Translations under genes and position numbers: made by a program | Part shown: positions 1 to 64,000 of the stretch, in pieces | Layout: every line of letters begins with the position of its first letter | How positions within the stretch are numbered: position 1 is the stretch's first letter | Notes under the pieces: model-generated | What the model saw: only the letters and a program-made list of their open reading frames with translations | Database searches by the model: none | Told to the model about the DNA's origin: nothing | From: an uncultured bacterium | GTDB taxonomy: Bacteria > 4484-113 | Assembly (NCBI GenBank): GCA_963749125.1 | Contig: CAVVLL010000001.1 | Location: 53,724 to 117,723 of the forward strand | Length of the DNA stretch: 64,000 nt | Direction: 5' to 3'

Positions 1-873
1 CTGCGCGATGCGGCTGTCAGGGCTGGCATCTACCTGATGTTCCACCATCAATCCTCGGGAAGTTACGGCGAAGCGGTCAAGGCGTTTGAGGAGGCTCGCA
101 ACCGCGCGCGCGGCGACCGCAGGCTGTATGTGTCCCGCGTGTTCATTGAGGCACTGACCGAAGGCTCAAATGCGGCAACCTCGCTGCTGCACGAATTCAA
201 CGAGGCGTTTGCGGGCGGAACTGCGACCGAAGCAGGATTGGCGCTTGCGCTTATAAGGGCCGCATCAGACGTGAGGCTGACGCCGCGCGACCTGCCGCCG
301 GTCACGCCTGAGAACTATTCGGCGCCGGTGCATTTCGCGCTGCATTGCGTCCTTTCCGCGGGGTACGGCTTGCCTGCAGGCGGCAAAGCCGGTGATGGAT
401 ACGACCTGTTCACTGAGCTTGCGCAAGGATGGTTCTCCGGCACCTTCAGCGCCAAAGCGCTTTCATCGCCGCCGCAGTGGCAGGCCGAGCTTCCCCGCAC
501 CGAGTTGATGGCGGCAGCCTACCTGAAGCAGGAGCAGCCAAATGAGGTGCTGGGATTATTCGGCATAGAGCTGGAACGGCTTCAGACATCACTGACTAAG
601 CGCCGGGGTGAAGACCTAGTTCGGCTTACCTTTGGCAGGATTTCGGATGCGCGCCTCGGCTTCGGGCCGGTCTTCAGCGAGATGGGCGAGCGCTGCATCT
701 GCCTCATGCTGCTTGCGCTTCAAGAGCTGGCGCCCAAGCCGTTTTACGACATCGTGCGCCAGGAGCTGCGCGTGACCAACTGCGGCAATGTCTACGAATT
801 CCTGCGCGCAAGGGAAGAAGGCCGCCTTCCCCGCTTCACCAGGGTGCCAGACGAGCCTTATTGGGAAATTTGA
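1..873 (+). CDS. Hypothetical protein, 5' partial. The reading frame is open to the window start.
   Basis: ORF 37..873 stays in frame with no stop back to nt 1. No recognisable motif. Confidence 0.45.
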   Translation: MRDAAVRAGIYLMFHHQSSGSYGEAVKAFEEARNRARGDRRLYVSRVFIEALTEGSNAATSLLHEFNEAFAGGTATEAGLALALIRAASDVRLTPRDLPPVTPENYSAPVHFALHCVLSAGYGLPAGGKAGDGYDLFTELAQGWFSGTFSAKALSSPPQWQAELPRTELMAAAYLKQEQPNEVLGLFGIELERLQTSLTKRRGEDLVRLTFGRISDARLGFGPVFSEMGERCICLMLLALQELAPKPFYDIVRQELRVTNCGNVYEFLRAREEGRLPRFTRVPDEPYWEI

Positions 874-970
874 CGAATTGATTGCGACTTAACGAGCCGC
901 ATTCAGCTATAATTTCATATGCATCCGGCGCCGGTGGGAATACGGCGCAATTGGATCTACAGGAGGAATC

Positions 971-2416
971 ATGAAGGAACTCACTGACAGTTTCCTTAAT
1001 GTTGCGCAGATGGCTGGCGTCTCCTATGGCGACATCCGCGTTATTGAGGCGCAGACTGAAAGCATCGGGGTGAAGAACGGGTTGCTTGAGGATTTGTCCA
1101 AGACCTCCGATGCCGGTTTCGGCGTGCGCGTTTTGCATAAAGGATGCTGGGGCTTCGCCAGCTCCCGCGAACGCAATCCCGGAGAAGTCGCCCGCGTCAC
1201 CAAGCTCGCCGTTGAAATCGCCGAAGCTTCCGCGACGCTTAAGAAGAAAGACACCTGGCTGGTTGACGAGCCTGCGCACAAGGACGTTTACGTCACGCCG
1301 GTGAAAGAAGACCCCTTTACTTTGAGCATTGAAGAGAAGCTCAAGCTTCTCATGGAAACCAACGAGATAATGCGCAAAGTTCCGGGGATCACCAATGCAG
1401 TCTCCAGCTTTGACGCCTTCCGCGAGCACCAGTGGTTCGCCAACACGCAGGGCAGCGATATTGAGCAGACGATTACCGAGTGCGGCGCGGGGATGGAAGC
1501 GATGGCGGTGCGCGAAGGCGAGATGCAGCGCCGCTGCTATCCCAACTCCTTCCGTGGCCAGTTCCATACCGGCGGTTTTGAATACGTGCGCAAATACGAC
1601 TTGATGGCGCATGCGCAGCGCCTCGCCGAGGAATCGGTGCAGCTTCTGAACGCTGACCCTTGCCCCAGCATCACGACGACGCTGATACTTGACGGTAACC
1701 AGCTTGGGCTGCAAATCCACGAGAGCATCGGCCACCCAACCGAGCTTGACCGCGTGCTTGGAAGCGAAGCGGCATACGCCGGAATGAGCTTCGTCACGCC
1801 GGAGAAGCGCAACAACCTCAAATACGGCAGCGACATCATGCACGTCACGCACGACGCAACGCTGATGGGCGGCTTGGGCACTTTCGGCTACGACGACGAC
1901 GGCGTGAAGTCGCAGCGCATTGACCTCATCAAGAACGGCATGTTCCTAAACTACCTGACCAGCCGCGAGACGGCGCATGTCGTGGGCGATACCCGCTCCA
2001 ACGGCACAAACCGCGCCGATGGTTGGAACCGTATACCCATCATCCGCATGACGAACATCAACCTTGAGCCCGGCTCGGGCACGCTAGCTGAGCTAATCGC
2101 CGACACGAAAGACGGCGTGTTCATGAGCACGAACCGAAGCTGGAGCATTGACGACCGGCGCTTGAACTTCCAGTTCGGCTGCGAAATTGCCTGGGAAATC
2201 GTCAACGGCAAGCTCGGGCGGATGCTCAAGAACCCGAACTACACCGGCATCACCCCCGTCTTCTGGGGCGGCCTTGACCGCATATGCGGCCCCGAGGAAT
2301 GGGTCATCTGGGGCACGCCAAACTGCGGTAAGGGCCAGCCGGGCCAGACCGCCCATGTCGCGCACGGCGCCGCGCCGTCGCGTTTCCGCAACGTCCAGGT
2401 TGGGATCCGTGGATAA
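971..2416 (+). CDS. tldD: TldD-family zinc metalloprotease (peptidase U62)
   Basis: 481 aa. Contains HESIGHPTELDRV (the HExxxH motif typical of TldD). A GGAGG-like ribosome-binding site lies upstream of the ATG at 971. Confidence 0.85.
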   Translation: MKELTDSFLNVAQMAGVSYGDIRVIEAQTESIGVKNGLLEDLSKTSDAGFGVRVLHKGCWGFASSRERNPGEVARVTKLAVEIAEASATLKKKDTWLVDEPAHKDVYVTPVKEDPFTLSIEEKLKLLMETNEIMRKVPGITNAVSSFDAFREHQWFANTQGSDIEQTITECGAGMEAMAVREGEMQRRCYPNSFRGQFHTGGFEYVRKYDLMAHAQRLAEESVQLLNADPCPSITTTLILDGNQLGLQIHESIGHPTELDRVLGSEAAYAGMSFVTPEKRNNLKYGSDIMHVTHDATLMGGLGTFGYDDDGVKSQRIDLIKNGMFLNYLTSRETAHVVGDTRSNGTNRADGWNRIPIIRMTNINLEPGSGTLAELIADTKDGVFMSTNRSWSIDDRRLNFQFGCEIAWEIVNGKLGRMLKNPNYTGITPVFWGGLDRICGPEEWVIWGTPNCGKGQPGQTAHVAHGAAPSRFRNVQVGIRG

Positions 2417-2428
2417 AGGAGCAGCGAA

Positions 2429-3803
2429 ATGACCGACAAAGACTTCTATATGAATGCTGAAAAGGCGAAGAAGCTGGCGGTGGACGCGCTGGAAATGGCG
2501 CAGGCCGCTATCAAGCAATCCAGCGCTGATGAGACCGAAGTGGTCGTCTCCGCTTCGGATTTCAGCGCTCACGCGCTTCGCCAACAGCCAAATACACCAA
2601 AACAACTTTGAGCGCAACGCAAACATCACTGTGCGCGCCGCCAATGGCAAACGTGTCGCCAAGGCGTCGGGCAACATCCTCACGAAGGACGGGCTGCAAG
2701 CCGTGGTCAAGGATGCCTGCGCGCTGGCGAAGCTAGCCGCCGAGGACGACAACTGGGCAGGGCTGCCGGAAGGCGAATTCCAGTATCCCATAAAGGTGAA
2801 CTTCTTTGAAAACACGGCGCAGGTGACTCCCGCTGAGCGCGCCGCTGCATTGAAAGAGGTGTTTGACACCGCCGGCAGCGCGTATGAAGCCGCAGGCACG
2901 CTGTCCAATTCGGTTATCACGATGGTGGTCGCTAACTCGCACGGCGTGAAAGCATTCTGCAACACAACCGCCTCGCAGGTAACCATCCTCTACACCGGCT
3001 CCGACAGCAGCGGTTACGGCGAAGACTTCCAGCGCGACTTCAGCAAGCTGACGATTTCCGAGTGCGCGCGTCACGCCTTTGCGAAGGCGGAAGCCAGCCG
3101 CAATCCCAGCAGCGAGGTGGGCGTCGGCAAATACACGGTCGTGCTGGAAGAAGAAGCCGTGGCGACGATGCTCATGTTCCTCTCGTGGCTTGGCTTCTCC
3201 GGCAAGTCCTACCAGGACAATGAAAGCTTCCTTGTCGGGAAGCTGGGGACGCAGATAACAGGCGCGAATATCACGCTATACGACGATGCATCCGACCCGA
3301 GGACGATGGGGCTGCCGTTTGACTTTGAAGGCGTGCCGAAATCCAAGCTGATGCTCATTGAAAACGGGGTCGCCAAGGGCTACGCCCATAACTGGAAGAC
3401 CGCGAAGAAGGACGGCGTGGAGTCCACCGGCCACTACCTCGGCATGGAAGAGCCGCTGCCGGTAAACATGGTGTTGTCCCCGGGCGACAAGACGAAGGAT
3501 GAACTCATCGCCACGACCGATTACGGCATCCTTGTCAGCCGCTTCCATTACAGCAACGTCGTTGACCCGATGGAAACCGTCATCACGGGCATGACCCGCG
3601 ACGGCACGTTCCTCATTGAAAACGGCAAGATAACGAAGGGCTTGAAGAACTTCCGCTACACGCAAAACGTCCTCGCGGCATTGGCGAACAACGACGGCCT
3701 GACATCCACCCAGGACTTCAGCTCGGCGTTCTTCGGCGGCGGCGCGGTCGTGCCCGCGATGAAGATCAAAGACTTCAACTTCTCCGGCAAGACTGATTTC
3801 TAG
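2429..3803 (+). CDS. pmbA: PmbA/TldE-family peptidase, interrupted by an apparent 1-nt frameshift near 2560-2580
   Basis: The N-terminus (MTDKDFYMNAEKAKKLAVDALEMA...VVVSASDFS) is in frame 2429. The remainder (TRFANSQIHQN...) is in the frame of ORF 2454..3803. RFANS is a typical PmbA motif. The two frames join if one extra base is present near ...cacg|cgcttcgcc... Confidence 0.7.
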
Positions 3804-3909
3804 CAGCGGCTGCGACTCACCAAAGGGCGATGGGCGAAGCTGATAGTATAAACATTAGGGGCCGTATGGGGCCTGCGAGTAACGCACACATGGTTGTGAG
3901 AGGGACACT

Positions 3910-4836
3910 ATGAGAGTAGCTATCATCGGCGGCGCCGGGAGGGTCGGCGCTACAACCGCTTTCCACCTTTTCGCGTCGCGGCTCGTGAGCAAGCTCGTGC
4001 TCATAGACGTCGTGGAAGACGTCGTGCGCGGCGAGCGCGAAGACCTCATCCAATGCACCTCGGTCATTGACGCATGCGACATCCGCGCGGCCACCAAGAT
4101 GGAAGCTTGCGCGGGCAGCGACATCGTAATAATCCCCGCGGGAAGCCGCCGCCAGCCCGACCAGTCGCGGCTTGACCTGATGCGCACGAACGTGGGCATC
4201 CTTGACCAGGCGATTGACGTCATCAAGGAAGTGAACCCCGAGTGCATCATCATCACCGTGACCAACCCCGTTGACGTGCTCAACTTGCGCGCATTCAAGC
4301 GTAGTGGCTTCCCCCGCGAGCGCGTCATCGGCCTGGGCAACCTCGTGGACACGGTGCGCTTCCGCTCCTACCTTGCCGAGCGCTTCGGCTGGTATCCGCG
4401 CGACGTGATGGCGTTCCTCTGCGGCGAGCACGGCGACAGCATGGTGCCGATTTGGAGCCAGGCCAGCTACGCCGGGGTGCGCTTTGACAAGCTGGAGGGG
4501 TTTGATTACGCAGGCCTTGAAGAGGTTTACCAGAAAATCCGCAAGACCGGCGCGGAGATGATACGCCTGAAGGGCGGCGCATCGTGGGCGGTCGCCGCCG
4601 CAACGACCGAGCTTGTGCGGGCAATCGCGCAGGACGAAAAGCGCCCCCTGCCCGTGTCTGTCATCCCCGGCGGCGCATACGGCATCAACCTTGAAAGCAG
4701 CATAAGCCTGCCCGTGGTCGTGGGGCGCAGGGGCATCATCGGATTCCTCCAGGCTGAGTTCTCGCCCGAGGAGATTGAGGGGCTGCACAACTCCGCCAGG
4801 ATAGTCATGGAAACCTATAAACAGATTGAAGGCTGA
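3910..4836 (+). CDS. Lactate/malate dehydrogenase (LDH/MDH)-family enzyme, probably malate dehydrogenase
   Basis: Contains MRVAIIGGAGRVG (Rossmann fold), IPAGSRRQP (Arg at the LDH Gln102 specificity position) and TNPVD. Confidence 0.75.
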   Translation: MRVAIIGGAGRVGATTAFHLFASRLVSKLVLIDVVEDVVRGEREDLIQCTSVIDACDIRAATKMEACAGSDIVIIPAGSRRQPDQSRLDLMRTNVGILDQAIDVIKEVNPECIIITVTNPVDVLNLRAFKRSGFPRERVIGLGNLVDTVRFRSYLAERFGWYPRDVMAFLCGEHGDSMVPIWSQASYAGVRFDKLEGFDYAGLEEVYQKIRKTGAEMIRLKGGASWAVAAATTELVRAIAQDEKRPLPVSVIPGGAYGINLESSISLPVVVGRRGIIGFLQAEFSPEEIEGLHNSARIVMETYKQIEG

Positions 4837-4942
4837 GCCCCCGCCCGCTTCGTAGGCAGTTACCTAGGTTGCGCCGGGACTGGCCTGCCACGCGCGGGCA
4901 TCCTCAATGCTACAATTAGCCATCTCCCGCCAGGAGGATTTG

Positions 4943-7486
4943 ATGTTCAAAACTGCCCGTCTTGCGGCGCTTGTGTTAGCCACGCTTATCGGCTTGGCAT
5001 TCCAGGCTAACGCCTTGCCCCAAGCATATGATTCCACGCTTCCTAACGGCTTGCGTATAATCATGATTCCCGACAGCCGCGCGGAGATGGTCGCCTCATA
5101 CGTTATCGTCAACGCGGCGGTGCGCTATGAGACGCCGGAGATAAACGGCGTGACCCACTTGCTTGAGCACATGCTCTTCAACGGGACTGAGAAGCTCACG
5201 CAAGAGCAGCTTTACGCCGAGACCGACCGCTTGGGCGCGTTCAACAACGCCTTTACGCGCAAGGACTTCACGGCGTTCATGATACTCGCGCCTTCATACA
5301 CCTTCGTGAAGGCATTTGAGCTGCAGGCGGACATGCTCCTGCATTCCACGCTTCTGCCGGAGAAGCTGGAGAAGGAACGTGGCATCATCATTGAAGAAAT
5401 CAACCAGGGCATGGGCAGCCCCGGCGAAGCGGTGGCGGACGCGATGCAGCGCATCCTCTGGAGCGGCATGCCTTACGAAATGACCGTCCTCGGCCCGAAG
5501 AAGGTCATTTCTACGATAAGCCGCGATGCTGTCGTGAAATACTACAAGTCGCATTACGCGCCAAACGGCATGACCATTCTCCTGCTCGGCGATTTCGTGC
5601 CGGAAGAGATGATGACGCTTATCCAAGCCAATTACGGCGATGCGATGCCGCAAAGCGCGCCCAAAGCTGATGCGGCATTCAGGCCTGCCAAGCCCGGCAT
5701 TATCGCGCAGTACTTCAGCGGCATTACACCGAGCATCAGCTTCGCCGTGCTGCTGCCCGAGCTGTCGCCTGAAGCGTCGGTCGCGCTGTCTCTTGGCGAA
5801 GAGCTTCTGAGCGAGCGCCTGAGCAAGGCATTCACTGAGCGCGCCGGGCGCGATGTTGAAGTGTCAATCGGCGAGGACGTGTATCTTGAAGGCGGGTATC
5901 TCACCGGCACCATCGGCGCGCAGGACGAGAAGGAAGCCAAGACCTTCGCGCGCGCGCTGCCTGCAGCGCTGACCGCTGTGACATCCGCGCCTGACGAGGC
6001 GTGGCTTGCGCGCAAGAAGCGCGAGATGCTGGCACGCGAACTCAAGGACTACGACAACTTCCTTTTCTTCGGCATGACCAAGGCGCCGTTCATCGCGCAG
6101 GGCAAATGGGAGCTGGCACGAAACGTGGCTTCGCTGGTGGAAGGCGTCACCGGCGGGCAGATAAGCGACGAGCTTGTGCGCCTGGACATGGGCGCGAAAG
6201 TAACCATGCTCATCGCATTGCCTTATCCCGAAGCGAAGGTTACCGGTAAGACTGAAGCAGCCTCCAAGCGCGTTGTTCTCGCCAACGGCGTCACATTGCT
6301 CGTGAAATCAGACCCGCGCAGCCAAGTGTTCGGCGCATCGGTCGTGTTCCGCAATCGCAACTTCGCCGAGCCTGCGGGAAGGTGCGGCATGGCCGAGCTT
6401 TGGCAGCGCACGCTGATGCAAGGGCCTGCGGGGATGACGAAAGACGATTTCGGAAATAAGCTTGCCGGTCTTGGGCTGACGATGGATTTCGTGGACAACC
6501 CCTACATCCCGATGGACGACATGTATCTCTCGGCGCGTTACAGCTTCATTAAGGCCGAGGGGCTTGACGAGTCCTGGCGCGACAACATCGCCCTTCTTGC
6601 CGACACGGTCGTCCACCCTAAGTTGGACGATGCGGCGCTGGCAGATGCCAAGCGCAGCTTGATGCAGGTGCTGGGGATGAAGTCGGCAGGCACCCGCGAC
6701 CGTGCGCGCACGCTGTACCTTGGCGGCATTCTCGGTGACACGCCGATGGCTAAGCCTGTGGAAGGCATCGCGCGCGAAGCAGGACAGGCGACGCTGGATG
6801 AGCTGAAGGCTTTCGCTAAGAGCTATGCAGGAGGCGGGAATGTCATAGTGAGCATCGCTACTAGCGCACCGCTTGACGAGGCCGTGCGCGCTGCGACTGA
6901 AGGATTTAGCATGTTGCCTAGTGGCGACGCCGTTGCCGCGCCTGCGCCCAAGCCCCAGCAAGGGACTGATGTGATGGAAGGTGAAGGCGCGCCGCAAGCC
7001 ACCATCTACTTTGGCTACGCCTTTGACGGGCTGGATGATGCTGACCGTGCTGCGCTGATTATTCTTGGCGGCATCATCGGCGACCGTTCTGCATTCGTCA
7101 TCCGCGAGCAGCAGGGGTTGGCATACTCGGTAGGCGCGGGCTTTGATAACTTCGGCAGTGTTGGGTGGTTCACGCTTTCAATGGGAACCGGCCCAGAGAA
7201 CATAGATAAAGCGAAAGAGAGTATCCGCACAACGCTTGGCGCGCTGGCTACCGCGGAGATAACCGCCGACGAAGTGGAGCGCGGCGTAAACAGCCTCGTT
7301 GGAAGGCGCGTCATGCGCCGCATCACGCGCAAGAACCAGGCGTTCTTCGCTGCGACATCGGAGCTAAATGGCGAAGCCGATTTAGCGCTGGACGAAGCGC
7401 TTAAAGGCGTAACCCTTGCGGACGTTTTGCGCGTGCGCGAAAAATACTATCATCCCGAATTGGGAACGTTCACAATCGTGAAATAG
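4943..7486 (+). CDS. Secreted M16-family (pitrilysin/insulinase-like) zinc peptidase, two-domain
   Basis: Inverted zincin motif HLLEHMLFNGT. About 847 aa. N-terminal signal peptide MFKTARLAALVLATLIGLAFQANA. AGGAGG ribosome-binding site before the ATG at 4943. Confidence 0.8.
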   Translation: MFKTARLAALVLATLIGLAFQANALPQAYDSTLPNGLRIIMIPDSRAEMVASYVIVNAAVRYETPEINGVTHLLEHMLFNGTEKLTQEQLYAETDRLGAFNNAFTRKDFTAFMILAPSYTFVKAFELQADMLLHSTLLPEKLEKERGIIIEEINQGMGSPGEAVADAMQRILWSGMPYEMTVLGPKKVISTISRDAVVKYYKSHYAPNGMTILLLGDFVPEEMMTLIQANYGDAMPQSAPKADAAFRPAKPGIIAQYFSGITPSISFAVLLPELSPEASVALSLGEELLSERLSKAFTERAGRDVEVSIGEDVYLEGGYLTGTIGAQDEKEAKTFARALPAALTAVTSAPDEAWLARKKREMLARELKDYDNFLFFGMTKAPFIAQGKWELARNVASLVEGVTGGQISDELVRLDMGAKVTMLIALPYPEAKVTGKTEAASKRVVLANGVTLLVKSDPRSQVFGASVVFRNRNFAEPAGRCGMAELWQRTLMQGPAGMTKDDFGNKLAGLGLTMDFVDNPYIPMDDMYLSARYSFIKAEGLDESWRDNIALLADTVVHPKLDDAALADAKRSLMQVLGMKSAGTRDRARTLYLGGILGDTPMAKPVEGIAREAGQATLDELKAFAKSYAGGGNVIVSIATSAPLDEAVRAATEGFSMLPSGDAVAAPAPKPQQGTDVMEGEGAPQATIYFGYAFDGLDDADRAALIILGGIIGDRSAFVIREQQGLAYSVGAGFDNFGSVGWFTLSMGTGPENIDKAKESIRTTLGALATAEITADEVERGVNSLVGRRVMRRITRKNQAFFAATSELNGEADLALDEALKGVTLADVLRVREKYYHPELGTFTIVK

Positions 7487-7499
7487 GAAGGAGAAACGG

Positions 7500-9674
7500 A
7501 TGAACCGAACTCACATATGCACGATACTCCTGGGCATTGTTCTCGCGATGCTCTTCGCTTCATTTGCCAGCGCGGAGACCATGAGTGCGAAGTCGGCGGA
7601 TAAACACGGGCTGATTAGCTTCCATAACCTTACAGTGAAGCTGGACCCGGCGGCGCATACAATTGATGCAACTGATACGGTCAGCCTGAATGGCAAAGGC
7701 GATAGAACGCTCACGGTGGCGTTTGGTAAAGAGCTATCCGTTTTCGCGCTTTCCGACACAGGAAGGGCGTTGGAGCTAACGCCGGGCACGATTGACGAAC
7801 TTCCCGAACACCTTACCGCATACGCACTGCTAATCCCGGCCGACGTGAAGGCTGCGACCTTCAGCTATAAGGGCGTTATCTACGACCCGATAAAGGAAGA
7901 GCAGACGCTGGCGCACGTACGCGGCGACGGGACTTTCGGCATTATTGGCGAAGAAGGCATCTACCTTGACGGCGGAAGCGGCTGGTATCCCATTGAAGAG
8001 ACAATGCTCGCGGGCTTTGAGCTAAACGCCTCAATTCCTAAGCCTATGATGCTCGTAGCCCAGGGAGACTTGCTGGGGCGCGATATGGGTGGGGGCGCAA
8101 GTAGCTCCACATGGCGCAGCGACATCCCGCAAGACGGGCTGACCCTTGTCGGCGGCGCATACAAAGTTGAATCGCGCAAAGTCGGCAAAACAACGCTCTC
8201 AACCTACTTGTTCCCTGAGCATGAGCAGTTTTCGGGCAAGCTGCTTGACGCGACAGAACAATACCTCAAGTTCTACACAAACATCCTCGGCGATTTCCCC
8301 TCCAATCGCTTTGACGTCGTGGAGAACTTCTTCCAAACCGGCTATGGCATGCCTGGTTACTCGCTGCTGGGCAACGCGGTGCTGGCGATGCTTGGGCGCG
8401 GCGGCGGCTACGACGTTACCGGCCCTTCGGGCGTCGCCCACGAGCTGATGCATAACTGGTGGGGAAACTACGTTTTCTACGACCCTGAGCAGGGCAACTG
8501 GTGCGAAGGGCTCACAACATATATGACGAATTACTATTGGGCGGAGACGAACGGGAAGCCCGATGAGGCAAAAGATTGGCGCAAGCGCGCGAGCGTGCGC
8601 TTCAGCCTTTATGCGCCGCCGGATAAGGCCTACCCCCTGCGCGAGTTCAAGTGGAAAGAAACCGAAGTTGACGACGCTGTCGGCTATGAGAAATGCGCCA
8701 TGTTCTTCCATTACATCCGCAGGCTTATCGGTGATGAGGCATTCTTCGCGGGCTTGAAGCAGGTAATCAAAGAGGAAGGCGGCGGCTTCGCATACTGGAG
8801 CGACTTTGAAGCGGCATTTGAAGCCACTTCGGGCCAAGAGCTTGGCGACGTATTCACCGAATGGCTGGACTTACCCGGCGCGCCGGTGTTTAAAGCGCAG
8901 GCACGGCGCAAGGACAACGCAGCTATTCTGCTGATTACCCAGCAAGAACCTTACTGGCCCATTAAGCTTGACTTCACCGGCATTGACAGCGAGGGCAAGC
9001 TAATGGCCGATGGCAGCATAAAGCTTGGCATAGGGCATGAAGCGACGGTTACCGTTACCTCGGGCAGCGATAAGCCCCCATTCCCCGGTGGGCTGACTTA
9101 CGAGATTGACCCCGATTGGCAGGTATTACGTTACATACCAGCCGAGGCGCTGGAGCCTTGCCTGAACGCGGTTTTGAATGAAAAGGGAGCTATTGTCGTC
9201 TATCCTTCCGGCACGGATGAAGTGTCCGCTGAGTTGCTTAAGCTCGTTGACACAATCCGCAGCTCGGGTAACGAGGTGCAGGTTATCGCAGACACGGAAT
9301 TTGAAGCGAAGATGCTGGCGGAGCATTCGGTAATGCTTTTGGGCGGTTCGCACGTGAACCGCGCTTGGGACAAGCTTGGGAATGCGCTGCCGCCGTCTGA
9401 ATTCACGACGAACGCCAAGTCGTTTTCCTTGCGCCGTAATGTATATGCCGCGCCGGAAGACAGCGTCGTGGCGACTTTTGCCAACCGCGAAAGCCCGGGG
9501 CACTTCATCGCCGTCTATCATGGTAATTCGGTTGCAGCGATGGCGCGTGCCAGGTTTATATTCTTTTACGGCTGGGACAGCTACCTGATATTCAGCGCTG
9601 GACAGGCCGCGGACAGGGGTATGTTCCCGGCAGCGGTTAACCCTTGGAAGGCCGAACTGCCGCCAGTAAGCTAA
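7500..9674 (+). CDS. Secreted M1-like gluzincin metallopeptidase
   Basis: HELMHNWWGN followed 17 residues later by Glu (HExxH...E). Signal peptide present. 724 aa. Confidence 0.7.
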   Translation: MNRTHICTILLGIVLAMLFASFASAETMSAKSADKHGLISFHNLTVKLDPAAHTIDATDTVSLNGKGDRTLTVAFGKELSVFALSDTGRALELTPGTIDELPEHLTAYALLIPADVKAATFSYKGVIYDPIKEEQTLAHVRGDGTFGIIGEEGIYLDGGSGWYPIEETMLAGFELNASIPKPMMLVAQGDLLGRDMGGGASSSTWRSDIPQDGLTLVGGAYKVESRKVGKTTLSTYLFPEHEQFSGKLLDATEQYLKFYTNILGDFPSNRFDVVENFFQTGYGMPGYSLLGNAVLAMLGRGGGYDVTGPSGVAHELMHNWWGNYVFYDPEQGNWCEGLTTYMTNYYWAETNGKPDEAKDWRKRASVRFSLYAPPDKAYPLREFKWKETEVDDAVGYEKCAMFFHYIRRLIGDEAFFAGLKQVIKEEGGGFAYWSDFEAAFEATSGQELGDVFTEWLDLPGAPVFKAQARRKDNAAILLITQQEPYWPIKLDFTGIDSEGKLMADGSIKLGIGHEATVTVTSGSDKPPFPGGLTYEIDPDWQVLRYIPAEALEPCLNAVLNEKGAIVVYPSGTDEVSAELLKLVDTIRSSGNEVQVIADTEFEAKMLAEHSVMLLGGSHVNRAWDKLGNALPPSEFTTNAKSFSLRRNVYAAPEDSVVATFANRESPGHFIAVYHGNSVAAMARARFIFFYGWDSYLIFSAGQAADRGMFPAAVNPWKAELPPVS

Positions 9675-9686
9675 TGAGGTATTGAT

Positions 9687-10883
9687 ATGAACAAACGCAG
9701 AGTCTCTTACAGCTTGATCATTTCGCTCGTGTTGCTCATCGGGTTCTTCCTCGGCACGGGCGTTGGCACAACCCTTTACGCCCAGGAAGCAGGAGGGCGT
9801 GGCGGTAATCCGCAGGCAAGGCAGGGCGGCCAGGCTTCAGGGCCATCAACCCAGCCTGCGGCGGGAACGGGCCTCGACACGAACTTCGTGACGCAGGTGT
9901 TTGAGGAAGCCGGTCCGGCCGTCGTCTATGTGACCACGCAGGTCCAGGGCTTTGACTTCTTTACGGGTGGACAGACGATTCGTGAGGGCATGGGCAGCGG
10001 CTTCATCGTTGACGCGCAGGGCCTTATCCTCACTAATTACCATGTTATCCAAGGCGCGAATTCCATCACGGTCGTGCTCGCAAACGGCAAGGAGCTGTCA
10101 GCGAAGGTTGTCGGCTCGGATATATCCACCGACCTGGTAGTCCTGCGGGTCACTCCTGGCGCTGAGAAGCTGCCTGTAATCAAGCTTGGCGACAGCTCAA
10201 AGCTGCGCGTGGGCGACTGGGTCATCGCCATCGGCAACCCTTACGGCTTCAACCGCACTGTAACTTTCGGTGTCGTTTCGTCAAACGAGCGCAGTATCCG
10301 CGCCGCCGACCAGCGCACGATCTCCAACGTCATCCAAACCGATGCTGCTATTAACCCCGGCAACTCCGGCGGCCCGCTGCTGAATGCGCTTGGCGAGGTA
10401 GTCGGCATCAACTCAGCTATCCTCTCGCAGAGCGGTGGCAGCGAGGGCATCGGCCTTGCCATCCCGATAAACGTGGCGAAGAGCATAATGGACGATCTGC
10501 TCAAATATGGGCGCGTACTGCGCGCATGGCTTGGCATTGAAGTTGTGGAGCTTTACCCGCGCTTTGTCGAAAGGTATAACCTGCCGGTGCAGGAAGGCTT
10601 GCTCGTCCGCGAAGTCTATAAAGACTTCCCCGCAGCCAAGACCGGCATCCTCCCGCCGGTGGAGAAGCCCAACGTCGGCGTGGTGCTGGATATCATCACC
10701 AAGGTTGACGGCAAACCGGTCAAGACCTACACCGACCTCATTGACGTGGTGCGCTCCAAGCCGGTTGATGGCAAGGTAGAGTTGGGGGTTGTGCACATTG
10801 AAGGCGGGACGCGTACGGACAAGAACATCACCGTCCAGCTAGCCCCGCTTCCCGAGAACGCGCCTATCGCAGGGGCGATATAG
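9687..10883 (+). CDS. htrA: HtrA/DegP-family serine protease with a C-terminal PDZ domain
   Basis: Trypsin-like motifs TNYHV and GNSGGPL. PDZ-like C-terminus. N-terminal transmembrane/signal segment. Confidence 0.85.
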   Translation: MNKRRVSYSLIISLVLLIGFFLGTGVGTTLYAQEAGGRGGNPQARQGGQASGPSTQPAAGTGLDTNFVTQVFEEAGPAVVYVTTQVQGFDFFTGGQTIREGMGSGFIVDAQGLILTNYHVIQGANSITVVLANGKELSAKVVGSDISTDLVVLRVTPGAEKLPVIKLGDSSKLRVGDWVIAIGNPYGFNRTVTFGVVSSNERSIRAADQRTISNVIQTDAAINPGNSGGPLLNALGEVVGINSAILSQSGGSEGIGLAIPINVAKSIMDDLLKYGRVLRAWLGIEVVELYPRFVERYNLPVQEGLLVREVYKDFPAAKTGILPPVEKPNVGVVLDIITKVDGKPVKTYTDLIDVVRSKPVDGKVELGVVHIEGGTRTDKNITVQLAPLPENAPIAGAI

Positions 10884-10885
10884 CA

Positions 10886-11263
10886 GTGGCTTACTTCGAG
10901 ATAACCGTCGGAGCTCAGGCGGAATGCGCCCTGCGCATTGAAGGCGCTGCGTCGCCTGACTCCGGCATCCACGGGCGCACATACCGTCTGCTGGCGGCGT
11001 TTCACGGCGAGAAGCTAAATGAGCGCGGCTACCTGGCGGATGAGCGGGAGCTTCGGGCGATGCTTGGCGAAGTCGCGGCTATGCTTGACCACAAGTATCT
11101 AAACGAACTGCCGCAGTTCCATGGCGCGAATCCGAGCGCGGAGAACATCGCGCGTTGGATTGCTGAAGAGCTACTAAAGAAGTTGCCGTCGTCAGGCGGG
11201 GTCAAGCTGGCATGGGTTGAAGCCGGTATCCACCGCGACGCGGCGGTTAGATATTACCTGTAG
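10886..11263 (+). CDS. 6-pyruvoyl-tetrahydropterin synthase / QueD-like protein (GTG start)
   Basis: 125 aa. PTPS-like fold signature IHGRTY, but HGR replaces the canonical HGH. Confidence 0.55.
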   Translation: MAYFEITVGAQAECALRIEGAASPDSGIHGRTYRLLAAFHGEKLNERGYLADERELRAMLGEVAAMLDHKYLNELPQFHGANPSAENIARWIAEELLKKLPSSGGVKLAWVEAGIHRDAAVRYYL

Positions 11264-11301
11264 CGACATTCGTATCTTTCAGGTAATCACGAGCTCTAGG
11301 G

Positions 11302-12135
11302 CTAGAAAAGCCCTTCGATAAGCACGCCTTCTTCGCCGTAAATACGAACATAGACTAAGTAAGGTGGTTTTACCCAAACAGGATTCTCCGGCTCGACTTC
11401 ATCGTAATTGTAAGGATAATTGCGCATATAACCCCATGCACCAACTCGCCAAAACGCATTCTTATTCGTGAAAACCCCTTCAAGGATGATTGGGTCTAGC
11501 TCGATCAATTCTGTTACTTCGTCAGCTCCTACAATCCTCACATACGCATTACCGGCAGAGAAACTGGCGCAATCCGTCTTGATAATCTCGTTTGTAACGG
11601 AACTCACTCGAAGCTCCAGATATTGGCACATCGCGCTTACATCTAGATATTGTCTGTCTTCAACCCATTCCATATCAGGAACCGTATACTTCGCCTTCTC
11701 GTACTGGCGATAGGCTGAGTTAGCTAGTAGAAGCGGCATCGTAATAGTGTCGGCTACACTGGTCGAGATGTAATCGTAATAGCCCCAGGCTAGATATTTT
11801 TCTAGTGACGACATCTCCTCAAAAGGGGTGAGGGGGTCGTCGAACTTGAGGTCATGATATGCGTCAATCGTCTTCGGACGGTAACCTGAATATAGTTCAA
11901 GGCGTAGTCTATCATGCGCTACTCTATCTCTACTGGAAGTAACTCCGGTCAGTCTTAACGCAACCATGGCATTAACATGGCTGGTTTCAATTTCGTCCTG
12001 CAGGTCCTTCGGCAATGCCTCCCTCGCGCTTGCGTTATCTGCGTAAGCTGAGTTTGGAATCATACAAAGTGCCATTACAAGCAAAAGCACGCCTGCTAAG
12101 AGGCACGAACCCGACTGGCAATTGGACTTCCCCAT
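11302..12135 (-). CDS. Hypothetical secreted protein, lower GC than its surroundings
   Basis: Signal peptide LLAGVLLLVMALCMIPNSAYA. About 45% GC against about 60% for the window. Confidence 0.5.
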   Translation of the reverse strand: MGKSNCQSGSCLLAGVLLLVMALCMIPNSAYADNASAREALPKDLQDEIETSHVNAMVALRLTGVTSSRDRVAHDRLRLELYSGYRPKTIDAYHDLKFDDPLTPFEEMSSLEKYLAWGYYDYISTSVADTITMPLLLANSAYRQYEKAKYTVPDMEWVEDRQYLDVSAMCQYLELRVSSVTNEIIKTDCASFSAGNAYVRIVGADEVTELIELDPIILEGVFTNKNAFWRVGAWGYMRNYPYNYDEVEPENPVWVKPPYLVYVRIYGEEGVLIEGLF

Positions 12136-12212
12136 TTAGTCCTCCTGGGTTACATACACAGCGATACAGTCTTCCGAATTATCCTCAAGGCATTGGCTTA
12201 GCTGCCGCTACC

Positions 12213-12959
12213 CTAGAAATACAGGTTCGGGATGATGTCCTCTTCTTCTTCCTCAGGTGCAAGCTCGGCGCTCAAGAGGTTCGCCAGCTGTAACTGGTAA
12301 GCTACCGGCTGGCGCTGCGCAAAGCGGGACTGCTCGGAACAAATATCCTTGTAGATGGCATTCACGCCATGCGCATACCCGTTGGGGCGGCGCGAACCGG
12401 GGCTGTTATAGCGTGCCAATGCTAGCATATAGCCACCCGCCCCGCGCTCATAGCGCTTGTAAAGGGCGATGCCAGCCTGGATGTTGCCCTCGGGGTCAAA
12501 GAGCATGTCGCGGCTGATGGTGATGTCCTCAACCCGCTTGCCCGCCCAGAAAGGCATTATCTGCGAATAGCCAATTTCTCGTGAGCCGCCCCGCACGACG
12601 TTCCCCGGCGCCCGGCTCCTGCCTGCGCGGTAGTGGCGACCCCGGCTCTCCTTGAGCACGCGCGCGAGCTGGACCATCGGGTCGGTGCTGTAACGGGCGG
12701 AATAGGTGAGAAGCCAGGTCGCGAGGGGGGTGGCGTCGGCCACCGGCAAGCCCCACTTCCTGGTCAGGTAGTGCACGATAAAGGCGTGGTCTTCAGGGCT
12801 GAAAGGCAGGCTCGCAGTCGCCTGGACGGCGGTTACGGCCTCTCTGTCAGCTTCCGCAGCCTCGGCCTTAAGCAGGCTTCGGCTAACCACACAAGTAAGT
12901 ACTAAAACTAGTGCCAGCAAACCAGCCAGCACCGCGATGCGCGATAACAGTTGCGTCAT
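12213..12959 (-). CDS. Lytic transglycosylase (SLT domain) protein
   Basis: EIGYSQIMPFWAGK matches the SLT catalytic E...GLMQIMP-like motif. N-terminal transmembrane anchor. Confidence 0.7.
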   Translation of the reverse strand: MTQLLSRIAVLAGLLALVLVLTCVVSRSLLKAEAAEADREAVTAVQATASLPFSPEDHAFIVHYLTRKWGLPVADATPLATWLLTYSARYSTDPMVQLARVLKESRGRHYRAGRSRAPGNVVRGGSREIGYSQIMPFWAGKRVEDITISRDMLFDPEGNIQAGIALYKRYERGAGGYMLALARYNSPGSRRPNGYAHGVNAIYKDICSEQSRFAQRQPVAYQLQLANLLSAELAPEEEEEDIIPNLYF

Positions 12960-13149
12960 AATCCCTTAACTCCTGGCGCAGGGGCCGATGCCCTTGCCCT
13001 CTTGAAACCAAAATGCCCCTACTGGGGCACACGAGCATTATAGCCCATCGCACACCCAAACGCAAATCCCCCCGTCAAGCCCCGACCAACAGATAGGGAA
13101 AACCACCTCTGGCATGCAGGGCGCGTCAGGCAGGCTTGGGATTTGGTGT

Positions 13150-13290
13150 AGGGCGCGGACTTGTACCGCGCCTCTGGGTTCTGCTGTAGGGCGGGGACCT
13201 GTGTCCCGCCGCTCTTCTCCGGAAACCAGACGGCGGCCCACGGGTGGCCGCCCTACAGCCAGACTCAGAGCCGGGCTAAAGCCCGGCCTA
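13150..13290. promoter_or_regulatory. GC-rich multi-hairpin structured element between divergent genes
   Basis: Four perfect 6-7 bp stem-loops (gcgcgg/ccgcgc, cgggga/tcccgc, ggcggcc/ggccgcc, gccgggc/gcccggc). A 10-nt long-range complement ctgtagggcg / cgccctacag encloses two of them. Confidence 0.3.
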
Positions 13291-13336
13291 CGGTTCTGGG
13301 CTTACCCCTGCACGGATAGGTGCTAGAATCTTTGCC

Positions 13337-13954
13337 ATGTCCAGGCTTCAAAAGCGGTCGGCATATCTGATAATCGCCCTCCTCGTGGCGCTGGCGTCCT
13401 GCGACGTCATCAAGGGCGGGGAGCTGGCGAAGCCGCCTGAGTTGGACTTCGCCGACGTCATGACCTGGGATAGCGCTAAGGCGCAGTCCACTTTCGGCGC
13501 GCCGTCCTTCATCGTGCGCACGCAGCGGGGCGACAACCTCTACTACTCCACGGGCGCGCAGGAGCCGACACAGGTGATGGAGCCCCCGGACTTCGCCCAG
13601 CAGTTCCCCTCCGGCGACCCGCGCATCCTCCCGTTTGCCATCATCGTGCTTTACGACGGCAGCCAGCCCACGAGCCTGTTCGTCCGCAAGGCGTATGAAG
13701 AGCCCGCCCAGCGCATAGGCTTCCTCGGCAAGCGCCTTAACGCCCTGCGCAAACCCGAGGTGGGCAACCTCGTTGGCGAGCCGGACGGCACAGGCTGGAG
13801 CGGCGTGGGCAAGAAGGAGTTTCGCTACGACTGGAAGTTCGGGCAGGGCGAAGGACCGCTGCCCAAGCTGCTCTTCAAATACGTGCTGCAGGTCACCTTT
13901 GACGGCGACTCCCCCCTCGTCACCAGCGTCCTAGCCTCGCGGGATGAAAGCTAA
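13337..13954 (+). CDS. Hypothetical lipoprotein
   Basis: Signal peptide ending LASC (lipobox-like). No recognisable domain. Confidence 0.55.
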   Translation: MSRLQKRSAYLIIALLVALASCDVIKGGELAKPPELDFADVMTWDSAKAQSTFGAPSFIVRTQRGDNLYYSTGAQEPTQVMEPPDFAQQFPSGDPRILPFAIIVLYDGSQPTSLFVRKAYEEPAQRIGFLGKRLNALRKPEVGNLVGEPDGTGWSGVGKKEFRYDWKFGQGEGPLPKLLFKYVLQVTFDGDSPLVTSVLASRDES

Positions 13955-13990
13955 GCCTCAAGTCTAAGCTACCGGCTTCCGACGCAGCCC

Positions 13991-15199
13991 CTACCCCTTT
14001 TCGGCTTCTTTGGCGCGGGTGAGGACGACAGCCTTGTCGCGCTCGCCGATGATAAAGGACGCGGGCGGGTTGAGGTGCGGGTGGAAGCCGGAAAGGCGGC
14101 CACCGCCCAGCTTGGCTCGCTTGAACTTTTCCTCAATGAACTTGTCAATCACCGTGTAGTCGTCGGAGAGCACCTGGTCAAGGCTCATCCCCGGCTCGTG
14201 CGTAATAATACCGAGTAGGATGTCGCCCTTTTCCTCGTAAACATGCTTTAGCAGCTCGCCGAAGGTCTTGCCGATGAAGTGCTTGGGGATATCGCGGACG
14301 ATGAAGTCGGTTTCCATGTCGGGCATGAGCGCGTTGCGGACGATGCGGCTCAGGCCGGGCGTCAGCGTTGAAGCGATGAGGAAGAACGGGTCGTTCTCGC
14401 CTGCGACGATGACCTCGTCGGCGCGCGCACGGCGCAGGTGCGAGCGCGAGCTTTCGTTGAGGATCTCGACCGACACAAGGATGTCGCTCTTAATCTCTTT
14501 CAGCGCCAGCGTCGCGAGGATGGCGCGCTCGTCGCTCTTGTCAGCGTCGTGCAAAGTGTAGTCGGCAAGGATCACGGCGCCGCGCGCATGCCTCGCATTG
14601 GCGCGCTCAAGCACTGATTCCTGCGTGTAATCGCCAAGGACCCAGCGCAGCTCAAGCGTGGGGTGGTTGCTTATGACGGCGGCTACTTCCTCTTCGGGAA
14701 GGTCGTTGACCAGCGCGGCCGATGTCTTCTCCTCCGCGCGCTCAAGGTGCTGGAGAAGGCGGTTGCCGTTGCTGTTCCATCCACAAATAATGAGGTGATT
14801 TTCCATTCGGACCTTTTCCAAACCCTTTCCCTCCTTCAACCGCCGGGCCACCAACATTGATGCTACCCCCGCCGAAAGCAGCGCCATGATGATTATGTGT
14901 ATGAACACGAGCACCATCACGATGATGCGGCCGGCCGAGCTATGCGCCGTGTAGTCGCCATAGCCGACCGTGGCCATGGAAATCCAGCAGAAATACAGCG
15001 CCTCACCGAGCGTGCCGAAGCGCGACGGGTCGTGCGCGAATTCTATGAAGTAAATTGCGACGCTGCCTGTAAGCCAGGCGAACATGTCTGCAAGCAGGTA
15101 ATACCATAGCCCGGCTCCGCTGACGAAGGCGGAGAATTCACTAAATCCTCCGAATATCTGGCGGAAGGCTGCTACAAGCTGTTTTCCCAGCGCGCCCAT
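13991..15199 (-). CDS. Two-transmembrane potassium channel with a cytoplasmic RCK (TrkA-N-like) domain
   Basis: Selectivity filter TVGYGD. LIICGWNSNG Rossmann-like RCK domain. Confidence 0.8.
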   Translation of the reverse strand: MGALGKQLVAAFRQIFGGFSEFSAFVSGAGLWYYLLADMFAWLTGSVAIYFIEFAHDPSRFGTLGEALYFCWISMATVGYGDYTAHSSAGRIIVMVLVFIHIIIMALLSAGVASMLVARRLKEGKGLEKVRMENHLIICGWNSNGNRLLQHLERAEEKTSAALVNDLPEEEVAAVISNHPTLELRWVLGDYTQESVLERANARHARGAVILADYTLHDADKSDERAILATLALKEIKSDILVSVEILNESSRSHLRRARADEVIVAGENDPFFLIASTLTPGLSRIVRNALMPDMETDFIVRDIPKHFIGKTFGELLKHVYEEKGDILLGIITHEPGMSLDQVLSDDYTVIDKFIEEKFKRAKLGGGRLSGFHPHLNPPASFIIGERDKAVVLTRAKEAEKG

Positions 15200-15202
15200 G
15201 TC

Positions 15203-16270
15203 TTACAGCCCCCGCATCCCCAAGAGGACTGCCAGCGCGGCGAATATCGCCGACGCCAAGTAAAGGTAGAGCACAGTGTTGCGGTGCGCCAGCCCCTCAA
15301 GGAGCAGCTTCGTGTCCATGTCTACCGGCGCGCCATTGCGCGACATCCTATGGCGGTAGCGCTTGTTGACGAAGAAGAGGACGCGGTGGTGAATGTGCTT
15401 CTTATCGGGCGAGGTAATCGGCTTGTGCTTGAGCAGCCTTCGGACGATAGCGAAGAACGTGTCAAGTATCGGGATGAGCAGGATGATGAGCGGGAGGCTG
15501 GCGGCGATGAGCGTCGTCTGCTTGAACAAGCCGAGCAGCGAGATGGACGCCAGGAAGTATCCCATGAGCAGCGCCCCGCCGTCACCGATGAACACGCGCG
15601 CCGGGTAGAAGTTGTATGGCAGGAAGCCAAGCAGCGCGCCCAGCACCGCGAGGCTCACCAGGCAGAAGTAGTAGTCGCCGCGCACGAGCGACAGCACGAG
15701 TATCGCCAGGAAGGAGATGGCGCTGATGCCAGCCGACAGGCCGTCCAGGCCGTCAATGAAGTTTATCGTGTTGACGATGCCGACGATCCAGAACACGGTG
15801 AGGGAGTAGTTGAGCCAAACCGGAAGCGCGACCGTACCGAAAAGCGTCCCGATGCTGATGCCCGCCCAGGCGACGCCGATGGCGAACAGGATTTGCAGCA
15901 CGAACTTGAGCTTCGCGGATAGGTGGTAGATATCGTCGGCGAGCCCCAGCGCGAAGTATAGCGCCGCGCCCACAAGAAAGCCTGTAATCTGCATCCTGCT
16001 AAGCGGGATGTAGGCGCTGTCAAGGAATGCGGAGACGAAGATGATGAACGCCATCGTGGCGATGAACAGCGAGACCCCACCCAGGCGCGGCATGTCGCCC
16101 CGGTGAACCTTGCGCGCATCCGCCTTGTCGTAGAGGCAAAGCCTCTTGCACAGCCACATTACCCACGGCGTCAGGGCTAGAGCCAACACAAACGAGCCCG
16201 CGCCGGTTATGAGGATTAGAGACGTCATCAAGCCGCCTGGGAAACCCCCGAGCCTTGAGTTGAAGCGCAA
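15203..16270 (-). CDS. Glycosyltransferase family 4 MraY/WecA-like undecaprenyl-phosphate N-acetylhexosamine-1-phosphate transferase
   Basis: About 10 transmembrane segments. NFIDGLDGLSAG motif. Confidence 0.8.
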   Translation of the reverse strand: MRFNSRLGGFPGGLMTSLILITGAGSFVLALALTPWVMWLCKRLCLYDKADARKVHRGDMPRLGGVSLFIATMAFIIFVSAFLDSAYIPLSRMQITGFLVGAALYFALGLADDIYHLSAKLKFVLQILFAIGVAWAGISIGTLFGTVALPVWLNYSLTVFWIVGIVNTINFIDGLDGLSAGISAISFLAILVLSLVRGDYYFCLVSLAVLGALLGFLPYNFYPARVFIGDGGALLMGYFLASISLLGLFKQTTLIAASLPLIILLIPILDTFFAIVRRLLKHKPITSPDKKHIHHRVLFFVNKRYRHRMSRNGAPVDMDTKLLLEGLAHRNTVLYLYLASAIFAALAVLLGMRGL

Positions 16271-16369
16271 CCTGCGCCTCTGGCCATGAAGATTCTAGCA
16301 TAGGCTGATACATGACGCGGACTTGCAATAGAACCTTTCGCCAGCAGCGAAGCTAATCTTGGCGAACAA

Positions 16370-16819
16370 CTAGTAAAAGTTCGCCTTATCATCTGATGAC
16401 TGTGCCTTAATTGCGCGCAGCGGCCATGAATGGCCGCATCGGTGGCAGACCATGTGCGGGTTAGGCATTGGTAATAGGCCGATACTCCCGACTACGAAGA
16501 GGAATGGAAGAGCGAAAATCGTCAACAACGGCGAGCAGCATACTAGAAGCGAGCATGGGAAGTAGTACTTGAACCATTTCTTTATTCCCCGCCAACTCTC
16601 CGTGTGGAATGTTTCTATTTCATCCGAGTTGCATTGAGGGCATCTTAAAGGCTTCTCGCACTCCAACGCTGCTTTCGCGCTTGCGTATCTTTCATGGAAA
16701 AAGAGCTGTCGCCTTGTAGGCGGCGGATGTGGCTCATGCTTTCTCGGCAGGCCTGATTGCTCGTTGTGGTGGTGGTCGTGCGTCACGGCGTGGGCTTCGC
16801 CGCCTTTAGTTTTCGCCAT
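16370..16819 (-). CDS. Zinc-ribbon membrane protein (start assumed at internal MAKTKGG)
   Basis: Contains CPQCNSDE...CHRCGH and transmembrane segments. The longer ORF (start at 16993) overlaps the upstream gene by about 210 nt. Confidence 0.4.
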   Translation of the reverse strand: MAKTKGGEAHAVTHDHHHNEQSGLPRKHEPHPPPTRRQLFFHERYASAKAALECEKPLRCPQCNSDEIETFHTESWRGIKKWFKYYFPCSLLVCCSPLLTIFALPFLFVVGSIGLLPMPNPHMVCHRCGHSWPLRAIKAQSSDDKANFY

Positions 16820-17334
16820 TTGTGGCCGCAGGCTTTGCAGCGGTATCCCCATGGAATGGCTGCGAGAATGGCTTCCGATATCATGATTGCCGGGAGTATG
16901 TAGAACAGCAAGATCCCTATGATTCCCAAGAACGACGTGCCGTAAACGGTGAAGAAACCAGTTTTTACGTCGCCGTTGCCGCACTTCGGGCATTTTGCTT
17001 CTTCGGTCTCCCCTGCTTCCTGCGCAAGCTCTCCGGCGCTGATAGGCGGTAGACCGAGAATCTCGGCAGCCGTTGAAGCATCACGCGCGCGCACCATCAG
17101 CCGCATTCCACCCATCGCCTGCGCATACAGCCACTGCGCATTGATTGTGTTTTCGTCGAAGATGACCGATTGAATGCCGTTAGCTTCCAACTCCCCGCGA
17201 GCAAGCTCGGCGTCGGGGATATCGTTATACCTTGCGAGCACGATGAGTTCGCAGCCCGGGTCTGCGGGAAGCGTGTCCCCCTTATCGGCGATGCCTTTCG
17301 GCTTGCCGTCCCTTTGGTGATGGTCGTGCTTCAT
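16783..17334 (-). CDS. DUF2007-like domain protein with zinc ribbon and transmembrane segments
   Basis: LIVLARYNDIPDAELARGELEANGIQ resembles the DUF2007 fold. Contains CPKCGNGD...CKACGH and two transmembrane segments. Confidence 0.5.
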   Translation of the reverse strand: MKHDHHQRDGKPKGIADKGDTLPADPGCELIVLARYNDIPDAELARGELEANGIQSVIFDENTINAQWLYAQAMGGMRLMVRARDASTAAEILGLPPISAGELAQEAGETEEAKCPKCGNGDVKTGFFTVYGTSFLGIIGILLFYILPAIMISEAILAAIPWGYRCKACGHKWRKLKAAKPTP

Positions 17335-17367
17335 CGCACTGGCGCGATTGTAGCACAGACATTCCCG

Positions 17368-17769
17368 CTAAAGGCTCTTCAGGTGCCGCGCCATCTTCAT
17401 GTCAATGCTGCGGATGTGCCTTTGCAGCCAGTCCACGAGCAGCTCCTGCGCGTAAACAAGCAGCTTTTCATTCGGCCCTTCGCGGGCCAGCCGCGCGCGC
17501 AGGCCTGTTATTTCGTCACGCATATGGTCGTGCTGGCCCTTGTGCTCGCCGTAGCCTCCGTAGTTGGTGAGAATCATCTGCTCTTCTTCCGCGCCGAAGT
17601 GCAGCAGCGCGTATTCTTCCATGAAGTCCAGCGTCTTCTTCAGCTCGCCTTGCGCGTGCTGCTCGCCAATCGTCCGCAGGAGATGGTTGATGCGGTCAAA
17701 CAACTCCTTATGCTGGTCGTCAATCTCCTGTATTCCCACCGACAAGCTTTCGTCCCATTTGATATACAT
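17368..17769 (-). CDS. Bacteriohemerythrin
   Basis: 133 aa. N-terminus MYIKWDESLSVGIQEIDDQH and H/D/E iron ligands typical of hemerythrin. Confidence 0.8.
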   Translation of the reverse strand: MYIKWDESLSVGIQEIDDQHKELFDRINHLLRTIGEQHAQGELKKTLDFMEEYALLHFGAEEEQMILTNYGGYGEHKGQHDHMRDEITGLRARLAREGPNEKLLVYAQELLVDWLQRHIRSIDMKMARHLKSL

Positions 17770-17815
17770 GTTTATCCTCGTCTGATTGTTTGCGCCTCTG
17801 CGCGATTACAGCCTA

Positions 17816-18334
17816 CTATTCCTCAATCGTTTCCTGCTTTTCCGCTTCTTTAGGCTCTTCTTGCTTCTCCGGCACTTTAGGCGCGTCCTGGGGCTTTAGC
17901 TCCTTTGCGTCCGCCGGGGAATCCTCCCCCTGATGCACGCGGACGAAGCGCGCCATGGAACGATCAACATCGTTTATGTGGTTTACGAACCAATCCGCCA
18001 GCGATTTGCGCACGCGCATAAGCAGCATTCCCGGCGGCACACCTGATTCCAGCTCTCGCTGCAATATCGAAACTTCCTTTCTGAAGCGTTCGTGTTGCCG
18101 CAGATGCGATTGAATTGCTGGATAGGAGTACTTCGCCATCAATTCTTCTTCGGCGGCGAAGTGCTTCCGGGCGTAGTCATCAAGGAATTCAATCGCTCGG
18201 TCAACTTCCTTTTCGGCCTTTCCCTCGCGTAGGGAATCAATCAGCTCGTTGACGAAGCTGATCATCTGCTTGTGCTGCGTGTCAATCAGCTCGACGCCGA
18301 CAGAAAGAGAATCAACCCACTTTAGATACGCCAT
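17816..18334 (-). CDS. Bacteriohemerythrin with an acidic C-terminal tail (tandem paralog)
   Basis: MAYLKWVDSLSVGVELIDTQHKQ. Hemerythrin ligand pattern. E/K-rich C-terminus. Confidence 0.8.
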   Translation of the reverse strand: MAYLKWVDSLSVGVELIDTQHKQMISFVNELIDSLREGKAEKEVDRAIEFLDDYARKHFAAEEELMAKYSYPAIQSHLRQHERFRKEVSILQRELESGVPPGMLLMRVRKSLADWFVNHINDVDRSMARFVRVHQGEDSPADAKELKPQDAPKVPEKQEEPKEAEKQETIEE

Positions 18335-18448
18335 GTCCTACACCTTAAGGTAAGCTGGAATGATTATACGATATCACCAACGCGCCCCAATTAACTGAAG
18401 GGCGGAGCATCGCCCCGCCCTTCACGAACTTCATTCAAGTAGCCTGCC

Positions 18449-21118
18449 CTACCGCGCCATCTGCGCATCCATCGCGGCGGTGATGCGCGCGTTCTCCTCT
18501 GTGAGATGCGCGCGGGTTGCATCATCCAGCCCCTTTGTGCGCAGCGCCTCAATGATAGCGGTGCGGAGGTTCGTCAGGTCGTAGCGGGCGAGGCTCGCGG
18601 CATCCAATGGCGCGCCGCTGCCGCCAATCATAAGGCCAATGAGCATCCCTGTATGCTGGCGCTGGAGGTTGCGGCGGAAGCTGTTGACGTTTTGCTTCGC
18701 GTAAACCTCTTCCCAGATGGAGTGGCGCAGCGTCTGGAACATCTCGCTCATCGTGAACTGCGATTCGCCCGGCGCGTAATGCAACGGCATGTCTTCTAGC
18801 CGCCGCAGCATCGCCGCGCTGTAGAGGTAGCCAAGCGGGCTGGTCTGGATGCCGAACACCAGCTCGTGCATCGGGAAATCCACGCGCTCGCGGTTCCAGT
18901 TCGTGCCGGAATAGTCGTCATAACGCTCGGGCGCGAGCTTGTTGAGCAGGTCGGCCGAGATGGGGAACGCATCGGCGTCAAAGATGTACTTGTCCAGGAA
19001 CGCCAGCGCCTCGCGCTGCTTGGCGGCTGAAACTGGCTTGAATGGAACACGCCCGTCGGGATCGCCGATGTGGTCGCGGTTTTGGTAGATGCCGCCGACG
19101 AAGCGCACGGCGTTGGATGCGCCCGACGAATACATGCCAAGCGCGTTGGCATAAACCCAGCGCAGGCGCTGGTAGCGCGTGCCGGGCTTCTCCAACTTGC
19201 CTTCCATGTTGCTCATGATTTCCTTGGAAAGCTCGATGTGGCCGCGGCAGGATGCAAGCGGGTCGTCGCCCAAGTCCCACATCGTCGTGAGTGGGTCAAT
19301 TCCGCGCGGCGAATTGCCTATCGCGTCTTCGTCGGTGCCGTATGTCAGCCACGGCTCGTTGGCTCGGGCGGCAATCCTGCGCAGTTCGCCAAGCTCGTCC
19401 TCGGGCGACTTAGCGGTAATGGGCTTGTAGCCGTATTCAATGGTCCAGTAGTCCCACGGGCCGAGTGTTGTCTGCCAGTAAGGCCCCTGTTTCATTCCCG
19501 GCGCTGCGAAATTCGCGTCGTTGTAGTCCATTACAGAGCCGGTCAGACCGTTCTTCTCCACGAAGTCCTTGTCTTGCAGCTCGTAGAGCGAGTGGATTGA
19601 GCTGGCACGGAAATTGTGGCGGCAGCCCATCGTGTGGCCGACTTCGTGCACGACCAGCGCCTTCACCGCGTCCTGCAGGAACTGCTTCGCCTCTGGCGAG
19701 TCGGCTGTGAAGTCGCCGCGCGCCTCAAGCAGGTTCATGCCAAAGGCGACGCGCTGCGCAAGCCCCTGGGAGAAGTCATCGCGGTATTGCGGCTGGTTCA
19801 TCCACGGGAACTTCACCGGGTTGGGCATCGCCGGCGGAGTTGACGGAGATGGGCCTTTAACGAGTTCGTAGCTATACGCATACCAGCGCAGGAAGTCGGC
19901 GCATATGCGAACGTCCGCGGCGTATATCTCGCCGGTGTAGGGGTCTGTCCAGCAAGGGCCGACCGCATATCCCTGTTCGGGCATGACAATCCAGCGCACG
20001 CAGTTGTAGCGCACGTCGGCGGAACTCCAGTCTGCATCGTCGGGCTGCTGCTTCACGACGATTGCGTCCTTAATGCCCGCTTTCTCAAACGCCTTATTCC
20101 AAGCGAGTATGCCGTCGCGCACCGCATCGCGGTATTCAACGGGGACAGTGTTCGCTACCCAATAGACTATGGGCTCTTTGGGCGGAGACACCTCCATCTC
20201 GGGGAACTGCTTCTCCAAGCGCCAGCGGTTGACCAGGCGCACGTATGCGTTGTCCGTCGCCAACGTGTCATAGTTCATATACATGGTCGTGAACAAGCCG
20301 ATGCGGTCGTCAGCGTAGCGCGACGTGTAGCCGGGCTCAGGACGGGTGCAAAGGCTGTAACGGTAACGGTGGATGAAGTTGCGCGAGTCGGGGATGGCTG
20401 GGCTGGTACTGGGAGGGGGGCCTCCGCACTTGAAGCTCGCGATTACCTCAACTTCAGTATTCTTGGGAAACGACTGAATCGTCCCGAAGCGCGTTTCCTG
20501 GTGGTCAAAGTAGTAGCCTGCGCCAATCTGGTTGAGCATGTTAGCCACCCCGGGATCCAGCAGGAACAGCGGCGATGGGTCTATGAGCATCGCGCCAGTC
20601 TTTGGGTCAGGTTCGCAGATTTGCGGAGATGAACCAACTATAGATTCTGATACGCCTGAAGCGATTGCGCGCGACATGGAGCTGCCGGGCTCGGCGCGGT
20701 AAGCGAGGTTGATTTGGATGACCTGAAGCTTCTTGCCGATTTTGCGGATTTCGAATGGGAAGTTACCCATCATCGCGCCTGAATCAAAGTAATAGCCGTC
20801 GCCGTAATCCAGCGTCAGGTTCAGCAGATACGGCACGTTTAGCTGGTCGGGCTTGACCGCAAGCAGGAATTTCTGTTCCTCTTCGTTGATGTAAAACGTG
20901 AACAAGCCTTCCACAGCCTTGCAGCCTTCAATAGCCTTCTCAAACGGGCTCTTTTCGGGCGGCGGCGGCGGAGCAGGAGGCGCGGGCGGCGCTTCTGCAG
21001 GCGCAGCAGCTGGCGGCTGATCTGGGGGTAGTGTCGGAGCTTCTTGAGCAAACGCAGCGAACGCCGTAAAGATAATCACGGCGGCGATCGCCAGCAGAAG
21101 GTGAGCGATGCGTCCCAT
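18449..21118 (-). CDS. Secreted zinc metalloprotease with a metzincin-type motif (large DUF4953-like family)
   Basis: HEVGHTMGCRH matches HExxHxxGxxH. 889 aa. Signal peptide plus a Pro/Ala-rich linker. Confidence 0.7.
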   Translation of the reverse strand: MGRIAHLLLAIAAVIIFTAFAAFAQEAPTLPPDQPPAAAPAEAPPAPPAPPPPPEKSPFEKAIEGCKAVEGLFTFYINEEEQKFLLAVKPDQLNVPYLLNLTLDYGDGYYFDSGAMMGNFPFEIRKIGKKLQVIQINLAYRAEPGSSMSRAIASGVSESIVGSSPQICEPDPKTGAMLIDPSPLFLLDPGVANMLNQIGAGYYFDHQETRFGTIQSFPKNTEVEVIASFKCGGPPPSTSPAIPDSRNFIHRYRYSLCTRPEPGYTSRYADDRIGLFTTMYMNYDTLATDNAYVRLVNRWRLEKQFPEMEVSPPKEPIVYWVANTVPVEYRDAVRDGILAWNKAFEKAGIKDAIVVKQQPDDADWSSADVRYNCVRWIVMPEQGYAVGPCWTDPYTGEIYAADVRICADFLRWYAYSYELVKGPSPSTPPAMPNPVKFPWMNQPQYRDDFSQGLAQRVAFGMNLLEARGDFTADSPEAKQFLQDAVKALVVHEVGHTMGCRHNFRASSIHSLYELQDKDFVEKNGLTGSVMDYNDANFAAPGMKQGPYWQTTLGPWDYWTIEYGYKPITAKSPEDELGELRRIAARANEPWLTYGTDEDAIGNSPRGIDPLTTMWDLGDDPLASCRGHIELSKEIMSNMEGKLEKPGTRYQRLRWVYANALGMYSSGASNAVRFVGGIYQNRDHIGDPDGRVPFKPVSAAKQREALAFLDKYIFDADAFPISADLLNKLAPERYDDYSGTNWNRERVDFPMHELVFGIQTSPLGYLYSAAMLRRLEDMPLHYAPGESQFTMSEMFQTLRHSIWEEVYAKQNVNSFRRNLQRQHTGMLIGLMIGGSGAPLDAASLARYDLTNLRTAIIEALRTKGLDDATRAHLTEENARITAAMDAQMAR

Positions 21119-21339
21119 TTACCTTCCTCCTAGGTCAAATAGCATAATTGCTGAAACTGGCACCATGGCAGGCGCAGCCCGAGAATTATAGCGCGTGCCA
21201 GGGCAAGACTGCGCCTAGAGCCATTTCTTTCGTCTGAAAATGGTTACCAGCAGAATTTCGCTCACACTTCCGCAGCGCAGCCATGTGCGGCGCGACCCAA
21301 ATAGTGTAACGCGCTTGCTGAGCCTGTCAATGAGGTCTA

Positions 21340-22629
21340 TTACTCTTCGCAGCCTTTGAGCGTCTGTAATTCAACCAGAAATTCCTCGTATTCCAGCTCT
21401 GCAGCCGCCTGCGCTTCCATACGGGCTTTGTTAACCTGGTCGTATGACTCGTCCAAGGCGTCCACAATGCCCTGGTCAAGGGAACCGCTTTCAGCCATGC
21501 CCCTGATTATCTCTGTGATGGAATCCCTGTCCATTCCGCTTCGGTAAGGCCTATCCTCCGCAAGTGCAGTAAAAACGTCGGCGACCGACATCACGCGTGC
21601 GCCCAGCGAGAGGTTCTCCGCATCAATATGGAACGGGTAGCCTTTGCCATTCAGCCGCTCGTGGTGGGAAGACGCCCATTCCACGATGTCGCCTAGCCCG
21701 CCGATTTTCTCCAGCAGCCGCCGCGAGTTGTGGGTGTGGCCGCGGATAATGTAAGTCTCATCCTCGGATAATGATGCAGGCTTGTTCAGTATCTCCGCCG
21801 GGACTGCCAGCTTGCCGATGTCATGGAGCAGGCCTGCGAGCCGCATTTGGCGCTGCTCGTCGGGGTTCATCCCGCAAACCTCCGCAAGCTTAGCGGCAGA
21901 CGCTGAAACGCCCTGCGAGTGCGTGGATGTGAACGAGCTTTTGTAATCAATGATGTGGGAGAGAAACCTTGCCAGCTCCTCCATCTGCGTGTAATCCAAG
22001 TCAAGCGTGATATCGCCTGCGAGCTTGCGCACTACGTCGGGCAGGAAGGGCGACACCGAATCCAGCCAGAAGAACTCCTTCTCCGACAGGCGCATGAACG
22101 CGTTGACGTAATCCGGCACGAACAGCTTGCCTGAGCCTTCGCATATGCGAGCGCTGATGGATTGCGCCTGAGAGAGGATGTTCCTGTCAGGCTCGCGCAG
22201 CACGTCAATGCGGTCCGAGAGGTTTATCAAGTGGCTCAGCATCGGAATACTATTCCCGTTACCTCCCGAGCCTTCGCCGTCGCGCCACGGCCGGTGGTGG
22301 TAACGGACGATTTTCGCCGCATTCTTAAACGGCCCGAAACGGCGCAGGAAGATGCACCCCATCTTCGAATGCAGATCCGGCTTCGTCAGCTCAAATGACA
22401 GCGTGTCCAGTCGCTCCTCCAGTGAGAATGCTCCGATGTCGTGCAGCGACGCGGCAAGGAATGCCTCGCGCAGCTGTTCTTCAGAGATTCCCGCTTCCTT
22501 GCCGATAGAGAGCGTGTAGTATGAAACGCGGCGGTGGTGGCCCGCAACTAGCGGGCTTACGAAGTCAACCGCAGCCCCCATTGCCGTGACCATGTCTATG
22601 AGGTCAATCTTGTATGTCCTATCGGGCAT
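21340..22629 (-). CDS. HD-GYP domain c-di-GMP phosphodiesterase-like protein (two HD-type domains)
   Basis: LLHDIGKLAVP and HHERLNGKGYPF (HD and GYP motifs). A degenerate first HD domain. Confidence 0.75.
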   Translation of the reverse strand: MPDRTYKIDLIDMVTAMGAAVDFVSPLVAGHHRRVSYYTLSIGKEAGISEEQLREAFLAASLHDIGAFSLEERLDTLSFELTKPDLHSKMGCIFLRRFGPFKNAAKIVRYHHRPWRDGEGSGGNGNSIPMLSHLINLSDRIDVLREPDRNILSQAQSISARICEGSGKLFVPDYVNAFMRLSEKEFFWLDSVSPFLPDVVRKLAGDITLDLDYTQMEELARFLSHIIDYKSSFTSTHSQGVSASAAKLAEVCGMNPDEQRQMRLAGLLHDIGKLAVPAEILNKPASLSEDETYIIRGHTHNSRRLLEKIGGLGDIVEWASSHHERLNGKGYPFHIDAENLSLGARVMSVADVFTALAEDRPYRSGMDRDSITEIIRGMAESGSLDQGIVDALDESYDQVNKARMEAQAAAELEYEEFLVELQTLKGCEE

Positions 22630-22689
22630 CGCCTAACTCCTCAATTTAGAGCACTCTAAATGCTACCATTGCCTGAAATCTACTGCAAG

Positions 22690-23892
22690 CTAAGCTGGCT
22701 TCGCCGCGCGCCGCTTGGGCAGGCAGACCAGCCATGTCGTCACAGCCGCCCCTGCAAGCGCGACTGCAACCGCCACCATCGCGGGTATTGCGTAACTTTG
22801 CGTTCGGTCGTAAAGCAGCCCGCCGATGGTAGGCCCCATCGTCCCTGACACCGTGTAGGCAAGGAATATGAATGGGTAAACGCCTGAGACGCGCTCGGCG
22901 CCGAACACCAACGCCACCTGCGCCGCATACACGACGAAGCATGCGCCGAAACCGGCCCCCGCCAGCGTCGCCACAACTGCGAATACAACCCCGAAGCGCG
23001 CCGAGGGCTGGAGCGCCAGCACCGTTAGCGCGAGAAACACCAGCGAGACTGGGATAGCGAACCTGCCCAGCCGGTCAAACACCCACCCCCACACTATGCG
23101 CCCAACCGCATTGCCGGCCGCGAATGCGCCGACTGCGGCGGTGGACAGCGCCTGGCTTAATCCAAGTTCCAGCCCAATGGGCTTCAAGTTACCGATGACG
23201 AGCAAGCCAGCGAATGTCCCCGCGAACAGCCCGCTGACCATCCCCCAGTATGCGCGCTGGCGCAAAAGCTCGCGCAGCTTTACCTTTTCGCGCACGGGAC
23301 CTTCCACTTTCGCAGGCAGTGAGAGCAGCGCCGCCATGAGCAGGATTGAGATGCCGTAGATAAGCCCGACAATGCGCCAGATGACGAGGACATCCGCGCC
23401 GCGTTCCAGCGCCCATCCTGCGACCGCCGACAGCAGGATCGCGCCTGCGCCGAAGCCTGCGACCGCAAGGCCGGTGATCATCCCCTTTTGTTTCGGGAAC
23501 CAAAGCATGCAGGCGACGATGGGCGAGAGGTAACCGAAGCCCACGCCTGCGCCGGCAATGAAACCGATGCCCAGCAGGATTAGCGCGAATGAGCCGCCTG
23601 AGAATGACGCGATCAGGTAGCCCGTCATGTAAACCACCGCGCCGATGACGACAGCTAGCCTCGGCCCGAGACGGTCGTGCAGCTTGCCCGAGAAGACGAA
23701 ACAGAATGCGAATGTGGCGACCGCCGCGCCGAAGATTATCTGCGTCTCGGTTGTGCTAAGCCCGTAAACCTCGCGCAGCGGCGGGACGAAGACGCTCCAT
23801 GCGTATATGCTGCCGAAGCAGAATTGGATGAGCACCGACGCAATTAGGACAATGTAACACTGCATATCCGGCGTTCCCGCCGCGGTAATCAT
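22690..23892 (-). CDS. Major facilitator superfamily (MFS) transporter
   Basis: About 12 transmembrane segments with the glycine-rich pattern typical of MFS transporters. Confidence 0.75.
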   Translation of the reverse strand: MITAAGTPDMQCYIVLIASVLIQFCFGSIYAWSVFVPPLREVYGLSTTETQIIFGAAVATFAFCFVFSGKLHDRLGPRLAVVIGAVVYMTGYLIASFSGGSFALILLGIGFIAGAGVGFGYLSPIVACMLWFPKQKGMITGLAVAGFGAGAILLSAVAGWALERGADVLVIWRIVGLIYGISILLMAALLSLPAKVEGPVREKVKLRELLRQRAYWGMVSGLFAGTFAGLLVIGNLKPIGLELGLSQALSTAAVGAFAAGNAVGRIVWGWVFDRLGRFAIPVSLVFLALTVLALQPSARFGVVFAVVATLAGAGFGACFVVYAAQVALVFGAERVSGVYPFIFLAYTVSGTMGPTIGGLLYDRTQSYAIPAMVAVAVALAGAAVTTWLVCLPKRRAAKPA

Positions 23893-24095
23893 ACCATCAG
23901 GGGGTTAAATAACCTCAGCAATTGTTACCTTTTCACTAGAAGCTTCAACCCTCTTTCTTCTTTACCATGGTAATGAAGAAGAAGAATAATTACGAACAGC
24001 ACCACATGAACAGCCTTCTTTAATGGTGCATCTTATAATTGTTCAGATCTTTGAAGTACGCAAGGCCTTTTTGATCTCTCGTATTGGAGTATTAA

Positions 24096-24566
24096 ATGAA
24101 ACAGGGCAACAGCATACTCGTTGCGCTTCTAATAGGGGCGGTAATCGGAGCCACATTAGGCTATATCGCGTGCTATTCAATTTCTTTCTTTCGCTTACCG
24201 GGTATCAGCGTAGTAGGGGATAATGAGAGCGGCAACAAATCAGATGCAGATAACAACACTGCGCCCGAACCATCAGCGCTGAGCCTGACTGCGCATAAAA
24301 TCAGCATCGTTGGAGAAGATGGGAAAGTGTGTATGGAAATTATCGGCTCCAGCGCTAAAGACGCAGATGGAAAAGCTGATACATCTGGATATATTCTATT
24401 TTACGATGATAAAGGCCAGATTACCCACTTCTTAGGCACTCATGATGGTTCAATGATTATTAAGCGGGCCGACAGTATCTGGGGAATTGAAGAGCCGCGT
24501 ACGATGTTTTATTTCGACGAGAAGGCTTTCTCTAATAAACTTAGAACTAAGCAGATTGAAAGATAA
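24096..24566 (+). CDS. Hypothetical membrane-anchored protein in a low-GC patch
   Basis: N-terminal transmembrane segment. The local region is AT-rich relative to the window. Confidence 0.45.
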   Translation: MKQGNSILVALLIGAVIGATLGYIACYSISFFRLPGISVVGDNESGNKSDADNNTAPEPSALSLTAHKISIVGEDGKVCMEIIGSSAKDADGKADTSGYILFYDDKGQITHFLGTHDGSMIIKRADSIWGIEEPRTMFYFDEKAFSNKLRTKQIER

Positions 24567-24739
24567 ATGGAATGTAGTTGCGCAAGCTTGAGCCATGACA
24601 AGTTAGCGCAGTTGTTTTCGTAAAGGATTTGGACTTAAGTTCGCTATTCCGGGGTTTCGGAATTCTATATCTGGAACCTAACCCCTAATCCCTCATCCCT
24701 AATCCCTTCTTCCCCGCCCCGTGTATAATTCACTCCCCA

Positions 24740-25699
24740 ATGATTGTATCGGTGCAAATGACGAAGCTTGAGCGGATGCAGGCGGCGCTGGGTGGCCGCA
24801 AGGTTGACCGCGCGCCCTACTCCGTTTGGTACCACTTCGGCCAGCAATTCCGCGACGGCATGGCGCACGCCGAACTGGAGCACGCGTTCTACCAGCGCTT
24901 TGACCTTGACTTCCTCAAGGTCATGAACGACTACGACTACCCGCGCGCCGAAGACATGTATGACGTGGTGGAGCCCGGGGACTGGCACCGCTTGCCGCAG
25001 GTGAGCCCGTGGAGCTACGACGGCTACAAGCAGGAACTCACAGCGCTGCGCGAGCTTTCGCGGCGCATGGGGACCGAGGCGTACTTCATAGACACCATCT
25101 TCTCGCCCTGGACGACCGCGCGCAACATCTGCTGGAAGAACTGGCGCACGCACATGAACGAGCATCCCGACGACTTCCTCGCAGGCCTGGAGACGATCAC
25201 AGTGAACCTTGAACGCCTCGTGTCGGCGATGATGGAAGTCGGCACGGCGGGCATCTTCTTCTCGGTCGCTGGCGCGGCGAAGGAATACATGACGTGGGAA
25301 GAATACGAGCGCTTCGGCAAGCCCTTTGACATCCGCGTGCTGAAGGCGGCCGAGGGCGCGGCGATGAACGTGCTGCATGTTCATGGAAGCGCGGTGTATC
25401 TGCGCGAGCTGCTTGATTATCCTGTGACCTGCATAAACTGGGCTGACCGAGACGCCACGAACCCATCGCTTGCCGAGGTGCGCAAGCTCACGAAGCTTCC
25501 GCTCATGGGCGGCGTTGACCATGAGAGCTTCAAGGAAATGACGCTTGACGAAATCCAAGCGCAGGTTGACGACGCGCATGCGCAGCTCAAGGGACGCGCG
25601 TTCATCCTCGCGCCGGGATGCAGCCTGAAGACCAATACGCTGCCGCGCCAGATAGACAATCTGCGCGATGCGGCGCACCGCCTGCGCGCGGGCGGCTAG
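24740..25699 (+). CDS. Uroporphyrinogen decarboxylase (URO-D) family protein (methyltransferase MtaA/CmuA-like)
   Basis: Length and general similarity to the URO-D fold. No specific motif verified. Confidence 0.55.
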   Translation: MIVSVQMTKLERMQAALGGRKVDRAPYSVWYHFGQQFRDGMAHAELEHAFYQRFDLDFLKVMNDYDYPRAEDMYDVVEPGDWHRLPQVSPWSYDGYKQELTALRELSRRMGTEAYFIDTIFSPWTTARNICWKNWRTHMNEHPDDFLAGLETITVNLERLVSAMMEVGTAGIFFSVAGAAKEYMTWEEYERFGKPFDIRVLKAAEGAAMNVLHVHGSAVYLRELLDYPVTCINWADRDATNPSLAEVRKLTKLPLMGGVDHESFKEMTLDEIQAQVDDAHAQLKGRAFILAPGCSLKTNTLPRQIDNLRDAAHRLRAGG

Positions 25700-25776
25700 G
25701 CGAAAAGCAGGCGTCACTTGCCCAAGCTTCGCGGCGATGTTAGAATGTGTGCCCCTGCACCGCAGGAAACGCCCGT

Positions 25777-25859
25777 GCCGAAGTGGCGGAATGGCAGACG
25801 CGCTAGGTTCAGGACCTAGTGAGAGCAATCTCGTGGGGGTTCGAGTCCCCCCTTCGGCA
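25777..25859 (+). tRNA. tRNA-Leu (anticodon CAG)
   Basis: Sequence gccgaagtggcggaatggcagacgcgctaggtTCAGGacctag...gggggttcgagtcccccttcggc-a. Acceptor stem 7 bp. Long variable arm. Anticodon loop ttCAGga. Confidence 0.85.
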
Positions 25860-25915
25860 TCTTGTACGCCTGCTTCCACGCTTGAACACAATGCTAGTCC
25901 CCGCGTCCTATAAGC

Positions 25916-26224
25916 GTGGGGAAAAGGATCTTAAGAAATTTGGCTCTATATATGATAGCGAGCTTTATCGGCATTCTTATAACTACAGCTTTACCGGAGC
26001 CGATGATCCGCGGCTCACTGACACCACCACTACATAGCTCTTGGCTTCGAGTGCGGTATTCTATGGTCGATGGAGCTGTAGAGATTATTCCTGAAAGTGG
26101 ACGATTGGATATCGTCTCGCCTGAGTATGGGATTATGACGTCAGAACGCGCTTCGTTTGATGGGAACATGCCTGTTCCACTAATGGATATACCTACGATA
26201 GTCACTTCCATCGAATCTGAATAA
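25916..26224 (+). CDS. Hypothetical small protein (low GC, downstream of tRNA-Leu)
   Basis: ORF only. Composition is atypical for the window. Confidence 0.3.
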   Translation: MGKRILRNLALYMIASFIGILITTALPEPMIRGSLTPPLHSSWLRVRYSMVDGAVEIIPESGRLDIVSPEYGIMTSERASFDGNMPVPLMDIPTIVTSIESE

Positions 26225-26255
26225 GGAATAATTGATATCTCACAAAGGAAAAATC

Positions 26256-27191
26256 GTGCTTAAGCGCTACTCATCTGAATACAAGCTAGTGTCTTTATCT
26301 GTAGTCTTTGCCTTAGCTCTAGCCTTCCTCTTTGCACTTACACATTATGCGTTAGCTGCCCAAACACGTGAGTTCCCGCGCATGGGCGTGAGGGTCACGC
26401 AAGACGTGGCATACGCAACCGTGGACGGCACGGCGCTTTTGCTTGACGCATACGAGCCGGTGACGAAGGACAGGGAACGGCCGGTCGTGGTCTACATCCA
26501 CGGCGGCGGGTGGAAAGGCGGCGACAAGGACGGCGGCGCGCGCTTCCTCCTCCCGCTTGTGAAGGCAGGCTACGTCGGCTTCTCAATCAACTACCGCTTG
26601 AGCGGTGAAGCGCAATTCCCCGCGCAGATACACGACTGCAAGGCCGCGATACGCTGGGTGCGCAAGCATGCTGCTGAATACGGCGGCGACGGCACTCGCA
26701 TCGGCGTGTTCGGCACTTCCGCTGGCGGGCATCTCGTCGCGCTGCTGGGCACGAGCAACGGCGTCGCACAGCTTGAAGGCGACGAAGGCGTGACCGGCGT
26801 TTCAAGCGACGTGCAGGCGGTCTGCGACTGGTTCGGCCCGTCCGACCTCGCCAGGCCAGGCATGGCCGACAATCCCGATGGCCTCGTGGCGCGCTTGCTC
26901 GGTGCGGAGGTGAGAGATGCGCCGGAGCTGGCTGCGCAGGCATCGCCGGTGACATTCGTAGACCCGAGCGACCCGCCGTTCCTCATTATTCACGGGACCA
27001 AAGACCCGCTGGTGCCCTTCGCGCAGTCGCAGGAGCTTCGCGACGTGCTGCTCGCCGCGGGCGTGAGCGTCCAGCTTATTGATGTCCCCGGCGGCAAGCA
27101 CGGCGGCTTTGAGCGCACGACCCCCGACCAGCGCGAGCTTATGCAGGCGATGCTCGCCTTCTTTGACAAGCACATCCGCTACGGCGGCTAG
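26256..27191 (+). CDS. Secreted alpha/beta hydrolase (esterase/lipase fold)
   Basis: HGGGW oxyanion motif. Nucleophile elbow GTSAGG. Signal peptide. GTG start at 26256 preceded by AGGAAAAA; the ORF track starts at TTG 26232. Confidence 0.7.
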   Translation: MLKRYSSEYKLVSLSVVFALALAFLFALTHYALAAQTREFPRMGVRVTQDVAYATVDGTALLLDAYEPVTKDRERPVVVYIHGGGWKGGDKDGGARFLLPLVKAGYVGFSINYRLSGEAQFPAQIHDCKAAIRWVRKHAAEYGGDGTRIGVFGTSAGGHLVALLGTSNGVAQLEGDEGVTGVSSDVQAVCDWFGPSDLARPGMADNPDGLVARLLGAEVRDAPELAAQASPVTFVDPSDPPFLIIHGTKDPLVPFAQSQELRDVLLAAGVSVQLIDVPGGKHGGFERTTPDQRELMQAMLAFFDKHIRYGG

Positions 27192-27242
27192 ACATTTTCC
27201 CTTAGTGCTAGAATAGCGCCTATCCATTGCCGGGAGGCGCGC

Positions 27243-27692
27243 ATGGCGCTGCAACACGATTATTTGCATAACAACGTAACGGCTGCGTTTTTGGGGCTGT
27301 CGCGAAGCGGCAAGGGCTACGGCTGGGACGTGCTCAATGCGATACGCAACTACTCGCCTATAACCAAAATCATCGCCGTGCATCCCTGCGCCACCGCCGA
27401 CGAGATGAAAGGCATGCAGACCGTGCACTTGGCCGACGAAATCAAGCCTCCGCCCGACCTCGCCATCGTCGTGCTCAAGCCCAAGGACGCATATAACGCG
27501 ATTGAAGGGCTTGCCGCCGCGGGCATCAAGAAGGTATGGCTCGTGATGGGCGCGTGCAGCAAGGACAACCGCGAATATGCGGAAAAGCAGGGCATGGAGG
27601 TCGTGGGCGGCTGCCCCATCCTCTTCGTTGAAGACCCCGGCTTCCCCCATAACATCCACCGCGCGCTGGCGAAGATCTTCGGGAAGATATAG
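27243..27692 (+). CDS. CoA-binding domain-like protein
   Basis: 149 aa. Resembles the YccU-type CoA-binding fold. Paralog of the next gene. Confidence 0.55.
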   Translation: MALQHDYLHNNVTAAFLGLSRSGKGYGWDVLNAIRNYSPITKIIAVHPCATADEMKGMQTVHLADEIKPPPDLAIVVLKPKDAYNAIEGLAAAGIKKVWLVMGACSKDNREYAEKQGMEVVGGCPILFVEDPGFPHNIHRALAKIFGKI

Positions 27693-27814
27693 CTAGGATA
27701 AAAAGCGCCTTCGCAAGTAAGTATATTGGCGAGGCTGCGGGGTAATAACATAAGTTATTGGCTGCTCGAGGCGGCATCAGGCATGCCGGGTGAAGAGATT
27801 TGGAGGAAGGTAGG

Positions 27815-28258
27815 ATGTTACAGCACGACTTACTAAAGACGAAAGGGCCGGTCGCGCTTTATGGGCTCTCGCGCACCCATAAGGGATACGCACGAGATGT
27901 GCTCTCGGCATTGCGCGTTAGCTCTCCCACCGCAGAAATATTTGCCGTCCATCCTTCTGCCTGGAGCGGAAGCTTGCACGGCGTTATCTCAGTCCGGTCG
28001 GCGAAGGAAATCGATGGCCCTGAACTTGCGGTGATTGTGCTCAAGCCGGAGAATGCGCGCAAGGCGCTGGAGGATGCGGCTGATGCCGGCGCGCAGAAGG
28101 TGTGGCTAGTGATGAATGCAGCTAGCAAAGAGAATCAGGAATATGCCGCAAAGCGAGGGATGCAGGTTGTCAGCGGATGCCCGATGCTCTTTGTGGACGA
28201 CCCCGTTTTCCCGCACAGCATCCACCGCGCCATCGCCAAGCTGTTTGGCAAAGTCTAG
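27815..28258 (+). CDS. CoA-binding domain-like protein (tandem paralog)
   Basis: About 50% identical to 27243..27692 (MLQHD vs MALQHD, ...VWLVM...HRA(L/I)AK(I/L)FGK). Ribosome-binding site GGAGGAAGG. Confidence 0.55.
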   Translation: MLQHDLLKTKGPVALYGLSRTHKGYARDVLSALRVSSPTAEIFAVHPSAWSGSLHGVISVRSAKEIDGPELAVIVLKPENARKALEDAADAGAQKVWLVMNAASKENQEYAAKRGMQVVSGCPMLFVDDPVFPHSIHRAIAKLFGKV

Positions 28259-28293
28259 TTCTATATATCCAGCGGCCCGTTCTGTTACTGCGT

Positions 28294-29130
28294 CTACTGT
28301 TTCCATTCATTAGGGAAGGGCTCATACTCGTGCTGCCCAGAATAGCGGCCAAGCTCCTGCTCATTCTGACTGAAGAAGTCGTCAGTAAAGATATGCACGC
28401 CCCTTAGCTCCTCGAACCTGTAGTCGCTAACACTATCCTGTGGTTGAGTGGCCGTAAGGAACACATAATGAAAGTACTTCATGTCAGGATCGAAATACTC
28501 CATATCCTGATTCACATATCTAACGCAATCTGTCGCTCTGTACTCATCCTTAAATGCGATATCACATGCATTAACCATATCCCAATAGGAGTACTGGTGC
28601 CGTATTCGAAGACTGAAATCATTTCCATCGTTATCTTGTCGTCTGGTCATCATCAGAGCCCCGTATAGGCGCAAAATCGCTTCTAGTTGTGCGGGCGAAT
28701 ACACAATCGGCTCATCATAATTCTCTGCTCCGTATTGGGGTTCCTTAGGCTTTCTGACGCTTTTCGGCTTGACCAGCCAGAGTATTCCCTCTCTGCGAAA
28801 ACTTGCTATCCAAATATCTCCTTTATCAACCCAGACTACTAACGTCCCTTCCGGGATGGCAGGCCAGTCCTTCATAGATATTGTGCGCTTTTCCTGGTCT
28901 GTAATTCCAAACCACGTTAACCCAGTAACGAAGGATTCCTTTTCAATGCTGCCATGCGAATTCCACCAATCACAAAATGCCGCAACCGAAGGTTCATACC
29001 GTATGGCCATATTCAAATCCAGAACAGGATATTCATTGGCCTCACCTACAACAGGTACTGCAATTACGATAAGCGCGAATGCTGCAGCGATGCATAGCCA
29101 TGAAACAAGTTTTCGATAGTAGTTGTTCAT
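28294..29130 (-). CDS. Hypothetical secreted protein (lower GC)
   Basis: Signal peptide. No recognisable domain. Confidence 0.5.
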   Translation of the reverse strand: MNNYYRKLVSWLCIAAAFALIVIAVPVVGEANEYPVLDLNMAIRYEPSVAAFCDWWNSHGSIEKESFVTGLTWFGITDQEKRTISMKDWPAIPEGTLVVWVDKGDIWIASFRREGILWLVKPKSVRKPKEPQYGAENYDEPIVYSPAQLEAILRLYGALMMTRRQDNDGNDFSLRIRHQYSYWDMVNACDIAFKDEYRATDCVRYVNQDMEYFDPDMKYFHYVFLTATQPQDSVSDYRFEELRGVHIFTDDFFSQNEQELGRYSGQHEYEPFPNEWKQ

Positions 29131-29152
29131 TTTCGATTTCCCTCAATCGCGT

Positions 29153-30235
29153 TCATATCTCGTATTTTCGGCGTTTCTCTTCGGGGATGATGCTCGGTCG
29201 CGGCTTCAGGCGCTCGGGAGGCGGGTTGTACTTTTCCTCAATTTCCTGAATTAGCTCGCGATAGCCCTTTTCGCGGAATGCATCGCCCATTTCGCGCGCT
29301 TCTTCAATCATCATGCAGGCGTGCCTGTGCGCCCCTGCATAATCGCCGTTGGCAATCAGCTCATCGGCGATACTGTCGTCAAACGTGCGCGCGCGGTCGG
29401 TGCGTGCCTGGAGCTTCGCCACCTGGTCCTCCAGGCTGGGCGCGAATATCTCGCTGCCGCCGGCGTCGCCATCATCACCCCAAATGGGAGCCGTAAGCTC
29501 GTCGCAAACCTCGTAATCATCAGGCTTGGGCTTGCGTTCCTGGATGGCGAGCGGCCAAACGAGCAATGCGCCCGCCAATGCGCCGCCTGCATGCGCGTAT
29601 ATGCCCAGGTTCATGCGGACGCCTTCGGAGATGGCCCACCAGGACAAGGCAAATTGAAACACTACCCAAGACCCGATAAACCAGACTGCGCTGATGTTGC
29701 GGAGGCGAAGGCCCCAAACGCCGGTGGCCATGTGGTCAATGCTAAACGGGTCAAACCAGACGAGCGACGTAATCTTCGCCCGAGGGTAAACCAGAAGGTA
29801 TGCAGCCATGACGCCTGCGATGGCCCCGCTTGCGCCAAGTCCCGGCAAAGTGCTTTCCGAGCCGAGGAACAGGGTGCATGCGCTCGCAGCCAGGCCGCAG
29901 ACGACATAGAAGAGCAGGAACCTTGCGCGCCCCATCAGCCATTCCACGTTGTCGCCGAAGAGCCAGAGGGCGTACATGTTCCCGAAGATGTGCCAGAAGT
30001 TAGCGTGCATGAACATGGACGTGAACATGGTTGTCCATGCCGGAATGTTGGTTCCGGGAACCACCTGGCCTTTCATGATGCGGTCCGGGATTTCGCCCCA
30101 CTGGTCGTAGGCCGCCATGAAGCCGTGCGGGTGCGTCCACATCATCCCGAAGACGACCATGTTGGCGATTATCAGGCTGACCGTGACGATTGGTTCCGCC
30201 CCGCAGCGCGCGTTGTCTCTAAGTGGAAGTGCCAC
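29153..30235 (-). CDS. Rhomboid-family intramembrane serine protease with a C-terminal cytoplasmic extension
   Basis: GASGAIAGV (rhomboid GxSG motif) and the catalytic His in AHAGGALAG. Six transmembrane segments. Confidence 0.75.
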   Translation of the reverse strand: MALPLRDNARCGAEPIVTVSLIIANMVVFGMMWTHPHGFMAAYDQWGEIPDRIMKGQVVPGTNIPAWTTMFTSMFMHANFWHIFGNMYALWLFGDNVEWLMGRARFLLFYVVCGLAASACTLFLGSESTLPGLGASGAIAGVMAAYLLVYPRAKITSLVWFDPFSIDHMATGVWGLRLRNISAVWFIGSWVVFQFALSWWAISEGVRMNLGIYAHAGGALAGALLVWPLAIQERKPKPDDYEVCDELTAPIWGDDGDAGGSEIFAPSLEDQVAKLQARTDRARTFDDSIADELIANGDYAGAHRHACMMIEEAREMGDAFREKGYRELIQEIEEKYNPPPERLKPRPSIIPEEKRRKYEI

Positions 30236-30300
30236 TCAAATTCACCCGGCGTGAATTATACAGCGTCGCTGGGCTCCCGCGTGTATAATCTGCGCTTCGC

Positions 30301-31683
30301 ATGGCGCTGAAGAATTACACAGCCGAATTGGGAACGCAGCCGCTCGGGCCGCTGCTCATACGCTTGAGCCTGCCGGGGATGGTTTCGTTCCTGATGATGA
30401 ACCTGTATAACGTGGTCAACACGTATTGGGTTTCGCGGCTGGGCGCGGACGCCATCGCGGCGCTGGCGGTCGTGTTCCCGTTCCAAATGGTGAACGTGGC
30501 GCTGGGCGCGGGCACGGGCATCGGCATCTCGTCGCTGGCATCGAGGCTCTTCGGCAGGTGCGACACCGAAGGCGCCAACCGCGTCGCCGGGCAGGTGTAT
30601 TTCCTGAGCCTTGCGCTGGGCGCGCTGACGCTCATCGTCGGCGCGGTCTTCACCGACGCCATCCTCAAAGTCTTCAACGCGCTGCCGGACTTCTGGGCGC
30701 TTTCGCACACCTACCTGTTCATCATCTCGTTTGGCACGCCGTTCCTCTACTTCATGATGATGAGCAATAATTTGCTGCGCGGAAGCGGCGACGCCATCAC
30801 GCCGATGTATATCACCATCGGCTCGGCGGTCGCCAACGCGATACTCGACCCGTTCCTCATCTTTGGGATAGGCCCGTTCCCGCAGATGGGCGTCGCAGGC
30901 GCGGCGCTGGGCACTCTCATCACGCAGTTCCTTGGCGCGGCCGCATACCTCATTTACATGAGCCGGAGCAGGTCTGCCTACCACGTTCGCGAGCAATACC
31001 TGCTACCCAACTTCCACGTCATCTACGACATCTACCGCGTCGGCGGGCCAGCGATGATAATGCAGCTCACCGCGAGCATTGTCATCGTGTTCTTCAACCA
31101 CTTCCTCGGCGCGTTCGGCACGGTCGCCATCGCCGCGTACGGCTTGTTCTTCCGCATCGTGGGCGTGTTCCTCATGCCCATCGTCGGCATGGCGCAGGGG
31201 CTTATGCCCATCGTGGGCTTCAACTACGGTTCGGGGGATTTGCGCAGGATGTGGAGTGCAATACGCATCGCGACCGTTTACGCCACGGTGGTCACGACGA
31301 CGGTGGAAGTGCTCCTGCTGCTGCTAGCGACCCCGCTCGCATCGCTGTTCGCCAAAGATCCCGTGTTGCTGGCGGAAGCCACGCTCGCCATCCGCATCTC
31401 AATCCTGGCGTTCTTCCTCGTTGGGCCGCAGTTCATGTGGATCACGGCGCTGCAGGGGATGAAACGTGGGGGCGAGGCGATGGCGCTTTCGCTGATGCGC
31501 CAGCTAATATTCATCCTCCCGCTGCTGGCGATATTCTCCCATTACTTCGGGCTTGCGGGGATTTGGGCCTCAGGCCCGGTCGCGGACACCTTGGCGTTCG
31601 TCGTCACGTTCATCTGGATATTGCGCGTGCGCAGAATGCTCCAGCCGCAGCCTCCCCCATCTCCAACCTCCGCTGCCGCCTGA
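30301..31683 (+). CDS. Multidrug and toxic compound extrusion (MATE) family efflux transporter
   Basis: 460 aa. 12 transmembrane segments. MATE-like N-terminus (PLLIRLSLPGMVSFLMMNLYNVVNTYWVSRLG). Confidence 0.8.
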   Translation: MALKNYTAELGTQPLGPLLIRLSLPGMVSFLMMNLYNVVNTYWVSRLGADAIAALAVVFPFQMVNVALGAGTGIGISSLASRLFGRCDTEGANRVAGQVYFLSLALGALTLIVGAVFTDAILKVFNALPDFWALSHTYLFIISFGTPFLYFMMMSNNLLRGSGDAITPMYITIGSAVANAILDPFLIFGIGPFPQMGVAGAALGTLITQFLGAAAYLIYMSRSRSAYHVREQYLLPNFHVIYDIYRVGGPAMIMQLTASIVIVFFNHFLGAFGTVAIAAYGLFFRIVGVFLMPIVGMAQGLMPIVGFNYGSGDLRRMWSAIRIATVYATVVTTTVEVLLLLLATPLASLFAKDPVLLAEATLAIRISILAFFLVGPQFMWITALQGMKRGGEAMALSLMRQLIFILPLLAIFSHYFGLAGIWASGPVADTLAFVVTFIWILRVRRMLQPQPPPSPTSAAA

Positions 31684-31749
31684 GCACGCAATAGGCGCGA
31701 AGTTGCTTATTGGCGCTGCATATAATAGAATCTGCGCGGGTGATGCGGC

Positions 31750-32199
31750 TTGGATTCAAGCCTAAAACTATTCCAACGAATGCGGTCTAAGACCATTGAA
31801 CTGCTGGATTGCGTTCCAGACGAATTTCTCACGTGCAAATCCGCTGATAACCGGACAGTGGCGCAGATCTTCGCGCACATCCACGACGGCGTTTGCATCT
31901 GGATGAAGTCCCACTCGGAGAGCTGGCGCTGCGACGAGATCGGGGAGACTCAGCATCACGCCCGCGAGAAGCTGCGCGAAGCGCTCATTGAAAGCGGCAA
32001 AGGGCTGATGGGCATAGCAGGTTCATCCAACACCGAATTCCTCAACAACGACGTTTCCATCGTGGGAACAGGCGCAGACCTCATCTGTTACCTTGCCGCC
32101 CACGAAGCGCACCACCATGGCGTGATAGCCACGCTAGTCCTCCAGGCTGGCCAGTCCGAAGTCCACAAGAGCATCTGGTCCGAAGGCAAAGAGATCTAG
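31750..32199 (+). CDS. DinB/YfiT-like (DinB_2) metal-dependent hydrolase superfamily protein
   Basis: His triad context AHIHDG...HEAHHHG. Confidence 0.6.
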   Translation: MDSSLKLFQRMRSKTIELLDCVPDEFLTCKSADNRTVAQIFAHIHDGVCIWMKSHSESWRCDEIGETQHHAREKLREALIESGKGLMGIAGSSNTEFLNNDVSIVGTGADLICYLAAHEAHHHGVIATLVLQAGQSEVHKSIWSEGKEI

Positions 32200-32301
32200 G
32201 CTAAGCCGGGTTAGCTATAATACCTGCGCACGGCGCTGGCGGCTTGAACACCTTTAGCCAATCCTGCGTCAAATGTTCATGTCTTTTCAGGAGGTCGCAT
32301 A

Positions 32302-33006
32302 ATGCACGACGAACACTCTGAACACGGCTGCAAGCACAAGGGGCAGAAGCTCCGCGTCAAGCTGGCCATGATGCGCTGCATGATGGCAGGCTTGTTTGCG
32401 GTCGGAGTTATCTTCTATCTTTCATCCCTGCATTCCAGAATGTCGCCGTGGACCTATTGGTCGCTGTTCGGCGCGCTGGCTGTGCTTGCGGCTAGCGCTA
32501 TGATGGGCGCTGGCGTTGTTGAGAAGAGCATCAACTCGCTGATTGAGAACAACGACTGGCCCGTGGAGGCCGAAGTCGGCGGCTATGCGAAGTGGCAAAA
32601 GCTCCTCATCGGGCTGGCGTGGCTGCTCATCCTCGTCGGCGTGATTACCGCGGTTTACGTCAAGCCCGGCATCCGCCGCCCGCAGCCTAACCAGAACCAG
32701 ATGATGATGCAGCAAAACCAGCGCATGCCCGATGGACGGATGCAGCAGCAGATGTTGGAGCGCCAGGGCATGCAGCCCGGACAGCCTATCCGCCCGCAGC
32801 AGCCCGGCATGCAACCCGGTGGGCAACCTGGTGGACAGCCCGGCCAGCAGCCTCAGAGGCCTGGCGCCAACCAGCCTCCCGGCGGTCAAGTTCCCCCAGG
32901 GCAGAACCCTCCCGGCGGGCAGCGTCCTCCTGGCGGCGGTGGACAAATCCTCCTCCCGGCCAGCAACCGCCAAAGACTGGCGGCAAATAGCTCGCACTTG
33001 AATTAG
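32302..33006 (+). CDS. Membrane protein with a P/Q/G-rich low-complexity C-terminus
   Basis: Transmembrane segments followed by PGMQPGGQPGGQPGQQPQRPG... Confidence 0.5.
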   Translation: MHDEHSEHGCKHKGQKLRVKLAMMRCMMAGLFAVGVIFYLSSLHSRMSPWTYWSLFGALAVLAASAMMGAGVVEKSINSLIENNDWPVEAEVGGYAKWQKLLIGLAWLLILVGVITAVYVKPGIRRPQPNQNQMMMQQNQRMPDGRMQQQMLERQGMQPGQPIRPQQPGMQPGGQPGGQPGQQPQRPGANQPPGGQVPPGQNPPGGQRPPGGGGQILLPASNRQRLAANSSHLN

Positions 33007-33063
33007 AGGTTTACCTTCGCGTATCGGCGCGGGATTGGCATCAGTGCCCGTCCCGCGCTTCGC

Positions 33064-34824
33064 TTAAGCCTTGGGTGGCTTAACAAAGAGCTTCTTCCAA
33101 GCGCGCTTCGTAAGCGCGTCCTCAATGCTCCCCGGCAGGTCGCAGAACACGCCATGCTGCGGCCATCCAGTGATGAGGCCGTCCTTTCCGCCAATCCAGT
33201 TGTAGGAATCCCTTCCCCCGCCTTCGTCAATGAACAACGATAGCGAAGTCCCGCCGTGATAGTCGTTGCCACCTGCGCGCGCCTGCCCTGCGGGGTAATC
33301 GTAAATGTCGTTACCGCCTCGGTCCCACATCACGCAAAGCGCGTTGTGCGCCGATGCGCCCTGCGAGAAGCCCCCACCGCCCTCGTAAACATCGTCGCCG
33401 CCGCCTTCAATGAACATGGTCACGCATTCATCCCACGCCAGTCCTTGCGCGACAGCTTGGCGCGTGCGGTAGCGGTCGTCACCTGAATCTTCAATAAAGC
33501 AGCCGACGGCCTGGTGTGCGCAAAAGCCCTGGTTGTATCGTGAACCGATGTAGCGGTCGTCGCCTGCGAAGTCGCGCAGGAAGCCGTAGCCGAAGTAATA
33601 CCCGCCGCCTTGCGAGAAGTTGCCGGCCTCGTAATAATCATCGCCAGCGAAGTCCATCATCCCCGCGATGCCGCCCGACGCGTATTCGCGGAAACCCATC
33701 GCGCATCCCTGCGACCATGCGTCAAAGATGCCCGCGTCGCCGTAATTGGTCGGATACTTCCCCGAGGCGTAACAGAAGTCGTCGCCGGCGGCGTCAATGT
33801 GCATGCCGATTGCGCGCGCGCCTGCGAAGCCCTGCGACTTGCACTGCGCCTCGGCGCGGTCGTTTCCGTCAAGGTCAATCTTGAGCCCGACGCCGAATAT
33901 CGCTGCGCCCTGCATCAGCTCTTCGCCGCGATAGGTGTCGTCACCGGCGCTGTCAATGAGCGCGCCTGCGCCCATGAAACCCGTCCCCTGCGACCATTGC
34001 AGGCCAACGTATTCGTCATTGCCCTGCATATCAATTAGCAGCCCGACTCCCATTGACCCGCTGCCTTGCGAATAGCGCTGCGTTGAAGAATAGTCGTCGT
34101 TGCCGCTGCATTCAATGAGCACGCCTACTGGATGCTTCAGCGAAGTCCCCGACCCCGCCGTCGTCGTGTAGAAGTCATTACCGCCAAGGTCAATGAGCAG
34201 AGTAGGAGCTTCGCCCTGCCGCCATGTCTTCCCTTCGCCAGAAATGATGAGCTTGCCCAATGGCGTTTCGCGTACGATCAAGTCCGTATCGGTTAGCTTT
34301 GTTGCGAACTCAGCGCGCAGGTCTTCCTGCATCGCCTTCAAGTAAGCGCCGTCAGTAACGCGCGCGAGCTGCATCTGCGCCAGCATTAGCTCGCCATAGT
34401 TGATGCGCTTCGCCATCTGCACAAGTTTAATGTTGCCCTTCATTCGCGCACGGTCTTCGTCTTCGTGGATGTAAGTCATCCAACAAAATACGTCGGTGAG
34501 CTGCTCGCGCTGCGTTTCAAGGAACGCTTTCTCTTCGTCGGAGAAATCCACGAACGCGGCGTTCACGTGCGTCGCGGCAGCGTCAAGAATCGCGTACAGC
34601 TGGTCAAGGTGTTGCTCAGCAGTCAGGCCGGTCTTCAGCGGCGAATATGCGGTCTTGATGGGCGCGATGTCCTGCAGGTCGCGCACCTCGTTGAGCAGCG
34701 CGCTGTAACCGTCAATGCCGCGTGACACGTAATCGCGCGCATGATCTGTGAGACTACGCGTGATTCTTTCGTCTCTTAAGTCCATCGCGCAAAATGTAAG
34801 TCGTGCGCTTGAAACGATAGCCAT
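33064..34824 (-). CDS. Repeat protein with about 13 G(N/D)DxY-containing units of about 26 aa after an N-terminal domain of about 200 aa (start uncertain, 34785-34896)
   Basis: Recurring xID..G(N/D)D.Y....SQG.G..G.G units (LGGNDFY, SGNDDY, QGNDEY, AGDDTY, AGDDYY, AGDDRY, SGDDRY, GGDDVY, GGNDIY ...). Beta-solenoid/beta-roll-like periodicity. Confidence 0.5.
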   Translation of the reverse strand: MAIVSSARLTFCAMDLRDERITRSLTDHARDYVSRGIDGYSALLNEVRDLQDIAPIKTAYSPLKTGLTAEQHLDQLYAILDAAATHVNAAFVDFSDEEKAFLETQREQLTDVFCWMTYIHEDEDRARMKGNIKLVQMAKRINYGELMLAQMQLARVTDGAYLKAMQEDLRAEFATKLTDTDLIVRETPLGKLIISGEGKTWRQGEAPTLLIDLGGNDFYTTTAGSGTSLKHPVGVLIECSGNDDYSSTQRYSQGSGSMGVGLLIDMQGNDEYVGLQWSQGTGFMGAGALIDSAGDDTYRGEELMQGAAIFGVGLKIDLDGNDRAEAQCKSQGFAGARAIGMHIDAAGDDFCYASGKYPTNYGDAGIFDAWSQGCAMGFREYASGGIAGMMDFAGDDYYEAGNFSQGGGYYFGYGFLRDFAGDDRYIGSRYNQGFCAHQAVGCFIEDSGDDRYRTRQAVAQGLAWDECVTMFIEGGGDDVYEGGGGFSQGASAHNALCVMWDRGGNDIYDYPAGQARAGGNDYHGGTSLSLFIDEGGGRDSYNWIGGKDGLITGWPQHGVFCDLPGSIEDALTKRAWKKLFVKPPKA

Positions 34825-35458
34825 CGTCGGGCGTGGCACGGTTGTAGAGGCGCAGCCACAAATCGTCGCAATCTTTGCGGATGCCGAATGCGTCAATCAT
34901 CTCGTCCATCAACGACCGAACTTGCGGGTTGGCGTCGGTAATCCCCGGCAGCAACATTTCGTTCGGCGCAAATGCACTTGTCCCAACTTCCGGCCGCTTT
35001 GCAAGGACAATTGTTGCTGTGAATGTAGTCGGTTCATTGACCGCGTCAAGCTGCGCTTTCTCCCCAACCTTCAAGTTGCCAACAATCGGCGCGAACTCAC
35101 GTAAGGGATCGGCGGTTGTATATGGCGTACCATTCAACGCGATGCTAATCTGCGGCCCGGGGCGGAAGATCTCAAGCTCAAGCGTATCGTCAACCTGCTT
35201 GTCCTTGAGCGCGTCCTGCAAAGCTGCAAGGAAACCAGCGCTGTCGCCTTCCAGCTTCTTGCCTTCAATGCCGATGATGATGTCGCCGGTGCGCAATCCT
35301 GCCAGTTCCGCAGGCGATTCCTGCACGACTTCTAGCTGGATGCCAGGCGGCTCGGTGACAACCGTCATGCGTACGCCCATATAGACGCCGTCGGCTGCGA
35401 ACGCCGCTTTCGCCACGAGAGTCAGCATTGCCGCTATGATTAAGGCAAGTAGCCTCAT
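34754..35458 (-). CDS. Periplasmic PDZ-domain protein
   Basis: Signal peptide. AELAGLRTGDIIIGIEGKKL is a PDZ core. Confidence 0.7.
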   Translation of the reverse strand: MRLLALIIAAMLTLVAKAAFAADGVYMGVRMTVVTEPPGIQLEVVQESPAELAGLRTGDIIIGIEGKKLEGDSAGFLAALQDALKDKQVDDTLELEIFRPGPQISIALNGTPYTTADPLREFAPIVGNLKVGEKAQLDAVNEPTTFTATIVLAKRPEVGTSAFAPNEMLLPGITDANPQVRSLMDEMIDAFGIRKDCDDLWLRLYNRATPDDGYRFKRTTYILRDGLKRRKNHA

Positions 35459-35499
35459 ATCCTTCCCCCGATTGTTAATAACTACTTACGCTGAGTGCG

Positions 35500-36390
35500 T
35501 CACTTGATGTTGACTGCCGCCGGTGCAGTGCCGCTGGCGGGCTTTGTGTAATCAAGCTCCGAGCCAAACAGGCTGTGCGGGATCATGAACACTGCGAGCA
35601 TGATGAATGCCGCGATGAACGCTGCCCATCTCGCCCGCCTCGCAGCCTTTAAGGCAGGCATTCCGCCGCTGCGCGCTATGACCACCAGCGCGACCACCCA
35701 AGCAATGAGCGCAATCAGCGTCTTGTTGTCGGTTAGGTCCCAGCCCAGCGGGACGCCTGTCCACCATTCGCCGAAAGCGTAATGCTGCATTATCGGGCCA
35801 AATACGAAGCCGCCGATGAGCAGCGTGATGAACGTCCACCACACGAGCTTGCGCAAGTTGGCTCCGCCCGTAATGGCTTCCAGCCCCGCGCGCGCAGCCA
35901 TGAGCATCGCGCCGAACATTAACAGCACGTGCAGGACAGTGATGAAGACAGGAACGCTGCCCTTGAAGCGGATGACGGCGGGCGTCGCGGGGAACCTCGC
36001 CTCGGATGGGCCGTTGCGCACGACGATGTAATACTCTATCTTGCCTGCGGGGGGCTGCGACGGGATGTACGCCGCAAGATCTTCGCCCTCGCGCGCCAGT
36101 ATCATCGCTTTCAGCGGGTCGGATGACTTATAGCGTTTGAAGAACGCGACTCCCGCAAATCCCTCGGGCGCTTTGAATGCTACCCGCGCGTCCTTGGTCG
36201 CTTCGCTGGAGCGTAGCAGCTTGTAACGGATTTCCTGGCTGCCCACTTTCGCAGTGCCTTTAATCGGATACGTCGGGCCGGTCGTGCGCTGGTAATACGC
36301 CGAAAGCAGCGTGATTACCACCGCAAGCACCCATAGCCAAGTCCCAGTAATTTTCGCGCGCCGGTTCATCCGGCTGGTTTCGTCTCCCAT
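35500..36390 (-). CDS. Integral membrane protein (one N-terminal transmembrane segment, a periplasmic domain, then four transmembrane segments)
   Basis: Hydrophobicity pattern only. Confidence 0.5.
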   Translation of the reverse strand: MGDETSRMNRRAKITGTWLWVLAVVITLLSAYYQRTTGPTYPIKGTAKVGSQEIRYKLLRSSEATKDARVAFKAPEGFAGVAFFKRYKSSDPLKAMILAREGEDLAAYIPSQPPAGKIEYYIVVRNGPSEARFPATPAVIRFKGSVPVFITVLHVLLMFGAMLMAARAGLEAITGGANLRKLVWWTFITLLIGGFVFGPIMQHYAFGEWWTGVPLGWDLTDNKTLIALIAWVVALVVIARSGGMPALKAARRARWAAFIAAFIMLAVFMIPHSLFGSELDYTKPASGTAPAAVNIK

Positions 36391-36456
36391 AACTCACGAT
36401 TTTAGCACTCAAATTCGTCCTTCGCTTGCGATAAAGCGCGGATTAGGCGGGTATGA

Positions 36457-37449
36457 ATGAGATGCTTGGATACCGGAGCGAGAATGTTTCTGCCTGAGTT
36501 TCCAAGCGCAGCATGGCTTAACTCAGAGCCCCTAACCAGGGCAAGCATTGAAGGCCGCGTTGTCCTCGTGGATTTCTGGGACTACACCTGCGTGAATTGC
36601 ATACGCACGCTTCCGCACATCCGCGAATGGCACAGCAAATATAAAGATAAAGGCCTTGTTATCATCGGCGTTCACACTCCTGAATTCATTTTCGCCCGCG
36701 AGAAGGAGAACGTCGCCCACGCCGCGCAATCCTTCGGCCTGGACTACCCCATCGTTCTTGATAACGATTACTTGATTTGGAACGCATTCGGCAACCGCTA
36801 CTGGCCGGCAAAATATTTCTTTGACCACCGGCTGCGTCTGCGCAACTCCCATTTCGGCGAAGGCGCATATGCAGACAGTGAGCGCGGCATCCAGGCATTA
36901 CTGCACGACCGCGACGCATCTGTTGAACTGCCGGAAATAATGAAGACGCAAGCCGCTCCCGATGAAGGCGCATTCTGCGTGCCTGTGACACCGGAGCTCT
37001 ATCTTGGCTGGGCGCGAGGCATGTTCGGCAACGCAAGCCCTGTATACAACGGGAAGCCCAGCCCCTTCAAGCTGCCGGATAAGCTGGTGCCGGACATGGT
37101 TTACTTGGACGGTGAGTTCATGGTTAGCCAGTGGGGCGTATCGGCGGCCGGCTCAGGCGATAGGCCTGCGAGGCTATTGCTCAAGTATGAAGCGTTGGAA
37201 GCTAATATCGTCTTGCATCCGCCGCCGAGCGGGCCGGGAATGCTTGAGCTTAGACACGACGGTGAGCCGTTGAAGTTGAACATTGCGCCGGAAGCAGTCA
37301 GCGAAGACGGCAAGACTATACTGCGCGTGGACGTCCCCAAGATGTATAACCTCGTGCGCAACCCGCATGTTGAATCCCACACGCTTGAACTTATCTGGCA
37401 TACGGCAGGGATTGAAGCGTTCGCTTTCACCTTCACAAGCTGCGGTTAA
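36457..37449 (+). CDS. Thioredoxin-like (TlpA/redoxin-type) protein with a CxxC motif and a C-terminal domain
   Basis: VVLVDFWDYTCVNCIRTLPHI...IIGVHTPEF matches the redoxin-fold signature. Confidence 0.7.
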   Translation: MRCLDTGARMFLPEFPSAAWLNSEPLTRASIEGRVVLVDFWDYTCVNCIRTLPHIREWHSKYKDKGLVIIGVHTPEFIFAREKENVAHAAQSFGLDYPIVLDNDYLIWNAFGNRYWPAKYFFDHRLRLRNSHFGEGAYADSERGIQALLHDRDASVELPEIMKTQAAPDEGAFCVPVTPELYLGWARGMFGNASPVYNGKPSPFKLPDKLVPDMVYLDGEFMVSQWGVSAAGSGDRPARLLLKYEALEANIVLHPPPSGPGMLELRHDGEPLKLNIAPEAVSEDGKTILRVDVPKMYNLVRNPHVESHTLELIWHTAGIEAFAFTFTSCG

Positions 37450-37483
37450 GCGCCCGTGCGGTATAATCTCGCTGGAGGGAACT

Positions 37484-38176
37484 ATGAGAACACTGGCTGT
37501 AATTTTGCTTGCCGCATTTCTGGCATCTATCCCCGCGTCTTTTGCCGCAGCCGAGAAACTCGCATTATCAGAAGCCGATAAGGCGGAGATACTGACGCTT
37601 GCGACTAGAGTTGAAACCGCAATCGCTGCCAAAGACACCAAGCTCCTTCAGGCCTGCTGCGATCCTTGGGGCGGAGTATGGATAGATGCAGGGCACAGCG
37701 GCAGCTATAATCCCGCGCCTGTTATCTACTATGGATGGGAACAAATCGCCGATATCCTCAACGACGACAGGCTTTACTTCCTAGGGTGGACCGACGGTTC
37801 GGGTATGCCTGTCTACGGCCGGGCATCCGAGATTGTTTGGGATGGAATGTGGGAGGTCCACGGTGTCGGTAACGACCCTAGCCTGGGCGAGCCGGGCGAA
37901 TATCCTATGTTGATCGGGCGAACCTCGTTGTCCGACATGATCGCGCTGTATGACGGCTATGAGCTTGATGCGCTCACTCACCCGCCTGCAAACATTCTCT
38001 TCCCTTGGCAATACGATTACCACTTCGTGCAGTATTTCTACGCCGGCGAAGACGGTAATCCTGAAGAGGCTTACGACAACCAGCTTTGGTTCCTGCTGTT
38101 TGACGAGAGGATGGAGCACGCAGGAACAGACTGGTGCCTCGTTGGCATCGCCCACCTAGACGGCTGGGGGATTTAG
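37484..38176 (+). CDS. Hypothetical secreted protein
   Basis: Ribosome-binding site GGAGGGA. Signal peptide MRTLAVILLAAFLASIPASFAAA. Confidence 0.55.
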   Translation: MRTLAVILLAAFLASIPASFAAAEKLALSEADKAEILTLATRVETAIAAKDTKLLQACCDPWGGVWIDAGHSGSYNPAPVIYYGWEQIADILNDDRLYFLGWTDGSGMPVYGRASEIVWDGMWEVHGVGNDPSLGEPGEYPMLIGRTSLSDMIALYDGYELDALTHPPANILFPWQYDYHFVQYFYAGEDGNPEEAYDNQLWFLLFDERMEHAGTDWCLVGIAHLDGWGI

Positions 38177-38821
38177 CTGCGAGGCGATATCGTCCGTAGT
38201 GGCCACATACGCAAAGCCGAACGCCAGGTTGAGCAGGCTCGCCACGTGCATTTCTTCGCACACGCTTCCAGTCGCGTCGGCGGGGATGAAGACCCGGTAA
38301 TCCCGCATGTAAGCATCACGCGCCGTAGTCTCGCAACAAAGGTTTGTCATTATGCCGGTGATGACCAAGTCTTCTACTTTGAAGCCGCGCAGCACCGTAT
38401 CCAGGTCGGTGTTGTAGAAAGATGAATACCTGCGCTTGAGTATCACTGGCTCTCCCGGCAACGGCGCCAGGCTGCTGTGAACTTCAAATTCCGGGCTGCC
38501 TTCAATGCTCATCCCGTCCCACCACCAGCCCATTATCCCCGCATCAGAGCCGTCTGCGCGGTGTACATGCCGCGTGAATATGACGGGACGCTTGGCCGCG
38601 CGAAACGCGTCAACGAGCCGCTTGACGTTTGGCAGGATAACTTGCCCGCCGCATGTAAAAGTCGGAGATTGCGGGTCAAGGAAGAACTCCTGCATGTCGA
38701 TCACCAGCAGCGCAGACTTGCCGGTATCCAGCCGCATCGCATGCTGGTTATACGGTTCTATCTCTTCAAGCCATCGCTGAGTAGATTGCGCGAGTGACTT
38801 CTCTGTCACGTACGGCTTCAT
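38156..38821 (-). CDS. Isochorismatase-family cysteine hydrolase
   Basis: ALLVIDMQEFF ... ITGIMTNLCCETTARDA (catalytic Cys context). Confidence 0.75.
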   Translation of the reverse strand: MKPYVTEKSLAQSTQRWLEEIEPYNQHAMRLDTGKSALLVIDMQEFFLDPQSPTFTCGGQVILPNVKRLVDAFRAAKRPVIFTRHVHRADGSDAGIMGWWWDGMSIEGSPEFEVHSSLAPLPGEPVILKRRYSSFYNTDLDTVLRGFKVEDLVITGIMTNLCCETTARDAYMRDYRVFIPADATGSVCEEMHVASLLNLAFGFAYVATTDDIASQLNPPAV

Positions 38822-38858
38822 ATACGAGCTCCTTACAGTTAGTGGGAATTGTGTTTGC

Positions 38859-39212
38859 CTATGTCTTTGACCAAAGGCCGAGCTTGTTGCCAAGGCTGTC
38901 CCGGAAGTAGCAGTAGTAGCCCATCTGCCCATTGGCAATCGCCGTCTTCTCGGTAATCCCTTTGCCGCCGTTGTCTGCGATCTTTCCCAGCATCGCGGGG
39001 ATGTCATCGCATTCAATTATAAGCACGCAGCCGCCTTCGCTGGGTTTCTCCGTTCCATCAAAGCCGCCGCCCAAAGTATCATCGCCGATTTTAATCATTG
39101 CATAGCGGCCATCGCCCCAAAGCTCTACTTTCCAGCCGAAAACCGTCTCATAGAAACGCTTCGCCTCGGCCATATCCGGCACGGGTATTTCAAAGTGACA
39201 GATGTCGTGCAT
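38859..39212 (-). CDS. Glyoxalase/bleomycin-resistance (VOC) family protein
   Basis: HFEIPVPDMAEAKRFYETVFGW. 117 aa. Confidence 0.75.
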   Translation of the reverse strand: MHDICHFEIPVPDMAEAKRFYETVFGWKVELWGDGRYAMIKIGDDTLGGGFDGTEKPSEGGCVLIIECDDIPAMLGKIADNGGKGITEKTAIANGQMGYYCYFRDSLGNKLGLWSKT

Positions 39213-39320
39213 CGTGTCTCCTCCAAATTAATGGTCGCCCATTTTCGCACAAATACCCATGTTCTAGAGAATTCCTATGCTAAAATGCTCCTAGGGAATC
39301 CATCCGTAGGAGCGGGAAGT

Positions 39321-39812
39321 ATGAAGTTACAGCTACACAGCCTGTCGCCGTTGCAAATCATGCTTGCGGGGATCGCAGCTTTATCCCTGCTGGCCGCATG
39401 TTCAACCACGCACGTCCCAATTTCCGAGGCTGCCCTTCCTGGCCAAGTGAAATTGGCGTCCGACGTCCCGCCAACACCCGTCAAATCAGTAAACGTCCCG
39501 CCATTGGGTGAGGCCAATCAGGTTAGAACCATCGGCTACCATATTGACGGCCTCGGCGATTATAACCTAACCTGGCGCTACCGGCTGCTCGGAGACTACA
39601 ACCTCACGCTTAATGTTGACGTCTCCGATATAACTCCAATCGCGATGCACTTCGGCGAGACATGGGACCCCCTCGTCAATCCGGACAGCGCGGCTTCGGT
39701 CGTTGACGGAAGCGGGAATCTCACCGTCGGCGTAGAGGATATCACGCAGATTGCGATGAACTACAACCGCCGTTGCGTCTCCTACCGGGTTGAAGGCTCA
39801 GGCCGCAATTGA
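39321..39812 (+). CDS. Lipoprotein with a dockerin-like duplicated Ca-binding-type segment
   Basis: Lipobox LLAAC. Two segments NVDVSDITPIAMHFG / VVDGSGNLTVGVEDITQIAMNY resemble dockerin repeats. Confidence 0.45.
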   Translation: MKLQLHSLSPLQIMLAGIAALSLLAACSTTHVPISEAALPGQVKLASDVPPTPVKSVNVPPLGEANQVRTIGYHIDGLGDYNLTWRYRLLGDYNLTLNVDVSDITPIAMHFGETWDPLVNPDSAASVVDGSGNLTVGVEDITQIAMNYNRRCVSYRVEGSGRN

Positions 39813-40296
39813 CGGCATTTATGCCGAAGTCGGCAACGCCCCCTGCCCCACCGGATCGTCGGTGGACTTGGGCTGGCCGGAAATCGCCTTCAGCTTAGGC
39901 GCTACTCCAGCATACGAATGGTACCGCGTAGTGCCATTAGATAATGAAGGAGTCGCCGGGATAGAAAGCATCCCTGTCCATTTCGTCCCGGGCGGGGGCG
40001 GCGGCTTAATTATCAACCTAGTATCAATCGCTGAAAGCGGCACGGGCATGGAAGCGGACCCCTTCGTCATCCTCACCGGCACCGCCTACGAGATAGCGGT
40101 TGAAGATGAACACGGCAACCCGATAACCGAGGGAATTGAATTGCACGTCCAGCCCCCCTTCCTTGCCGAAGCCACTTCAACCTCTCCATTCACTATTACC
40201 CACAATGGGACTGTGACGGGCGACTTCTACGTTTACGCCACATCAGGAAGCCTGTTCAGTAACAGGCTGTATTTCCGAATACCCGGCTTGCCGTAA
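39790..40296 (+). CDS. Hypothetical protein (TTG start). Possibly the frameshifted continuation of 39321..39812.
   Basis: The ORF overlaps the upstream gene end by 23 nt in another frame. Confidence 0.35.
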   Translation: MKAQAAIDGIYAEVGNAPCPTGSSVDLGWPEIAFSLGATPAYEWYRVVPLDNEGVAGIESIPVHFVPGGGGGLIINLVSIAESGTGMEADPFVILTGTAYEIAVEDEHGNPITEGIELHVQPPFLAEATSTSPFTITHNGTVTGDFYVYATSGSLFSNRLYFRIPGLP

Positions 40297-40345
40297 GCCT
40301 GGCTAAAAACAACGCATAGTGTAATCTGGACGGAGGTAAGTCCAC

Positions 40346-43168
40346 ATGAGGACAGTAATCACGTTCATTATCGCAGCCTTAGCGCTAGCCATTCTCTTTG
40401 CCCTCTACTCCTGCGGAGGACATTCCCGCAAGGCTGTGACTTTAGCTAACACGGCTCCAATCGCCGCTCCGGCGGGGCAGCTATCTCTTAGCGTGAGTTG
40501 GCCACAGTCGCTGCCGGTTGACAAGCTCCAGCCCTGGGAGACGCTAGACGGTTCAGGCCGCTTGGCAAGCAGTATCAACCTGCAATCCCAGTTCGTCCCC
40601 GGCGCAGACCGCTTCCTTGAAGCTGGCGATGTGGTCAACCTTGGCGAGGCCTCGCGATTTGCCTCGGGAACTGCCGGCAACCGTGAAGTCTCATATGCCC
40701 TCTACCGAATACCAATGGGCTCGGAGCAACCGGGAACTATCGCCGCCGACGTGAACATCCTCGCCGGCGCTGAATACTACCTCGGCGTGGCCGACTACTC
40801 CGCCAACACCTGGCGCTGGCACGGCCCCTTCGCCGCTAACCATGTCCGCGTATCCCTGCCCGACTATGCATACACCAGCTCGCTGGGTAACTTATTCCTC
40901 GCGGCTGTGGCGTTTGACGGCTCTTCCTTTGACCTGGTCGGCCTGGGTGTGAACGCACGCGACTATGCTGACACTACGCCACCGCCAGCGCTTGCCGATG
41001 CGCCGTGGGTATCACCCTACAACGGAATGGTTCTAGTGGAATGGCCGCAGGTTGTAGCCTCTGACCTTGCAGGCTACCGCGTATACATAAATGGCGAAGA
41101 CGCTCTCGGCTACATAGAAGGCGGGACCGATGTCGCAGTGCCCACCGATGACGTTGTGGATGTAGCCGTAAGCGCAGTGGATATCAGCGGTAACGAGAGC
41201 GCCCCATCACCCGTTACAACGCAGGGGATGCCTGCTGGCACACCACCGGCTTGTCAGCTAATATCTTCCTCCGCATCCGGCATGCGCGGTGACATCATCG
41301 CCCTAACAGCATCCGGCGGCGACACCTACGACTGGGACATTGACGGCGACGGCAACTGGGATATGGTCGGCGTCACCGACACAAACGCCTTCGCCAACAC
41401 CACCAACATGGGCATCATCCGCCCGCGCATCTACGCGCATACCGCTGACGGCGGCTTCTGGATGGGCGCGGTGAGCCTCGTGATCGCAGGGAACTCGCGG
41501 CCGGTGGTCATGGCTACTGCGGACGTTATGTCCGGCCCTGCGCCTCTCAACGTTAACTTCTCGCTGATAGCTGAAGACGATGACGGCACAATCGTGGAAT
41601 ACGCCTGGGACTTTGAAGGCGACGGCATCTTCGACGCCACCTCGCCGGTCAATCCCACTCCCCTGCCATTCAGTTACCCCGCGACCGGAATGTATAACGC
41701 CAAGTTCCGCGTAACCGACAATGAAGGCGGATGGGACGTGGATACCGTCGCCATAAATGTCGCCGGAAGCCTTCCGCCCGTCGCCCTGCTAAACCTGAAC
41801 ACCGAGAAGGCATTCATGGGAGACTATGAAAGCGATGAGATTGTCTTCAACGCATCCGCAAGCTACGACCCCGACGGCGGGGCTCTTGAATATGCTTGGG
41901 ACTTGGACGGCAACGGCTTCTTCACTGCTTTCGGTGGTAACTCATCGCAGGCTAGGGTTTATACATCTCCAGGAACCCACCTCGCCAGCGTCCGCGTCCG
42001 TGACCCGCAAGGGATGGTGGCTGAGGCTTCGCGGCAAGTCTATGTTTACCGCTATATCTCTCATCTCGTAAACTCTGCAATCAGCGGCCGATATCCATCT
42101 CTTAGGGATGTTGGCGGCAAGCCTGCTATCGCGTTCTATGATTATACAAATAAAGATTTGATGTACGCGCGGGCTTCAACGGCTTCGCCATCAAGCACTG
42201 ATAATTGGCAGGTCCATTCTATCGATACAACGGACGACGTTGGGTCTCAGCCCTCGCTAGTTATCTTGACTGATGGCAATCCGGCGATGGTTTATCTGGA
42301 CCAGACTAATGGCTTGCTGAAGTTCGCACATTCAAACACAACCATCCCCGATAGCTCAGGTTACTGGTCAATACACACCGTCGTAGCAGCTAACGCAGCA
42401 ACGATGTGGGAAGATATCAGTTGCCAGTTGTGCCGCGGAGTTCCTATCATCTCTTACTATGATACTGCTACCCAAGACCTAAAATTCGCCAGGTCAACAC
42501 TGGAAATCCCCACTGCCACCGTGGATTGGGCTACACATACAATTGACAGCGGCGGCGCTGTAGGGCCGTACTCCGCTCTTTCAATAGTGACCACTGCAAC
42601 CGGCGAGTTGCCCGCGATTTACTACTACAATTCGACAAACGGCGACATCAAATATGCTCGCGCCAACTTATGGCCGCCTTCGGGTGCCGGTGATTGGACT
42701 ATTTACACACTCGACGATGGCGGCGGCAATTCTGTTGGCCAATACACCATTGGTGCCCTTCCCGATCCGGGGATTAACAATGGCAATCCTGTCGTGGTCT
42801 ATTTTGATGATACAGCTATGGACTGCAAAATAGCTTTGGCAAACACCCTTGAACCGTCCTCTTCCGCAGATTGGAACATCTACGTCCTGCGCGACGGTTC
42901 ATGGTACGTTGGCTTGAGCGCTTCGGTGCTACGCTATGGAGGAAGGCTCTTTGTCAGCTTCGGCGACCATGACAGTGAATACACATGGCTTGCGAAAGCT
43001 ATTGTCGGCAATCCAACATCTGTATCCGACTGGTGGTTCCACAGGATTGATGGCTCGTCATCAACCGATTGGTTCGGTACAAGCCTCGCGCTGGTGGACG
43101 GCAAGCCTATGCTTGCATATTACCAATACAGCTATTATCGGCTGAACATAGCTGTGCCTACGCTATAA
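40346..43168 (+). CDS. Large surface lipoprotein with an N-terminal domain, FN3-like domain, PKD domains and seven C-terminal repeats of about 52 aa (putative beta-propeller)
   Basis: Lipobox LYSC. PKD signatures EYAWDFEGDG and EYAWDLDGNG. C-terminal repeats of the form PSL...G.P.IAYYD.TN.DLKYA...P....DW..H.ID. 940 aa. Confidence 0.7.
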   Translation: MRTVITFIIAALALAILFALYSCGGHSRKAVTLANTAPIAAPAGQLSLSVSWPQSLPVDKLQPWETLDGSGRLASSINLQSQFVPGADRFLEAGDVVNLGEASRFASGTAGNREVSYALYRIPMGSEQPGTIAADVNILAGAEYYLGVADYSANTWRWHGPFAANHVRVSLPDYAYTSSLGNLFLAAVAFDGSSFDLVGLGVNARDYADTTPPPALADAPWVSPYNGMVLVEWPQVVASDLAGYRVYINGEDALGYIEGGTDVAVPTDDVVDVAVSAVDISGNESAPSPVTTQGMPAGTPPACQLISSSASGMRGDIIALTASGGDTYDWDIDGDGNWDMVGVTDTNAFANTTNMGIIRPRIYAHTADGGFWMGAVSLVIAGNSRPVVMATADVMSGPAPLNVNFSLIAEDDDGTIVEYAWDFEGDGIFDATSPVNPTPLPFSYPATGMYNAKFRVTDNEGGWDVDTVAINVAGSLPPVALLNLNTEKAFMGDYESDEIVFNASASYDPDGGALEYAWDLDGNGFFTAFGGNSSQARVYTSPGTHLASVRVRDPQGMVAEASRQVYVYRYISHLVNSAISGRYPSLRDVGGKPAIAFYDYTNKDLMYARASTASPSSTDNWQVHSIDTTDDVGSQPSLVILTDGNPAMVYLDQTNGLLKFAHSNTTIPDSSGYWSIHTVVAANAATMWEDISCQLCRGVPIISYYDTATQDLKFARSTLEIPTATVDWATHTIDSGGAVGPYSALSIVTTATGELPAIYYYNSTNGDIKYARANLWPPSGAGDWTIYTLDDGGGNSVGQYTIGALPDPGINNGNPVVVYFDDTAMDCKIALANTLEPSSSADWNIYVLRDGSWYVGLSASVLRYGGRLFVSFGDHDSEYTWLAKAIVGNPTSVSDWWFHRIDGSSSTDWFGTSLALVDGKPMLAYYQYSYYRLNIAVPTL

Positions 43169-43213
43169 CTGGAAGTACATTTCGCTTCGGCGATCTCGAT
43201 GGAGGTGTGTTCT

Positions 43214-46043
43214 ATGAAAAGGCTATTCGTTTTAATCTTTGGGGTTGTGGTTTTGGCGTTCATTGTCGCATTGACTGCATGTGGTGGAAACACTCGCAAG
43301 GCTACAGCTATCCCCGTGCTTTCGCCTGATTACGCCACAATGCTACAGCCGACGGCTAACTTGAGCTGGCCACAGTCGCTTCCGGTTGACAATCTCCAGC
43401 CTTGGGAAACGCTGGATGGCTCGGGACGATTGGTAAGCAGTATTAACCTGCAATCCCAGTTCGTTCCCGGCGCAGACAGATTCCTTGAAGCAGGCACAGT
43501 TACCGACTTAGGTGAAGCTTCTCGTTTCAACTCAGGCGATGTCGGCAACCGCGAAGTCTCATATGCCATTTACCGCATCCCGATGGGTGCTGAGCAGCCG
43601 GGGACCATCGCCGCCGATGTAAATGTTTACATCACAAGCGACTACTACGTCGGGATTGCTGACTACTCCGCCAACACATGGCGCTGGCACGGCCCATTCA
43701 AAGCGAACCATGTCCGCATTCCCCTGCCCGACCACGAATACACCAGCACTCTGGGCAACCTGATGCTGGCGGTCGTCGCATTTGACGGCGCAATGTTTGA
43801 CCTGGTAGGCCTGGGCGTGAACGCACGCGACTATGCCGACTCAACAGCGCCTGACGCCCCTCCTGCCCCGGTACTCACGCCAATCCCCGGCGGCTTGCTG
43901 GTGGAATGGCTGCCAGTGGTCGCTTCCGACTTGGCGGGCTACCGAAATCTACGCCAACGGGGCAGAGGCGCTGGGATACGTTGAGGGCGGAACCTCAGTT
44001 GTCATTCCTGCTGCTGGCCTTACTGAAATCAGGCTGCGCTCGGTGGATGTCTCCGGCAACGAAAGCGATTTCTCTGAGCCTGCTTCTGCGGGCGCGATGG
44101 AAGGCTACTTGCTCAACGTCATCCTGGCTACCACGGCAGCGTCAGGGCGCAGGGGCGAAATCATCGCGCTTAACGCCATTGGCGGCGAATCTTACGACTG
44201 GGACGTTGATGGCGATGGGACTTACGACGTCACCGGCGACCTGACTGGCACCGCGTTCGTCAACACCGATAGCTTAGGCATCATCCGCCCGTCTGTCCGT
44301 GGACACCACTCTAACGGCAGCTTCTGGATGGCTGCGGTGAGCCTGATTATCTCCGGCAATTCGCGGCCGGTGGCGATGGCGACGGTAGATATTGCGTCCG
44401 GCCCCGCCCCTCTGATGGTGAATTTCACCATTGTCGGTGAAGATGATGATGGGACTATCGTTGAGTATGCCTGGGACTTTGAGGGTGACGGCATCTTTGA
44501 CGCTACCTCGCCGGTCAATCCCACTCCTTTGCCATTCAGCTACCCCGCGACCGGAATGTATAACGCGAAGTTCCGAGTGACCGACAACGATGGCGGATGG
44601 GACGTGGATACCGTCGCCATAAATGTCGCCGGAAGCCTTCCGCCAGTCGCCCTGCTTAACCTGAATACCGAGAAGGCCTACATGGGCGAGCTTGCTCCAA
44701 GTGACGAGATTATCTTCAACGCATCCGCAAGCTACGACCCTGACGGGGGCTCACTTGAATACGCCTGGGACTTGGACGGCAACGGCTTCTTTACCGGCTT
44801 CGGGCCAGGTGCGATTATTGCTCAGGCGTATAATGCGCCGGGAACTTACCAGGCTGCAGTCCGCGTCCGCGACGCTCAGGGCATGGTAACCGAGGCTTCG
44901 CGCCAAGTGTATGTTTACCGCTGGAAGCGCTACAGCATTGATTCTACTTCATCCCCTATGCGGCCTTCAATTGCCATATCTGCAGGATATCCTGTATGCG
45001 CATATTACGGGAGCGGAGCGCAAGACTTGATGTTCGCTTATGCGACTACTAAATACCCAACCAGCAATTCTGACTGGCGCAGTTACGCGATAGAAACTAC
45101 GAATGCGGTAGGAGATTGGCCGTCGTTAGTGGTTTTAGGTGATGGCACCCTTGCAGTCTCGTACTCCGACGCTTCGAACGGTGACTTGAGATTTGCGTAT
45201 TCAAACTCCGCCTTACCAATTTCAAATGCTGATTGGTCCATATACCCGATAGACACAGGGGGATCCGTAGGTCTCTACAGCTCAATAGCACTTCGTGATG
45301 GATACCCCATCATTAGCTATTACGACTCTACTAATAGCGACTTGAAGTACGCCGAGTCTTCAGTGACAAATCCGACTTCCGCGCTTGAATGGGTCACCCA
45401 TACGGTTGACGACGGTACTAATGTTGGCCAATACACGCGTATGTGCGTTGTATCAACACCTACTCTGCTTCCTGCTATTGCATACTATGACCCAGGCAAT
45501 CAATCGTTGAAGTATGCCCGCGCAACTATCTCATCGCCCACTTCGTCTAGCGACTGGATTATCCACACTTTAGCAACCGGAGCGCAAGCTGGATACGCTG
45601 GCTTGGGTGCGCTACAGTATCCCGGCACCACTAACGGGAATCCAGTAGTAGCCTATATTGATTGGGATAACTACGATTTGAGAATTGCCACTGCAAACGT
45701 CTTGGAGCCTTCCGGCCCAGGGGATTGGAACGATTACATCCTTGACGATGGAATAAACTTCTATATCGGCCATTCAGCTACGGTCATGAAACATGCAGGC
45801 AGGCTGTACGTTGCCTACAACGATATGGATGATTATATCTATGATCTGAAGCTTGCGAAATCCAAAGTGGCTAATCCGGCTTCACCATCAGACTGGACAC
45901 TCCATACCGTGGACTCAAGCTATGCCTTCATTGACTGGTGGGGAATCAGCATGACGCTGCAGGATGGAAAAGTTGTTTTGTCATATGGGAATGATAGTGG
46001 TTTGGGCCGACAAATCAGCATCGCCATTCCGGCTCTTGAATAA
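43214..46043 (+). CDS. Paralogous large PKD/repeat lipoprotein, interrupted by a 1-nt frameshift near 43944-43947
   Basis: Same architecture as 40346..43168. ORFs 43199..43984 and 43833..46043 join if one base is restored in ...ggctaccga(g)aaatctac... (DLAGYR | EIYANGAEA). Confidence 0.6.
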
Positions 46044-46093
46044 ACGTCCGCTTCTTTGAGGAGTGGGCTGTAATTTGCCTGACTGGGGCGCGC

Positions 46094-46130
46094 TTTCATC
46101 GCGAAGGCGCGCCCTTCTTTATGTGGCCGC
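46094..46130 (+). terminator. Putative intrinsic terminator
   Basis: ggggcgcgc-tttcatcgcgaag-gcgcgccc followed by ttctttatg. Confidence 0.5.
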
Positions 46131-46201
46131 GCTAGGCAGGCGTTGCAGGAATCTCATGGGTGCTGAATAGCGAAAGCCTGCCGGAGGGCAGGCATAAAAA
46201 A

Positions 46202-46318
<117 letters not shown>

Positions 46319-46324
46319 ACAGTG

Positions 46325-46352
46325 ATTATACAACACCTAATGCGCGTGTCAA
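46325..46352 (-). promoter_or_regulatory. Consensus sigma70-type promoter driving the 5S rRNA
   Basis: The minus strand reads TTGACA-cgcgcattaggtgttg(16)-TATAAT-cactg, then the 5S 5' end. Confidence 0.6.
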
Positions 46353-46379
46353 GAGGTTTGCGCGCGGATTCTTGTTTTT

Positions 46380-46610
46380 CTAAGCCTCGCCGGGTTTTCC
46401 CTTTATGGGCGGGGTTTGCAGCGGCTGCTTCTTGGCCTGCGACATCATGGCGTTGATAAAGCGCATCTTCTCAATCTCAAGGACTGAGACCACGCGCATG
46501 TCGTTGGTCTTGCCCTCCACTTTGACCTCAACGCTGCCGTCGTTATAGAACTGGATGTTTATCACATACGAGCCTGCGACTTCACGCTGCTTTGGCATTG
46601 CGCCCTCCAT
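46380..46610 (-). CDS. Hypothetical small protein (76 aa)
   Basis: ORF with a start codon abutting the rdgB stop. No motif. Confidence 0.45.
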   Translation of the reverse strand: MEGAMPKQREVAGSYVINIQFYNDGSVEVKVEGKTNDMRVVSVLEIEKMRFINAMMSQAKKQPLQTPPIKGKPGEA

Positions 46611-47218
46611 TAGCGAGCTAGATATTCGGCGATAAGGTTAAGCGTCTTGGCGCGGTGGCTTATAGGCGCCTTCTTCTCCAGGCCGCATTCGCCGAAAGTG
46701 CAGCCGTAAGGCGGGTAGTAAAAGACCGGGTCATATCCAAAGCCGTTGTTGCCGCTTGGCCGAGTGGAGATGGTCCCGCGCACCTCGCCCTGGGCTTCAG
46801 CGAGAATATCCGTTCCGCGCACCAGCGCCATTGCCGACACAAACCGCGCTGCCCTGCTCTCCTCGTCCAGGCATCCGGCCTCGCGCAGCTTTGTAAGGAC
46901 GATGGCCATGCGCTCGGGGTCGGTTGGCGCGATGCGGCTTGAGTTCACGCCGGGAAAGCCGCCCAGCGAGAATACTTCCAGCCCCGCGTCTTCCGCAAGC
47001 ACCAGAGTGCCGTAAGCCAGGTGTTTCGCGAGCGCCATTGAGTAATACAGGGCTTTAGCGCGGGCGTTCTCGGCAAAGGTGGTTCCCGGCTCCGGCGGCT
47101 CTAGGACTTGCGGGAAATCTTCAAGCCCAAGGATGATCACCCGTCCGGCAAGCCTCACAATCACTTCCCGCAGTTTGCCCTTGTTGCTGGTGCCGAATAG
47201 AACTTTAGGTAAAAACAA
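46610..47218 (-). CDS. rdgB: Non-canonical purine NTP pyrophosphatase (RdgB/HAM1)
   Basis: FGTSNKGKLRE, GFGYDPVF and SHRAKT motifs. Confidence 0.85.
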   Translation of the reverse strand: MFLPKVLFGTSNKGKLREVIVRLAGRVIILGLEDFPQVLEPPEPGTTFAENARAKALYYSMALAKHLAYGTLVLAEDAGLEVFSLGGFPGVNSSRIAPTDPERMAIVLTKLREAGCLDEESRAARFVSAMALVRGTDILAEAQGEVRGTISTRPSGNNGFGYDPVFYYPPYGCTFGECGLEKKAPISHRAKTLNLIAEYLAR

Positions 47219-47304
47219 TGCGCTCCCTCGTTAGCCCATCCTAGGCCTGATTGCGCTATTATACTGCGCGCCTGCTGGGGTGTAAACGCGGCGGCGGCAA
47301 TGAA

Positions 47305-48678
47305 ATGGCTAAAGGAAATACTCACAGTATCGCCTACCGGCTCTACCCGCTGAATTGGTTTCGGCTTGGGCTGATAGACAAATACACGCTCCATTACTTC
47401 AGCCTGGGCTCAATACTGGGCGGGCTGTCCGGGGGGCTGTGGGCGATTTCGGCCATCGTGCTCAAGAAAACCCTTGAAGGCAGCAACTTTGAGGTCACCA
47501 TCTTCTCCATGATCGGGCCCATCACCGCGCTTTTCGCCATCTTCGCGGCGGAGTGGATGCGCGGGCGCGATAAGCGTAAGTTCATCTTGTGGTCGGGGCT
47601 GTATGGACGGCTGCCAATGATGCTGATGCTGTTTATCTCAGACAGTACAGTGTTCATCCTGCTTGCATTTCTCAGCATGATATGCGGCTCGGTGCTTACC
47701 CCCGCGACCAATTCGCTCTTGCAAACGAACCTTACGCGCAACACCCTGGGGAAGATGTACGGCTGGCTAACTGTCTTAAGCACTGCGACGCTCATGATTT
47801 CCACCGTCGCCAGTGGTTACATCCTCACCTGGAACCCTTCGTCATACCACTGGCTCTTTGCACTGTCAGCGCTGCTCGGTATCGCATCAAGCACGGTCAC
47901 CGCCAAAATCAGGCCTAGAACGACCGCATACCAGGGCGAGCGGACTCTGCACCTGCGCCACATTCCGTTCATCAAAGTCCTGCGCACCAGCTTCATCGTC
48001 CCGTTAAGAAGTAACGCAGTAATTATGGTCCGTAATAAGGGCTTCGCGCTGTTTGAGCGCAACTTCTTCCTATACGGCATGGCGTTCATGGTGCTGCTGC
48101 CGATAGTCCCAATCTTCCTTGTAGAGAGAATGAACATTTCGTATGACGAAGCGGGCATGGCACTCGGCCTCTTCAGCGAAATAGGGCTGCTCGTAATGAC
48201 GCCGATATTTGCTGTCATTTACGACCGGCTGCATCCTGTTTCCTTCTCCAGATGGATATTCCTGTTGCTTGGCTTCTACCCGCTGACATTGCTCGCATCT
48301 GGTGTCCTCTCCGAGGCCACCAACACTCCGCCGATATTCTGGGCCTACATCGCATACCTCATTTTCGGCTTCGGGATGGCGGGCCTGAGCCTCGTATGGA
48401 TGCTCGGCTCTATCCACTTCGCGGGCAACGATGATGCCACGCCGTATAGCGGCATTCACACGACTCTCGTCGGCTTACGCGGGATGATTGGGCCTATGAT
48501 AGGCTATCTCATATACTCATACCTGGGCCCCAGATATGGCGCAGATGCGGTGTTCATCCTTGGTGCGGTGCTGTTCTGGCTAGCTTCATTCCTCATGTGG
48601 AAGCTATACCGCGATATCCGCGCTGGCAGGATTACCGACCCTTCCTTCAACGTAACTGCCCCCGCCCCGCCGGCTTAG
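47305..48678 (+). CDS. Major facilitator superfamily (MFS)-type transporter
   Basis: 12 predicted transmembrane segments. The ORF track starts at 47251; an internal ATG at 47305 is more plausible. Confidence 0.6.
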   Translation: MAKGNTHSIAYRLYPLNWFRLGLIDKYTLHYFSLGSILGGLSGGLWAISAIVLKKTLEGSNFEVTIFSMIGPITALFAIFAAEWMRGRDKRKFILWSGLYGRLPMMLMLFISDSTVFILLAFLSMICGSVLTPATNSLLQTNLTRNTLGKMYGWLTVLSTATLMISTVASGYILTWNPSSYHWLFALSALLGIASSTVTAKIRPRTTAYQGERTLHLRHIPFIKVLRTSFIVPLRSNAVIMVRNKGFALFERNFFLYGMAFMVLLPIVPIFLVERMNISYDEAGMALGLFSEIGLLVMTPIFAVIYDRLHPVSFSRWIFLLLGFYPLTLLASGVLSEATNTPPIFWAYIAYLIFGFGMAGLSLVWMLGSIHFAGNDDATPYSGIHTTLVGLRGMIGPMIGYLIYSYLGPRYGADAVFILGAVLFWLASFLMWKLYRDIRAGRITDPSFNVTAPAPPA

Positions 48679-48712
48679 CCACGAGAAGCTTTGCCCTGCT
48701 ATAATTCTTCGC

Positions 48713-50041
48713 ATGCCGAACATAGAAACCCTACGTGATTACATGCTACGCCTAAAGGGCGCGAACATCGGTGACACCGAGCTTTACTGCGTTGAAGGCG
48801 AAAGCACGCGCGTGTCCGTGCGCGACCGTAAAGTTGAAAACGTGCAGCAAAGCCGCAGTTGCGGGCTGGGCATCCGCGCGCTGAAAGAAGGCCGCCTTGC
48901 GTTCACGCACACGACCGACTTGTCTCCCGCAGGCATTGACGCAGCGGCGAAGAGCCTCGCGGATTTCCTTGCGGTTACCGAGCCCGACGAGCACAACAAG
49001 CTCGCCGACCCGCAGACGCCCGCAGTGAAAGTGCTTGACGCCAACGACGGTGGGCAGGCAGACGCCGCCGTGCTGTCGGACCACGCGCGCGATATGGCAG
49101 CATTCGCGCTGTCGGTTGAGCATGTGTCGCTCGCGGAGGCGCGCGTTGACGCGCACCACACCCGCGTGAACCTGCTGAACTCGCTGGGCGTTGACCTGTC
49201 GTCGGAAAGCACGATGTATGAAGCGCTGACGAAGGCGCATGCGCACAAGGGCGACCTCAAGGAAGTCGCATATTCCTATGCAGCGGCGCGCCATTACGCC
49301 GACCTCTATCCCTCATGCCGCATCGGCGGCGAGGCCGCGGAGTGGGCACGCGACAAGCTGGGCGCGGAGCCCCTCCCCACCGGCGACCGCCCCATCGTGT
49401 TCATGCCGATGGCGGGCGGCAGCATCGTTGAGTATCTCGCCGGCGCGCTAAACGGCGAGATGGTCAACATGGGCGTGACGTTCATGACCGGCAAGCTCAA
49501 CGAGCAAATCGCCTCGGAGCTGGTGCACCTCATTGAAGACCCGCTGATGAAGCGCAGCGTTGAGAGCAGCGCATGGGACGGCGAAGGCACGCCGACCGCA
49601 CGCAAGCACGTCATAAGGAAAGGCATCCTCACCACCTACTTCCACAATATCAAGTCGGCCTCCAAGGCTGGCGTCGTGACAACCGCCAACGCATCGCGCG
49701 GCGGTTTTGCCTCAATGCCCGGCATCGGCAACCTCGGGCTGTTCATGGAAGAGGGCAAGACACCGGTTTCGCAGCTCATCGGCGAAGTGGAAGACGGGCT
49801 GCTCGTCTATATGATGATGGGTCACGGCCCCGACATGTCCACCGGCATGCTCTCAATGGGCGCGTCCGGCTGGCACATCAAAGACGGCAAAATCGGCAAG
49901 CCGGTCAGCAAGGTCACCATCGCGGGCAACATGATCGACCTGTTCAAGAACATTGACGCGGTCGGGAACGACCTTGACCTTGCGCGGCCATACCGCACGC
50001 CGACGTTCCGCGTCTCCAAGATGAGCGTCAGCGGAAGCTAA
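48713..50041 (+). CDS. TldD/PmbA-family peptidase (third homologue in the window)
   Basis: 442 aa. Family-typical N-terminal layout and a C-terminal GxGxxxxG-like Gly-rich region (MMGHGPDMSTGMLSMGASGWHIKDGK). Confidence 0.75.
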   Translation: MPNIETLRDYMLRLKGANIGDTELYCVEGESTRVSVRDRKVENVQQSRSCGLGIRALKEGRLAFTHTTDLSPAGIDAAAKSLADFLAVTEPDEHNKLADPQTPAVKVLDANDGGQADAAVLSDHARDMAAFALSVEHVSLAEARVDAHHTRVNLLNSLGVDLSSESTMYEALTKAHAHKGDLKEVAYSYAAARHYADLYPSCRIGGEAAEWARDKLGAEPLPTGDRPIVFMPMAGGSIVEYLAGALNGEMVNMGVTFMTGKLNEQIASELVHLIEDPLMKRSVESSAWDGEGTPTARKHVIRKGILTTYFHNIKSASKAGVVTTANASRGGFASMPGIGNLGLFMEEGKTPVSQLIGEVEDGLLVYMMMGHGPDMSTGMLSMGASGWHIKDGKIGKPVSKVTIAGNMIDLFKNIDAVGNDLDLARPYRTPTFRVSKMSVSGS

Positions 50042-50043
50042 TC

Positions 50044-50832
50044 ATGCCGCTTGCACTAGGTGCGGCGCTCATCGCCATTCTCGCTGCGGCCGCATATGCG
50101 CTTGGCATCATCGCGCTTTCTGGCGCCGTCGCCGGAGCTGCGGTCACATTCACGATACTCGCCTGCGCGGGGCTTCCCGGCTTCATCGTGCTGCTCGCAT
50201 TCTATCCCGTTTCTACATACGCCTCGCATGCGGCTGCGGCGCTAATATGCGCCACGCGCGAGGGAAAGCGGCCGCTTCAGGCATTGCACCCGCGCTCATT
50301 TGAAGGGATACGCCGCGACGGCTCGCAGGTTCTTGCGAATGCAGGAATTCCCGCGCTGCTGGCGGTTGCGCATTCGCTGTCCATTGGCGCGCTGCCGCTG
50401 CAAGTGAACGGCTGGAGCCTTGCCGTAACGTCGTCGCCCTACCTCACTGCGATGACAGCCGCGCTTGCCTTCGCCGCATCCGACACCGCATCGCATGAAA
50501 TAGGACAGGCGCTGGCTGGGCGCACAATTCACCCCCTCACGCGCAAGCTCGTTCCGCCCGGGACGACAGGCGCGATTAGCTTGGGTGGGAGCACCGCCGC
50601 GCTCGCTGTTATCGTTATCATCGTTGGCGTGGCCGGGATTATCGGAGTGCTGGCTGACCCACTGCAAGTCGTCGCAGCGCTTATCGGCGCGGTCGCAGGC
50701 AACATCGCAGACACGCTCATCGGCGCATGCGTGGAAACGCGCTCGCTTAAATGGGGGAATAACGCGACTAACTTCGCGGCAAGCATCATCGCCGCCGCGA
50801 CGGCGCTGTTGTTGGCCTCCCTGCTTTCGTGA
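50044..50832 (+). CDS. Integral membrane protein, DUF92-like
   Basis: 7-8 transmembrane segments. Gly-rich GTTGAISLGGSTAA segment. Confidence 0.45.
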   Translation: MPLALGAALIAILAAAAYALGIIALSGAVAGAAVTFTILACAGLPGFIVLLAFYPVSTYASHAAAALICATREGKRPLQALHPRSFEGIRRDGSQVLANAGIPALLAVAHSLSIGALPLQVNGWSLAVTSSPYLTAMTAALAFAASDTASHEIGQALAGRTIHPLTRKLVPPGTTGAISLGGSTAALAVIVIIVGVAGIIGVLADPLQVVAALIGAVAGNIADTLIGACVETRSLKWGNNATNFAASIIAAATALLLASLLS

Positions 50833-51559
50833 GCATTACGGCTTCCTAGAAGCCGGTGCTCTTCCCTTTGCGCTTGCATTCGGCGCAGAGAATCTGCACG
50901 CCTGAAAGCGACGCGGTGCTGCCGTGTTTCGTTTCGGCGAACCAGCCCCCTTCGGAATAGCTGCCCCTCATTCCCCAAAAGAGCCGCTGGCCGCACCTGC
51001 CTTCATGCCCGTGGCCGTGCTGCAAGCACTCGCACCTGCCTCCTGAACGCTGCCATGCGCCCTGGAGGACGCCTATCTTTAGTGTGCCGGATTCCATCCA
51101 CACCACCTCTCTATGATCTCACTCTAAGTATACCGTGAAACCCGCCATTTAATCGGAAAGGAACATGTATATGAGTACGCCGGGCTCACCAGCCCGGCTC
51201 TGGTTCTGATTCTTGTAGGCGGGACTTCAGTCCCGCCTTGGCTCTGGATAGTGGCACATGCGTCCCGCTTGTGTTGTAAGCTCGCGCTGGCGCAAGCCAG
51301 CTCTACCACAATTCCTATCGCGGAGGTGCGGCATTCTTGCCGCACTACGATTTGAGGATGCGAGGCTAGAAAGCCCCGCCTCCGGCTTCTCTTCTGTCTG
51401 TGGCGCAGCCTTGTGGCTGCGTCCTTAACGCACAAGCGAGACGCATGTGCCACCAAGAAATACCCAGATTTCCATACACGGGCGGGACGCCCGCGCTACT
51501 ATCTCATGCCTCCTCCCAACTCTGAACTCTGGAATCCCATCTACGATCTACCTGTTCTG

Positions 51560-52533
51560 TTCGGAGACAGTTGTAACATCGAGGAGGCACTAGGAGGTGT
51601 TATTCGATGGGACAACGAGGCATATCTGGCAGCACGGATCTGCGTATGGCGGCAGTGCGCGCGATAACAGAGGAAGGAGTTGGGATCGCTCAAGCCGCAA
51701 GCCTGTTTGGCGTTAGCAGGCAGAGCATATGGCGTTGGGTATCCCGCTACCGCGAGGGCGGTGAACCGGGACTGAAGGAGATTTCCCGGCGGCCTGCGAG
51801 CAGCCCAGTGCAGGCGTGCCGCGAGAAGGAAGATGCCGTCTTGAAACTCAGGCAGGACAGGGCCTGGGGCGCTGCGAGAATAGGGTCGAGAGTTGGCCTG
51901 GCGGGAAGCACGGTTCACCGTATCCTGCGCGAGCACGGCATATCGAAGATACAGGTGCCGCGCAAGAAATACCCGCGTTACGAGATGGCCTTTCCCGGCG
52001 AGCTCGTGCACATAGACTCCAAGGAGTTGGTGCCGTTGCGAGCTGGGATGCGGCCTGAGTTCCTTTTCGCCGCGCTGGACGGATACAGCCGCGAAGTGTT
52101 CTTGCAGGTGTTTCCCCGGGCTGATAGCGCCTCCAGTTCCGAATTTCTGGAATGGCTGATAGACACAATTCCCTACAGACTTTGCGGCGTCATGACCGAC
52201 AATGCGTGGGCTTTCACTATGCGGCTAAGCGCCCACCCAGACCGGCGCACGCCTTTCCAAAACCTGCTGGAGCGAAACGGCGTTGAGCACCGCCTGACCA
52301 AGCCTTACCACCCGCGCACCAACGGCAAGGTGGAGCGCTTCTTCGGCACGGTCGGAAGGGAGCTGCTTCGCGTCGTGCGTTTCCACGACAGCGCTCACAG
52401 GAGGGACGAATTAGCCTGCTTTGGCTCCTATTACAACCTTGTCCGGCCCCATTCCGCAATCAACCATCACTCCCCAACCCCCTACCGTATACAATACTTT
52501 CAAGCTAACCCCGATGTAACATATGTCTCCGAA
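51560..52533 (+). mobile_element. IS481-family-like insertion sequence
   Basis: Terminal inverted repeats ttcggagaca (51560-51569) and tgtctccgaa (52524-52533). They enclose a single transposase ORF. Confidence 0.6.
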
Positions 52534-52536
52534 TAG
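51607..52536 (+). CDS. DDE transposase (rve integrase core) with an N-terminal helix-turn-helix (HTH), IS481-like
   Basis: HTH segment GVSRQSIWRWVSRY. DDE/rve core ...DNAWAF... KPYHPRTNGKVERFF. Confidence 0.8.
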   Translation: MGQRGISGSTDLRMAAVRAITEEGVGIAQAASLFGVSRQSIWRWVSRYREGGEPGLKEISRRPASSPVQACREKEDAVLKLRQDRAWGAARIGSRVGLAGSTVHRILREHGISKIQVPRKKYPRYEMAFPGELVHIDSKELVPLRAGMRPEFLFAALDGYSREVFLQVFPRADSASSSEFLEWLIDTIPYRLCGVMTDNAWAFTMRLSAHPDRRTPFQNLLERNGVEHRLTKPYHPRTNGKVERFFGTVGRELLRVVRFHDSAHRRDELACFGSYYNLVRPHSAINHHSPTPYRIQYFQANPDVTYVSE

Positions 52537-52637
52537 TACATCTACCATCTACTGTCTTTTCCCCCTCTTTCGCGGTATACTTTCCCTGTCCGGCATGCGC
52601 ATAACGCGCGCGCATCCGGCACCGGGAGGACGACGCC

Positions 52638-53612
52638 GTGGACGAGACCGAAAAGGGGAAAGCTGCCTCCGAAAAAGCGCCCAAGCGCAGGCATGCGGCG
52701 TGGTGGGTGGAGATACTCATCGCCATCGCGGTCGTGCTCGTCATCGTTGGCATAGCGATACCGGCGTATAACCAGCACAAACTCACGCTTAAGACCGCGC
52801 AGGCAGAACAGAATCTTCGAGAGATAGGGTACGCATTAGGGGAATATTCCTCCAAAGATCAGAACGCCTGGAAGTTTCCTGAGTACCTAATCGGAGGAAG
52901 CGCCCCTTCCACTGGAAGCAAGGACGCATCCGACCCGCTAATCCGCGAAGGTTATCTCGCTTCATATCCTAAGAACCCATTCGCAGCGATGGTGAACGTG
53001 AGCGAGATACAGAAGAAATACAACGACCCACTAAGGCCTGGCGGTGAAGGCTCCAAGTTTGGCTTTCGTTTCGGCGAAGACGGCGCGCTCATGGGAAACG
53101 TGCTGGCTGATGTGCGCTTCTCCGGCAAATACGCCGAATTCGGTTATCCCTTCTATGATTTATGGCCAAAAGACAAGCGCCGTCCAAAGGAATATATCCC
53201 CGGCGCGTTTTTCTATCGCAGTTGTCCGACGCTCGTTTCTACAAGTAATTTGTCAGGAGAACAGCCGAAATCCCAGTTCCGAAGCCCTGAGATGTATGGC
53301 AGCCTATGGTCAAGCGCCGCTTATGCGAAGCGGGCTCCATGGGTGCCTAAAGGCGGCGCCGAGAACTACATACTTGGGCTGTATGGGCCAATTAACAGCC
53401 CAGGAAAAGATATTCTCGGCGAACCTCAAATGATGGTCTATTACTATCCCATACACAAAGATCGGGAGAAGGTAGGCGTGATGGGATATACATACAGTGA
53501 CCCTAATAAGACTTCGCCATTTGGTTCCCAGATTGATCTTGAACCACCTCTCAATCCAAATGGGATTCCCGATTGCATTGTGTTCAATTGGTATGGACCG
53601 ATGGATTCATGA
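52638..53612 (+). CDS. Pilin-like protein: type IV prepilin-like N-terminus plus a globular domain of about 290 aa (paralog 1 of 4)
   Basis: KRRHA|AWWVEILIAIAVVLVIVGIAIPAYN aligns position-for-position with G|FTLIELMIVVAIIGILAAIAIPQY (Glu at +5, Pro at +22, Tyr at +24). Confidence 0.6.
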   Translation: MDETEKGKAASEKAPKRRHAAWWVEILIAIAVVLVIVGIAIPAYNQHKLTLKTAQAEQNLREIGYALGEYSSKDQNAWKFPEYLIGGSAPSTGSKDASDPLIREGYLASYPKNPFAAMVNVSEIQKKYNDPLRPGGEGSKFGFRFGEDGALMGNVLADVRFSGKYAEFGYPFYDLWPKDKRRPKEYIPGAFFYRSCPTLVSTSNLSGEQPKSQFRSPEMYGSLWSSAAYAKRAPWVPKGGAENYILGLYGPINSPGKDILGEPQMMVYYYPIHKDREKVGVMGYTYSDPNKTSPFGSQIDLEPPLNPNGIPDCIVFNWYGPMDS

Positions 53613-53627
53613 TTTCAGGAGAGAACA

Positions 53628-54641
53628 ATGAGCGCTGAGCGCGGGAATCATCTTGTGAGAAAAGGGAACGAGCGCGCGTTATGGCTCGTTGAAATCACGT
53701 TAGCGTTAATCCTCATCGTAATAATCGCGGGAGTTGCAATGCCAAGCTACACCGCGCATAAAAAGGCTAAGCTACACTCCGAGCTCAACAGCGGTTTATA
53801 CGAGATTCAACAAGGGCTTGAACGTTTCGCCGTTGACCACGGCAAGACGTATCCTGACTACCTGATTGGCGGAAGCGCACCAGACTTTTCGGGGGATTTC
53901 GGCAATTCATCCCCGCAGGCGTCGGACGTTTTACTGCGCGAAGGATACTTACAGGAATATCCGCCAAATCCATTCATGGTTACGCAGCAAGTGGAGGAAA
54001 TGCAGGAGGAATTTAGCGACCTTTTCCGCCCTGGGACTGCGCAGTCTATGTATGGCTGCCGCTTCGGAGATGATTATGACTTGATGGGCCAGGTGATGGC
54101 CGATTTTCGCTTCCCCAAGCTGGAAGGGCAGAAGCCGATTACCAAGGATGGGATGACCTATTACGATGATGTCCAATATCCCTGCTTTAATCTTTGGATG
54201 CTGGAGACGAAAAGGTTTTTCCCGGGGGAGTTCTTCTACAAGTCCGCCGGAAGCATCATGTTATCCAAGTTGTATAAGCCCAACCCCAACCAGCCGTTGG
54301 TAGCTGCTAAATCCGAAGTATATGTGCTCGGTGTTTATGGCGGCCCGCGCGACAAGGGCATGGATGTGCTGGGATGGGAGCCGCAAGTCGCATTCCGCAC
54401 CAAAAAGGCAAACTCAGAGCAGCCAGCCGAGTTCAAGCTTCCGCTTTGGACCCGCTCTTCAATGAGGACTTTTGGCGAAGGTAAGTATGTTTATTCAGGA
54501 AGCCCCTTCGGTGAGCCGAGGGAATACATAGATTACGGGTTTAGGCTTATCTCGTTTGACGGGCAGCAAGACGGAGTGATCACGACGATGCAACCAGAGC
54601 CGATCATCACCGCTTTTATCTCCGACGGGACTAAGAAATGA
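53628..54641 (+). CDS. Pilin-like protein, paralog 2 of 4
   Basis: ERA|LWLVEITLALILIVIIAGVAMPSYTAH. Shares YPDYLIGGSAP, REGYL..YP.NPF and PGEFFYKSAG with the other three. Confidence 0.6.
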   Translation: MSAERGNHLVRKGNERALWLVEITLALILIVIIAGVAMPSYTAHKKAKLHSELNSGLYEIQQGLERFAVDHGKTYPDYLIGGSAPDFSGDFGNSSPQASDVLLREGYLQEYPPNPFMVTQQVEEMQEEFSDLFRPGTAQSMYGCRFGDDYDLMGQVMADFRFPKLEGQKPITKDGMTYYDDVQYPCFNLWMLETKRFFPGEFFYKSAGSIMLSKLYKPNPNQPLVAAKSEVYVLGVYGGPRDKGMDVLGWEPQVAFRTKKANSEQPAEFKLPLWTRSSMRTFGEGKYVYSGSPFGEPREYIDYGFRLISFDGQQDGVITTMQPEPIITAFISDGTKK

Positions 54642-55609
54642 CCGACGAGATGAAGAGTGAGGAAGTAAAAGCGCCGAAGCGCAGGCATGCGGCTTGGTGG
54701 GTGGAGATACTCATCGCCATCGCCGTCGTCATCGTCGTCGTTGGCATAGCGATCCCGGCGTATAACGCAAAGAAGACAGAAGCGCGGCGCACAGAAGCCA
54801 AGGCAAAACTACACGAGATACAGCTCGCCATTGAGCACTCCGCGGTGGACACAGGCGGGACATACCCCGATTACCTCATTGGCGGAAGCGCGCCACGCGG
54901 CGACGACCCTAAGCAACCCTTTGCCAATGCATCCGACACGCTTTTACGCAAAGGATATTTAACCGCTTACCCCCGAAACCCATTCGCAGTGCCGCACAGA
55001 GTGGAGGCGATGCAGGAGAAGTACCGCGACCCGTTTAGGCCCGGCACAAGCGAGTCCAAGTATGGCTATCGTTTCGGTGAGGATTACATGCTCATGGGCC
55101 AGGTGCTCGCCGACTTTCGGTTCCCGAAGGCGCTTGTATTCAATGGCAAGAAGCTTACTTCGCACCCAAGCTACGCCGACTTCGGCTACCCATTCTGGGA
55201 TATCTGGCCGAGAAACTCAAAGCCTAGGCCATTCCTCCCGGGCGAGTTCTTCTACAAGTCAGCGGGGAATATCGTCGTGACTAATAAGGAAAGCGTTAAT
55301 CCAGACAGGCCGCTTGTGCCGACTATCGTAGAAATATACATGCTGGGTTTGTATGGTAGTGCGAAAGATACCGGAAAAGATGTCCTCGGAGCTGAGCCGA
55401 CAACGACTTTCCGGACTTATACAGACCAGGCAAAGACACTTGAGGAATTCACTGTTCCTGTGTGGACGCGCTCTACTGACAAGCCTGATAATAATGGTGA
55501 GTTTCTCGGTTCGCCTTACGGCCCTGGTGAGTGGCAATTTGACTACGAAAATCCCAACAAGATTCCAGATGCAATAATCCTCGTTATTGTCCCAGGCGAA
55601 GACACGTAA
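54638..55609 (+). CDS. Pilin-like protein, paralog 3 of 4
   Basis: KRRHA|AWWVEILIAIAVVIVVVGIAIPAYN. Conserved C-terminal domain. Confidence 0.6.
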   Translation: MTDEMKSEEVKAPKRRHAAWWVEILIAIAVVIVVVGIAIPAYNAKKTEARRTEAKAKLHEIQLAIEHSAVDTGGTYPDYLIGGSAPRGDDPKQPFANASDTLLRKGYLTAYPRNPFAVPHRVEAMQEKYRDPFRPGTSESKYGYRFGEDYMLMGQVLADFRFPKALVFNGKKLTSHPSYADFGYPFWDIWPRNSKPRPFLPGEFFYKSAGNIVVTNKESVNPDRPLVPTIVEIYMLGLYGSAKDTGKDVLGAEPTTTFRTYTDQAKTLEEFTVPVWTRSTDKPDNNGEFLGSPYGPGEWQFDYENPNKIPDAIILVIVPGEDT

Positions 55610-55623
55610 GGAGCGCAAGACTA

Positions 55624-56622
55624 ATGGCCGATGAAAATACTGCCTCCAAGAATGCGCCGAAGCGCAGGCGGGCGGCGTGGTGGGTGGAGATACTCATCGC
55701 CATCGCCGTCATCCTCGTCGTCGTTGGAATAGCGTTGCCTTCATATAACATCGACAGGGCCAATGCGCGACGTGGGGAAGCCAAGAAGAATCTTCATGAG
55801 ATTCAACTGGCGGTTGAGCGGTATGCAATGGGAACAGGCGGGATGTATCCTGAGTTCTTGCTTGGCGGCAGCGCCCCACACGATGAAGACCAGAGGAACC
55901 TCCCTGCGCAGGCATCAGACCCGCTTATACGGGAAGGCTATCTAACCGAGTATCCCCGAAATCCTTTCGCCGTGCCGCAGACAGTGAAAGCCATGCAGGA
56001 GAAATACAACGACCCGTTCAGGCCGGGCACTGAGCAATCCAAGTTTGGGATGCGCTTCGGTGAAGATTACACGCTAATGGGCCAGGTCCTCGCTGACTTC
56101 CGTTACCCCAAGTTGCCCGGCCAGAAGATGACGCAATCCAACGGCATCTATTACTACGCAGATACCGAATATCCTTTCTGGGATATTTGGGCTAATCGCT
56201 TTAATCCTAAGTCCTTTCTTCCAGGCGAGTTTTTTTATAAGACATATGGCATGCTTGAATTCGCCAGCGAAAAAGATGTTCCCACAGATCGTCCCATCGC
56301 GCCGAAGATAGCTGAAATCTATTTGTTAGGGTTATATGGCGGTATTAGGGATAGAGGTAAAGATGTTCTGGGGATGGAATATAAGGTTTATTTCCATCCT
56401 AACTTTGAGGGAGCATCAAGATACGATGATTTCACTGCTCAGACTTGGACTCGTTCAACAATGACACTAGACGCAAGAGGAGAATTTCAGGGCAGTGCAT
56501 TCGGCCTCACGATAGGGGCGGACGTAGAACAGCTCGGATACGGTAGTCCTAATGGAATCGCAGATGCGATTATATTAGGGCTTGTCCCCGGCGAAGATAC
56601 AACGCCTTACGCTTATCCTTAA
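55624..56622 (+). CDS. Pilin-like protein, paralog 4 of 4
   Basis: KRRRA|AWWVEILIAIAVILVVVGIALPSYN. Conserved C-terminal domain. Confidence 0.6.
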   Translation: MADENTASKNAPKRRRAAWWVEILIAIAVILVVVGIALPSYNIDRANARRGEAKKNLHEIQLAVERYAMGTGGMYPEFLLGGSAPHDEDQRNLPAQASDPLIREGYLTEYPRNPFAVPQTVKAMQEKYNDPFRPGTEQSKFGMRFGEDYTLMGQVLADFRYPKLPGQKMTQSNGIYYYADTEYPFWDIWANRFNPKSFLPGEFFYKTYGMLEFASEKDVPTDRPIAPKIAEIYLLGLYGGIRDRGKDVLGMEYKVYFHPNFEGASRYDDFTAQTWTRSTMTLDARGEFQGSAFGLTIGADVEQLGYGSPNGIADAIILGLVPGEDTTPYAYP

Positions 56623-56653
56623 TCCAATTGTAGCTCCTTTTAATGAGCTAACA

Positions 56654-56700
56654 GGATTCCAGAGCCGGGCTGGGCAACCCGGCGTACCCATCTGGAATCC
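56654..56700 (+). terminator. Nested stem-loop downstream of the pilin-like array (possible terminator, no clear U-tract)
   Basis: ggattccagag-ccgggctgggcaacccgg-cgtacccat-ctggaatcc. Confidence 0.35.
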
Positions 56701-56805
56701 ATACTACTTACTACATACTCCATACTACATACCTCCCAACTCTCAACCCTTAACTCTCAACTCTCTCCCCGCCCCATTTTGCATTCGCTGCGGTGCGGTG
56801 CGATA

Positions 56806-57507
56806 ATGGCTGCGACCTTGGAGAGGAAAACGCAAACAGCAAAAGCGGCGGCAGCCAAAGTCCTGTTGGACCACAAAGAACTGCGCCTGCCGGATAACAT
56901 CAAGACCGTCCAGGACCTGCTCATCCACGTGCAGGCGGCGGTGCTCACCGGCGACCGCGTGCTCCAGACAATCCTCCTTGACGGCGAGAAGCTGTCTGAG
57001 AAGGGTGAGCGCGACGCGCACACGATGCTGCTTTCCGACTACCGCCAGGTGGAGCTGCAGACGCGCAAGGTGCTTGACCTCGCGGTTGACGGCCTCATCG
57101 ACGCCCAAGACGTCATCCCCGCCATCACCAACGACCTGCGGGAGTTGGTGAAGCTCCTGCGCGTGGGCGACATTGAAGGCGGCATTGAGATGCTCCACGA
57201 GAGCGTCCAGATGATGGACTGGTATATTGAGCTGGTGCATGCGATTGAAGCGGTGTTCCACGCAAACAAGCCCTGGCTGCGGCAAAAATACCCCGAGAAC
57301 GCGGTGAACGGCGAGGAGTTCAAGACCTTCCAGTCAAAGACCGCGCTCATAGACAAGTTCAACGACCTGGAGCAATACCAGGAAGCGCAGGACTACGCCG
57401 GCGTCGCCGACTTGATGGAATACGACATCCTGCCCATGGTTGAAGAATGGCGCGAAGAGCTGCCGGGCATTCTCGCGAAGATGAAGGCCGAGAGCGCCGA
57501 GGCGTAA
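56806..57507 (+). CDS. Hypothetical protein
   Basis: ORF 56779..57507. An internal ATG at 56806 follows a TTGCAT-N17-GATAAT promoter-like element. Confidence 0.45.
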   Translation: MAATLERKTQTAKAAAAKVLLDHKELRLPDNIKTVQDLLIHVQAAVLTGDRVLQTILLDGEKLSEKGERDAHTMLLSDYRQVELQTRKVLDLAVDGLIDAQDVIPAITNDLRELVKLLRVGDIEGGIEMLHESVQMMDWYIELVHAIEAVFHANKPWLRQKYPENAVNGEEFKTFQSKTALIDKFNDLEQYQEAQDYAGVADLMEYDILPMVEEWREELPGILAKMKAESAEA

Positions 57508-57537
57508 CCCCCTGCACCGCTGCTACAATTAACGCTG

Positions 57538-58404
57538 ATGACGAAGCTTCATTTCCTGCTTGACGGCGACGGCGTGCTTTGGCGCGGCGCAGCGCTCGTG
57601 CCGGGCGCGGCACAGTTCCTTGAGTTCCTGCACGCGCAGGGGCACACCTACTGCCTCGTCACCAATAACTCGGCGTTGCGGCGCGAAGACACCGCCAAGC
57701 GCGTCGTGGGCATGGGCCTGCCCTTCAAGCCCGAGGAAATCTTCAACACGAACTACCTCGCCGCCTGCTACCTTAATAAGCACCATGCCGGCGCAAGCGT
57801 GCTCGTCATCGGCAGCGACATGCTCGTCGACGTGCTAAAGTCGCAGGGGCTTCGCCCTTACACAGCGAAAGACCTGCTCCCTGCAGACATCGGCGGCTCA
57901 TTAACCATTAAGCCTTTCATGCGCGAGTCGCTGGCGCTTGAGCCTGACATCGTGCTGGTCGGCCTGGACACCGGCGTTGATTACAACAGCATCGCGCTTG
58001 CGTGCAGGCTATTGCATGACGGCGCGAAGTTCATCGCCACCAACCGCGACTACACCTACCCGCTTGAGCACGGCTATTTGCTGCCGGGAAACGGCGCGTG
58101 GGTTGATCTGCTGGAGAAAGTGACCGGCGTTGCGCCCATTAATCTCGGCAAGCCGGAAACGCATTTGGTGGAGCTTGTCGAGCGCGAGATGGGCGTTGAG
58201 CGCGCGCAGATGGTCATGGTCGGCGACCGATTTGAGACCGACATAGACATGGCGCAGCGTGCAGGCATACGCAGCGTGCTCGTGCTCACCGGGGTGACCA
58301 GCGAGATACCCAAGTGCTGGCCGGAAGACTACCAGCCCACCTTTGTCGTGCGCGACCTGCCAGAGCTTCAAACGCGCTTTGGCCGCTTCTTCAACGGCAG
58401 CTAA
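57538..58404 (+). CDS. HAD-superfamily subfamily IIA hydrolase (NagD-like phosphatase)
   Basis: LLDGDGVLW (motif I DxDG), VTNNS (motif II) and GDRFETD (motif IV). Confidence 0.8.
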   Translation: MTKLHFLLDGDGVLWRGAALVPGAAQFLEFLHAQGHTYCLVTNNSALRREDTAKRVVGMGLPFKPEEIFNTNYLAACYLNKHHAGASVLVIGSDMLVDVLKSQGLRPYTAKDLLPADIGGSLTIKPFMRESLALEPDIVLVGLDTGVDYNSIALACRLLHDGAKFIATNRDYTYPLEHGYLLPGNGAWVDLLEKVTGVAPINLGKPETHLVELVEREMGVERAQMVMVGDRFETDIDMAQRAGIRSVLVLTGVTSEIPKCWPEDYQPTFVVRDLPELQTRFGRFFNGS

Positions 58405-59597
58405 GCGTCGCCTTCGCTAACGGGAAGCGCACCCGCGCGCGATGCCGCAGCGCTGTGCGCCGTGAGCGTCGCCACCGCACCCGCCCCATACCGCGTGCGG
58501 ATGCCGTCCAGCGCAGAATAAAGGCGCTGCTGGCGCAAGCGGCATTCCCACTCAAACAGCGGGATTTGGTGCAGGTCGCGCGTCAGCGCCGCCAGCCTGA
58601 TGCCCACGAGCCGCACGCTTACCCGCCGCTGGAACGCTTCCTCAAACAGCGCGCAGACCGTCCTGTATAAGTCTTCGTCGGCGAACAGCGGCTCAACGCG
58701 CCGCTGGTGGGTCGTGGTCTCAAAGTCGGAATAACGCAGCTTGAGTATCACCAGGCGCGACGTGTAGCCTCCCTCGCGCAGGCGGAAGCCCGCCTCTTCC
58801 GTAAGCTCGGCGAGCACCGCGCGCAGCTTCGCCGGGTCGGCGGTGTCCTTGAACGTGCTCTCATGCCCGATGCTCTTGGTGACGTGGTGCTCGCGCGCAG
58901 TGAGCACGACTTCGCCCCTGCACTTGCGCTGCAACGCCTCGCCGTTCTTCCCCAACAGCGCGCGCAGCATCACCAGCGGCACCTTCGCCACGTCGCCCAG
59001 CGTGCGCAGCCCGCGCTCGGAGAATAGCTGCTCGGTGAACGGGCCGATGCCGGGCATGCGGGAAAGCGGAAGCGGCGCGAGGAATGCCGCCTCCCCGCCC
59101 TGCGGCACGATGAGGTAGCCATCGGGCTTGGCTTCGCTCGCCGCAACTTTCGCCACCAGGGAGTTTGCTGCGACGCCCAGCGAGATGGGCAGGCCTGTAT
59201 GCAGGTAAACCTTCTCGCGGATGCGCCGCGCCAGCGCCGCCGGGTCGGGATAGACGCGCTCCATTCCCGTGAAGTCCATGGAGAACTCGTCAATGCTCAT
59301 CGGCGATGCGTCGGGCGTGAATTGCTCAAGGATGTTATGGACGATGCGGGAGTAGTAGCCGTAGTATTCGCCGTGCCCGCGCACAAATATCGCCTGCGGG
59401 CAGAGGCGGTAGGCATCACGGGCGCTCATGCCGGAATGCACGCCGTATTTGCGCGTTTCGTAGCTGCATGCCGCCACGATGCCGCGCCCGTGGGGGTCTC
59501 CTCCGACAACGACCGGCTTGCCCACCAGCGCAGGGTCTAGCAGGCGTTGAACACTGACGAAGAAAGTATCCAGATCCGCGTGAATGACCAGGCTCAT
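58401..59597 (-). CDS. dinB: DNA polymerase IV (Y-family)
   Basis: MSLVIHADLDTFFVSVQ, SIDEFSMD and LPGIGP motifs. The ORF track extends further upstream (to 60155), but the ATG at 59597 matches the family N-terminus. Confidence 0.85.
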   Translation of the reverse strand: MSLVIHADLDTFFVSVQRLLDPALVGKPVVVGGDPHGRGIVAACSYETRKYGVHSGMSARDAYRLCPQAIFVRGHGEYYGYYSRIVHNILEQFTPDASPMSIDEFSMDFTGMERVYPDPAALARRIREKVYLHTGLPISLGVAANSLVAKVAASEAKPDGYLIVPQGGEAAFLAPLPLSRMPGIGPFTEQLFSERGLRTLGDVAKVPLVMLRALLGKNGEALQRKCRGEVVLTAREHHVTKSIGHESTFKDTADPAKLRAVLAELTEEAGFRLREGGYTSRLVILKLRYSDFETTTHQRRVEPLFADEDLYRTVCALFEEAFQRRVSVRLVGIRLAALTRDLHQIPLFEWECRLRQQRLYSALDGIRTRYGAGAVATLTAHSAAASRAGALPVSEGDA

Positions 59598-59634
59598 TTC
59601 GTTATTCCTATACACTTGTATAGTAACGCTAAAC

Positions 59635-60354
59635 ATGAGGGCTGTCAAGGGCGGGGCTGGTATAATTTCGTTCGTGGCTCCCAGATACAACAAGCCGCTT
59701 TTCGTGGTTGCTAAATACCTCTTGCTGCTGGGCGGCAAGATTGCGTTCCGCGTTAAATACATAGGCGGCCACAACATTCCCGAAACAGGCGGGCTCATCG
59801 TGGCCAGCAACCACCAGTCGCACCTGGACCCGCCGACGGTGGGAATGGGAGTGCCGAGGGACGTCCATTTCATGGCCAAGCAGGAGCTGACGACGTCACC
59901 GTTCCTGCGATGGTTCCTGCGCTCTGTCGGGACGATTTTCGTTGATAGGGCACAAGGGCGCGAAGCGCTGGCCGAAGCCGCCGAATACCTTAACGCCGGG
60001 ATGTCCATCGTCATTTTCCCCGAAGGCACGCGTACGCGAACAGGCCGCATCGGTCCGGGGAAGAAAGGCGTGGCGATACTTGCGCACCGCACAGGCGCGG
60101 CAGTCGTCCCTGCGTGCATTGAAGGGGCCAGCAAAAATTTCCCCGCGGGCAGCAAGCGGATGCGCTTCGGGAAGATAATCGTCCGCTATGGCAAGCCGAT
60201 GACCTTTGAGCATATCCCCGAAGGAGAGATTAGCAACGAGCTAATCTACTCCACCACGCAAAAGATCATGGACGCGATAATTGAGCTTGCGCCGCCGGAG
60301 CTGTGGCCGCTGTCCAAAGTTGAATCAGGCGAAACAAAGAAGGCAGGCGAATGA
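59635..60354 (+). CDS. plsC: 1-acyl-sn-glycerol-3-phosphate acyltransferase
   Basis: NHQSHLDP (HxxxxD) and FPEGTR motifs. The ORF track starts at 59584, which would overlap the dinB start. Confidence 0.75.
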   Translation: MRAVKGGAGIISFVAPRYNKPLFVVAKYLLLLGGKIAFRVKYIGGHNIPETGGLIVASNHQSHLDPPTVGMGVPRDVHFMAKQELTTSPFLRWFLRSVGTIFVDRAQGREALAEAAEYLNAGMSIVIFPEGTRTRTGRIGPGKKGVAILAHRTGAAVVPACIEGASKNFPAGSKRMRFGKIIVRYGKPMTFEHIPEGEISNELIYSTTQKIMDAIIELAPPELWPLSKVESGETKKAGE

Positions 60355-61124
60355 GCAATCCTATAAGTGTTGGAATTATTGGCGCTGCTGGCCGCATGGG
60401 AAGGATGGTCGCGCAAGGGCTTCATGCGGACGACGGCTTCGGAGTGGTTACACTATATGACACCGCGGGCGGGGAAATCACCGGTATCGGCGTCATATCA
60501 GCCAGCCTTGATGATCTGAAGAAAAGCTCTGCGACGCACATCCTTGATTTCTCGCTGGGACAAGGTGTAGATGCGCATGGCGAAGACATCCTCGCTTCAG
60601 GCAAGCATTACATTGTCGGCGCAACCGGCTACAACGAAGATACAATCGCGCGCCTGGATGCAGCGTCGGTGAAGCACGGCGTTTCGTGCCTCATCGTCCC
60701 CAACTTCTCCATCGGCGCGAATATGATGATGGAGTTCTCGCGGCTGGCTGCCGCATTCTACGACAACGTTGAGATTGTTGAACGGCACCACGCTGGAAAA
60801 GCCGATGCACCCAGCGGAACTGCGCTGAACACTGCGAAGCTGATCGCAGGCGCAAAGAAGATGGCAGCGGGGCCCTCGGCTGAGAAATTCGCTGGTGTGC
60901 GCGGCGGTGACGTTCACGGTATCCGCGTTCATTCGCAGCGCCTTCCCGGCGTGCTTGCGGAACAGCAAGTCATATTCGGCGCGGGCGGCGAAACGCTGAC
61001 GATTGAGCATCGCACCATCAGCCGTGAATGCTACCTCCCCGGAATCAAGCTTGCGCTGCGTGCGATGGGGACATTCACCGGACTGCGTATCGGCCTGCAA
61101 TCGGTGATGGAGGCGCAGCTATGA
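60351..61124 (+). CDS. dapB: 4-hydroxy-tetrahydrodipicolinate reductase
   Basis: GIIGAAGRMG and ERHHAGKADAPSGTA motifs. Confidence 0.85.
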   Translation: MSNPISVGIIGAAGRMGRMVAQGLHADDGFGVVTLYDTAGGEITGIGVISASLDDLKKSSATHILDFSLGQGVDAHGEDILASGKHYIVGATGYNEDTIARLDAASVKHGVSCLIVPNFSIGANMMMEFSRLAAAFYDNVEIVERHHAGKADAPSGTALNTAKLIAGAKKMAAGPSAEKFAGVRGGDVHGIRVHSQRLPGVLAEQQVIFGAGGETLTIEHRTISRECYLPGIKLALRAMGTFTGLRIGLQSVMEAQL

Positions 61125-62092
61125 AGATCGCCGTCGTCGGCGCAACCGGCATGGTGGGTGAAGTCCTGCTTTCACTTCTGCCGAATTCCATCTTCGCAGA
61201 AGATGAAATCCATGCATTCGCCAGCGCCGCCAGTGCAGGAACGCTCGTGCCTTACAACGGCAAAGAGCTTGGGGTAAGCGAACTCAAGCATGGAAGCCTG
61301 CAAGGCTTTGACCTCGTATTCTTCGCCATCGGCGACAACTTGTCGCGCGAATATGTGCACGAGGCTGTGGAAGCCGGATGCCGCGTCGTTGATAAAAGTA
61401 ACGCGTTTCGTATGAAGGAAGGCGTGCCACTAATCGTCGCAGGCATAAATGATAAGGCGCTCGGAGATTCTAAGCTTGCAGCTAATCCGAACTGCACGAC
61501 GATAGGCTTCGTTCATGCGATCGCGCCGCTGATGCAATTCGGGATTGAAGAAGTGGCTGTTGCGACATACCAATCGCTATCAGGCGCGGGCAGAGATGCT
61601 GTAAATGGGTTCCTTGGCTACGCGGCTGATGTGCTTGCTGAGAAGCCTGGCTATTACGCACCCGACCTTGCGACTGCATTCCAGGTTAACCCTGCGGTAG
61701 ATGTCCGCGAGGGCGACGAGTATCTAGAGGAAACCAAGCTTAGGCTTGAGACGCAGAAGATTACCGGCCTTGATGCAGACTGCATCTTCCCCACCTCCGT
61801 GCGCGTCGCCGTGATCATAGGGCATAGCATGGCAGTGCATGTCCGCCTGCGCGATGAGGCTAGCGTACGAGCGGTTTACGACGCGCTTACTGCTAATCCT
61901 ACATTGAATGTCCTCCCACTTGGCGAAGTACCGTGGAGCGGCTGGGCGGTTAAGCTTCCTGACAAGGTGACCGTCGGTAGGATTCGCGTTCGCCCGAAGA
62001 AGCGTGTAGTGGACTTCTTCGCGACCTCCGACAACCTTAATATAGGTGCAGCCCTCAATGGACTGCGCATTGCCGAGTTGATGTTCAACTAG
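61121..62092 (+). CDS. asd: Aspartate-semialdehyde dehydrogenase
   Basis: MKIAVVGATGMVG and QSLSGAG motifs. The ATG overlaps the dapB stop (ATGA), suggesting translational coupling. Confidence 0.85.
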   Translation: MKIAVVGATGMVGEVLLSLLPNSIFAEDEIHAFASAASAGTLVPYNGKELGVSELKHGSLQGFDLVFFAIGDNLSREYVHEAVEAGCRVVDKSNAFRMKEGVPLIVAGINDKALGDSKLAANPNCTTIGFVHAIAPLMQFGIEEVAVATYQSLSGAGRDAVNGFLGYAADVLAEKPGYYAPDLATAFQVNPAVDVREGDEYLEETKLRLETQKITGLDADCIFPTSVRVAVIIGHSMAVHVRLRDEASVRAVYDALTANPTLNVLPLGEVPWSGWAVKLPDKVTVGRIRVRPKKRVVDFFATSDNLNIGAALNGLRIAELMFN

Positions 62093-62268
62093 ACCTATGA
62101 TGAAGCCGCATCATTACTGGAATTTTCGCGGCGACAAGCCTACGAAGCGCTTCGCATTGATGCATATCTCACTTTCCGAAAAGTGCAGTTCTTCCTTGCC
62201 TCTCCAGGTGTCTAGACCAGTAATACTACACATATGTAGAATGTAGCCCAAATTATCCCAGAAAAAGG

Positions 62269-62297
62269 GTTGACTCGCCCATCTTTTCCCAGCTACA
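62269..62297 (+). promoter_or_regulatory. Putative promoter of the division and cell-wall (dcw) cluster
   Basis: TTGACT-N17-(c)TACACT upstream of mraZ. Confidence 0.35.
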
Positions 62298-62315
62298 CTG
62301 CTAGCCGTCAGGGGA

Positions 62316-62777
62316 ATGATGATTAGAGGATCCTCAAAAACGAAATTAGACGCCAAAACAAGGCTGCTCCTTGGCGCGCGCCTAACCGAGGGAATCGGCA
62401 ACAAAGTCATCATCGTCAAAGGCAACGGCCCCTACCTCAACATCTTCCCTGTCAGCGAATTCAAGAAGCTTGAGAAGCGTATAGAAGCGCTTACCGACCT
62501 TGATACTGAGCAGGGCTTCAAGCTCTTCTTTGATAACAAATTCCAAAGCTTCCTCGGCAACTTCTATTCCAACCAAGCGGAAGCTGAGATTGACGAACAA
62601 TCAAGGATAACCATCCCCGGTTTCCTGCGCGACGAGGTTGACTTGTCCGGCGACCTAATCGTCAGGTCAACCGGCCGTTACCTACAAGTTTGGAAACAAG
62701 TCACTTTCTACCAGCGCCAGGGCAGCGATGCCGAGCTGGACACGTCTGCGTTCATTGGAAACCTGTCACTCGTGTAG
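62316..62777 (+). CDS. mraZ: Transcriptional regulator MraZ
   Basis: 153 aa. Two SpoVT/AbrB-like half-sites LDAKTRLLL / IDEQSRITIPGFLR. Position ahead of rsmH. Confidence 0.75.
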   Translation: MMIRGSSKTKLDAKTRLLLGARLTEGIGNKVIIVKGNGPYLNIFPVSEFKKLEKRIEALTDLDTEQGFKLFFDNKFQSFLGNFYSNQAEAEIDEQSRITIPGFLRDEVDLSGDLIVRSTGRYLQVWKQVTFYQRQGSDAELDTSAFIGNLSLV

Positions 62778-62834
62778 TCGGCGCGAAGAGCGCTTGTCCA
62801 AAGCGCTAGCGCCTGGTTGTTATAAGGAAACGCC

Positions 62835-63770
62835 GTGGACATAGTTCACAGGCCTGGACTTTTGAAAGAAGTTATGGGGATTATGCAGCCCCGTGAAGGC
62901 GAAACCTTCGTGGATTTCACCTTGGGCGGGTCAGGGCATTTCAGCGCATTCCTACCCCACCTAGCGCCAGGCGGCATCGCCATTGGGCTTGACCGCGATG
63001 AAAGCGCCATAGAGCGGGCAGAAGAGATGAGGGCGCAGTGGCCGCAGATGCGAATTGAGTTGCGGAAGTGCCGGTTCTCAGATGCTGAAGAGGCGCTGGA
63101 TGAAATGGGCGTTACGGAGATTGACCTTGCGCTCTTTGACCTGGGCGTATCGGCGTTCCAGGTTGACGACCCGGCCCGTGGTTTCAGCTTCATGGCTAAT
63201 GGTCCCTTACTAATGCAAATGGGCGAAAGCAAAAAAACTGCGATGGACATCGTGAACGGCGCAAGTGAGCGCGAGCTCACCGCCATCCTCACCGATTTCG
63301 GCGAGGAACGCTTCGCGCGCCGCATCGCAAAGAGCATCGTGCGCAAGCGCCAGGAAAAGCCCATTCGCAACACGCTGGAGCTGGTGGAAGCGGTTGACCG
63401 CGCCGTCCCCGGCCCTGCAAAAAAGAACATCAACGCCATCCGCGCGCGCGTCTTCCAATCTGTCCGCATCGTAACCAACGACGAGATGGATGAGCTGCAA
63501 AGCGGGCTTATGTCCGCCATCCGCTATCTGAGCACCGGCGGCCGCATGGGCGTCATCTCGTGGCACTCTCTTGAAGACCGCACCGTCAAGCGCACGTTCA
63601 AGTTTTACGGCCCCAAGGGCGAAGGCGAAGAGGAATGGGTCTTGCTTCCTGCTACACCGAAGCCTGTGACCCCGTCGCCCGAGGAAATCTCAGCCAACCC
63701 GCGTTCGCGCAGCGCGAAACTGCGCATTGTCACGAAAGCTCCAAGGGAGGAAGTTCAACATGGGCGCTGA
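62835..63770 (+). CDS. rsmH: 16S rRNA (cytosine1402-N4)-methyltransferase
   Basis: FVDFTLGGSGH, GLDRDESA and FDLGVSAFQVDD motifs. Confidence 0.85.
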   Translation: MDIVHRPGLLKEVMGIMQPREGETFVDFTLGGSGHFSAFLPHLAPGGIAIGLDRDESAIERAEEMRAQWPQMRIELRKCRFSDAEEALDEMGVTEIDLALFDLGVSAFQVDDPARGFSFMANGPLLMQMGESKKTAMDIVNGASERELTAILTDFGEERFARRIAKSIVRKRQEKPIRNTLELVEAVDRAVPGPAKKNINAIRARVFQSVRIVTNDEMDELQSGLMSAIRYLSTGGRMGVISWHSLEDRTVKRTFKFYGPKGEGEEEWVLLPATPKPVTPSPEEISANPRSRSAKLRIVTKAPREEVQHGR

Positions 63771-64000
63771 ACCCGCGGAACAGAGATTGCGGCCCGACCG
63801 CATTTATACCTACGAGGAGTTCGCCGATTTGCGGACACGCTACGGCGGCCGTCCCAAGCACAAAGGCATCATCAACTTCCGAAGGAAGCACCGCGTCGTC
63901 CCCTTCGTCCTGCGGATAAGTTACCAGACCGCGATTGTTACTGGAATTATTCTCCTTATGGGCTCGGTGCTTACTTACGGGATGCTCTCAACGGCGCTGA
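63761..64000 (+). CDS. FtsL-like cell-division protein, 3' partial
   Basis: Its position after rsmH, overlapping the rsmH stop. C-terminal hydrophobic segment. Runs off the window end. Confidence 0.4.

Follow-up and report, generated by a model that had tools for sequence, protein, structure and literature searches.

An exported PDZ protein with a predicted beta-solenoid, encoded by one gene with a broken reading frame in an uncultured bacterium

The closest described systems to the locus presented here are the HtrA/DegP/DegQ and Ctp proteases, the RTX beta-rolls together with region IV of MpAFP, the right-handed parallel beta-helix proteins, and the PDZ-containing Pfam entry DUF6288. RTX repeats are 9 (or 18) residues long, and those of MpAFP region IV 19. 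A survey of PDZ proteins from bacteria found a protease domain beside the PDZ domain in 88% of the classified proteins (PMC6411480), so that a PDZ domain joined to a non-protease solenoid represents an unusual architecture. The present study analyzes such a case in a 64,000-nucleotide stretch of contig CAVVLL010000001.1 from an uncultured bacterium of the lineage 4484-113, hereafter the window. The minus strand from 35458 to 33064 is one gene for a Sec-exported protein of about 797 residues, not two genes, and the protein runs from a signal peptide through a PDZ domain, an all-alpha domain of about 220 residues and a beta-solenoid of about 385 residues to a short C-terminal helix (Table 1). 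We consider the explanation as a whole, in which a single split gene encodes an exported PDZ-alpha-solenoid protein with the roles proposed below, to be very probable.

Table 1. Positions of the features within the window
Feature	Position	Strand	Basis
Membrane protein gene, 296 aa	35500..36390	-	ORF, hydropathy
PDZ-solenoid gene, 5' part, codons 1-228, first frame	34775..35458	-	ORF, homologue and DNA alignments
Sec type I signal peptide, aa 1-22, cleavage between AFA and ADG	35393..35458	-	Sequence, hydropathy
PDZ domain, aa 26-106	35141..35383	-	Pfam PDZ_2, family profile against PDB
All-alpha domain, aa 166-383 of repaired protein (predicted)	34309..34963	-	AF2 model of P0001
Frameshift site, one extra nucleotide	34774..34774	-	DNA alignment, repaired ORF
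PDZ-solenoid gene, 3' part, codons 229-797 and stop, second frame	33064..34773	-	ORF, repaired-gene alignment
Beta-solenoid (predicted), aa 392-775, about 13 coils of 26-28 aa	33133..34284	-	Repeat spacing, autocorrelation, AF2

Architecture of the encoded protein

The PDZ half begins with MRLLALIIAAMLTLVAKAAFA, directly followed by ADG, with a hydrophobic segment at residues 3-21 by hydropathy and no cysteine in residues 1-30; an N-terminal hydrophobic segment was likewise present in 106 of 113 full-length homologues. An earlier, sequence-only reading of this DNA had taken the PDZ half for a lipoprotein, an assignment rejected here because the cleavage site lacks the lipobox cysteine, and a lipobox-like motif occurred in just 6 of the 113. 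The same reading had found no signal peptide on the repeat protein, which is an artefact of the split, since the frameshift parts the repeats from the PDZ half that bears the signal at its start. The PDZ domain was matched by Pfam PF13180 (PDZ_2, 36.4 bits against a cut-off of 27, E 6.6e-9) and PF17820 (PDZ_6, 30.8 bits against 27), and the family profile matched PDZ domains of DegP, DegQ and HhoA in the PDB. The AF2 model of the full-length relative P0001 (pLDDT 91.3, pTM 0.89) shows the complete series of signal peptide, PDZ, all-alpha domain, solenoid and C-terminal helix, and the PDZ fold in it resembles the PDZ domains of HtrA and Ctp. Searched against PDB folds, the full-length model returned PDZ matches only. 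No Pfam match to the alpha domain was found among 40 members, and profiles of the alpha domain and solenoid returned nothing meaningful from PDB sequences, with matches to EFCAB6 and antibodies at E > 0.01. Neither the alpha domain nor the 27-residue repeat of the solenoid is represented in Pfam, NCBIfam or the PDB.

The repeat region comprises 12-13 units of 26-28 residues, in each of which a QG follows a G(N/D)DxY core, and successive G[ND]D motifs are spaced by 26, 27, 26, 26, 27, 47, 27, 27, 28, 28 and 15 residues. The periodicity is above chance: relative to 300 shuffles, autocorrelation with BLOSUM62 gave a z score of 3.5 at lag 26, 5.4 at lag 27 and 3.8 at lag 28, and scores of 3.2-3.4 at lags 52-53. 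The family consensus of a coil is GxGxLxDxxG(d/n)DxYxGxxxxQGxGxx, and coil 6 carries a conserved insertion of about 20 residues (KGKYPTNYGDAGIFDAWSQGC). Much of what the sequence-only reading had said of this region was borne out: every motif that it listed is present (LGGNDFY, SGNDDY, QGNDEY, AGDDTY, AGDDFCY, AGDDYY, AGDDRY, SGDDRY, GGDDVY, GGNDIY and GGNDYH), the period is near 26 rather than 9, and the Q-G segment behind each core is kept family-wide. Its proposal of a beta-solenoid also agrees with structure prediction, in which the AF2 model of the window solenoid (pLDDT 91.6, pTM 0.91) predicts, with high confidence, about 13 coils with 3-4 short strands in each. The top Foldseek match of the solenoid in the PDB was 3p4g, the Ca2+-dependent beta-helix of the antifreeze protein MpAFP, at a non-significant E of 0.13 (probability 0.51, TM 0.31-0.40), and neither the PDB nor the viral folds of BFVD gave anything at E < 0.1. 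The supposed likeness of the core to half of an RTX nonapeptide is found in the turn, which resembles the GNDxL part of the RTX/MpAFP Ca2+-binding turn.

Alternatively, the solenoid could be an enzyme of the right-handed beta-helix kind, pectate-lyase-like but divergent, that acts as a glycanase, lyase or esterase on polysaccharide of the envelope or outside the cell and has the PDZ domain as its accessory. This is unlikely in our estimation, and the evidence for it consists of the roughly three strands per coil of about 27 residues, a conserved acidic, histidine and aromatic stripe accompanied by the conserved insertion, generic beta-helix matches at E 2-5 (phage depolymerase 7vul and tailspike-like and pectate-lyase-like viral models), and occasional fusions to LysM or hydrolase domains. 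However, none of 48 members matched Beta_helix, NosD or Pectate_lyase (PF13229, PF12708, PF05048), the fold matches were all non-significant with TM <= 0.3, and carbohydrate-metabolism genes were absent among the neighbours.

One gene divided by an additional base

Three minus-strand ORFs are present at the positions reported earlier, at 36390-35500 (296 aa), at 35458-34754 (234 aa), and running to 33064 from 34896, 34824 or 34785. They had been read as three genes, which does not hold for the second and third, two frames of one gene displaced by a 1-nt insertion near 34774. The first frame continues into a premature TAG at 34756-34754, and the source record annotates the 3' part as a 573-aa ORF with its ATG at 34785, and the 5' ORF with 234 aa. 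In the nucleotide alignment at the frameshift site the window has CTTAAGAGACGAA and the relative L084 has CTGAAAGATGAA, which places the inserted base, ambiguously, within about 34774-34777. With base 34774 removed, the resulting 797-aa ORF aligns gap-free to P0001, P0243 and P0244, each also of 797 aa, at 85-88% identity. Across the window's frame-change point P0001 reads ...YILRDGLK and then DEAVTR..., and the junction is uninterrupted in P0001, P0003, P0004 and P0027. All 120 of the repeat-ORF homologues among the matches listed are about 800 aa long, most of them with PDZ Pfam matches, and the loci L084-L086 hold an intact 797-aa gene with the same neighbours as in the window. Compared with L084, dN/dS was 0.10 overall, and because it was 0.07 in the 5' part and 0.11 in the 3' part, both halves are under purifying selection. 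The frame break falls within helix 226-244 of the modelled alpha domain, not at a domain boundary, and leaves the N-terminal ORF of 234 aa and a signal-less C-terminal ORF of 573-610 aa.

The lesion is probably either an error, made in assembly or sequencing, or a mutation that inactivated the gene very recently. The inserted base lies outside any homopolymer, which is atypical of simple sequencing error. An exact look-up of the 573-aa ORF for an independent assembly returned no record, and the sole Logan contig with an identical membrane gene stops about 24 nt short of the frameshift site. The sequencing run ERR15459710, possibly that of the source sample, carries the identical membrane gene. 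A profile search with the alpha domain, limited by a word-index filter, returned 2 proteins from a set of 5.8 billion; one of them, P0389, was considered as a natural fission and rejected, being a fragment of a shattered homologue. The two annotated genes of the window are one, which corrects an annotation error, and the window copy would be either mis-assembled or freshly inactivated.

It could still be argued that the locus is an operon of three separate genes, for a secreted PDZ protein, a cytoplasmic repeat protein and a membrane protein. The source record has separate calls of 234 and 573 aa, the ORFs are co-stranded, with a 41-nt gap followed by an overlap, and no convincing terminator lies between them. 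We regard this as very unlikely, since the relatives all have a single gene of about 800 aa, what separates the two frames is a 1-nt indel within one helix of a folded domain, the C-terminal piece has no signal peptide and yet the intact protein is exported, and the membrane gene is missing from 75 of 80 loci.

Neighborhood and distribution of the family

The membrane gene lies upstream of the PDZ-solenoid gene, and its product has five predicted transmembrane helices (residues 14-32, 148-166, 182-200, 225-243 and 257-275), with a loop of about 110 residues between the first and second. It belongs to no Pfam or NCBIfam family and has 4,810 homologues in many phyla. With an HMM of this membrane family, a gene within 6 kb of the PDZ-solenoid gene was found in only 5 of the 80 genome loci, all in the closest clade. 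The membrane gene is a clade-specific neighbour from an independent and much more widespread family, and in the window it may be co-transcribed with the PDZ-solenoid gene; the operon with conserved synteny that had been suggested from sequence fails in this respect. No neighbour families common across clades were found. In other clades the neighbours are unrelated housekeeping genes (by eye RNase Y, GatC/GatA, RecA and Lgt), and at the window locus they are thioredoxin-like, membrane, QP-rich, DinB and MATE genes. A promoter and terminator scan gave counts at chance level.

At 50% identity the PDZ-solenoid family falls into about 3,300 clusters, with 3,301, 2,480 and 1,450 representatives at E <= 1e-3, 1e-10 and 1e-30, respectively. 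The solenoid is C-terminal throughout, and the proteins are mostly 750-850 aa long. Carriers among the Planctomycetota include UBP7, Brocadiia with Kuenenia, Phycisphaerae and Uabimicrobium, and other carriers belong to Eisenbacteria, Krumholzibacteriia, Terriglobia, Calditrichaeota and Spirochaetia. This is a large exported family under strong purifying selection in poorly cultured phyla, among them the Planctomycetota with their anammox bacteria and the Eisenbacteria. Its existing annotation goes no further than "PDZ domain-containing protein", an HMM search assigned the repeat protein to no Pfam or NCBIfam family, in keeping with the earlier failure to recognise one, and we found no paper on the PDZ-alpha-solenoid architecture or on DUF6288. 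An anti-phage defence system was also considered and rejected, as none of the three ORFs matched a PADLOC model. Rfam gave no match.

It is improbable in the extreme that the repeats form a Ca2+-binding beta-roll of the RTX type, as part of a toxin or adhesin exported by type I secretion. The G-(N/D)-D-x-(Y/L) core does resemble part of the RTX nonapeptide, GGxGxDxUx, and there is a weak fold likeness to the RTX-like region IV of MpAFP, with entries for RTX751 and RsaA ranking much lower, but the period is 26-28 residues and not 9, 0 of 48 members matched HemolysinCabind (PF00353) or any other Pfam model beyond PDZ even at E <= 1, the signal is N-terminal and of the Sec type rather than a C-terminal T1SS signal, and no T1SS genes lie nearby. 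That a programmed +1 ribosomal frameshift yields the full-length protein from the split frames is scarcely credible. The frames do overlap, with the shift required after CTT AAG and before the TAG that lies 21 nt further on, and the zero-frame codons past the site are AGA and CGA, Arg codons that are rare in some genomes. However, neither CTT-A nor AAG-A is well suited to +1 re-pairing, and the site is not conserved, the frame being uninterrupted in relatives at 85-88% identity.

Possible function and comparison with known systems

For the single exported PDZ-alpha-solenoid protein, the best guess at function is a Ca2+-stabilised binding or enzymatic module of the envelope, targeted by its PDZ domain. 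The mature protein likely works outside the cytoplasm. Each coil has an invariant D-x-x-G-(D/N)-D-x-Y turn, and these turns, stacked along one edge, probably stiffen the solenoid, by binding Ca2+ or in some other way, as the turns of RTX and MpAFP do. An invariant stripe of Y/H/W/H/H (AHQ, AWDE, AHN and YH motifs in coils 7-12) probably faces outward, judging, as for the Ca2+ sites, from the repeat register only, and together with the coil-6 insertion would probably make up a surface for ligand binding or catalysis. In the numbering of the window solenoid, the invariant residues are H262, W289/D290, H318/N319, H348, the segment K179-C199 and S208-G210. The probable role of the PDZ domain is to tether the protein to, or target it at, C-terminal peptides of proteins in the envelope. 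Rare fusions in the family to LysM, additional PDZ or alpha/beta-hydrolase domains are consistent with an envelope role. Homology offered no guide to function beyond the PDZ domain in Pfam, NCBIfam, the PDB or BFVD. It is conceivable, if rather doubtful, that the family constitutes an undescribed class of beta-solenoid, with a 27-residue DxxG(D/N)DxY...QG coil and a possible Ca2+ ladder, conserved, nearly single-copy, in the envelope of Planctomycetota, Eisenbacteria and phyla close to them, and that its invariant His/Trp/Tyr face bears a new activity, as an enzyme or receptor, that the PDZ domain targets. The evidence so far points to no specific new mechanism, and the unusual architecture merits structural and biochemical study.

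Among described systems, DUF6288 shares a weak match in the PDZ region (profile positions 7-64 of 402, E 0.011), but its 15.4 bits are under the gathering cut-off of 26.3 and the remaining profile is unmatched. Similarity to DUF6288 was also seen in one long family variant. With the RTX beta-roll and region IV of MpAFP (3p4g) the protein shares a Gly/Asp-rich G-N/D-D-x-hydrophobic turn, one per coil, and differs in its coil of 26-28 residues, in its Sec rather than T1SS signal, and in having no HemolysinCabind match. The HtrA/DegP/DegQ and Ctp proteases likewise begin with a Sec signal and contain a canonical PDZ domain, and the best matches to the PDZ domain of the window protein were DegP, DegQ, HhoA and CtpB, but neither ORF has a trypsin-like (S1C) or S41 protease domain in Pfam, and the HtrA/Ctp models of NCBIfam cover the PDZ domain only, far below their cut-offs. 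Here the PDZ domain stands at the N-terminus, ahead of an alpha domain and a beta-solenoid without a known homologue. Right-handed parallel beta-helices, such as the pectate lyase-like proteins and phage depolymerases, are likewise long solenoids of a single chain, with about three strands to a coil and ladders in which Gln, Asn, Cys and aromatic residues stack, whereas no sequence family is matched, the fold matches are weak (E > 2), and the PDZ-solenoid family is set apart by its distinctive invariant DxxG(D/N)DxY...QG repeat.

One gene divided by a single extra base

The three minus-strand open reading frames proposed in the sequence-only reading are all present (see table), and the two downstream ones, the PDZ and repeat halves, are a single gene for an exported PDZ-alpha-solenoid protein, of which the window holds a broken copy called in the source record, an NCBI/ENA contig of 118,686 nt, as two fragments of 234 aa and 573 aa. 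Searching with the repeat ORF recovered 2,306 homologues, and among the best 120 nearly all were about 800 aa long, the majority with N-terminal PDZ matches in Pfam. The homologue P0001 (797 aa, 88% identity) runs continuously through the junction (...YILRDGLK-DEAVTRDITD...), where in the window one frame reads ...YILRDGLKRRKNHA to a stop and the other ...DLRDERITRSLTD.... Nucleotide alignment showed one base more in the window (CTTAAGAGACGAA) than in its nearest relatives (L084, the closest: CTGAAAGATGAA), and removal of base 34774 gave a 797-aa protein with zero gaps against three homologues of that same length (P0001, P0243, P0244) at 85–88% identity. The nearest relatives keep the same gene order around the intact gene: glyoxalase, isochorismatase, thioredoxin-like, 296-aa membrane protein, the gene itself, 226-aa protein, DinB, and MATE. 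The dN/dS ratio against L084 was 0.10 overall, 0.07 upstream of the break and 0.11 downstream, low on both sides, so both halves evolved as coding sequence.

The break could equally reflect an assembly error or a very recent inactivating mutation; the inserted base lies outside any homopolymer. If the frameshift is real, this genome could make nothing from the gene beyond a secreted PDZ stub and a cytoplasmic piece lacking the signal, and neither is likely to be functional. The structure model argues against functional gene fission, since it puts the break (residue 228/229) in the interior of the alpha domain, within predicted helix 226-244, rather than between domains. The uninterrupted frame in close relatives argues against programmed frameshifting.

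Other interrupted frames were seen. At L087:4001-7610, on a 190,868-nt contig, a homologue is broken into a consecutive series of five or more ORFs on one strand (364, 110, 210, 198, and 155 aa), a pattern resembling the indel errors of long-read assembly. A split copy of the gene in a MAG is not necessarily biological. The homologue on the complete chromosome of Candidatus Uabimicrobium sp. HlEnr_7 (NZ_CP165719.1; L073:7609-7611) has an in-frame TAA within its solenoid, between …GGGYYYGWGI and NDKGSDDDIYIGSR…; pseudogenization, sequencing error, and recoding are possible causes. Within the window, two same-strand ORFs at 39195-40296 (+), of 205 and 168 aa, share 22 nt; the frame of the second is open from 39760, and the first has dockerin-like repeats by eye (DVSDITPIAMHFGE, GVEDITQIAMNYN). 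The pair may represent another gene of the window split by a frameshift, which, if so, would favor assembly errors.

Protein anatomy and a possible conserved surface of the solenoid

Features of the membrane gene and of the PDZ-alpha-solenoid gene and protein (residues as in P0001, from its AlphaFold2 model)
Feature	Position	Strand	Description
ORF 1, membrane protein	36390-35500	-	296 aa
ORF 2, PDZ half	35458-34754	-	234 aa
ORF 3, repeat half	34896/34824/34785-33064	-	open reading frame, three possible starts
PDZ + small beta subdomain	residues ~28-151		predicted domain
All-alpha domain	residues 166-383		predicted domain
Beta-solenoid	residues 392-775		predicted domain
C-terminal helix	residues 778-789		predicted helix
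Coil-6 insertion			KGKYPTNYGDAGIFDAWSQGC, ~20 residues, conserved outside repeat consensus
ASGG			conserved outside repeat consensus
SRYNQGFCAHQ			conserved outside repeat consensus
QGLAWDEC			conserved outside repeat consensus
SQGASAHN			conserved outside repeat consensus
ARAGGNDYHGGTS			conserved outside repeat consensus

The repeat protein had been described as lacking a signal peptide and its PDZ partner as a lipoprotein. Neither description survives: a Sec type I signal (MRLLALIIAAMLTLVAKAAFA followed by ADG) lies on the PDZ half of the same gene, and since it has no cysteine the protein is not a lipoprotein. An N-terminal hydrophobic segment was present in 106 of 113 full-length homologues, a lipobox-like motif in only 6.

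Every repeat core listed earlier was found in the repeat ORF, with consecutive G[ND]D cores 26, 27, 26, 26, 27, 47, 27, 27, 28, 28, and 15 residues apart. Autocorrelation (BLOSUM62, background of 300 shuffles) peaked at lags 26–28 (z = 3.5, 5.4, 3.8) with a second maximum at lags 52–53, and therefore the periodicity is real. The suggested beta-solenoid was predicted with confidence, both in P0001 (alignment of 63 sequences; pLDDT 91.3, pTM 0.89) and in the window's own solenoid segment (pLDDT 91.6, pTM 0.91). Within a coil, a 6-residue strand (xGxLxD) leads through the turn xxG(D/N)D to a short strand (xYxG), and around the invariant Q-G lie one or two further short strands; the family-wide consensus is GxGxLxDxxG(d/n)DxYxGxxxxQGxGxx. 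Conservation beyond this consensus is concentrated in the C-terminal half, and YY, AHQ, AWDE, AHN, and YH occupy one common strand position on successive coils, a match in register suggesting an exposed His/Trp/Tyr stripe.

A tentative and rather doubtful mechanism is that the stacked DxxG(D/N)DxY turns would bind Ca2+ or otherwise rigidify one solenoid edge, that the coil-6 insertion and stripe would form a ligand-binding or catalytic surface, and that the PDZ would direct the protein toward envelope C-terminal peptides.

Membrane gene and gene neighborhood

The three-gene operon first proposed does not stand: two of its genes are one, and the membrane gene was found within 6 kb of the PDZ-alpha-solenoid gene at only 5 of 80 loci (tblastn; family HMM), all in the closest clade; at L001, one of the five, it is 3.7 kb off with another gene between. 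No neighbor family was common across the clades compared, and neighbors in the UBP7 clade, read by eye from sequences, were RNase Y, GatC/GatA, RecA, and Lgt. The 80 loci give no support for a conserved functional module of the two genes. In the window itself, the 41-nt gap with no convincing terminator would permit co-transcription. The membrane protein (five predicted TM helices and a loop of ~110 aa) belongs to an independent, uncharacterised family lacking a Pfam model and far more widespread than the PDZ-alpha-solenoid family, with 4,810 matches in Ignavibacteria, Zixibacteria, Aminicenantes, Bacteroidetes, and others. Elsewhere its members have different neighbors; in an Ignavibacteriales MAG (L081:4001-7650), for example, a 934-aa S8 peptidase gene lies 9 nt downstream of the homologue.

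Divergent from the membrane gene and 66 nt away is a thioredoxin-like gene (AhpC-TSA + Thioredoxin_10; 36457-37449, +), kept in the closest relatives (L084-L086) and found in 0 of the 80 genome loci. In L084 some 500 nt separate a glyoxalase-like from a Ham1-like gene, and the corresponding window ORFs (38859-39212 and 46610-47218, the latter Ham1-like by eye only) are ~7.4 kb apart with large ORFs of 940 aa (40346-43168) and 736 aa (43833-46043) between them, spacing which suggests an insertion at ~39200-46600 relative to L084. Four tandem paralogous genes (323-337 aa) at 52638-56622 (+) have in common a near-identical N-terminal segment (…APKRRHAAWWVEILIAIAV…).

Family distribution and comparison with known folds

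Purifying selection acts on the PDZ-alpha-solenoid family, which is conserved. With the window's solenoid as query, phmmer against 1.84 billion representatives matched 3,301 proteins at E <= 1e-3, 2,480 at 1e-10, and 1,450 at 1e-30, the solenoid being nearly always C-terminal in a protein of 750-850 aa. Genome matches were exclusively MAGs or enrichment genomes, from Planctomycetota (UBP7-type, Brocadiia including Kuenenia, Phycisphaerae, Uabimicrobium) and from Eisenbacteria, Krumholzibacteriia, Terriglobia, Calditrichaeota, and Spirochaetia. Longer variants have an extra PDZ, DUF4912 + LysM, or, in 3 of the 9 examined, an alpha/beta-hydrolase at the N-terminus. Of the long fusions of the core P0278, P0320, P0351, and P0385, these three are Hydrolase_4-like at the N-terminus and the fourth has DUF4912, LysM, and two PDZ; such fusions are compatible with an envelope role.

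That the family is unknown, as first read, stands. The sole recognised part is the PDZ (PDZ_2, 36.4 bits in Pfam), which matched PDZ domains of DegP, DegQ, HhoA, and CtpB in PDB by sequence and by fold. The alpha domain and solenoid of the window protein had no Pfam match at E <= 1 and none in NCBIfam or among PDB sequences, and no Pfam family recurred among 40 alpha-domain or 48 solenoid members. Fold search against PDB gave nothing significant, the top match being a Ca2+-dependent antifreeze beta-helix (3p4g, E 0.13, TM 0.31-0.40), followed by generic beta-helices (phage depolymerase, HMW1, FHA, RsaA) at E > 2; the best viral fold match (E 0.23) was likewise not significant. The resemblance to RTX holds for the turn motif, to which it is confined, and membership failed on period, Pfam test, secretion signal, and neighborhood. 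A survey of bacterial PDZ proteins (PMC6411480) pairs a protease domain with PDZ in 88% of classified proteins, and in the portion of its text searched the PDZ-alpha-solenoid architecture is absent from its families. Rather than a categorically new system, the family is a variant within kinds already known, namely beta-solenoid repeat proteins and periplasmic PDZ proteins.

Follow-up and report, generated by a model that had tools for sequence, protein, structure and literature searches.

What do two long, adjacent lipoprotein genes of an uncultured bacterium encode, and is the second of them, whose reading frame is broken, still a gene? The genes lie in a stretch of 64,000 nucleotides that was analysed as a whole and is referred to here as the window. 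On balance, the evidence slightly favours the reading that positions 39321–46043 form one unit encoding three envelope lipoproteins, that the two large ones are paralogues from UBP7 with ligand-binding propellers, and that the break in the second paralogue may well be an artefact. The genes around the pair encode housekeeping proteins and peptidases, and no glycan-utilisation genes were seen nearby among the window genes scanned.

The first of the two genes (copy 1) is an intact open reading frame, the product of which is identical to the public protein P0001, encoded on a contig of 118,686 bp. The second (copy 2) is split between two open reading frames, and the public annotation contains only a 648-residue fragment of it (P0018), which starts at 44097. 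The most likely start of copy 2 is the methionine codon at 43214, which has a GGAGG sequence 8 nucleotides upstream; a GGAGG sequence is also positioned 9 nucleotides upstream of the ATG of copy 1. The earlier note on this DNA described two adjacent genes of about 940 codons with a shared architecture, which agrees with the lengths of 940 and, after repair, 942 residues and with the overall identity of the copies of 59% in amino acids and 62% in nucleotides. Proteins of 940 residues are large, not giant as they had been called. The domains of copy 2 are in the same order as those of copy 1, and its propeller begins at about 44916. Copy 1, copy 2, and the dockerin-like lipoprotein gene upstream of them probably constitute one transcription unit, as judged from the DNA, because no terminator-like hairpin separates the three genes within 39321–46043. 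The gaps between them are 49 and 45 nucleotides long. The short gaps, the ribosome-binding site in front of each gene, and the presence of a hairpin after copy 2 only all count for an operon.

Table 1 Features of the lipoprotein locus in window positions.
Feature	Positions	Strand	Basis
Upstream lipoprotein gene, lipobox LAAC, frameshifted	39321..40296	+	Intact syntenic orthologues
Copy 1, 940 aa	40346..43168	+	Intact ORF
Signal peptide and lipobox LYS-C23, copy 1	40346..40414	+	Motif; Cys23 nearly invariant in alignment A1
Family-defining N-terminal beta-sandwich, aa 46-215, copy 1	40481..40990	+	AF2 pLDDT 85.6, all-beta
FN3 domain, aa 216-295, copy 1	40991..41230	+	Profile match; AF2 beta-sandwich
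Putative Ig/PKD-like 'mid' domain, aa 296-390, copy 1	41231..41515	+	Conserved YDWDxDGDG motif
Two PKD domains, aa about 391-572, copy 1	41516..42061	+	Pfam
Gene-conversion tract	41591..41845 (copy 1) / 44457-44711 (copy 2)	+	93-100% aa, 87-93% nt identity
Seven-bladed beta-propeller, copy 1	42062..43165	+	AF2 pLDDT 92.3, pTM 0.91, 28 strands (7 x 4)
Copy 2, ORF containing the 5' part	43199..43984
Copy 2, 942 aa once one A is removed (most likely start)	43214-46043	+
Copy 2, ORF containing the 3' part	43833..46043
Frameshift site in copy 2, AAA where AA expected (taccgAAAtctac)	43944..43946	+	ORF repair, homologue alignment
Terminator-like hairpin, GC-rich, 13-bp stem, 3' of copy 2	46085..46115	+

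The reading frame of copy 2 is broken by one extra base, located in the domain equivalent to FN3 of copy 1. The break itself had been recognized previously; however, it had been attributed to one missing base. The sequence at the break is ccgaaatc, with three A's (CGAAATC), and no single-base insertion anywhere in the overlap of the two frames restores an intact reading frame, as an added base had been expected to do. Deletion of one A results in the sequence GYRIYANG, which has the same length as the GY[RH]VY[VI]NG of homologues. The upstream lipoprotein gene contains one extra base near 39800–39805. Its intact orthologues of 345–350 residues from the syntenic loci L079, L080, and L082 align with frame 3 up to 39800 and with frame 1 from 39790, and a one-base deletion, but never a one-base insertion, produces an open reading frame of 324 residues. 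The gene of a PDZ protein at 33064–35458 also has one extra base relative to its intact orthologue, near 34773. The three breaks are located within 13 kb, each is mended only by a one-base deletion, and each is opposed by an intact orthologue. Breaks of this type affect 3 of the 13 genes with syntenic orthologues, including that of the conserved 800-residue PDZ protein.

An error of assembly or sequencing is about as likely a cause of the extra base in copy 2 as a very recent inactivation, or somewhat likelier. That copy 2 is a genuine pseudogene, inactivated very recently, and that the upstream lipoprotein gene and the PDZ gene are real pseudogenes as well, has a probability not far below even. 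The frameshift is present in the deposited sequence, the public annotation splits copy 2, and a tandem paralogue that is redundant would be an obvious gene to lose. The other long window genes that were checked are intact, which indicates that indels are not pervasive in the assembly. Systematic errors typically fall in long homopolymers. The extra bases are in very short runs (AAA, GG/CC, and AGA), which counts against an artefact. Nevertheless, that three independent defects of one type, an extra base compared with intact orthologues, occur in a stretch of 13 kb weakens the pseudogene reading. Furthermore, the frames downstream of the breaks contain no secondary stops over 2.1 kb, 1.7 kb, and 0.5 kb, the first of these being the fully open frame of copy 2, and dN/dS is 0.08–0.29 on both sides of the copy 2 break, which is far below 1 in the downstream part and indicates purifying selection. 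Exact-pattern and protein-guided scans of JGI metagenomes for an intact copy 2 allele with which to compare the break detected nothing closer than 53%. Programmed frameshifting and phase variation were rejected, as the orthologues are intact, the contexts of the three sites are unrelated, and the runs are only 2–3 nucleotides long. The three breaks in 13 kb are a warning against accepting the 'pseudogenes' of this assembly uncritically; if they are real, they point to relaxed selection on a surface-protein locus in the source population.

Both large proteins begin with a signal peptide, and the lipoboxes LYSC (with Cys23) and LTAC reported for copies 1 and 2 are present, with the cysteine conserved in at least 90% of 26 homologues. 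The LTAC of copy 2 is canonical with respect to the pattern [LVI][ASTVI][GAS]-C, with which the LAAC of the upstream gene also agrees, and the LYSC of copy 1 has an atypical tyrosine at position −2. The motifs suggest that all three proteins are lipidated. A short disordered tether connects the presumably lipid-anchored N-terminus to a domain that is about 80% identical between the copies and is predicted to be a beta-sandwich, which confirms the conserved N-terminal domain proposed from the sequence. It has no sequence match in Pfam or the PDB. Foldseek matches it to the accessory sandwich domains of GH85 Endo-A and Endo-D and also to CBM86, CBM6, and the ephrin-receptor LBD; these matches are weak (TM 0.2–0.34 on the query), and the FN3 domain attached to the sandwich confounds them. 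The segment previously described as FN3-like is supported by the match of positions 200–290 of profile A3 to the FN3 repeats of fibronectin (E 4e-5) and by a beta-sandwich at residues about 220–295 of the AlphaFold2 model; the Pfam fn3 model itself matches neither copy at E<=0.1. Residues 296–390, for which there is no Pfam call, resemble an Ig/PKD-like domain in their sequence. The PKD domains that had been noticed exceed the Pfam gathering thresholds: in each copy, two stretches match both PKD_4 (PF18911; 64.5 and 70.9 bits in the two copies, cut-off 27) and PKD (PF00801; 54.6 and 57.2 bits, cut-off 23.5). The proteins thereby resemble PKD-domain surface proteins and adhesins (PF00801, PF18911) in having two bona fide PKD domains as a spacer, and 'PKD domain-containing protein' is the name given to family members in public records. 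However, this label covers less than 20% of the protein; more than 55% of it consists of the N-terminal domain and the propeller, neither of which falls in a curated family.

The seven C-terminal repeats, 48–59 residues each, fold as a seven-bladed beta-propeller in the AlphaFold2 model, as the earlier note had proposed. The blades of copy 1 comprise residues 579–630, 631–689, 690–737, 738–794, 795–853, 854–905, and 906–940, and the propeller is closed by an N-terminal strand of residues 572–574. The repeat, which could not be placed in a known family by inspection, has no sequence match in Pfam, NCBIfam, or the PDB. The Pfam family DUF4959 was considered and dismissed: it matches 6 of 21 propeller homologues with a best E of 6e-6, taken as local chance or repeat matches, and does not match the window protein. 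In Foldseek searches, the top PDB matches are fucose lectins of the PLL family (8q83, 8q81, 8q82, and 8q7u), with PLL3, PLL4, PLL5, and PLL as the four best. Their E of 5e-13 to 4e-12 and TM of 0.65–0.76 place them ahead of lyases, sialidases, and GH43, although a TM of about 0.7 is usual between any two seven-bladed propellers. The identity to PLL lectins in the structural alignments is 14–15%. In phmmer and profile hmmsearch comparisons with all PDB sequences, the propeller matched nothing at E<=10, PLL and PHL included, and no lectin or CBM family could be connected with the proteins by sequence. Fucose and O-methylated sugars are bound by PLL lectins at sites that recur between the blades and involve tryptophan (PMC6943638). 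The window propellers and the Photorhabdus lectins (PLL, PLL2-5, and PHL) are both seven-bladed, with blades of about 50 residues, a regular repeat, and a conserved tryptophan; however, PLL lectins are small and soluble, without an anchor or a stalk. One invariant tryptophan opens strand D in each of blades 1–6. This residue, at the start of the outer strand, may have a purely structural role.

The propeller could alternatively be an enzyme on a stalk, for instance a polysaccharide lyase or a glycosidase resembling sialidases, rather than a binding module. Foldseek also matches it to PL24 ulvan lyases, a pseudaminidase, sialidases, and GH43 (E 1e-9 to 1e-6), and a distant homologue bears the name 'sialidase family protein', with some homologues having precomputed BNR_2 or BNR_4 hits. 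By contrast, the TM values to enzymes are 0.4–0.55, below those to lectins. Every invariant or nearly invariant column of the propeller alignment belongs to the per-blade motif S-L..G.P-A-I.Y.D....L.Y-A......W....D, and no blade-specific conserved residue, Arg, Glu, and Tyr included, points to a single active site. In many relatives, the blades are nearly identical, which is ill-suited to one asymmetric active site. An enzymatic function is thus distinctly unlikely. Membership of the sialidase/BNR superfamily, with which the propeller shares its fold and to which it is linked by weak Foldseek matches and by sporadic BNR_2/BNR_4 hits in distant homologues, was rejected: the propeller has seven blades instead of six, contains no Asp-box S-x-D-x-G-x-T-W even by a relaxed pattern, and lacks blade-specific invariant residues and a conserved catalytic set, which in sialidases is an Arg triad with a Tyr/Glu nucleophile.

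Both large genes belong to a multigene family characteristic of the candidate phylum UBP7, within which they are ancient paralogues. In genomes, full-length relatives occur only in metagenome-assembled genomes labelled UBP7, with several per genome. The N-module of the family, consisting of the lipobox, conserved beta-sandwich, FN3, YDWDxDGDG domain, and PKD, is kept in 120 of 124 family proteins, with which both copies align over its whole length. Full-module matches in the exhaustive library are always at the N-terminus of the protein. The profile of the N-terminal domain matches 452 representatives at E<=1e-30, a count that includes some multi-FN3 giants matched on the FN3 part only. The present propeller is found in 99 of the 124 proteins, and other members bear PQQ/BamB-like or BNR-like propellers. 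The propeller repeat occurs in at least 959 proteins labelled Chloroflexi, Bacteroidota, Verrucomicrobia, and Gemmatimonadetes, and in one archaeon, and proteins from elsewhere combine it with T9SS sorting domains, dockerin, and choice-of-anchor domains. A beta-propeller repeat so widespread and without a curated family merits a family model. Literature searches on UBP7, which is known only from metagenomes, turned up catalogue mentions only, and the domain assignment given here is a first structural reading of an abundant, lineage-specific family of putative surface proteins.

The combination of lipobox, Ig-like stalk, lectin-like head, CBM-like sandwich, and dockerin-like neighbour in one transcription unit makes a cell-surface binding or adhesion module, suggested previously, a plausible function, on the basis of fold resemblance and architecture only. 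The stalk of FN3, PKD-like, and two PKD domains would hold the propeller away from the membrane, and the propeller could bind an extracellular ligand multivalently. The ligands would most probably be glycans. The heads of the two copies, which are 44% identical, would probably differ in specificity, and gene conversion would keep the shared N-terminal and PKD segments alike. SusE/SusF-type surface glycan-binding lipoproteins of Bacteroidota have a lipid anchor, tandem beta-sandwiches, and non-catalytic binding modules and occur in multigene sets. The window proteins are similar in all these respects; however, they are not homologous to them, no SusC/SusD or glycoside hydrolase genes are nearby, and the head is a propeller, not a CBM. 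The lipoproteins would be exposed on the surface according to this function. Lipoproteins of diderm bacteria may also face the periplasm, and those with glycine at position +2 are commonly found on the periplasmic side of the outer membrane. It is conceivable, if unlikely, that the proteins are periplasmic scaffolds or platforms for protein interactions similar to BamB or TolB, as paralogues from the same family carry PQQ/BamB-like propellers (PF13360 and PF13570) and the neighbouring genes are housekeeping genes. However, four Ig-like domains and a CBM-like sandwich are typical of extracellular proteins, not of periplasmic chaperones, and the domains found beside the propeller repeat elsewhere are marks of secretion or surface display. 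Moreover, several copies per genome with swapped heads suggest diversified ligand recognition.

The N-terminal domain and the first PKD domain evolve in concert by gene conversion, whereas the FN3 domain and the propeller diverge. Between the copies, the C-terminal repeats are only about 45% identical, compared with about 80% for the N-terminal domain. The copies are 93% identical in amino acids in the conversion tract and at most 69% identical to any other homologue. The value of dS is 0.51 in the PKD tract and saturated in its flanks. At residues 405–505, the nucleotide identity is 87%, the longest identical run is 53 nucleotides, and 30 of the 40 mismatches are at third codon positions. The nucleotide identity of the PKD region, estimated previously at about 90%, was measured as 87–93%. 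L092 has the tandem pair as well, and the identity of the N-terminal domains is 78–79% within a genome as opposed to 66% between orthologues, whereas FN3 follows orthology. The paralogy and the conversion tract proposed from the sequence are therefore borne out and extended to concerted evolution in two lineages, and the pair illustrates clearly, on a small scale, concerted evolution that is restricted to particular domains. The gene order is syntenic in L079–L082, where the genes of an isochorismatase, a glyoxalase, and the 347-residue lipoprotein precede a family member. The tract was also considered as the target of a diversity-generating retroelement, which was rejected on account of the mixed mismatch spectrum with its predominance of third codon positions; no reverse transcriptase gene was seen among the window genes scanned. 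The antisense open reading frames of the two copies share an identical prefix as had been observed, which is 29 residues long counting the start residue, not 28.

The upstream lipoprotein comprises a signal peptide, two dockerin-like Ca-loop repeats and, at the C-terminus, a domain of unknown function. It had been recognized as dockerin-like at 39321–39812, an interval that covers only the 5' part of the gene. The two repeats have the form D/N-x-(D/N)-G-x-V-x-x-x-D-I-T-x-I-A-x-x-F/Y-G, and the first has lost the acidic residues of its loop (NLTLNV in place of DQNGSV). It is very doubtful, yet conceivable, that the locus encodes a cellulosome-like UBP7 surface assembly, in which the N-terminal sandwich would be a cohesin-like docking module for dockerin-like lipoproteins. 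If so, the gene conversion that keeps the sandwich uniform would be explained, and the interchangeable lectin-like, PQQ-like, and BNR-like heads would form a repertoire for capturing substrates or prey surfaces. No cohesin was identified, and Pfam Dockerin_1 does not match the window lipoprotein or its orthologues at E<=0.1. The two loop repeats are reminiscent of dockerin-bearing non-cellulosomal proteins. Of the two more distant lipoproteins of L006, one scores 25.2 bits against Dockerin_1 and the other 18.2 (cut-off 22.9); the corresponding regions of both L006 lipoproteins align with the segment from the window.

The tandem lipoprotein genes, copy 1 and copy 2, encode proteins of one architecture whose identity, 59% overall, is a mosaic along their length. 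A tblastn search of the window with copy 1 recovers copy 2 as the only other locus, in two frames with a junction at 43944/43945, and together with the ORF list it confirms the adjacent paralogues of about 940 codons described in the earlier note. The lipoboxes LYSC and LTAC recognized there stand: both proteins have a lipoprotein signal (LYS-C23 in copy 1, LTA-C in copy 2), and the lipobox cysteine is near-invariant in 26 aligned homologues. A GGAGG box precedes the start methionine of copy 1 and the methionine at 43214 of copy 2, most probably the start of the latter. Amino acid identity between the copies is 36% in the signal peptide and tether, 79% in the N-terminal domain (residues 46-215), 51-54% in FN3 and the next domain, 93% in the tract of residues 416-500, 74% in the second PKD domain, and 44% in the C-terminal repeats. 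The tract is 87-93% identical in nucleotides, in line with the roughly 90% previously given for the PKD region, and its near-identity accounts for the prefix shared by two antisense ORFs, which are present as reported.

The frame of copy 2 is broken, as the earlier note stated; however, the base that it considered missing appears to be one too many. The break reads tac-cga-aat-cta, with three A's, where all close homologues have GY[RH]VY[VI]NG. Removal of one A gives GYRIYANG, the length of the homologues, and a 942-residue ORF. In a systematic test of single-base deletions and insertions across the frame overlap, a one-base deletion repaired the frame, and no insertion anywhere in the overlap did; therefore, a missing base is the wrong reading, and two bases too few is the less parsimonious option.

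Two other genes have the same type of defect. The dockerin-like lipoprotein gene upstream of copy 1, previously placed at 39321-39812, is present with its repeats; however, that interval is merely its front part. The gene extends to 40296 in the next frame; orthologues without a break align with both parts, and deletion of one base near 39800-39805 results in a 324-residue ORF. The gene of a PDZ protein is split where it has one base too many, near 34773 (TAAGAG[A]CGAAAG), and its orthologue in a close relative (locus L079) is intact, with 804 residues. Only these three breaks emerged in the 64 kb when every pair of overlapping ORFs on the same strand was screened, with Pfam coverage or the syntenic orthologues as the check. 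That they are real mutations is possible, because the extra bases sit in short sequence contexts and the assembly is otherwise clean. By contrast, one type of defect affects 3 of the 13 genes with syntenic orthologues, the frames downstream of the breaks are fully open, and dN/dS of copy 2 is 0.08-0.29 on both sides of its break; the open frames and low ratios fit errors or very recent events. No independent allele of copy 2 was found in the JGI metagenomes scanned. We lean towards an artefact as the source of the frameshifts, and copy 2 is probably no true pseudogene.

Coordinates of the lipoprotein genes and of other features of the window
Feature	Position	Strand	Remarks
Copy 1 ORF	40346..43168	+	940 aa
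Copy 2 front ORF	43199..43984	+	261 aa; begins 30 nt past copy 1
Copy 2 rear ORF	43833..46043	+	736 aa; next frame, overlaps the 261-aa ORF
PDZ protein gene	33064-35458	-	800 aa; split into 34754..35458 and 33064..34896
Terminator-like hairpin	46085-46115		after copy 2; only strong one
5S rRNA gene	46201-46317	-	Rfam 104.5 bits, full length
Promoter-like site of 5S rRNA	46352-46325	-	perfect TTGACA-16-TATAAT
Homologue of the 169-209-aa gene	13361-13939
IS481-like transposase/integrase	51607-52536	+	rve and HTH domains
Four consecutive ORFs	52638-56622	+	323-337 aa
Hemerythrin-domain genes	17371-18337	-	145 and 173 aa; adjacent, tandem duplicate
Peptidase gene run	4907-10883	+	M16 insulinase-like (859 aa), M1 (724 aa), HtrA-like trypsin and PDZ (398 aa)
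DUF4953 Met-zincin gene	18449-21118	-	889 aa

Four loci (L079-L082) of close relatives have the order isochorismatase (-), glyoxalase (-), a 345-350-residue lipoprotein (+), and one member (+) of the family sharing the N-terminal module of copies 1 and 2; the window has this order but two members. In these relatives the single member is followed by a 169-209-residue gene, and the position of its homologue elsewhere in the window indicates that the locus was rearranged as well as duplicated. At locus L092 of another relative, the end of a small lipoprotein gene is followed by protein P0002, whose identities in FN3 and the mid domain (70-76%) mark it as the orthologue of copy 1, and by a second member; thus, the tandem pair predates this genome. 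In both genomes FN3 tracks orthology, and the N-domains are 78-79% identical between tandem partners versus 66% between orthologues. Between the copies, dS has reached saturation for FN3 and the propeller; it is 0.94 for the N-domain and 0.51 for the PKD tract. The N-domain identities and dS pattern are the signature of repeated gene conversion confined to the common modules; the conversion suspected for the PKD region is thus upheld and extended to the N-domain. A DGR target was ruled out, since the tract shows every type of mismatch, most of them at third codon positions. The gaps between the three lipoprotein genes (49 and 45 nt), the RBS before each large gene, and the single hairpin argue for one transcription unit of the upstream gene and both copies.

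Pfam detects the proposed PKD domains, two per copy with scores well over threshold, and nothing else; NCBIfam adds none. The FN3-like segment is corroborated by a profile that covers residues 1-300 and matches fibronectin FN3 repeats at positions 200-290 (E 4e-5). The mid domain (residues 296-390) has a PKD-like YDWDxDGDG motif and is called by no domain model. The AlphaFold2 model of residues 25-300 (21-sequence alignment, pLDDT 85.6) comprises a disordered tether, an all-beta sandwich (residues about 80-205), and the FN3 domain. Its Foldseek matches in the PDB are accessory sandwich and FN3 domains of GH85 endo-N-acetylglucosaminidases, a beta-1,2-glucanase, CBM86 (TM 0.64 on target), CBM6, and ephrin-receptor ligand-binding domains. 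Model and matches weakly suggest a CBM-like jelly roll.

The last 370 residues form seven aligned units, each with an invariant tryptophan. As anticipated from the repeats, the predicted fold is a seven-bladed propeller (pLDDT 92.3, pTM 0.91, 28 strands) closed by an N-terminal strand; in blades 1-6 the tryptophan stands at the start of the outer strand. Single-sequence and profile searches of Pfam, NCBIfam, and PDB sequences found no relative, in agreement with the earlier failure to place the repeat. Photorhabdus PLL-family fucose lectins take the top four places among solved structures (E 5e-13 to 4e-12, TM 0.65-0.76, 14-15% identity); PL24 lyases, sialidases, GH43 enzymes, and LGI1 rank behind them. 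A sialidase-like propeller was ruled out, because no Asp-boxes were found in it and all conserved columns fall within the per-blade repeat.

A search with copy 1 found 234 relatives. The N-domain is kept in 120 of 124 fetched proteins and the copy 1-type propeller in 99; other members have PQQ/BamB-like or BNR-like propellers instead. Full-length relatives occur, among species-representative genomes, only in MAGs named UBP7 (a candidate phylum) or labelled 'bacterium' or 'Planctomycetales bacterium' by NCBI, with several loci per genome; AC1.30, for example, has at least seven, and the 4.1-Mb chromosome CP060262 encodes at least six of the proteins. An exhaustive profile search yielded 452 cluster representatives at E<=1e-30, including some multi-FN3 giants; the full module is always N-terminal, in proteins of about 850-1200 residues. 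The propeller repeat is far wider spread, in at least 959 nearly all unannotated proteins from Chloroflexi, Bacteroidota, Verrucomicrobia, Gemmatimonadetes, and one Hadarchaeota MAG, accompanied by T9SS sorting, PKD, choice-of-anchor, or dockerin modules. The literature on UBP7 holds nothing beyond MAG catalogues. The family is new and uncurated; its folds and kind of architecture are known.

The best-supported reading of sequence and models is that these are envelope lipoproteins whose Ig-like stalk would present a multivalent, lectin-like propeller. The common N-terminal sandwich would have a shared role, either anchoring or contact with a partner and carbohydrate. Conservation repeated in every blade, head swapping between paralogues, the pairing of the repeat with secretion and anchoring modules in other proteins, and the likeness to PLL indirectly favour binding over catalysis. 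An enzymatic propeller has a low probability. A periplasmic scaffold is likewise improbable. The neighbouring genes are housekeeping and peptidase genes, not glycan-utilization genes.

The upstream gene encodes two dockerin-like D-x-N-G-x-V...D-I-T-P-I-A-x-N-F-G repeats; its product and nearest orthologues have no Pfam Dockerin match at E<=0.1, of two homologous lipoproteins that are more distant, one passes the Dockerin_1 threshold. These two adjoin a giant family member at locus L006 (9854-22276, UBP7 MAG HKST-UBA03), where a 1970-residue member combines the common N-module with numerous PKD domains and PQQ-like propellers and is followed by lipoproteins of 1109 and 1024 residues with a dockerin-like module and PQQ-like propellers. 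Ten of the fetched UBP7 loci have dockerin-like segments no more than 10 kb from family members. That UBP7 has a surface assembly of the cohesin/dockerin type, in which the propeller heads are interchangeable, is improbable.

A stand-alone 5S rRNA gene with a promoter-like site lies directly downstream of copy 2. The 64-kb window contains no 16S or 23S rRNA gene; therefore, the 5S gene is not linked to the large rRNAs, with a distance of at least 17 kb to one side and at least 46 kb to the other. The four ORFs after the IS481-like gene, all blank in Pfam, may be a paralogous array. Hemerythrin-domain genes form a tandem duplicate, and the peptidase run and the more distant Met-zincin gene hint at a proteolytic lifestyle.

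Follow-up and report, generated by a model that had tools for sequence, protein, structure and literature searches.

The type IVa major pilins (PilA/PilE; IPR012902/PF07963) and the protein family described here are built along the same lines: a hydrophilic leader is followed by about 21 hydrophobic residues, with Glu at +5 and Pro at +22, and an alpha1 helix of about 55 residues packs on a beta-sheet head. The DUF1559 proteins of planctomycetes (PVC H-X9-DG proteins) also resemble the family in that a prepilin-type N-terminus is joined to a lineage-specific domain of about 250–300 aa, and in being multi-copy in Planctomycetota and usually encoded away from machinery genes; they retain the canonical signal G|FTLIEL (the bar marks the cleavage site). 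By definition, the hydrophilic leader of a class III signal ends in Gly or Ala (PMC8179133, PMC10191384), and type IV pilins have about 20–25 hydrophobic residues past the cleavage site, usually with Glu at +5 (PMC3244431). The PilFind rule asks for [GAS]-x4-[DE] followed by 14 uncharged residues, in a protein of at most 350 aa with a single N-terminal TM segment (PMC3244431). Modular type IV pilins, such as PilB and PilC of Streptococcus sanguinis, CofB and GspK, are like the present family oversized, with extra functional mass on the pilin scaffold; their second module is one that occurs in other proteins too, or is attached through a linker (PMC8179133).

A tandem array of four paralogous genes

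The window, i.e. the whole 64-kb stretch of DNA analysed, had been predicted to contain four pilin-like genes on the + strand, encoding proteins of 324, 337, 323 and 332 aa. All four were recovered as intact ORFs (Table 1), packed in an operon-like manner with gaps of 15 and 14 nt and one 4-nt overlap. Because all four proteins have orthologues in other genomes, the genes are real. With the N-terminus excluded, the four are 35–58% identical in pairwise comparison, which bears out their paralogy but gives a slightly wider range than the 40–50% of the original prediction, and about 60 alignment columns are invariant among them. The shared motifs listed earlier are present too, although not letter-perfect in all four, paralog 1 having the variants FPEYLIGG, PGAFFYRSCP and RFGEDGALMGNVLADVRFSG. 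Since the paralogs split over four different orthogroups, the tandem array is old, as had been proposed.

Table 1. Features of the array and its upstream neighbour (positions within the window)
Feature	Position	Strand	Description
IS481-type transposase (HTH + rve)	51607..52536	+	directly upstream of array; context, not a functional part
Paralog 1	52638..53612	+	GTG start, 324 aa; 20-aa leader, A|AWWVE, alpha1 helix, ~250-aa head; orthogroup with P0041 and P0045
Paralog 1, 5' homogenised segment (leader end and alpha1N)	52677..52775	+	homogenised with paralogs 3 and 4
Paralog 2	53628..54641	+	337 aa; 17-aa leader, A|LWLVE; most divergent copy, outside 5' gene conversion
Paralog 3	54638..55609	+	323 aa; 18-aa leader, A|AWWVE; copy used for structure model; orthogroup with P0002, P0003 and P0004
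Paralog 3, 5' homogenised segment (residues 12-44)	54671..54769	+	
Paralog 4	55624..56622	+	332 aa; 17-aa leader, A|AWWVE; orthogroup with P0010, P0012 and P0017, also represented at the syntenic L030 locus
Paralog 4, 5' homogenised segment	55654..55752	+	

The alpha1N segment is much more conserved than the head, its copies in the paralogs being held identical by gene conversion. Among identical residues, the codons of the 5' segment are 83–85% identical versus 46% over the rest of the gene, and the near-identical N-termini of paralogs 1, 3 and 4 partly reflect such conversion of their 5' ends.

The G+C content of the array (0.535) is below that of its flanks (0.61–0.63), and the transposase gene directly upstream may be linked to the array's rearrangement. 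These two features, together with the degenerate signal described below, could be taken to mean that the four genes are decaying, functionless pilin duplicates beside an insertion sequence. However, each of the intact ORFs has orthologues elsewhere, the columns invariant among the four are accompanied by 18 that are invariant across 83 family members, and the array's position is kept in a syntenic relative (locus L030) from which the IS481-type transposase is absent, and we find such decay hardly credible. A scan for promoters and terminators gave site numbers no higher than in shuffles.

The N-terminal signal of the window proteins

The N-termini are KRRHA|AWWVEILIAIAVV in paralogs 1 and 3, KRRRA|AWWVE in paralog 4 and NERA|LWLVEITLALIL in paralog 2, preceded by basic leaders of 17–20 aa. 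A MAFFT alignment to canonical relatives agrees with the prepilin register originally assigned to them, as it places the first Ala at Gly-1, Glu at Glu+5 and Pro/Tyr at +22/+24. The leader of all four proteins thus ends in Ala at the position aligned with Gly-1, and all four have the hydrophobic stretch with Glu at +5. Ala at -1 had been considered non-canonical, a view that does not hold: it is an accepted prepilin peptidase site, within the class III definition (PMC8179133, PMC10191384). The PilFind motif rule is likewise passed by all four proteins (323–337 aa, with at least 14 uncharged residues after A|AWWVE or A|LWLVE), and by inspection no plausible signal peptidase I site (A-x-A) follows the helix.

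Ala at -1 and the PilFind result agree with the window proteins being fully functional type IV pilins, which would be cleaved after Ala-1, possibly N-methylated, and extracted and polymerised by machinery encoded elsewhere, with the paralogs serving as alternative or minor subunits that have one core helix and four large heads. So do the conservation of Glu+5, Gly+18 and Pro+22, the hyperconserved and homogenised alpha1N beside diverged heads, the linkage of canonical relatives to pilBTC, and the frequent occurrence of orphan pilin genes and of operons with pilin genes only (PMC3244431). We regard this as possible, if somewhat doubtful. Compared with type IVa major pilins, the window copies have Ala at -1 and +1, Trp at +2 and +3, and a long, conserved leader; Phe+1, Thr+2 and Leu+3 are all replaced, and the N_methyl HMM (PF07963/TIGR02532), which matches 22 of 83 relatives, matched none of the four, even with E values up to 1 allowed. 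Annotation is split: PF07963 and TIGR02532 overlook these proteins, and rules based on motifs, PilFind among them, class them as pilins; processing is settled by neither.

The head domain and its family

No Pfam or NCBIfam family, TIGR02532 and DUF1559 included, reached its cutoff for the four window proteins, and no PDB neighbour of the head was found by sequence or by structure, so the C-terminal domain is unrecognised, as first noted. The AlphaFold model of paralog 3 is confident (pLDDT 93) and of the pilin type, with a 56-residue helix (residues 16–71) and an alpha/beta head (72–323). It has the lollipop fold, in which alpha1 spans about 50 residues and lies with its C-terminal half on an antiparallel beta-sheet, and the head is a single compact domain packed on alpha1C, not two linker-joined modules as in modular pilins. 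Among full-length matches to the head profile, which are at most 489 aa long, the head begins 50–135 residues in, and a head-only profile search of 1.84 billion proteins did not find it outside an architecture with an N-terminal helix or anchor. Because it was never met in another architecture, the head looks like a family-specific pilin head and not a grafted module.

It is accordingly very unlikely, in our judgement, that this is a modular or secreted family reusing a prepilin-type leader to place an unrelated functional domain, be it an enzyme, a lectin or a binding protein, at the surface, in the manner of modular pilins or the planctomycete DUF1559 proteins. The large size of the proteins, with about 290 residues past the signal, conserved aromatic-rich motifs that could make a binding surface, and the widespread occurrence of modular pilins (PMC8179133) would agree with such a role, but the confinement of the head to one architecture, its modelling as one compact domain, and the DUF1559 result given below argue against it. 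An extra module not specific to type IV pilus biology, as expected of modular pilins, was not found in the family.

The parallel with DUF1559 drawn in the original prediction stands as a conceptual likeness but not as membership, which we rejected: neither the four proteins nor 83 relatives match DUF1559, and none of the four contains the H-x9-DG motif (regex H.{9}DG), as had been noted. The family also differs from the DUF1559 proteins in being small (167 representatives at 50% identity) and not massively expanded, and its window copies lack the canonical G|FTLIEL. GspG/PulG (TIGR01710, PF08334) gave the best sub-threshold NCBIfam match, 24.5 bits over residues 22–126 of paralog 3 against a cutoff of 88.85, and several relatives are labelled 'pseudopilin PulG' by JGI. 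Membership was rejected here as well, since the score lies far below the cutoff, the similarity is gone without the TM helix and PF08334 matches one of 83 members. Moreover, the cluster linked to the canonical relatives includes a retraction ATPase resembling PilT, and this speaks for a type IV pilus and not for type II secretion.

The 167 representatives stem from the same head-only search, and all named genomes in which the family was found belong to uncultured Planctomycetota (Planctomycetales and Planctomycetota MAGs), a distribution that suggests the same affiliation for the window. Many of the 117 homologues found carry PF07963 and the textbook N-terminus RG|FTLIELLVVIVIIGILAAIALPNY. Within alpha1, and nowhere else, the family profile picks up PulG and solved type IV pilins, including Geobacter PilA-N (E=1.6e-9), Myxococcus PilA and Thermus PilA4. 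On at least 12 contigs a canonical copy follows pilB-pilT-pilC immediately, in the slot of the major pilin. Both findings support the pilin-like nature first proposed for these proteins. In four scanned pilB-pilT-pilC loci the canonical copy is the sole ORF with a class III signal within 10 kb. These data show a small family, not described before, whose members are very large proteins resembling type IV pilins; its ancestral form had the canonical class III signal G|FTLIEL and was encoded directly after pilB-pilT-pilC. Because of this signal and position, the ancestral form was probably the major pilin of its organisms. The mature proteins come to about 305 aa, compared with 120–210 aa in characterised major pilins, and their head has no conserved disulfide and a fold absent from the PDB. 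If the canonical members are indeed major pilins, they would rank with the largest mature subunits known and would broaden the range of structures seen in type IV filaments, in a phylum with poorly understood surface fibres.

Signal erosion and proposed membrane anchoring

In an NJ tree of the family, canonical members are scattered over at least four clades and interleaved with degenerate forms and with zinc-ribbon plus TM forms. Single MAGs have one canonical copy at pilBTC and degenerate paralogs elsewhere. The prepilin signal is thus the ancestral state, repeatedly lost within the family, including in fusions to zinc ribbons and transmembrane anchors. The window clade is monophyletic and is shown to be a derived branch with a remodelled signal; its N-terminus is a derived, eroding form of G|FTLIEL and not a new signal type. 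In this clade a leader of originally about 5 aa now measures 17–20 aa, with a conserved APKRR, Phe-Thr-Leu has become Ala-Trp-Trp, and Gly-1 has been replaced by Ala, or by Thr, Val or Ser in orthologues. The -1 residue is among the segment's least conserved positions (A16, T5, V1 and S1 in 23 members), whereas W+2, G+18 and P+22 are each found in 23/23 and Glu+5 in 22/23. A search for window-type arrays in metagenomes returned only other clades.

We favour the reading that the window proteins are mainly membrane-anchored pilin derivatives over their being processed pilus subunits, and hold it with about even confidence. By its basic leader and hydrophobic alpha1N the protein would enter the cytoplasmic membrane, keeping its N-terminus on the inner side and its head facing the periplasm, and would act as an anchored derivative for which prepilin peptidase cleavage is no longer needed. 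The conserved alpha1N (W+2, E+5, G+18, P+22) would probably serve for contacts between helices within the membrane, be it from paralog to paralog or to components of the pilus machinery, and Ala-1 in this genome may still permit some processing and occasional incorporation into pili. An uncleaved signal anchor, which the original prediction had named as an outcome that would refute it, is thus a live possibility and slightly favoured.

Anchoring is suggested first by the drift at -1 beside fixed W+2, G+18 and P+22. Residues other than Ala are found there in 7/23 clade members, which also argues against fully functional pilins, and both copies at the syntenic locus have Thr, against leaders that end in Gly or Ala (PMC10191384). 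Other branches of the family with a clearly uncleavable -1 (Arg, Asn or Ile) still keep the Glu, and therefore its retention does not imply processing. Some branches carry cytoplasmic zinc-ribbon extensions of 60–130 aa, which indicate that the head can work while membrane-tethered. The long conserved leader and its neighbouring residues fit as well, Trp-Trp beside Lys/Arg being typical of a stable interfacial anchor. Pilins in this family have repeatedly and independently become membrane-anchored proteins, again at odds with full pilin function in the window; Gly-1 erosion, leader lengthening, Glu+5 loss and zinc ribbon fusion are visible steps on this path, of which the window array may represent one intermediate stage.

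Gene context points in the same direction. No degenerate copy is adjacent to pilus genes, with the second gene in L015 as the sole exception. A Pfam scan of most window ORFs of at least 150–180 aa turned up no prepilin peptidase, T2SSE ATPase, T2SSF platform or secretin, and PilB, PilT and PilC used as tblastn queries had no match anywhere in the 64 kb, consistent with the earlier remark that the window lacks a prepilin peptidase and pilus ATPase. Nor was assembly machinery found within 10 kb of clade relatives, so that the linkage to PilB/PilC/PilD seen for canonical members is missing from the window copies. This, too, counts against fully functional pilins.

On the other hand, several observations speak against anchoring: Ala at -1 and the PilFind rule are satisfied in 4/4 window proteins, Glu+5 and Pro+22 are almost or fully invariant in the clade, and a hyperconserved, gene-converted alpha1N is what one would expect if the subunits had to co-assemble in a common filament core. 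Location away from the machinery is also common among pilin genes, examples being those of the DUF1559 proteins and many of the PilFind hits, which lie outside biosynthetic operons (PMC3244431), and the prepilin peptidase of this lineage could tolerate Thr or Ser. We consider it improbable that the proteins make up a distinct class of type IV filament (subunits of about 300 aa, a new-fold head, the signal A/T/S|AWWxE, a relaxed prepilin peptidase and four paralogs in a thick heteropolymeric fibre), or that they form a new multi-subunit periplasmic complex, with an uncleaved pilin helix exapted for its membrane core.

Another cleavage register, [GAS]|WWxE with Glu at +4, was not adopted; we know of no pilin class with Glu at +4, and paralog 2 has Leu before the cleavage site. 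The residue preceding WW is Ala in 21/23 and Ser in 1/23 clade members, and Gly in P0030 and P0048, which makes this register more conserved than the -1 position originally predicted.

The four-gene array and its surroundings

The four + strand paralogs were recovered at 52638-56622 with the lengths originally predicted (see the table). Paralogs 1 and 2 lie 15 nt apart, 2 and 3 overlap by 4 nt, and 3 and 4 lie 14 nt apart. Their N-termini read ...APKRRHA-AWWVEILIAIAVV... in paralogs 1, 3 and 4 (Arg for His in paralog 4) and ...GNERA-LWLVEITLALIL... in paralog 2. In a MAFFT alignment the first Ala is placed at Gly-1 of the prepilin signal and the Glu at Glu+5 (numbered from the predicted cleavage site), which agrees with the register first proposed. 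Paralogy is borne out by about 60 invariant columns, with the correction that identity outside the N-terminus ranges from 35 to 58% rather than the roughly 40-50% claimed. No Pfam family reached its cutoff with the four proteins. In NCBIfam only GspG, ComGE and PilA matched, weakly and at the N-terminus; the top match, TIGR01710, scored 24.5 bits where its cutoff is 88.85. A regular-expression search of the four proteins found no H-x9-DG motif, as predicted, and no conserved cysteine pair was found among the four paralogs.

With regard to the age of the array, the tree places the paralogs in four separate orthogroups (paralog 1 groups with the family proteins P0041 and P0045, paralog 3 with P0002-P0004 and paralog 4 with P0010, P0012 and P0017, while paralog 2 stands by itself), indicating that the duplications are old, as the original prediction held. 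Relatives also form arrays, of two copies on contigs L024-L026 and L030 and of at least three on a 3.8-kb JGI contig. Paralogs 1, 3 and 4, but not paralog 2, share a homogenised 5' segment of about 100 nt that covers the leader end and the N-terminal half of alpha1: identical residues have identical codons in 83-89% of cases in this segment, versus about 46% over the remainder of the genes.

The intact IS481-type transposase upstream of the array is absent from the syntenic contig L030, which shares with the window the gene order MFS, PmbA/TldD, DUF92, array, DUF8042-like, HAD, DinB, acyltransferase, DapB, Asd, MraZ, RsmH. G+C is lower in the array region (0.535) than in the flanks (0.61-0.63). 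Peptidase_A24, T2SSE, T2SSF and secretin domains were not found among the window ORFs scanned, in line with the predicted lack of pilus machinery; the remaining scanned ORFs encode housekeeping and envelope proteins. The positional L030 counterpart of the ORF downstream of the array is annotated as DUF8042 (PF26154). The 5S rRNA gene appears to be an orphan, since the window contains no 23S or 16S rRNA gene. Besides the PmbA/TldD-family proteins, the window encodes M16, M1, HtrA-like, DUF4953 Met-zincin and rhomboid peptidases. Near a related pilin-like pair on L024/L025, PKD-domain proteins are likewise encoded, as is a ComEC-type competence channel.

Features of the window, with coordinates and strand
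Coordinates	Strand	Feature	Remark
971-2416, 2454-3803, 48713-50041	+	PmbA/TldD-family metallopeptidase genes	three genes
25777-25859	+	tRNA	
40346-43168	+	large PKD-domain protein	940 aa; upstream of array
43833-46043	+	large PKD-domain protein	736 aa; upstream of array
46201-46317	-	5S rRNA gene, full-length	104.5 bits
51607-52536	+	IS481-type transposase, intact	HTH_23/HTH_28 + rve/rve_3; directly upstream of array
52638-53612	+	paralog 1	ORF, 324 aa
53628-54641	+	paralog 2	ORF, 337 aa
54638-55609	+	paralog 3	ORF, 323 aa
55624-56622	+	paralog 4	ORF, 332 aa
52677-52775, 54671-54769, 55654-55752	+	gene-converted 5' segments	paralogs 1, 3, 4; codon identity
56779-57507	+	ORF directly downstream of array	no Pfam match at E up to 0.001

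A pilin family with a large head

A search of 5.8 billion proteins yielded 117 relatives, whose N-termini fall into four classes: (a) a textbook prepilin signal, MNRRG|FTLIELLVVIVIIGILAAIALPNY, with PF07963; (b) the window type, [A/T/S/V]-A-W-W-[V/A]-E; (c) a plain hydrophobic anchor, with or without the Glu; and (d) a TM helix preceded by an N-terminal zinc ribbon and a linker of 60-130 aa. The head motifs are common to all four, as is the amphipathic helix that comes next, AKEAEVKxNLHxIQLxVERFAVD. The family is homologous to type IV pilins, its profile matching solved pilins in alpha1 only (Geobacter PilA-N, 1.6e-9; Myxococcus PilA, 4e-6; PulG, 4e-5). The large head has no solved neighbour: a head-only profile gave zero matches to solved structures, and Foldseek found no match (best E=0.088) for the AlphaFold2 model of paralog 3 (83-sequence alignment; pLDDT 93.2, pTM 0.87). 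In this model residues 16-71 are predicted to form one continuous helix, followed by a long loop region that contains short helices, and by multi-stranded beta structure.

When the head-only profile, built from the four window copies with the helix left out, was searched against 1.84 billion proteins, only 167 representatives at 50% identity were obtained, many of the remoter ones again being canonical G|FTLIEL proteins. In full-length matches the domain begins 50-135 residues from the N-terminus and the protein does not exceed 489 aa. In these sequences the head never occurs apart from the helix or anchor, which makes it look like a pilin head specific to the family rather than a borrowed module.

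The nearest known kinds are type IVa major pilins, GspG-type pseudopilins, planctomycete DUF1559 proteins and modular pilins; GspG, DUF1559 and modular-pilin membership each failed on the features tested. The window proteins count as class III by the motif rule but go undetected by HMM. This is an undescribed large-head pilin family, and the window carries a branch of it with an eroding prepilin signal. Two features are still worth pursuing: the head, for which there is no structural neighbour among solved proteins, and the recurrent transitions from pilin to anchor.

In several branches the TM helix is preceded by a Pro/Gly/Ala-rich linker and, at the N-terminus, a CxxC...CxxC zinc ribbon (P0053, P0072, P0075, P0079, P0094, P0096-P0098, P0106; loci L014, L027, L039, L040); such proteins combine the pilin head with a cytoplasmic domain and are solitary in unrelated neighbourhoods. 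One subclade (P0030, P0048, P0049, P0056, P0074, P0110, P0145, P0190; L011, L013) conserves a Cys motif (K/R-G-C-[MVIL]-G/T...) in the cytoplasmic leader, immediately before the TM helix.

Canonical members are linked to pilB-pilT-pilC

The canonical P0020 lies directly 3' of genes for a PilB-like ATPase (MshEN+T2SSE, 605 aa), a PilT-like ATPase (380 aa) and a PilC-like platform protein (T2SSF, 405 aa). With tblastn, this order of pilB-pilT-pilC (pilBTC) and family gene was recovered, complete or partial, on L001-L008, L012, L015/L038, L022/L023, L032 and L034, amounting to at least 12 contigs, several from distinct named Planctomycetales or Planctomycetota MAGs. The family gene was the sole class III-motif ORF within 10 kb in the four pilBTC loci scanned. 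Its place is the classical one of a major pilin, and gene order thus suggests that it encodes one. No degenerate-signal copy adjoined pilBTC except a second gene just 3' of the canonical one in L015, and the MAGs CSMAG_2248, AUK046 and binchicken_co163_352 each carry one canonical copy at pilBTC and degenerate paralogs elsewhere.

The next gene, about 200-300 nt after the canonical pilin gene (L001-L005, L007, L022, L023, L032, L034), is conserved and encodes a Peptidase_S55 (SpoIVB-type) protein of about 700 aa with a signal-peptide-like N-terminus; upstream of pilB these loci encode a conserved 267-aa protein without assigned function. In L003 a truncated second canonical copy (8055-8501) lies just downstream of the full-length gene, its N-terminal 72 aa (92% identical) fused to a C-terminal fragment.

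The derived signal of the window proteins

A neighbour-joining tree built on the head domain recovers the window-type clade as monophyletic and spreads canonical members over several clades, mixed with degenerate and zinc-ribbon forms, indicating that the canonical signal is ancestral and was lost repeatedly. The window's signal is thus in a derived state. All 23 clade sequences have W+2, G+18 and P+22, 22 have E+5 (the other has Asp) and 21 have A+1, and the putative scissile position -1 (A16, T5, V1, S1) is among the least conserved of the segment; both L030 copies, at the same site as the window array, have Thr there. Wastewater and sediment samples are among the sources of clade members (e.g. 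ERZ3455899, ERZ965038). Published definitions end the leader in Gly or Ala (PMC10191384, PMC8179133). The Ala at -1 is real, as predicted, and the array is less exceptional than first suggested, because this residue is accepted and canonical relatives exist.

The basic leader and hydrophobic helix would direct N-in/C-out membrane insertion, as is general for class III signals (PMC10191384). We favour, at about an even chance, the reading that the window proteins are anchored pilin derivatives that face the periplasm and no longer depend on cleavage. It is suggested by the drift of -1, the orthologous locus included, by the replacement of Phe-Thr-Leu by Ala-Trp-Trp next to a Lys/Arg cluster, by the long and conserved leader, by the repeated and unambiguous conversion of the family into anchors, and by the lack of machinery linkage.

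The main rival, possible if less probable, is that they are genuine processed pilins or minor subunits. All four window proteins have Ala-1 and pass the PilFind rule ([GAS]-x4-[DE] plus 14 uncharged residues; PMC3244431), which 6 of the 23 clade members fail. Conservation of E+5, G+18 and P+22 points the same way; retention of the Glu alone is no sign of processing, since several other branches keep it beside a plainly uncleavable -1 residue (Arg, Asn, Ile). Gene conversion has also kept the core helix identical while the heads diverged, a pattern to be expected of co-assembling subunits.
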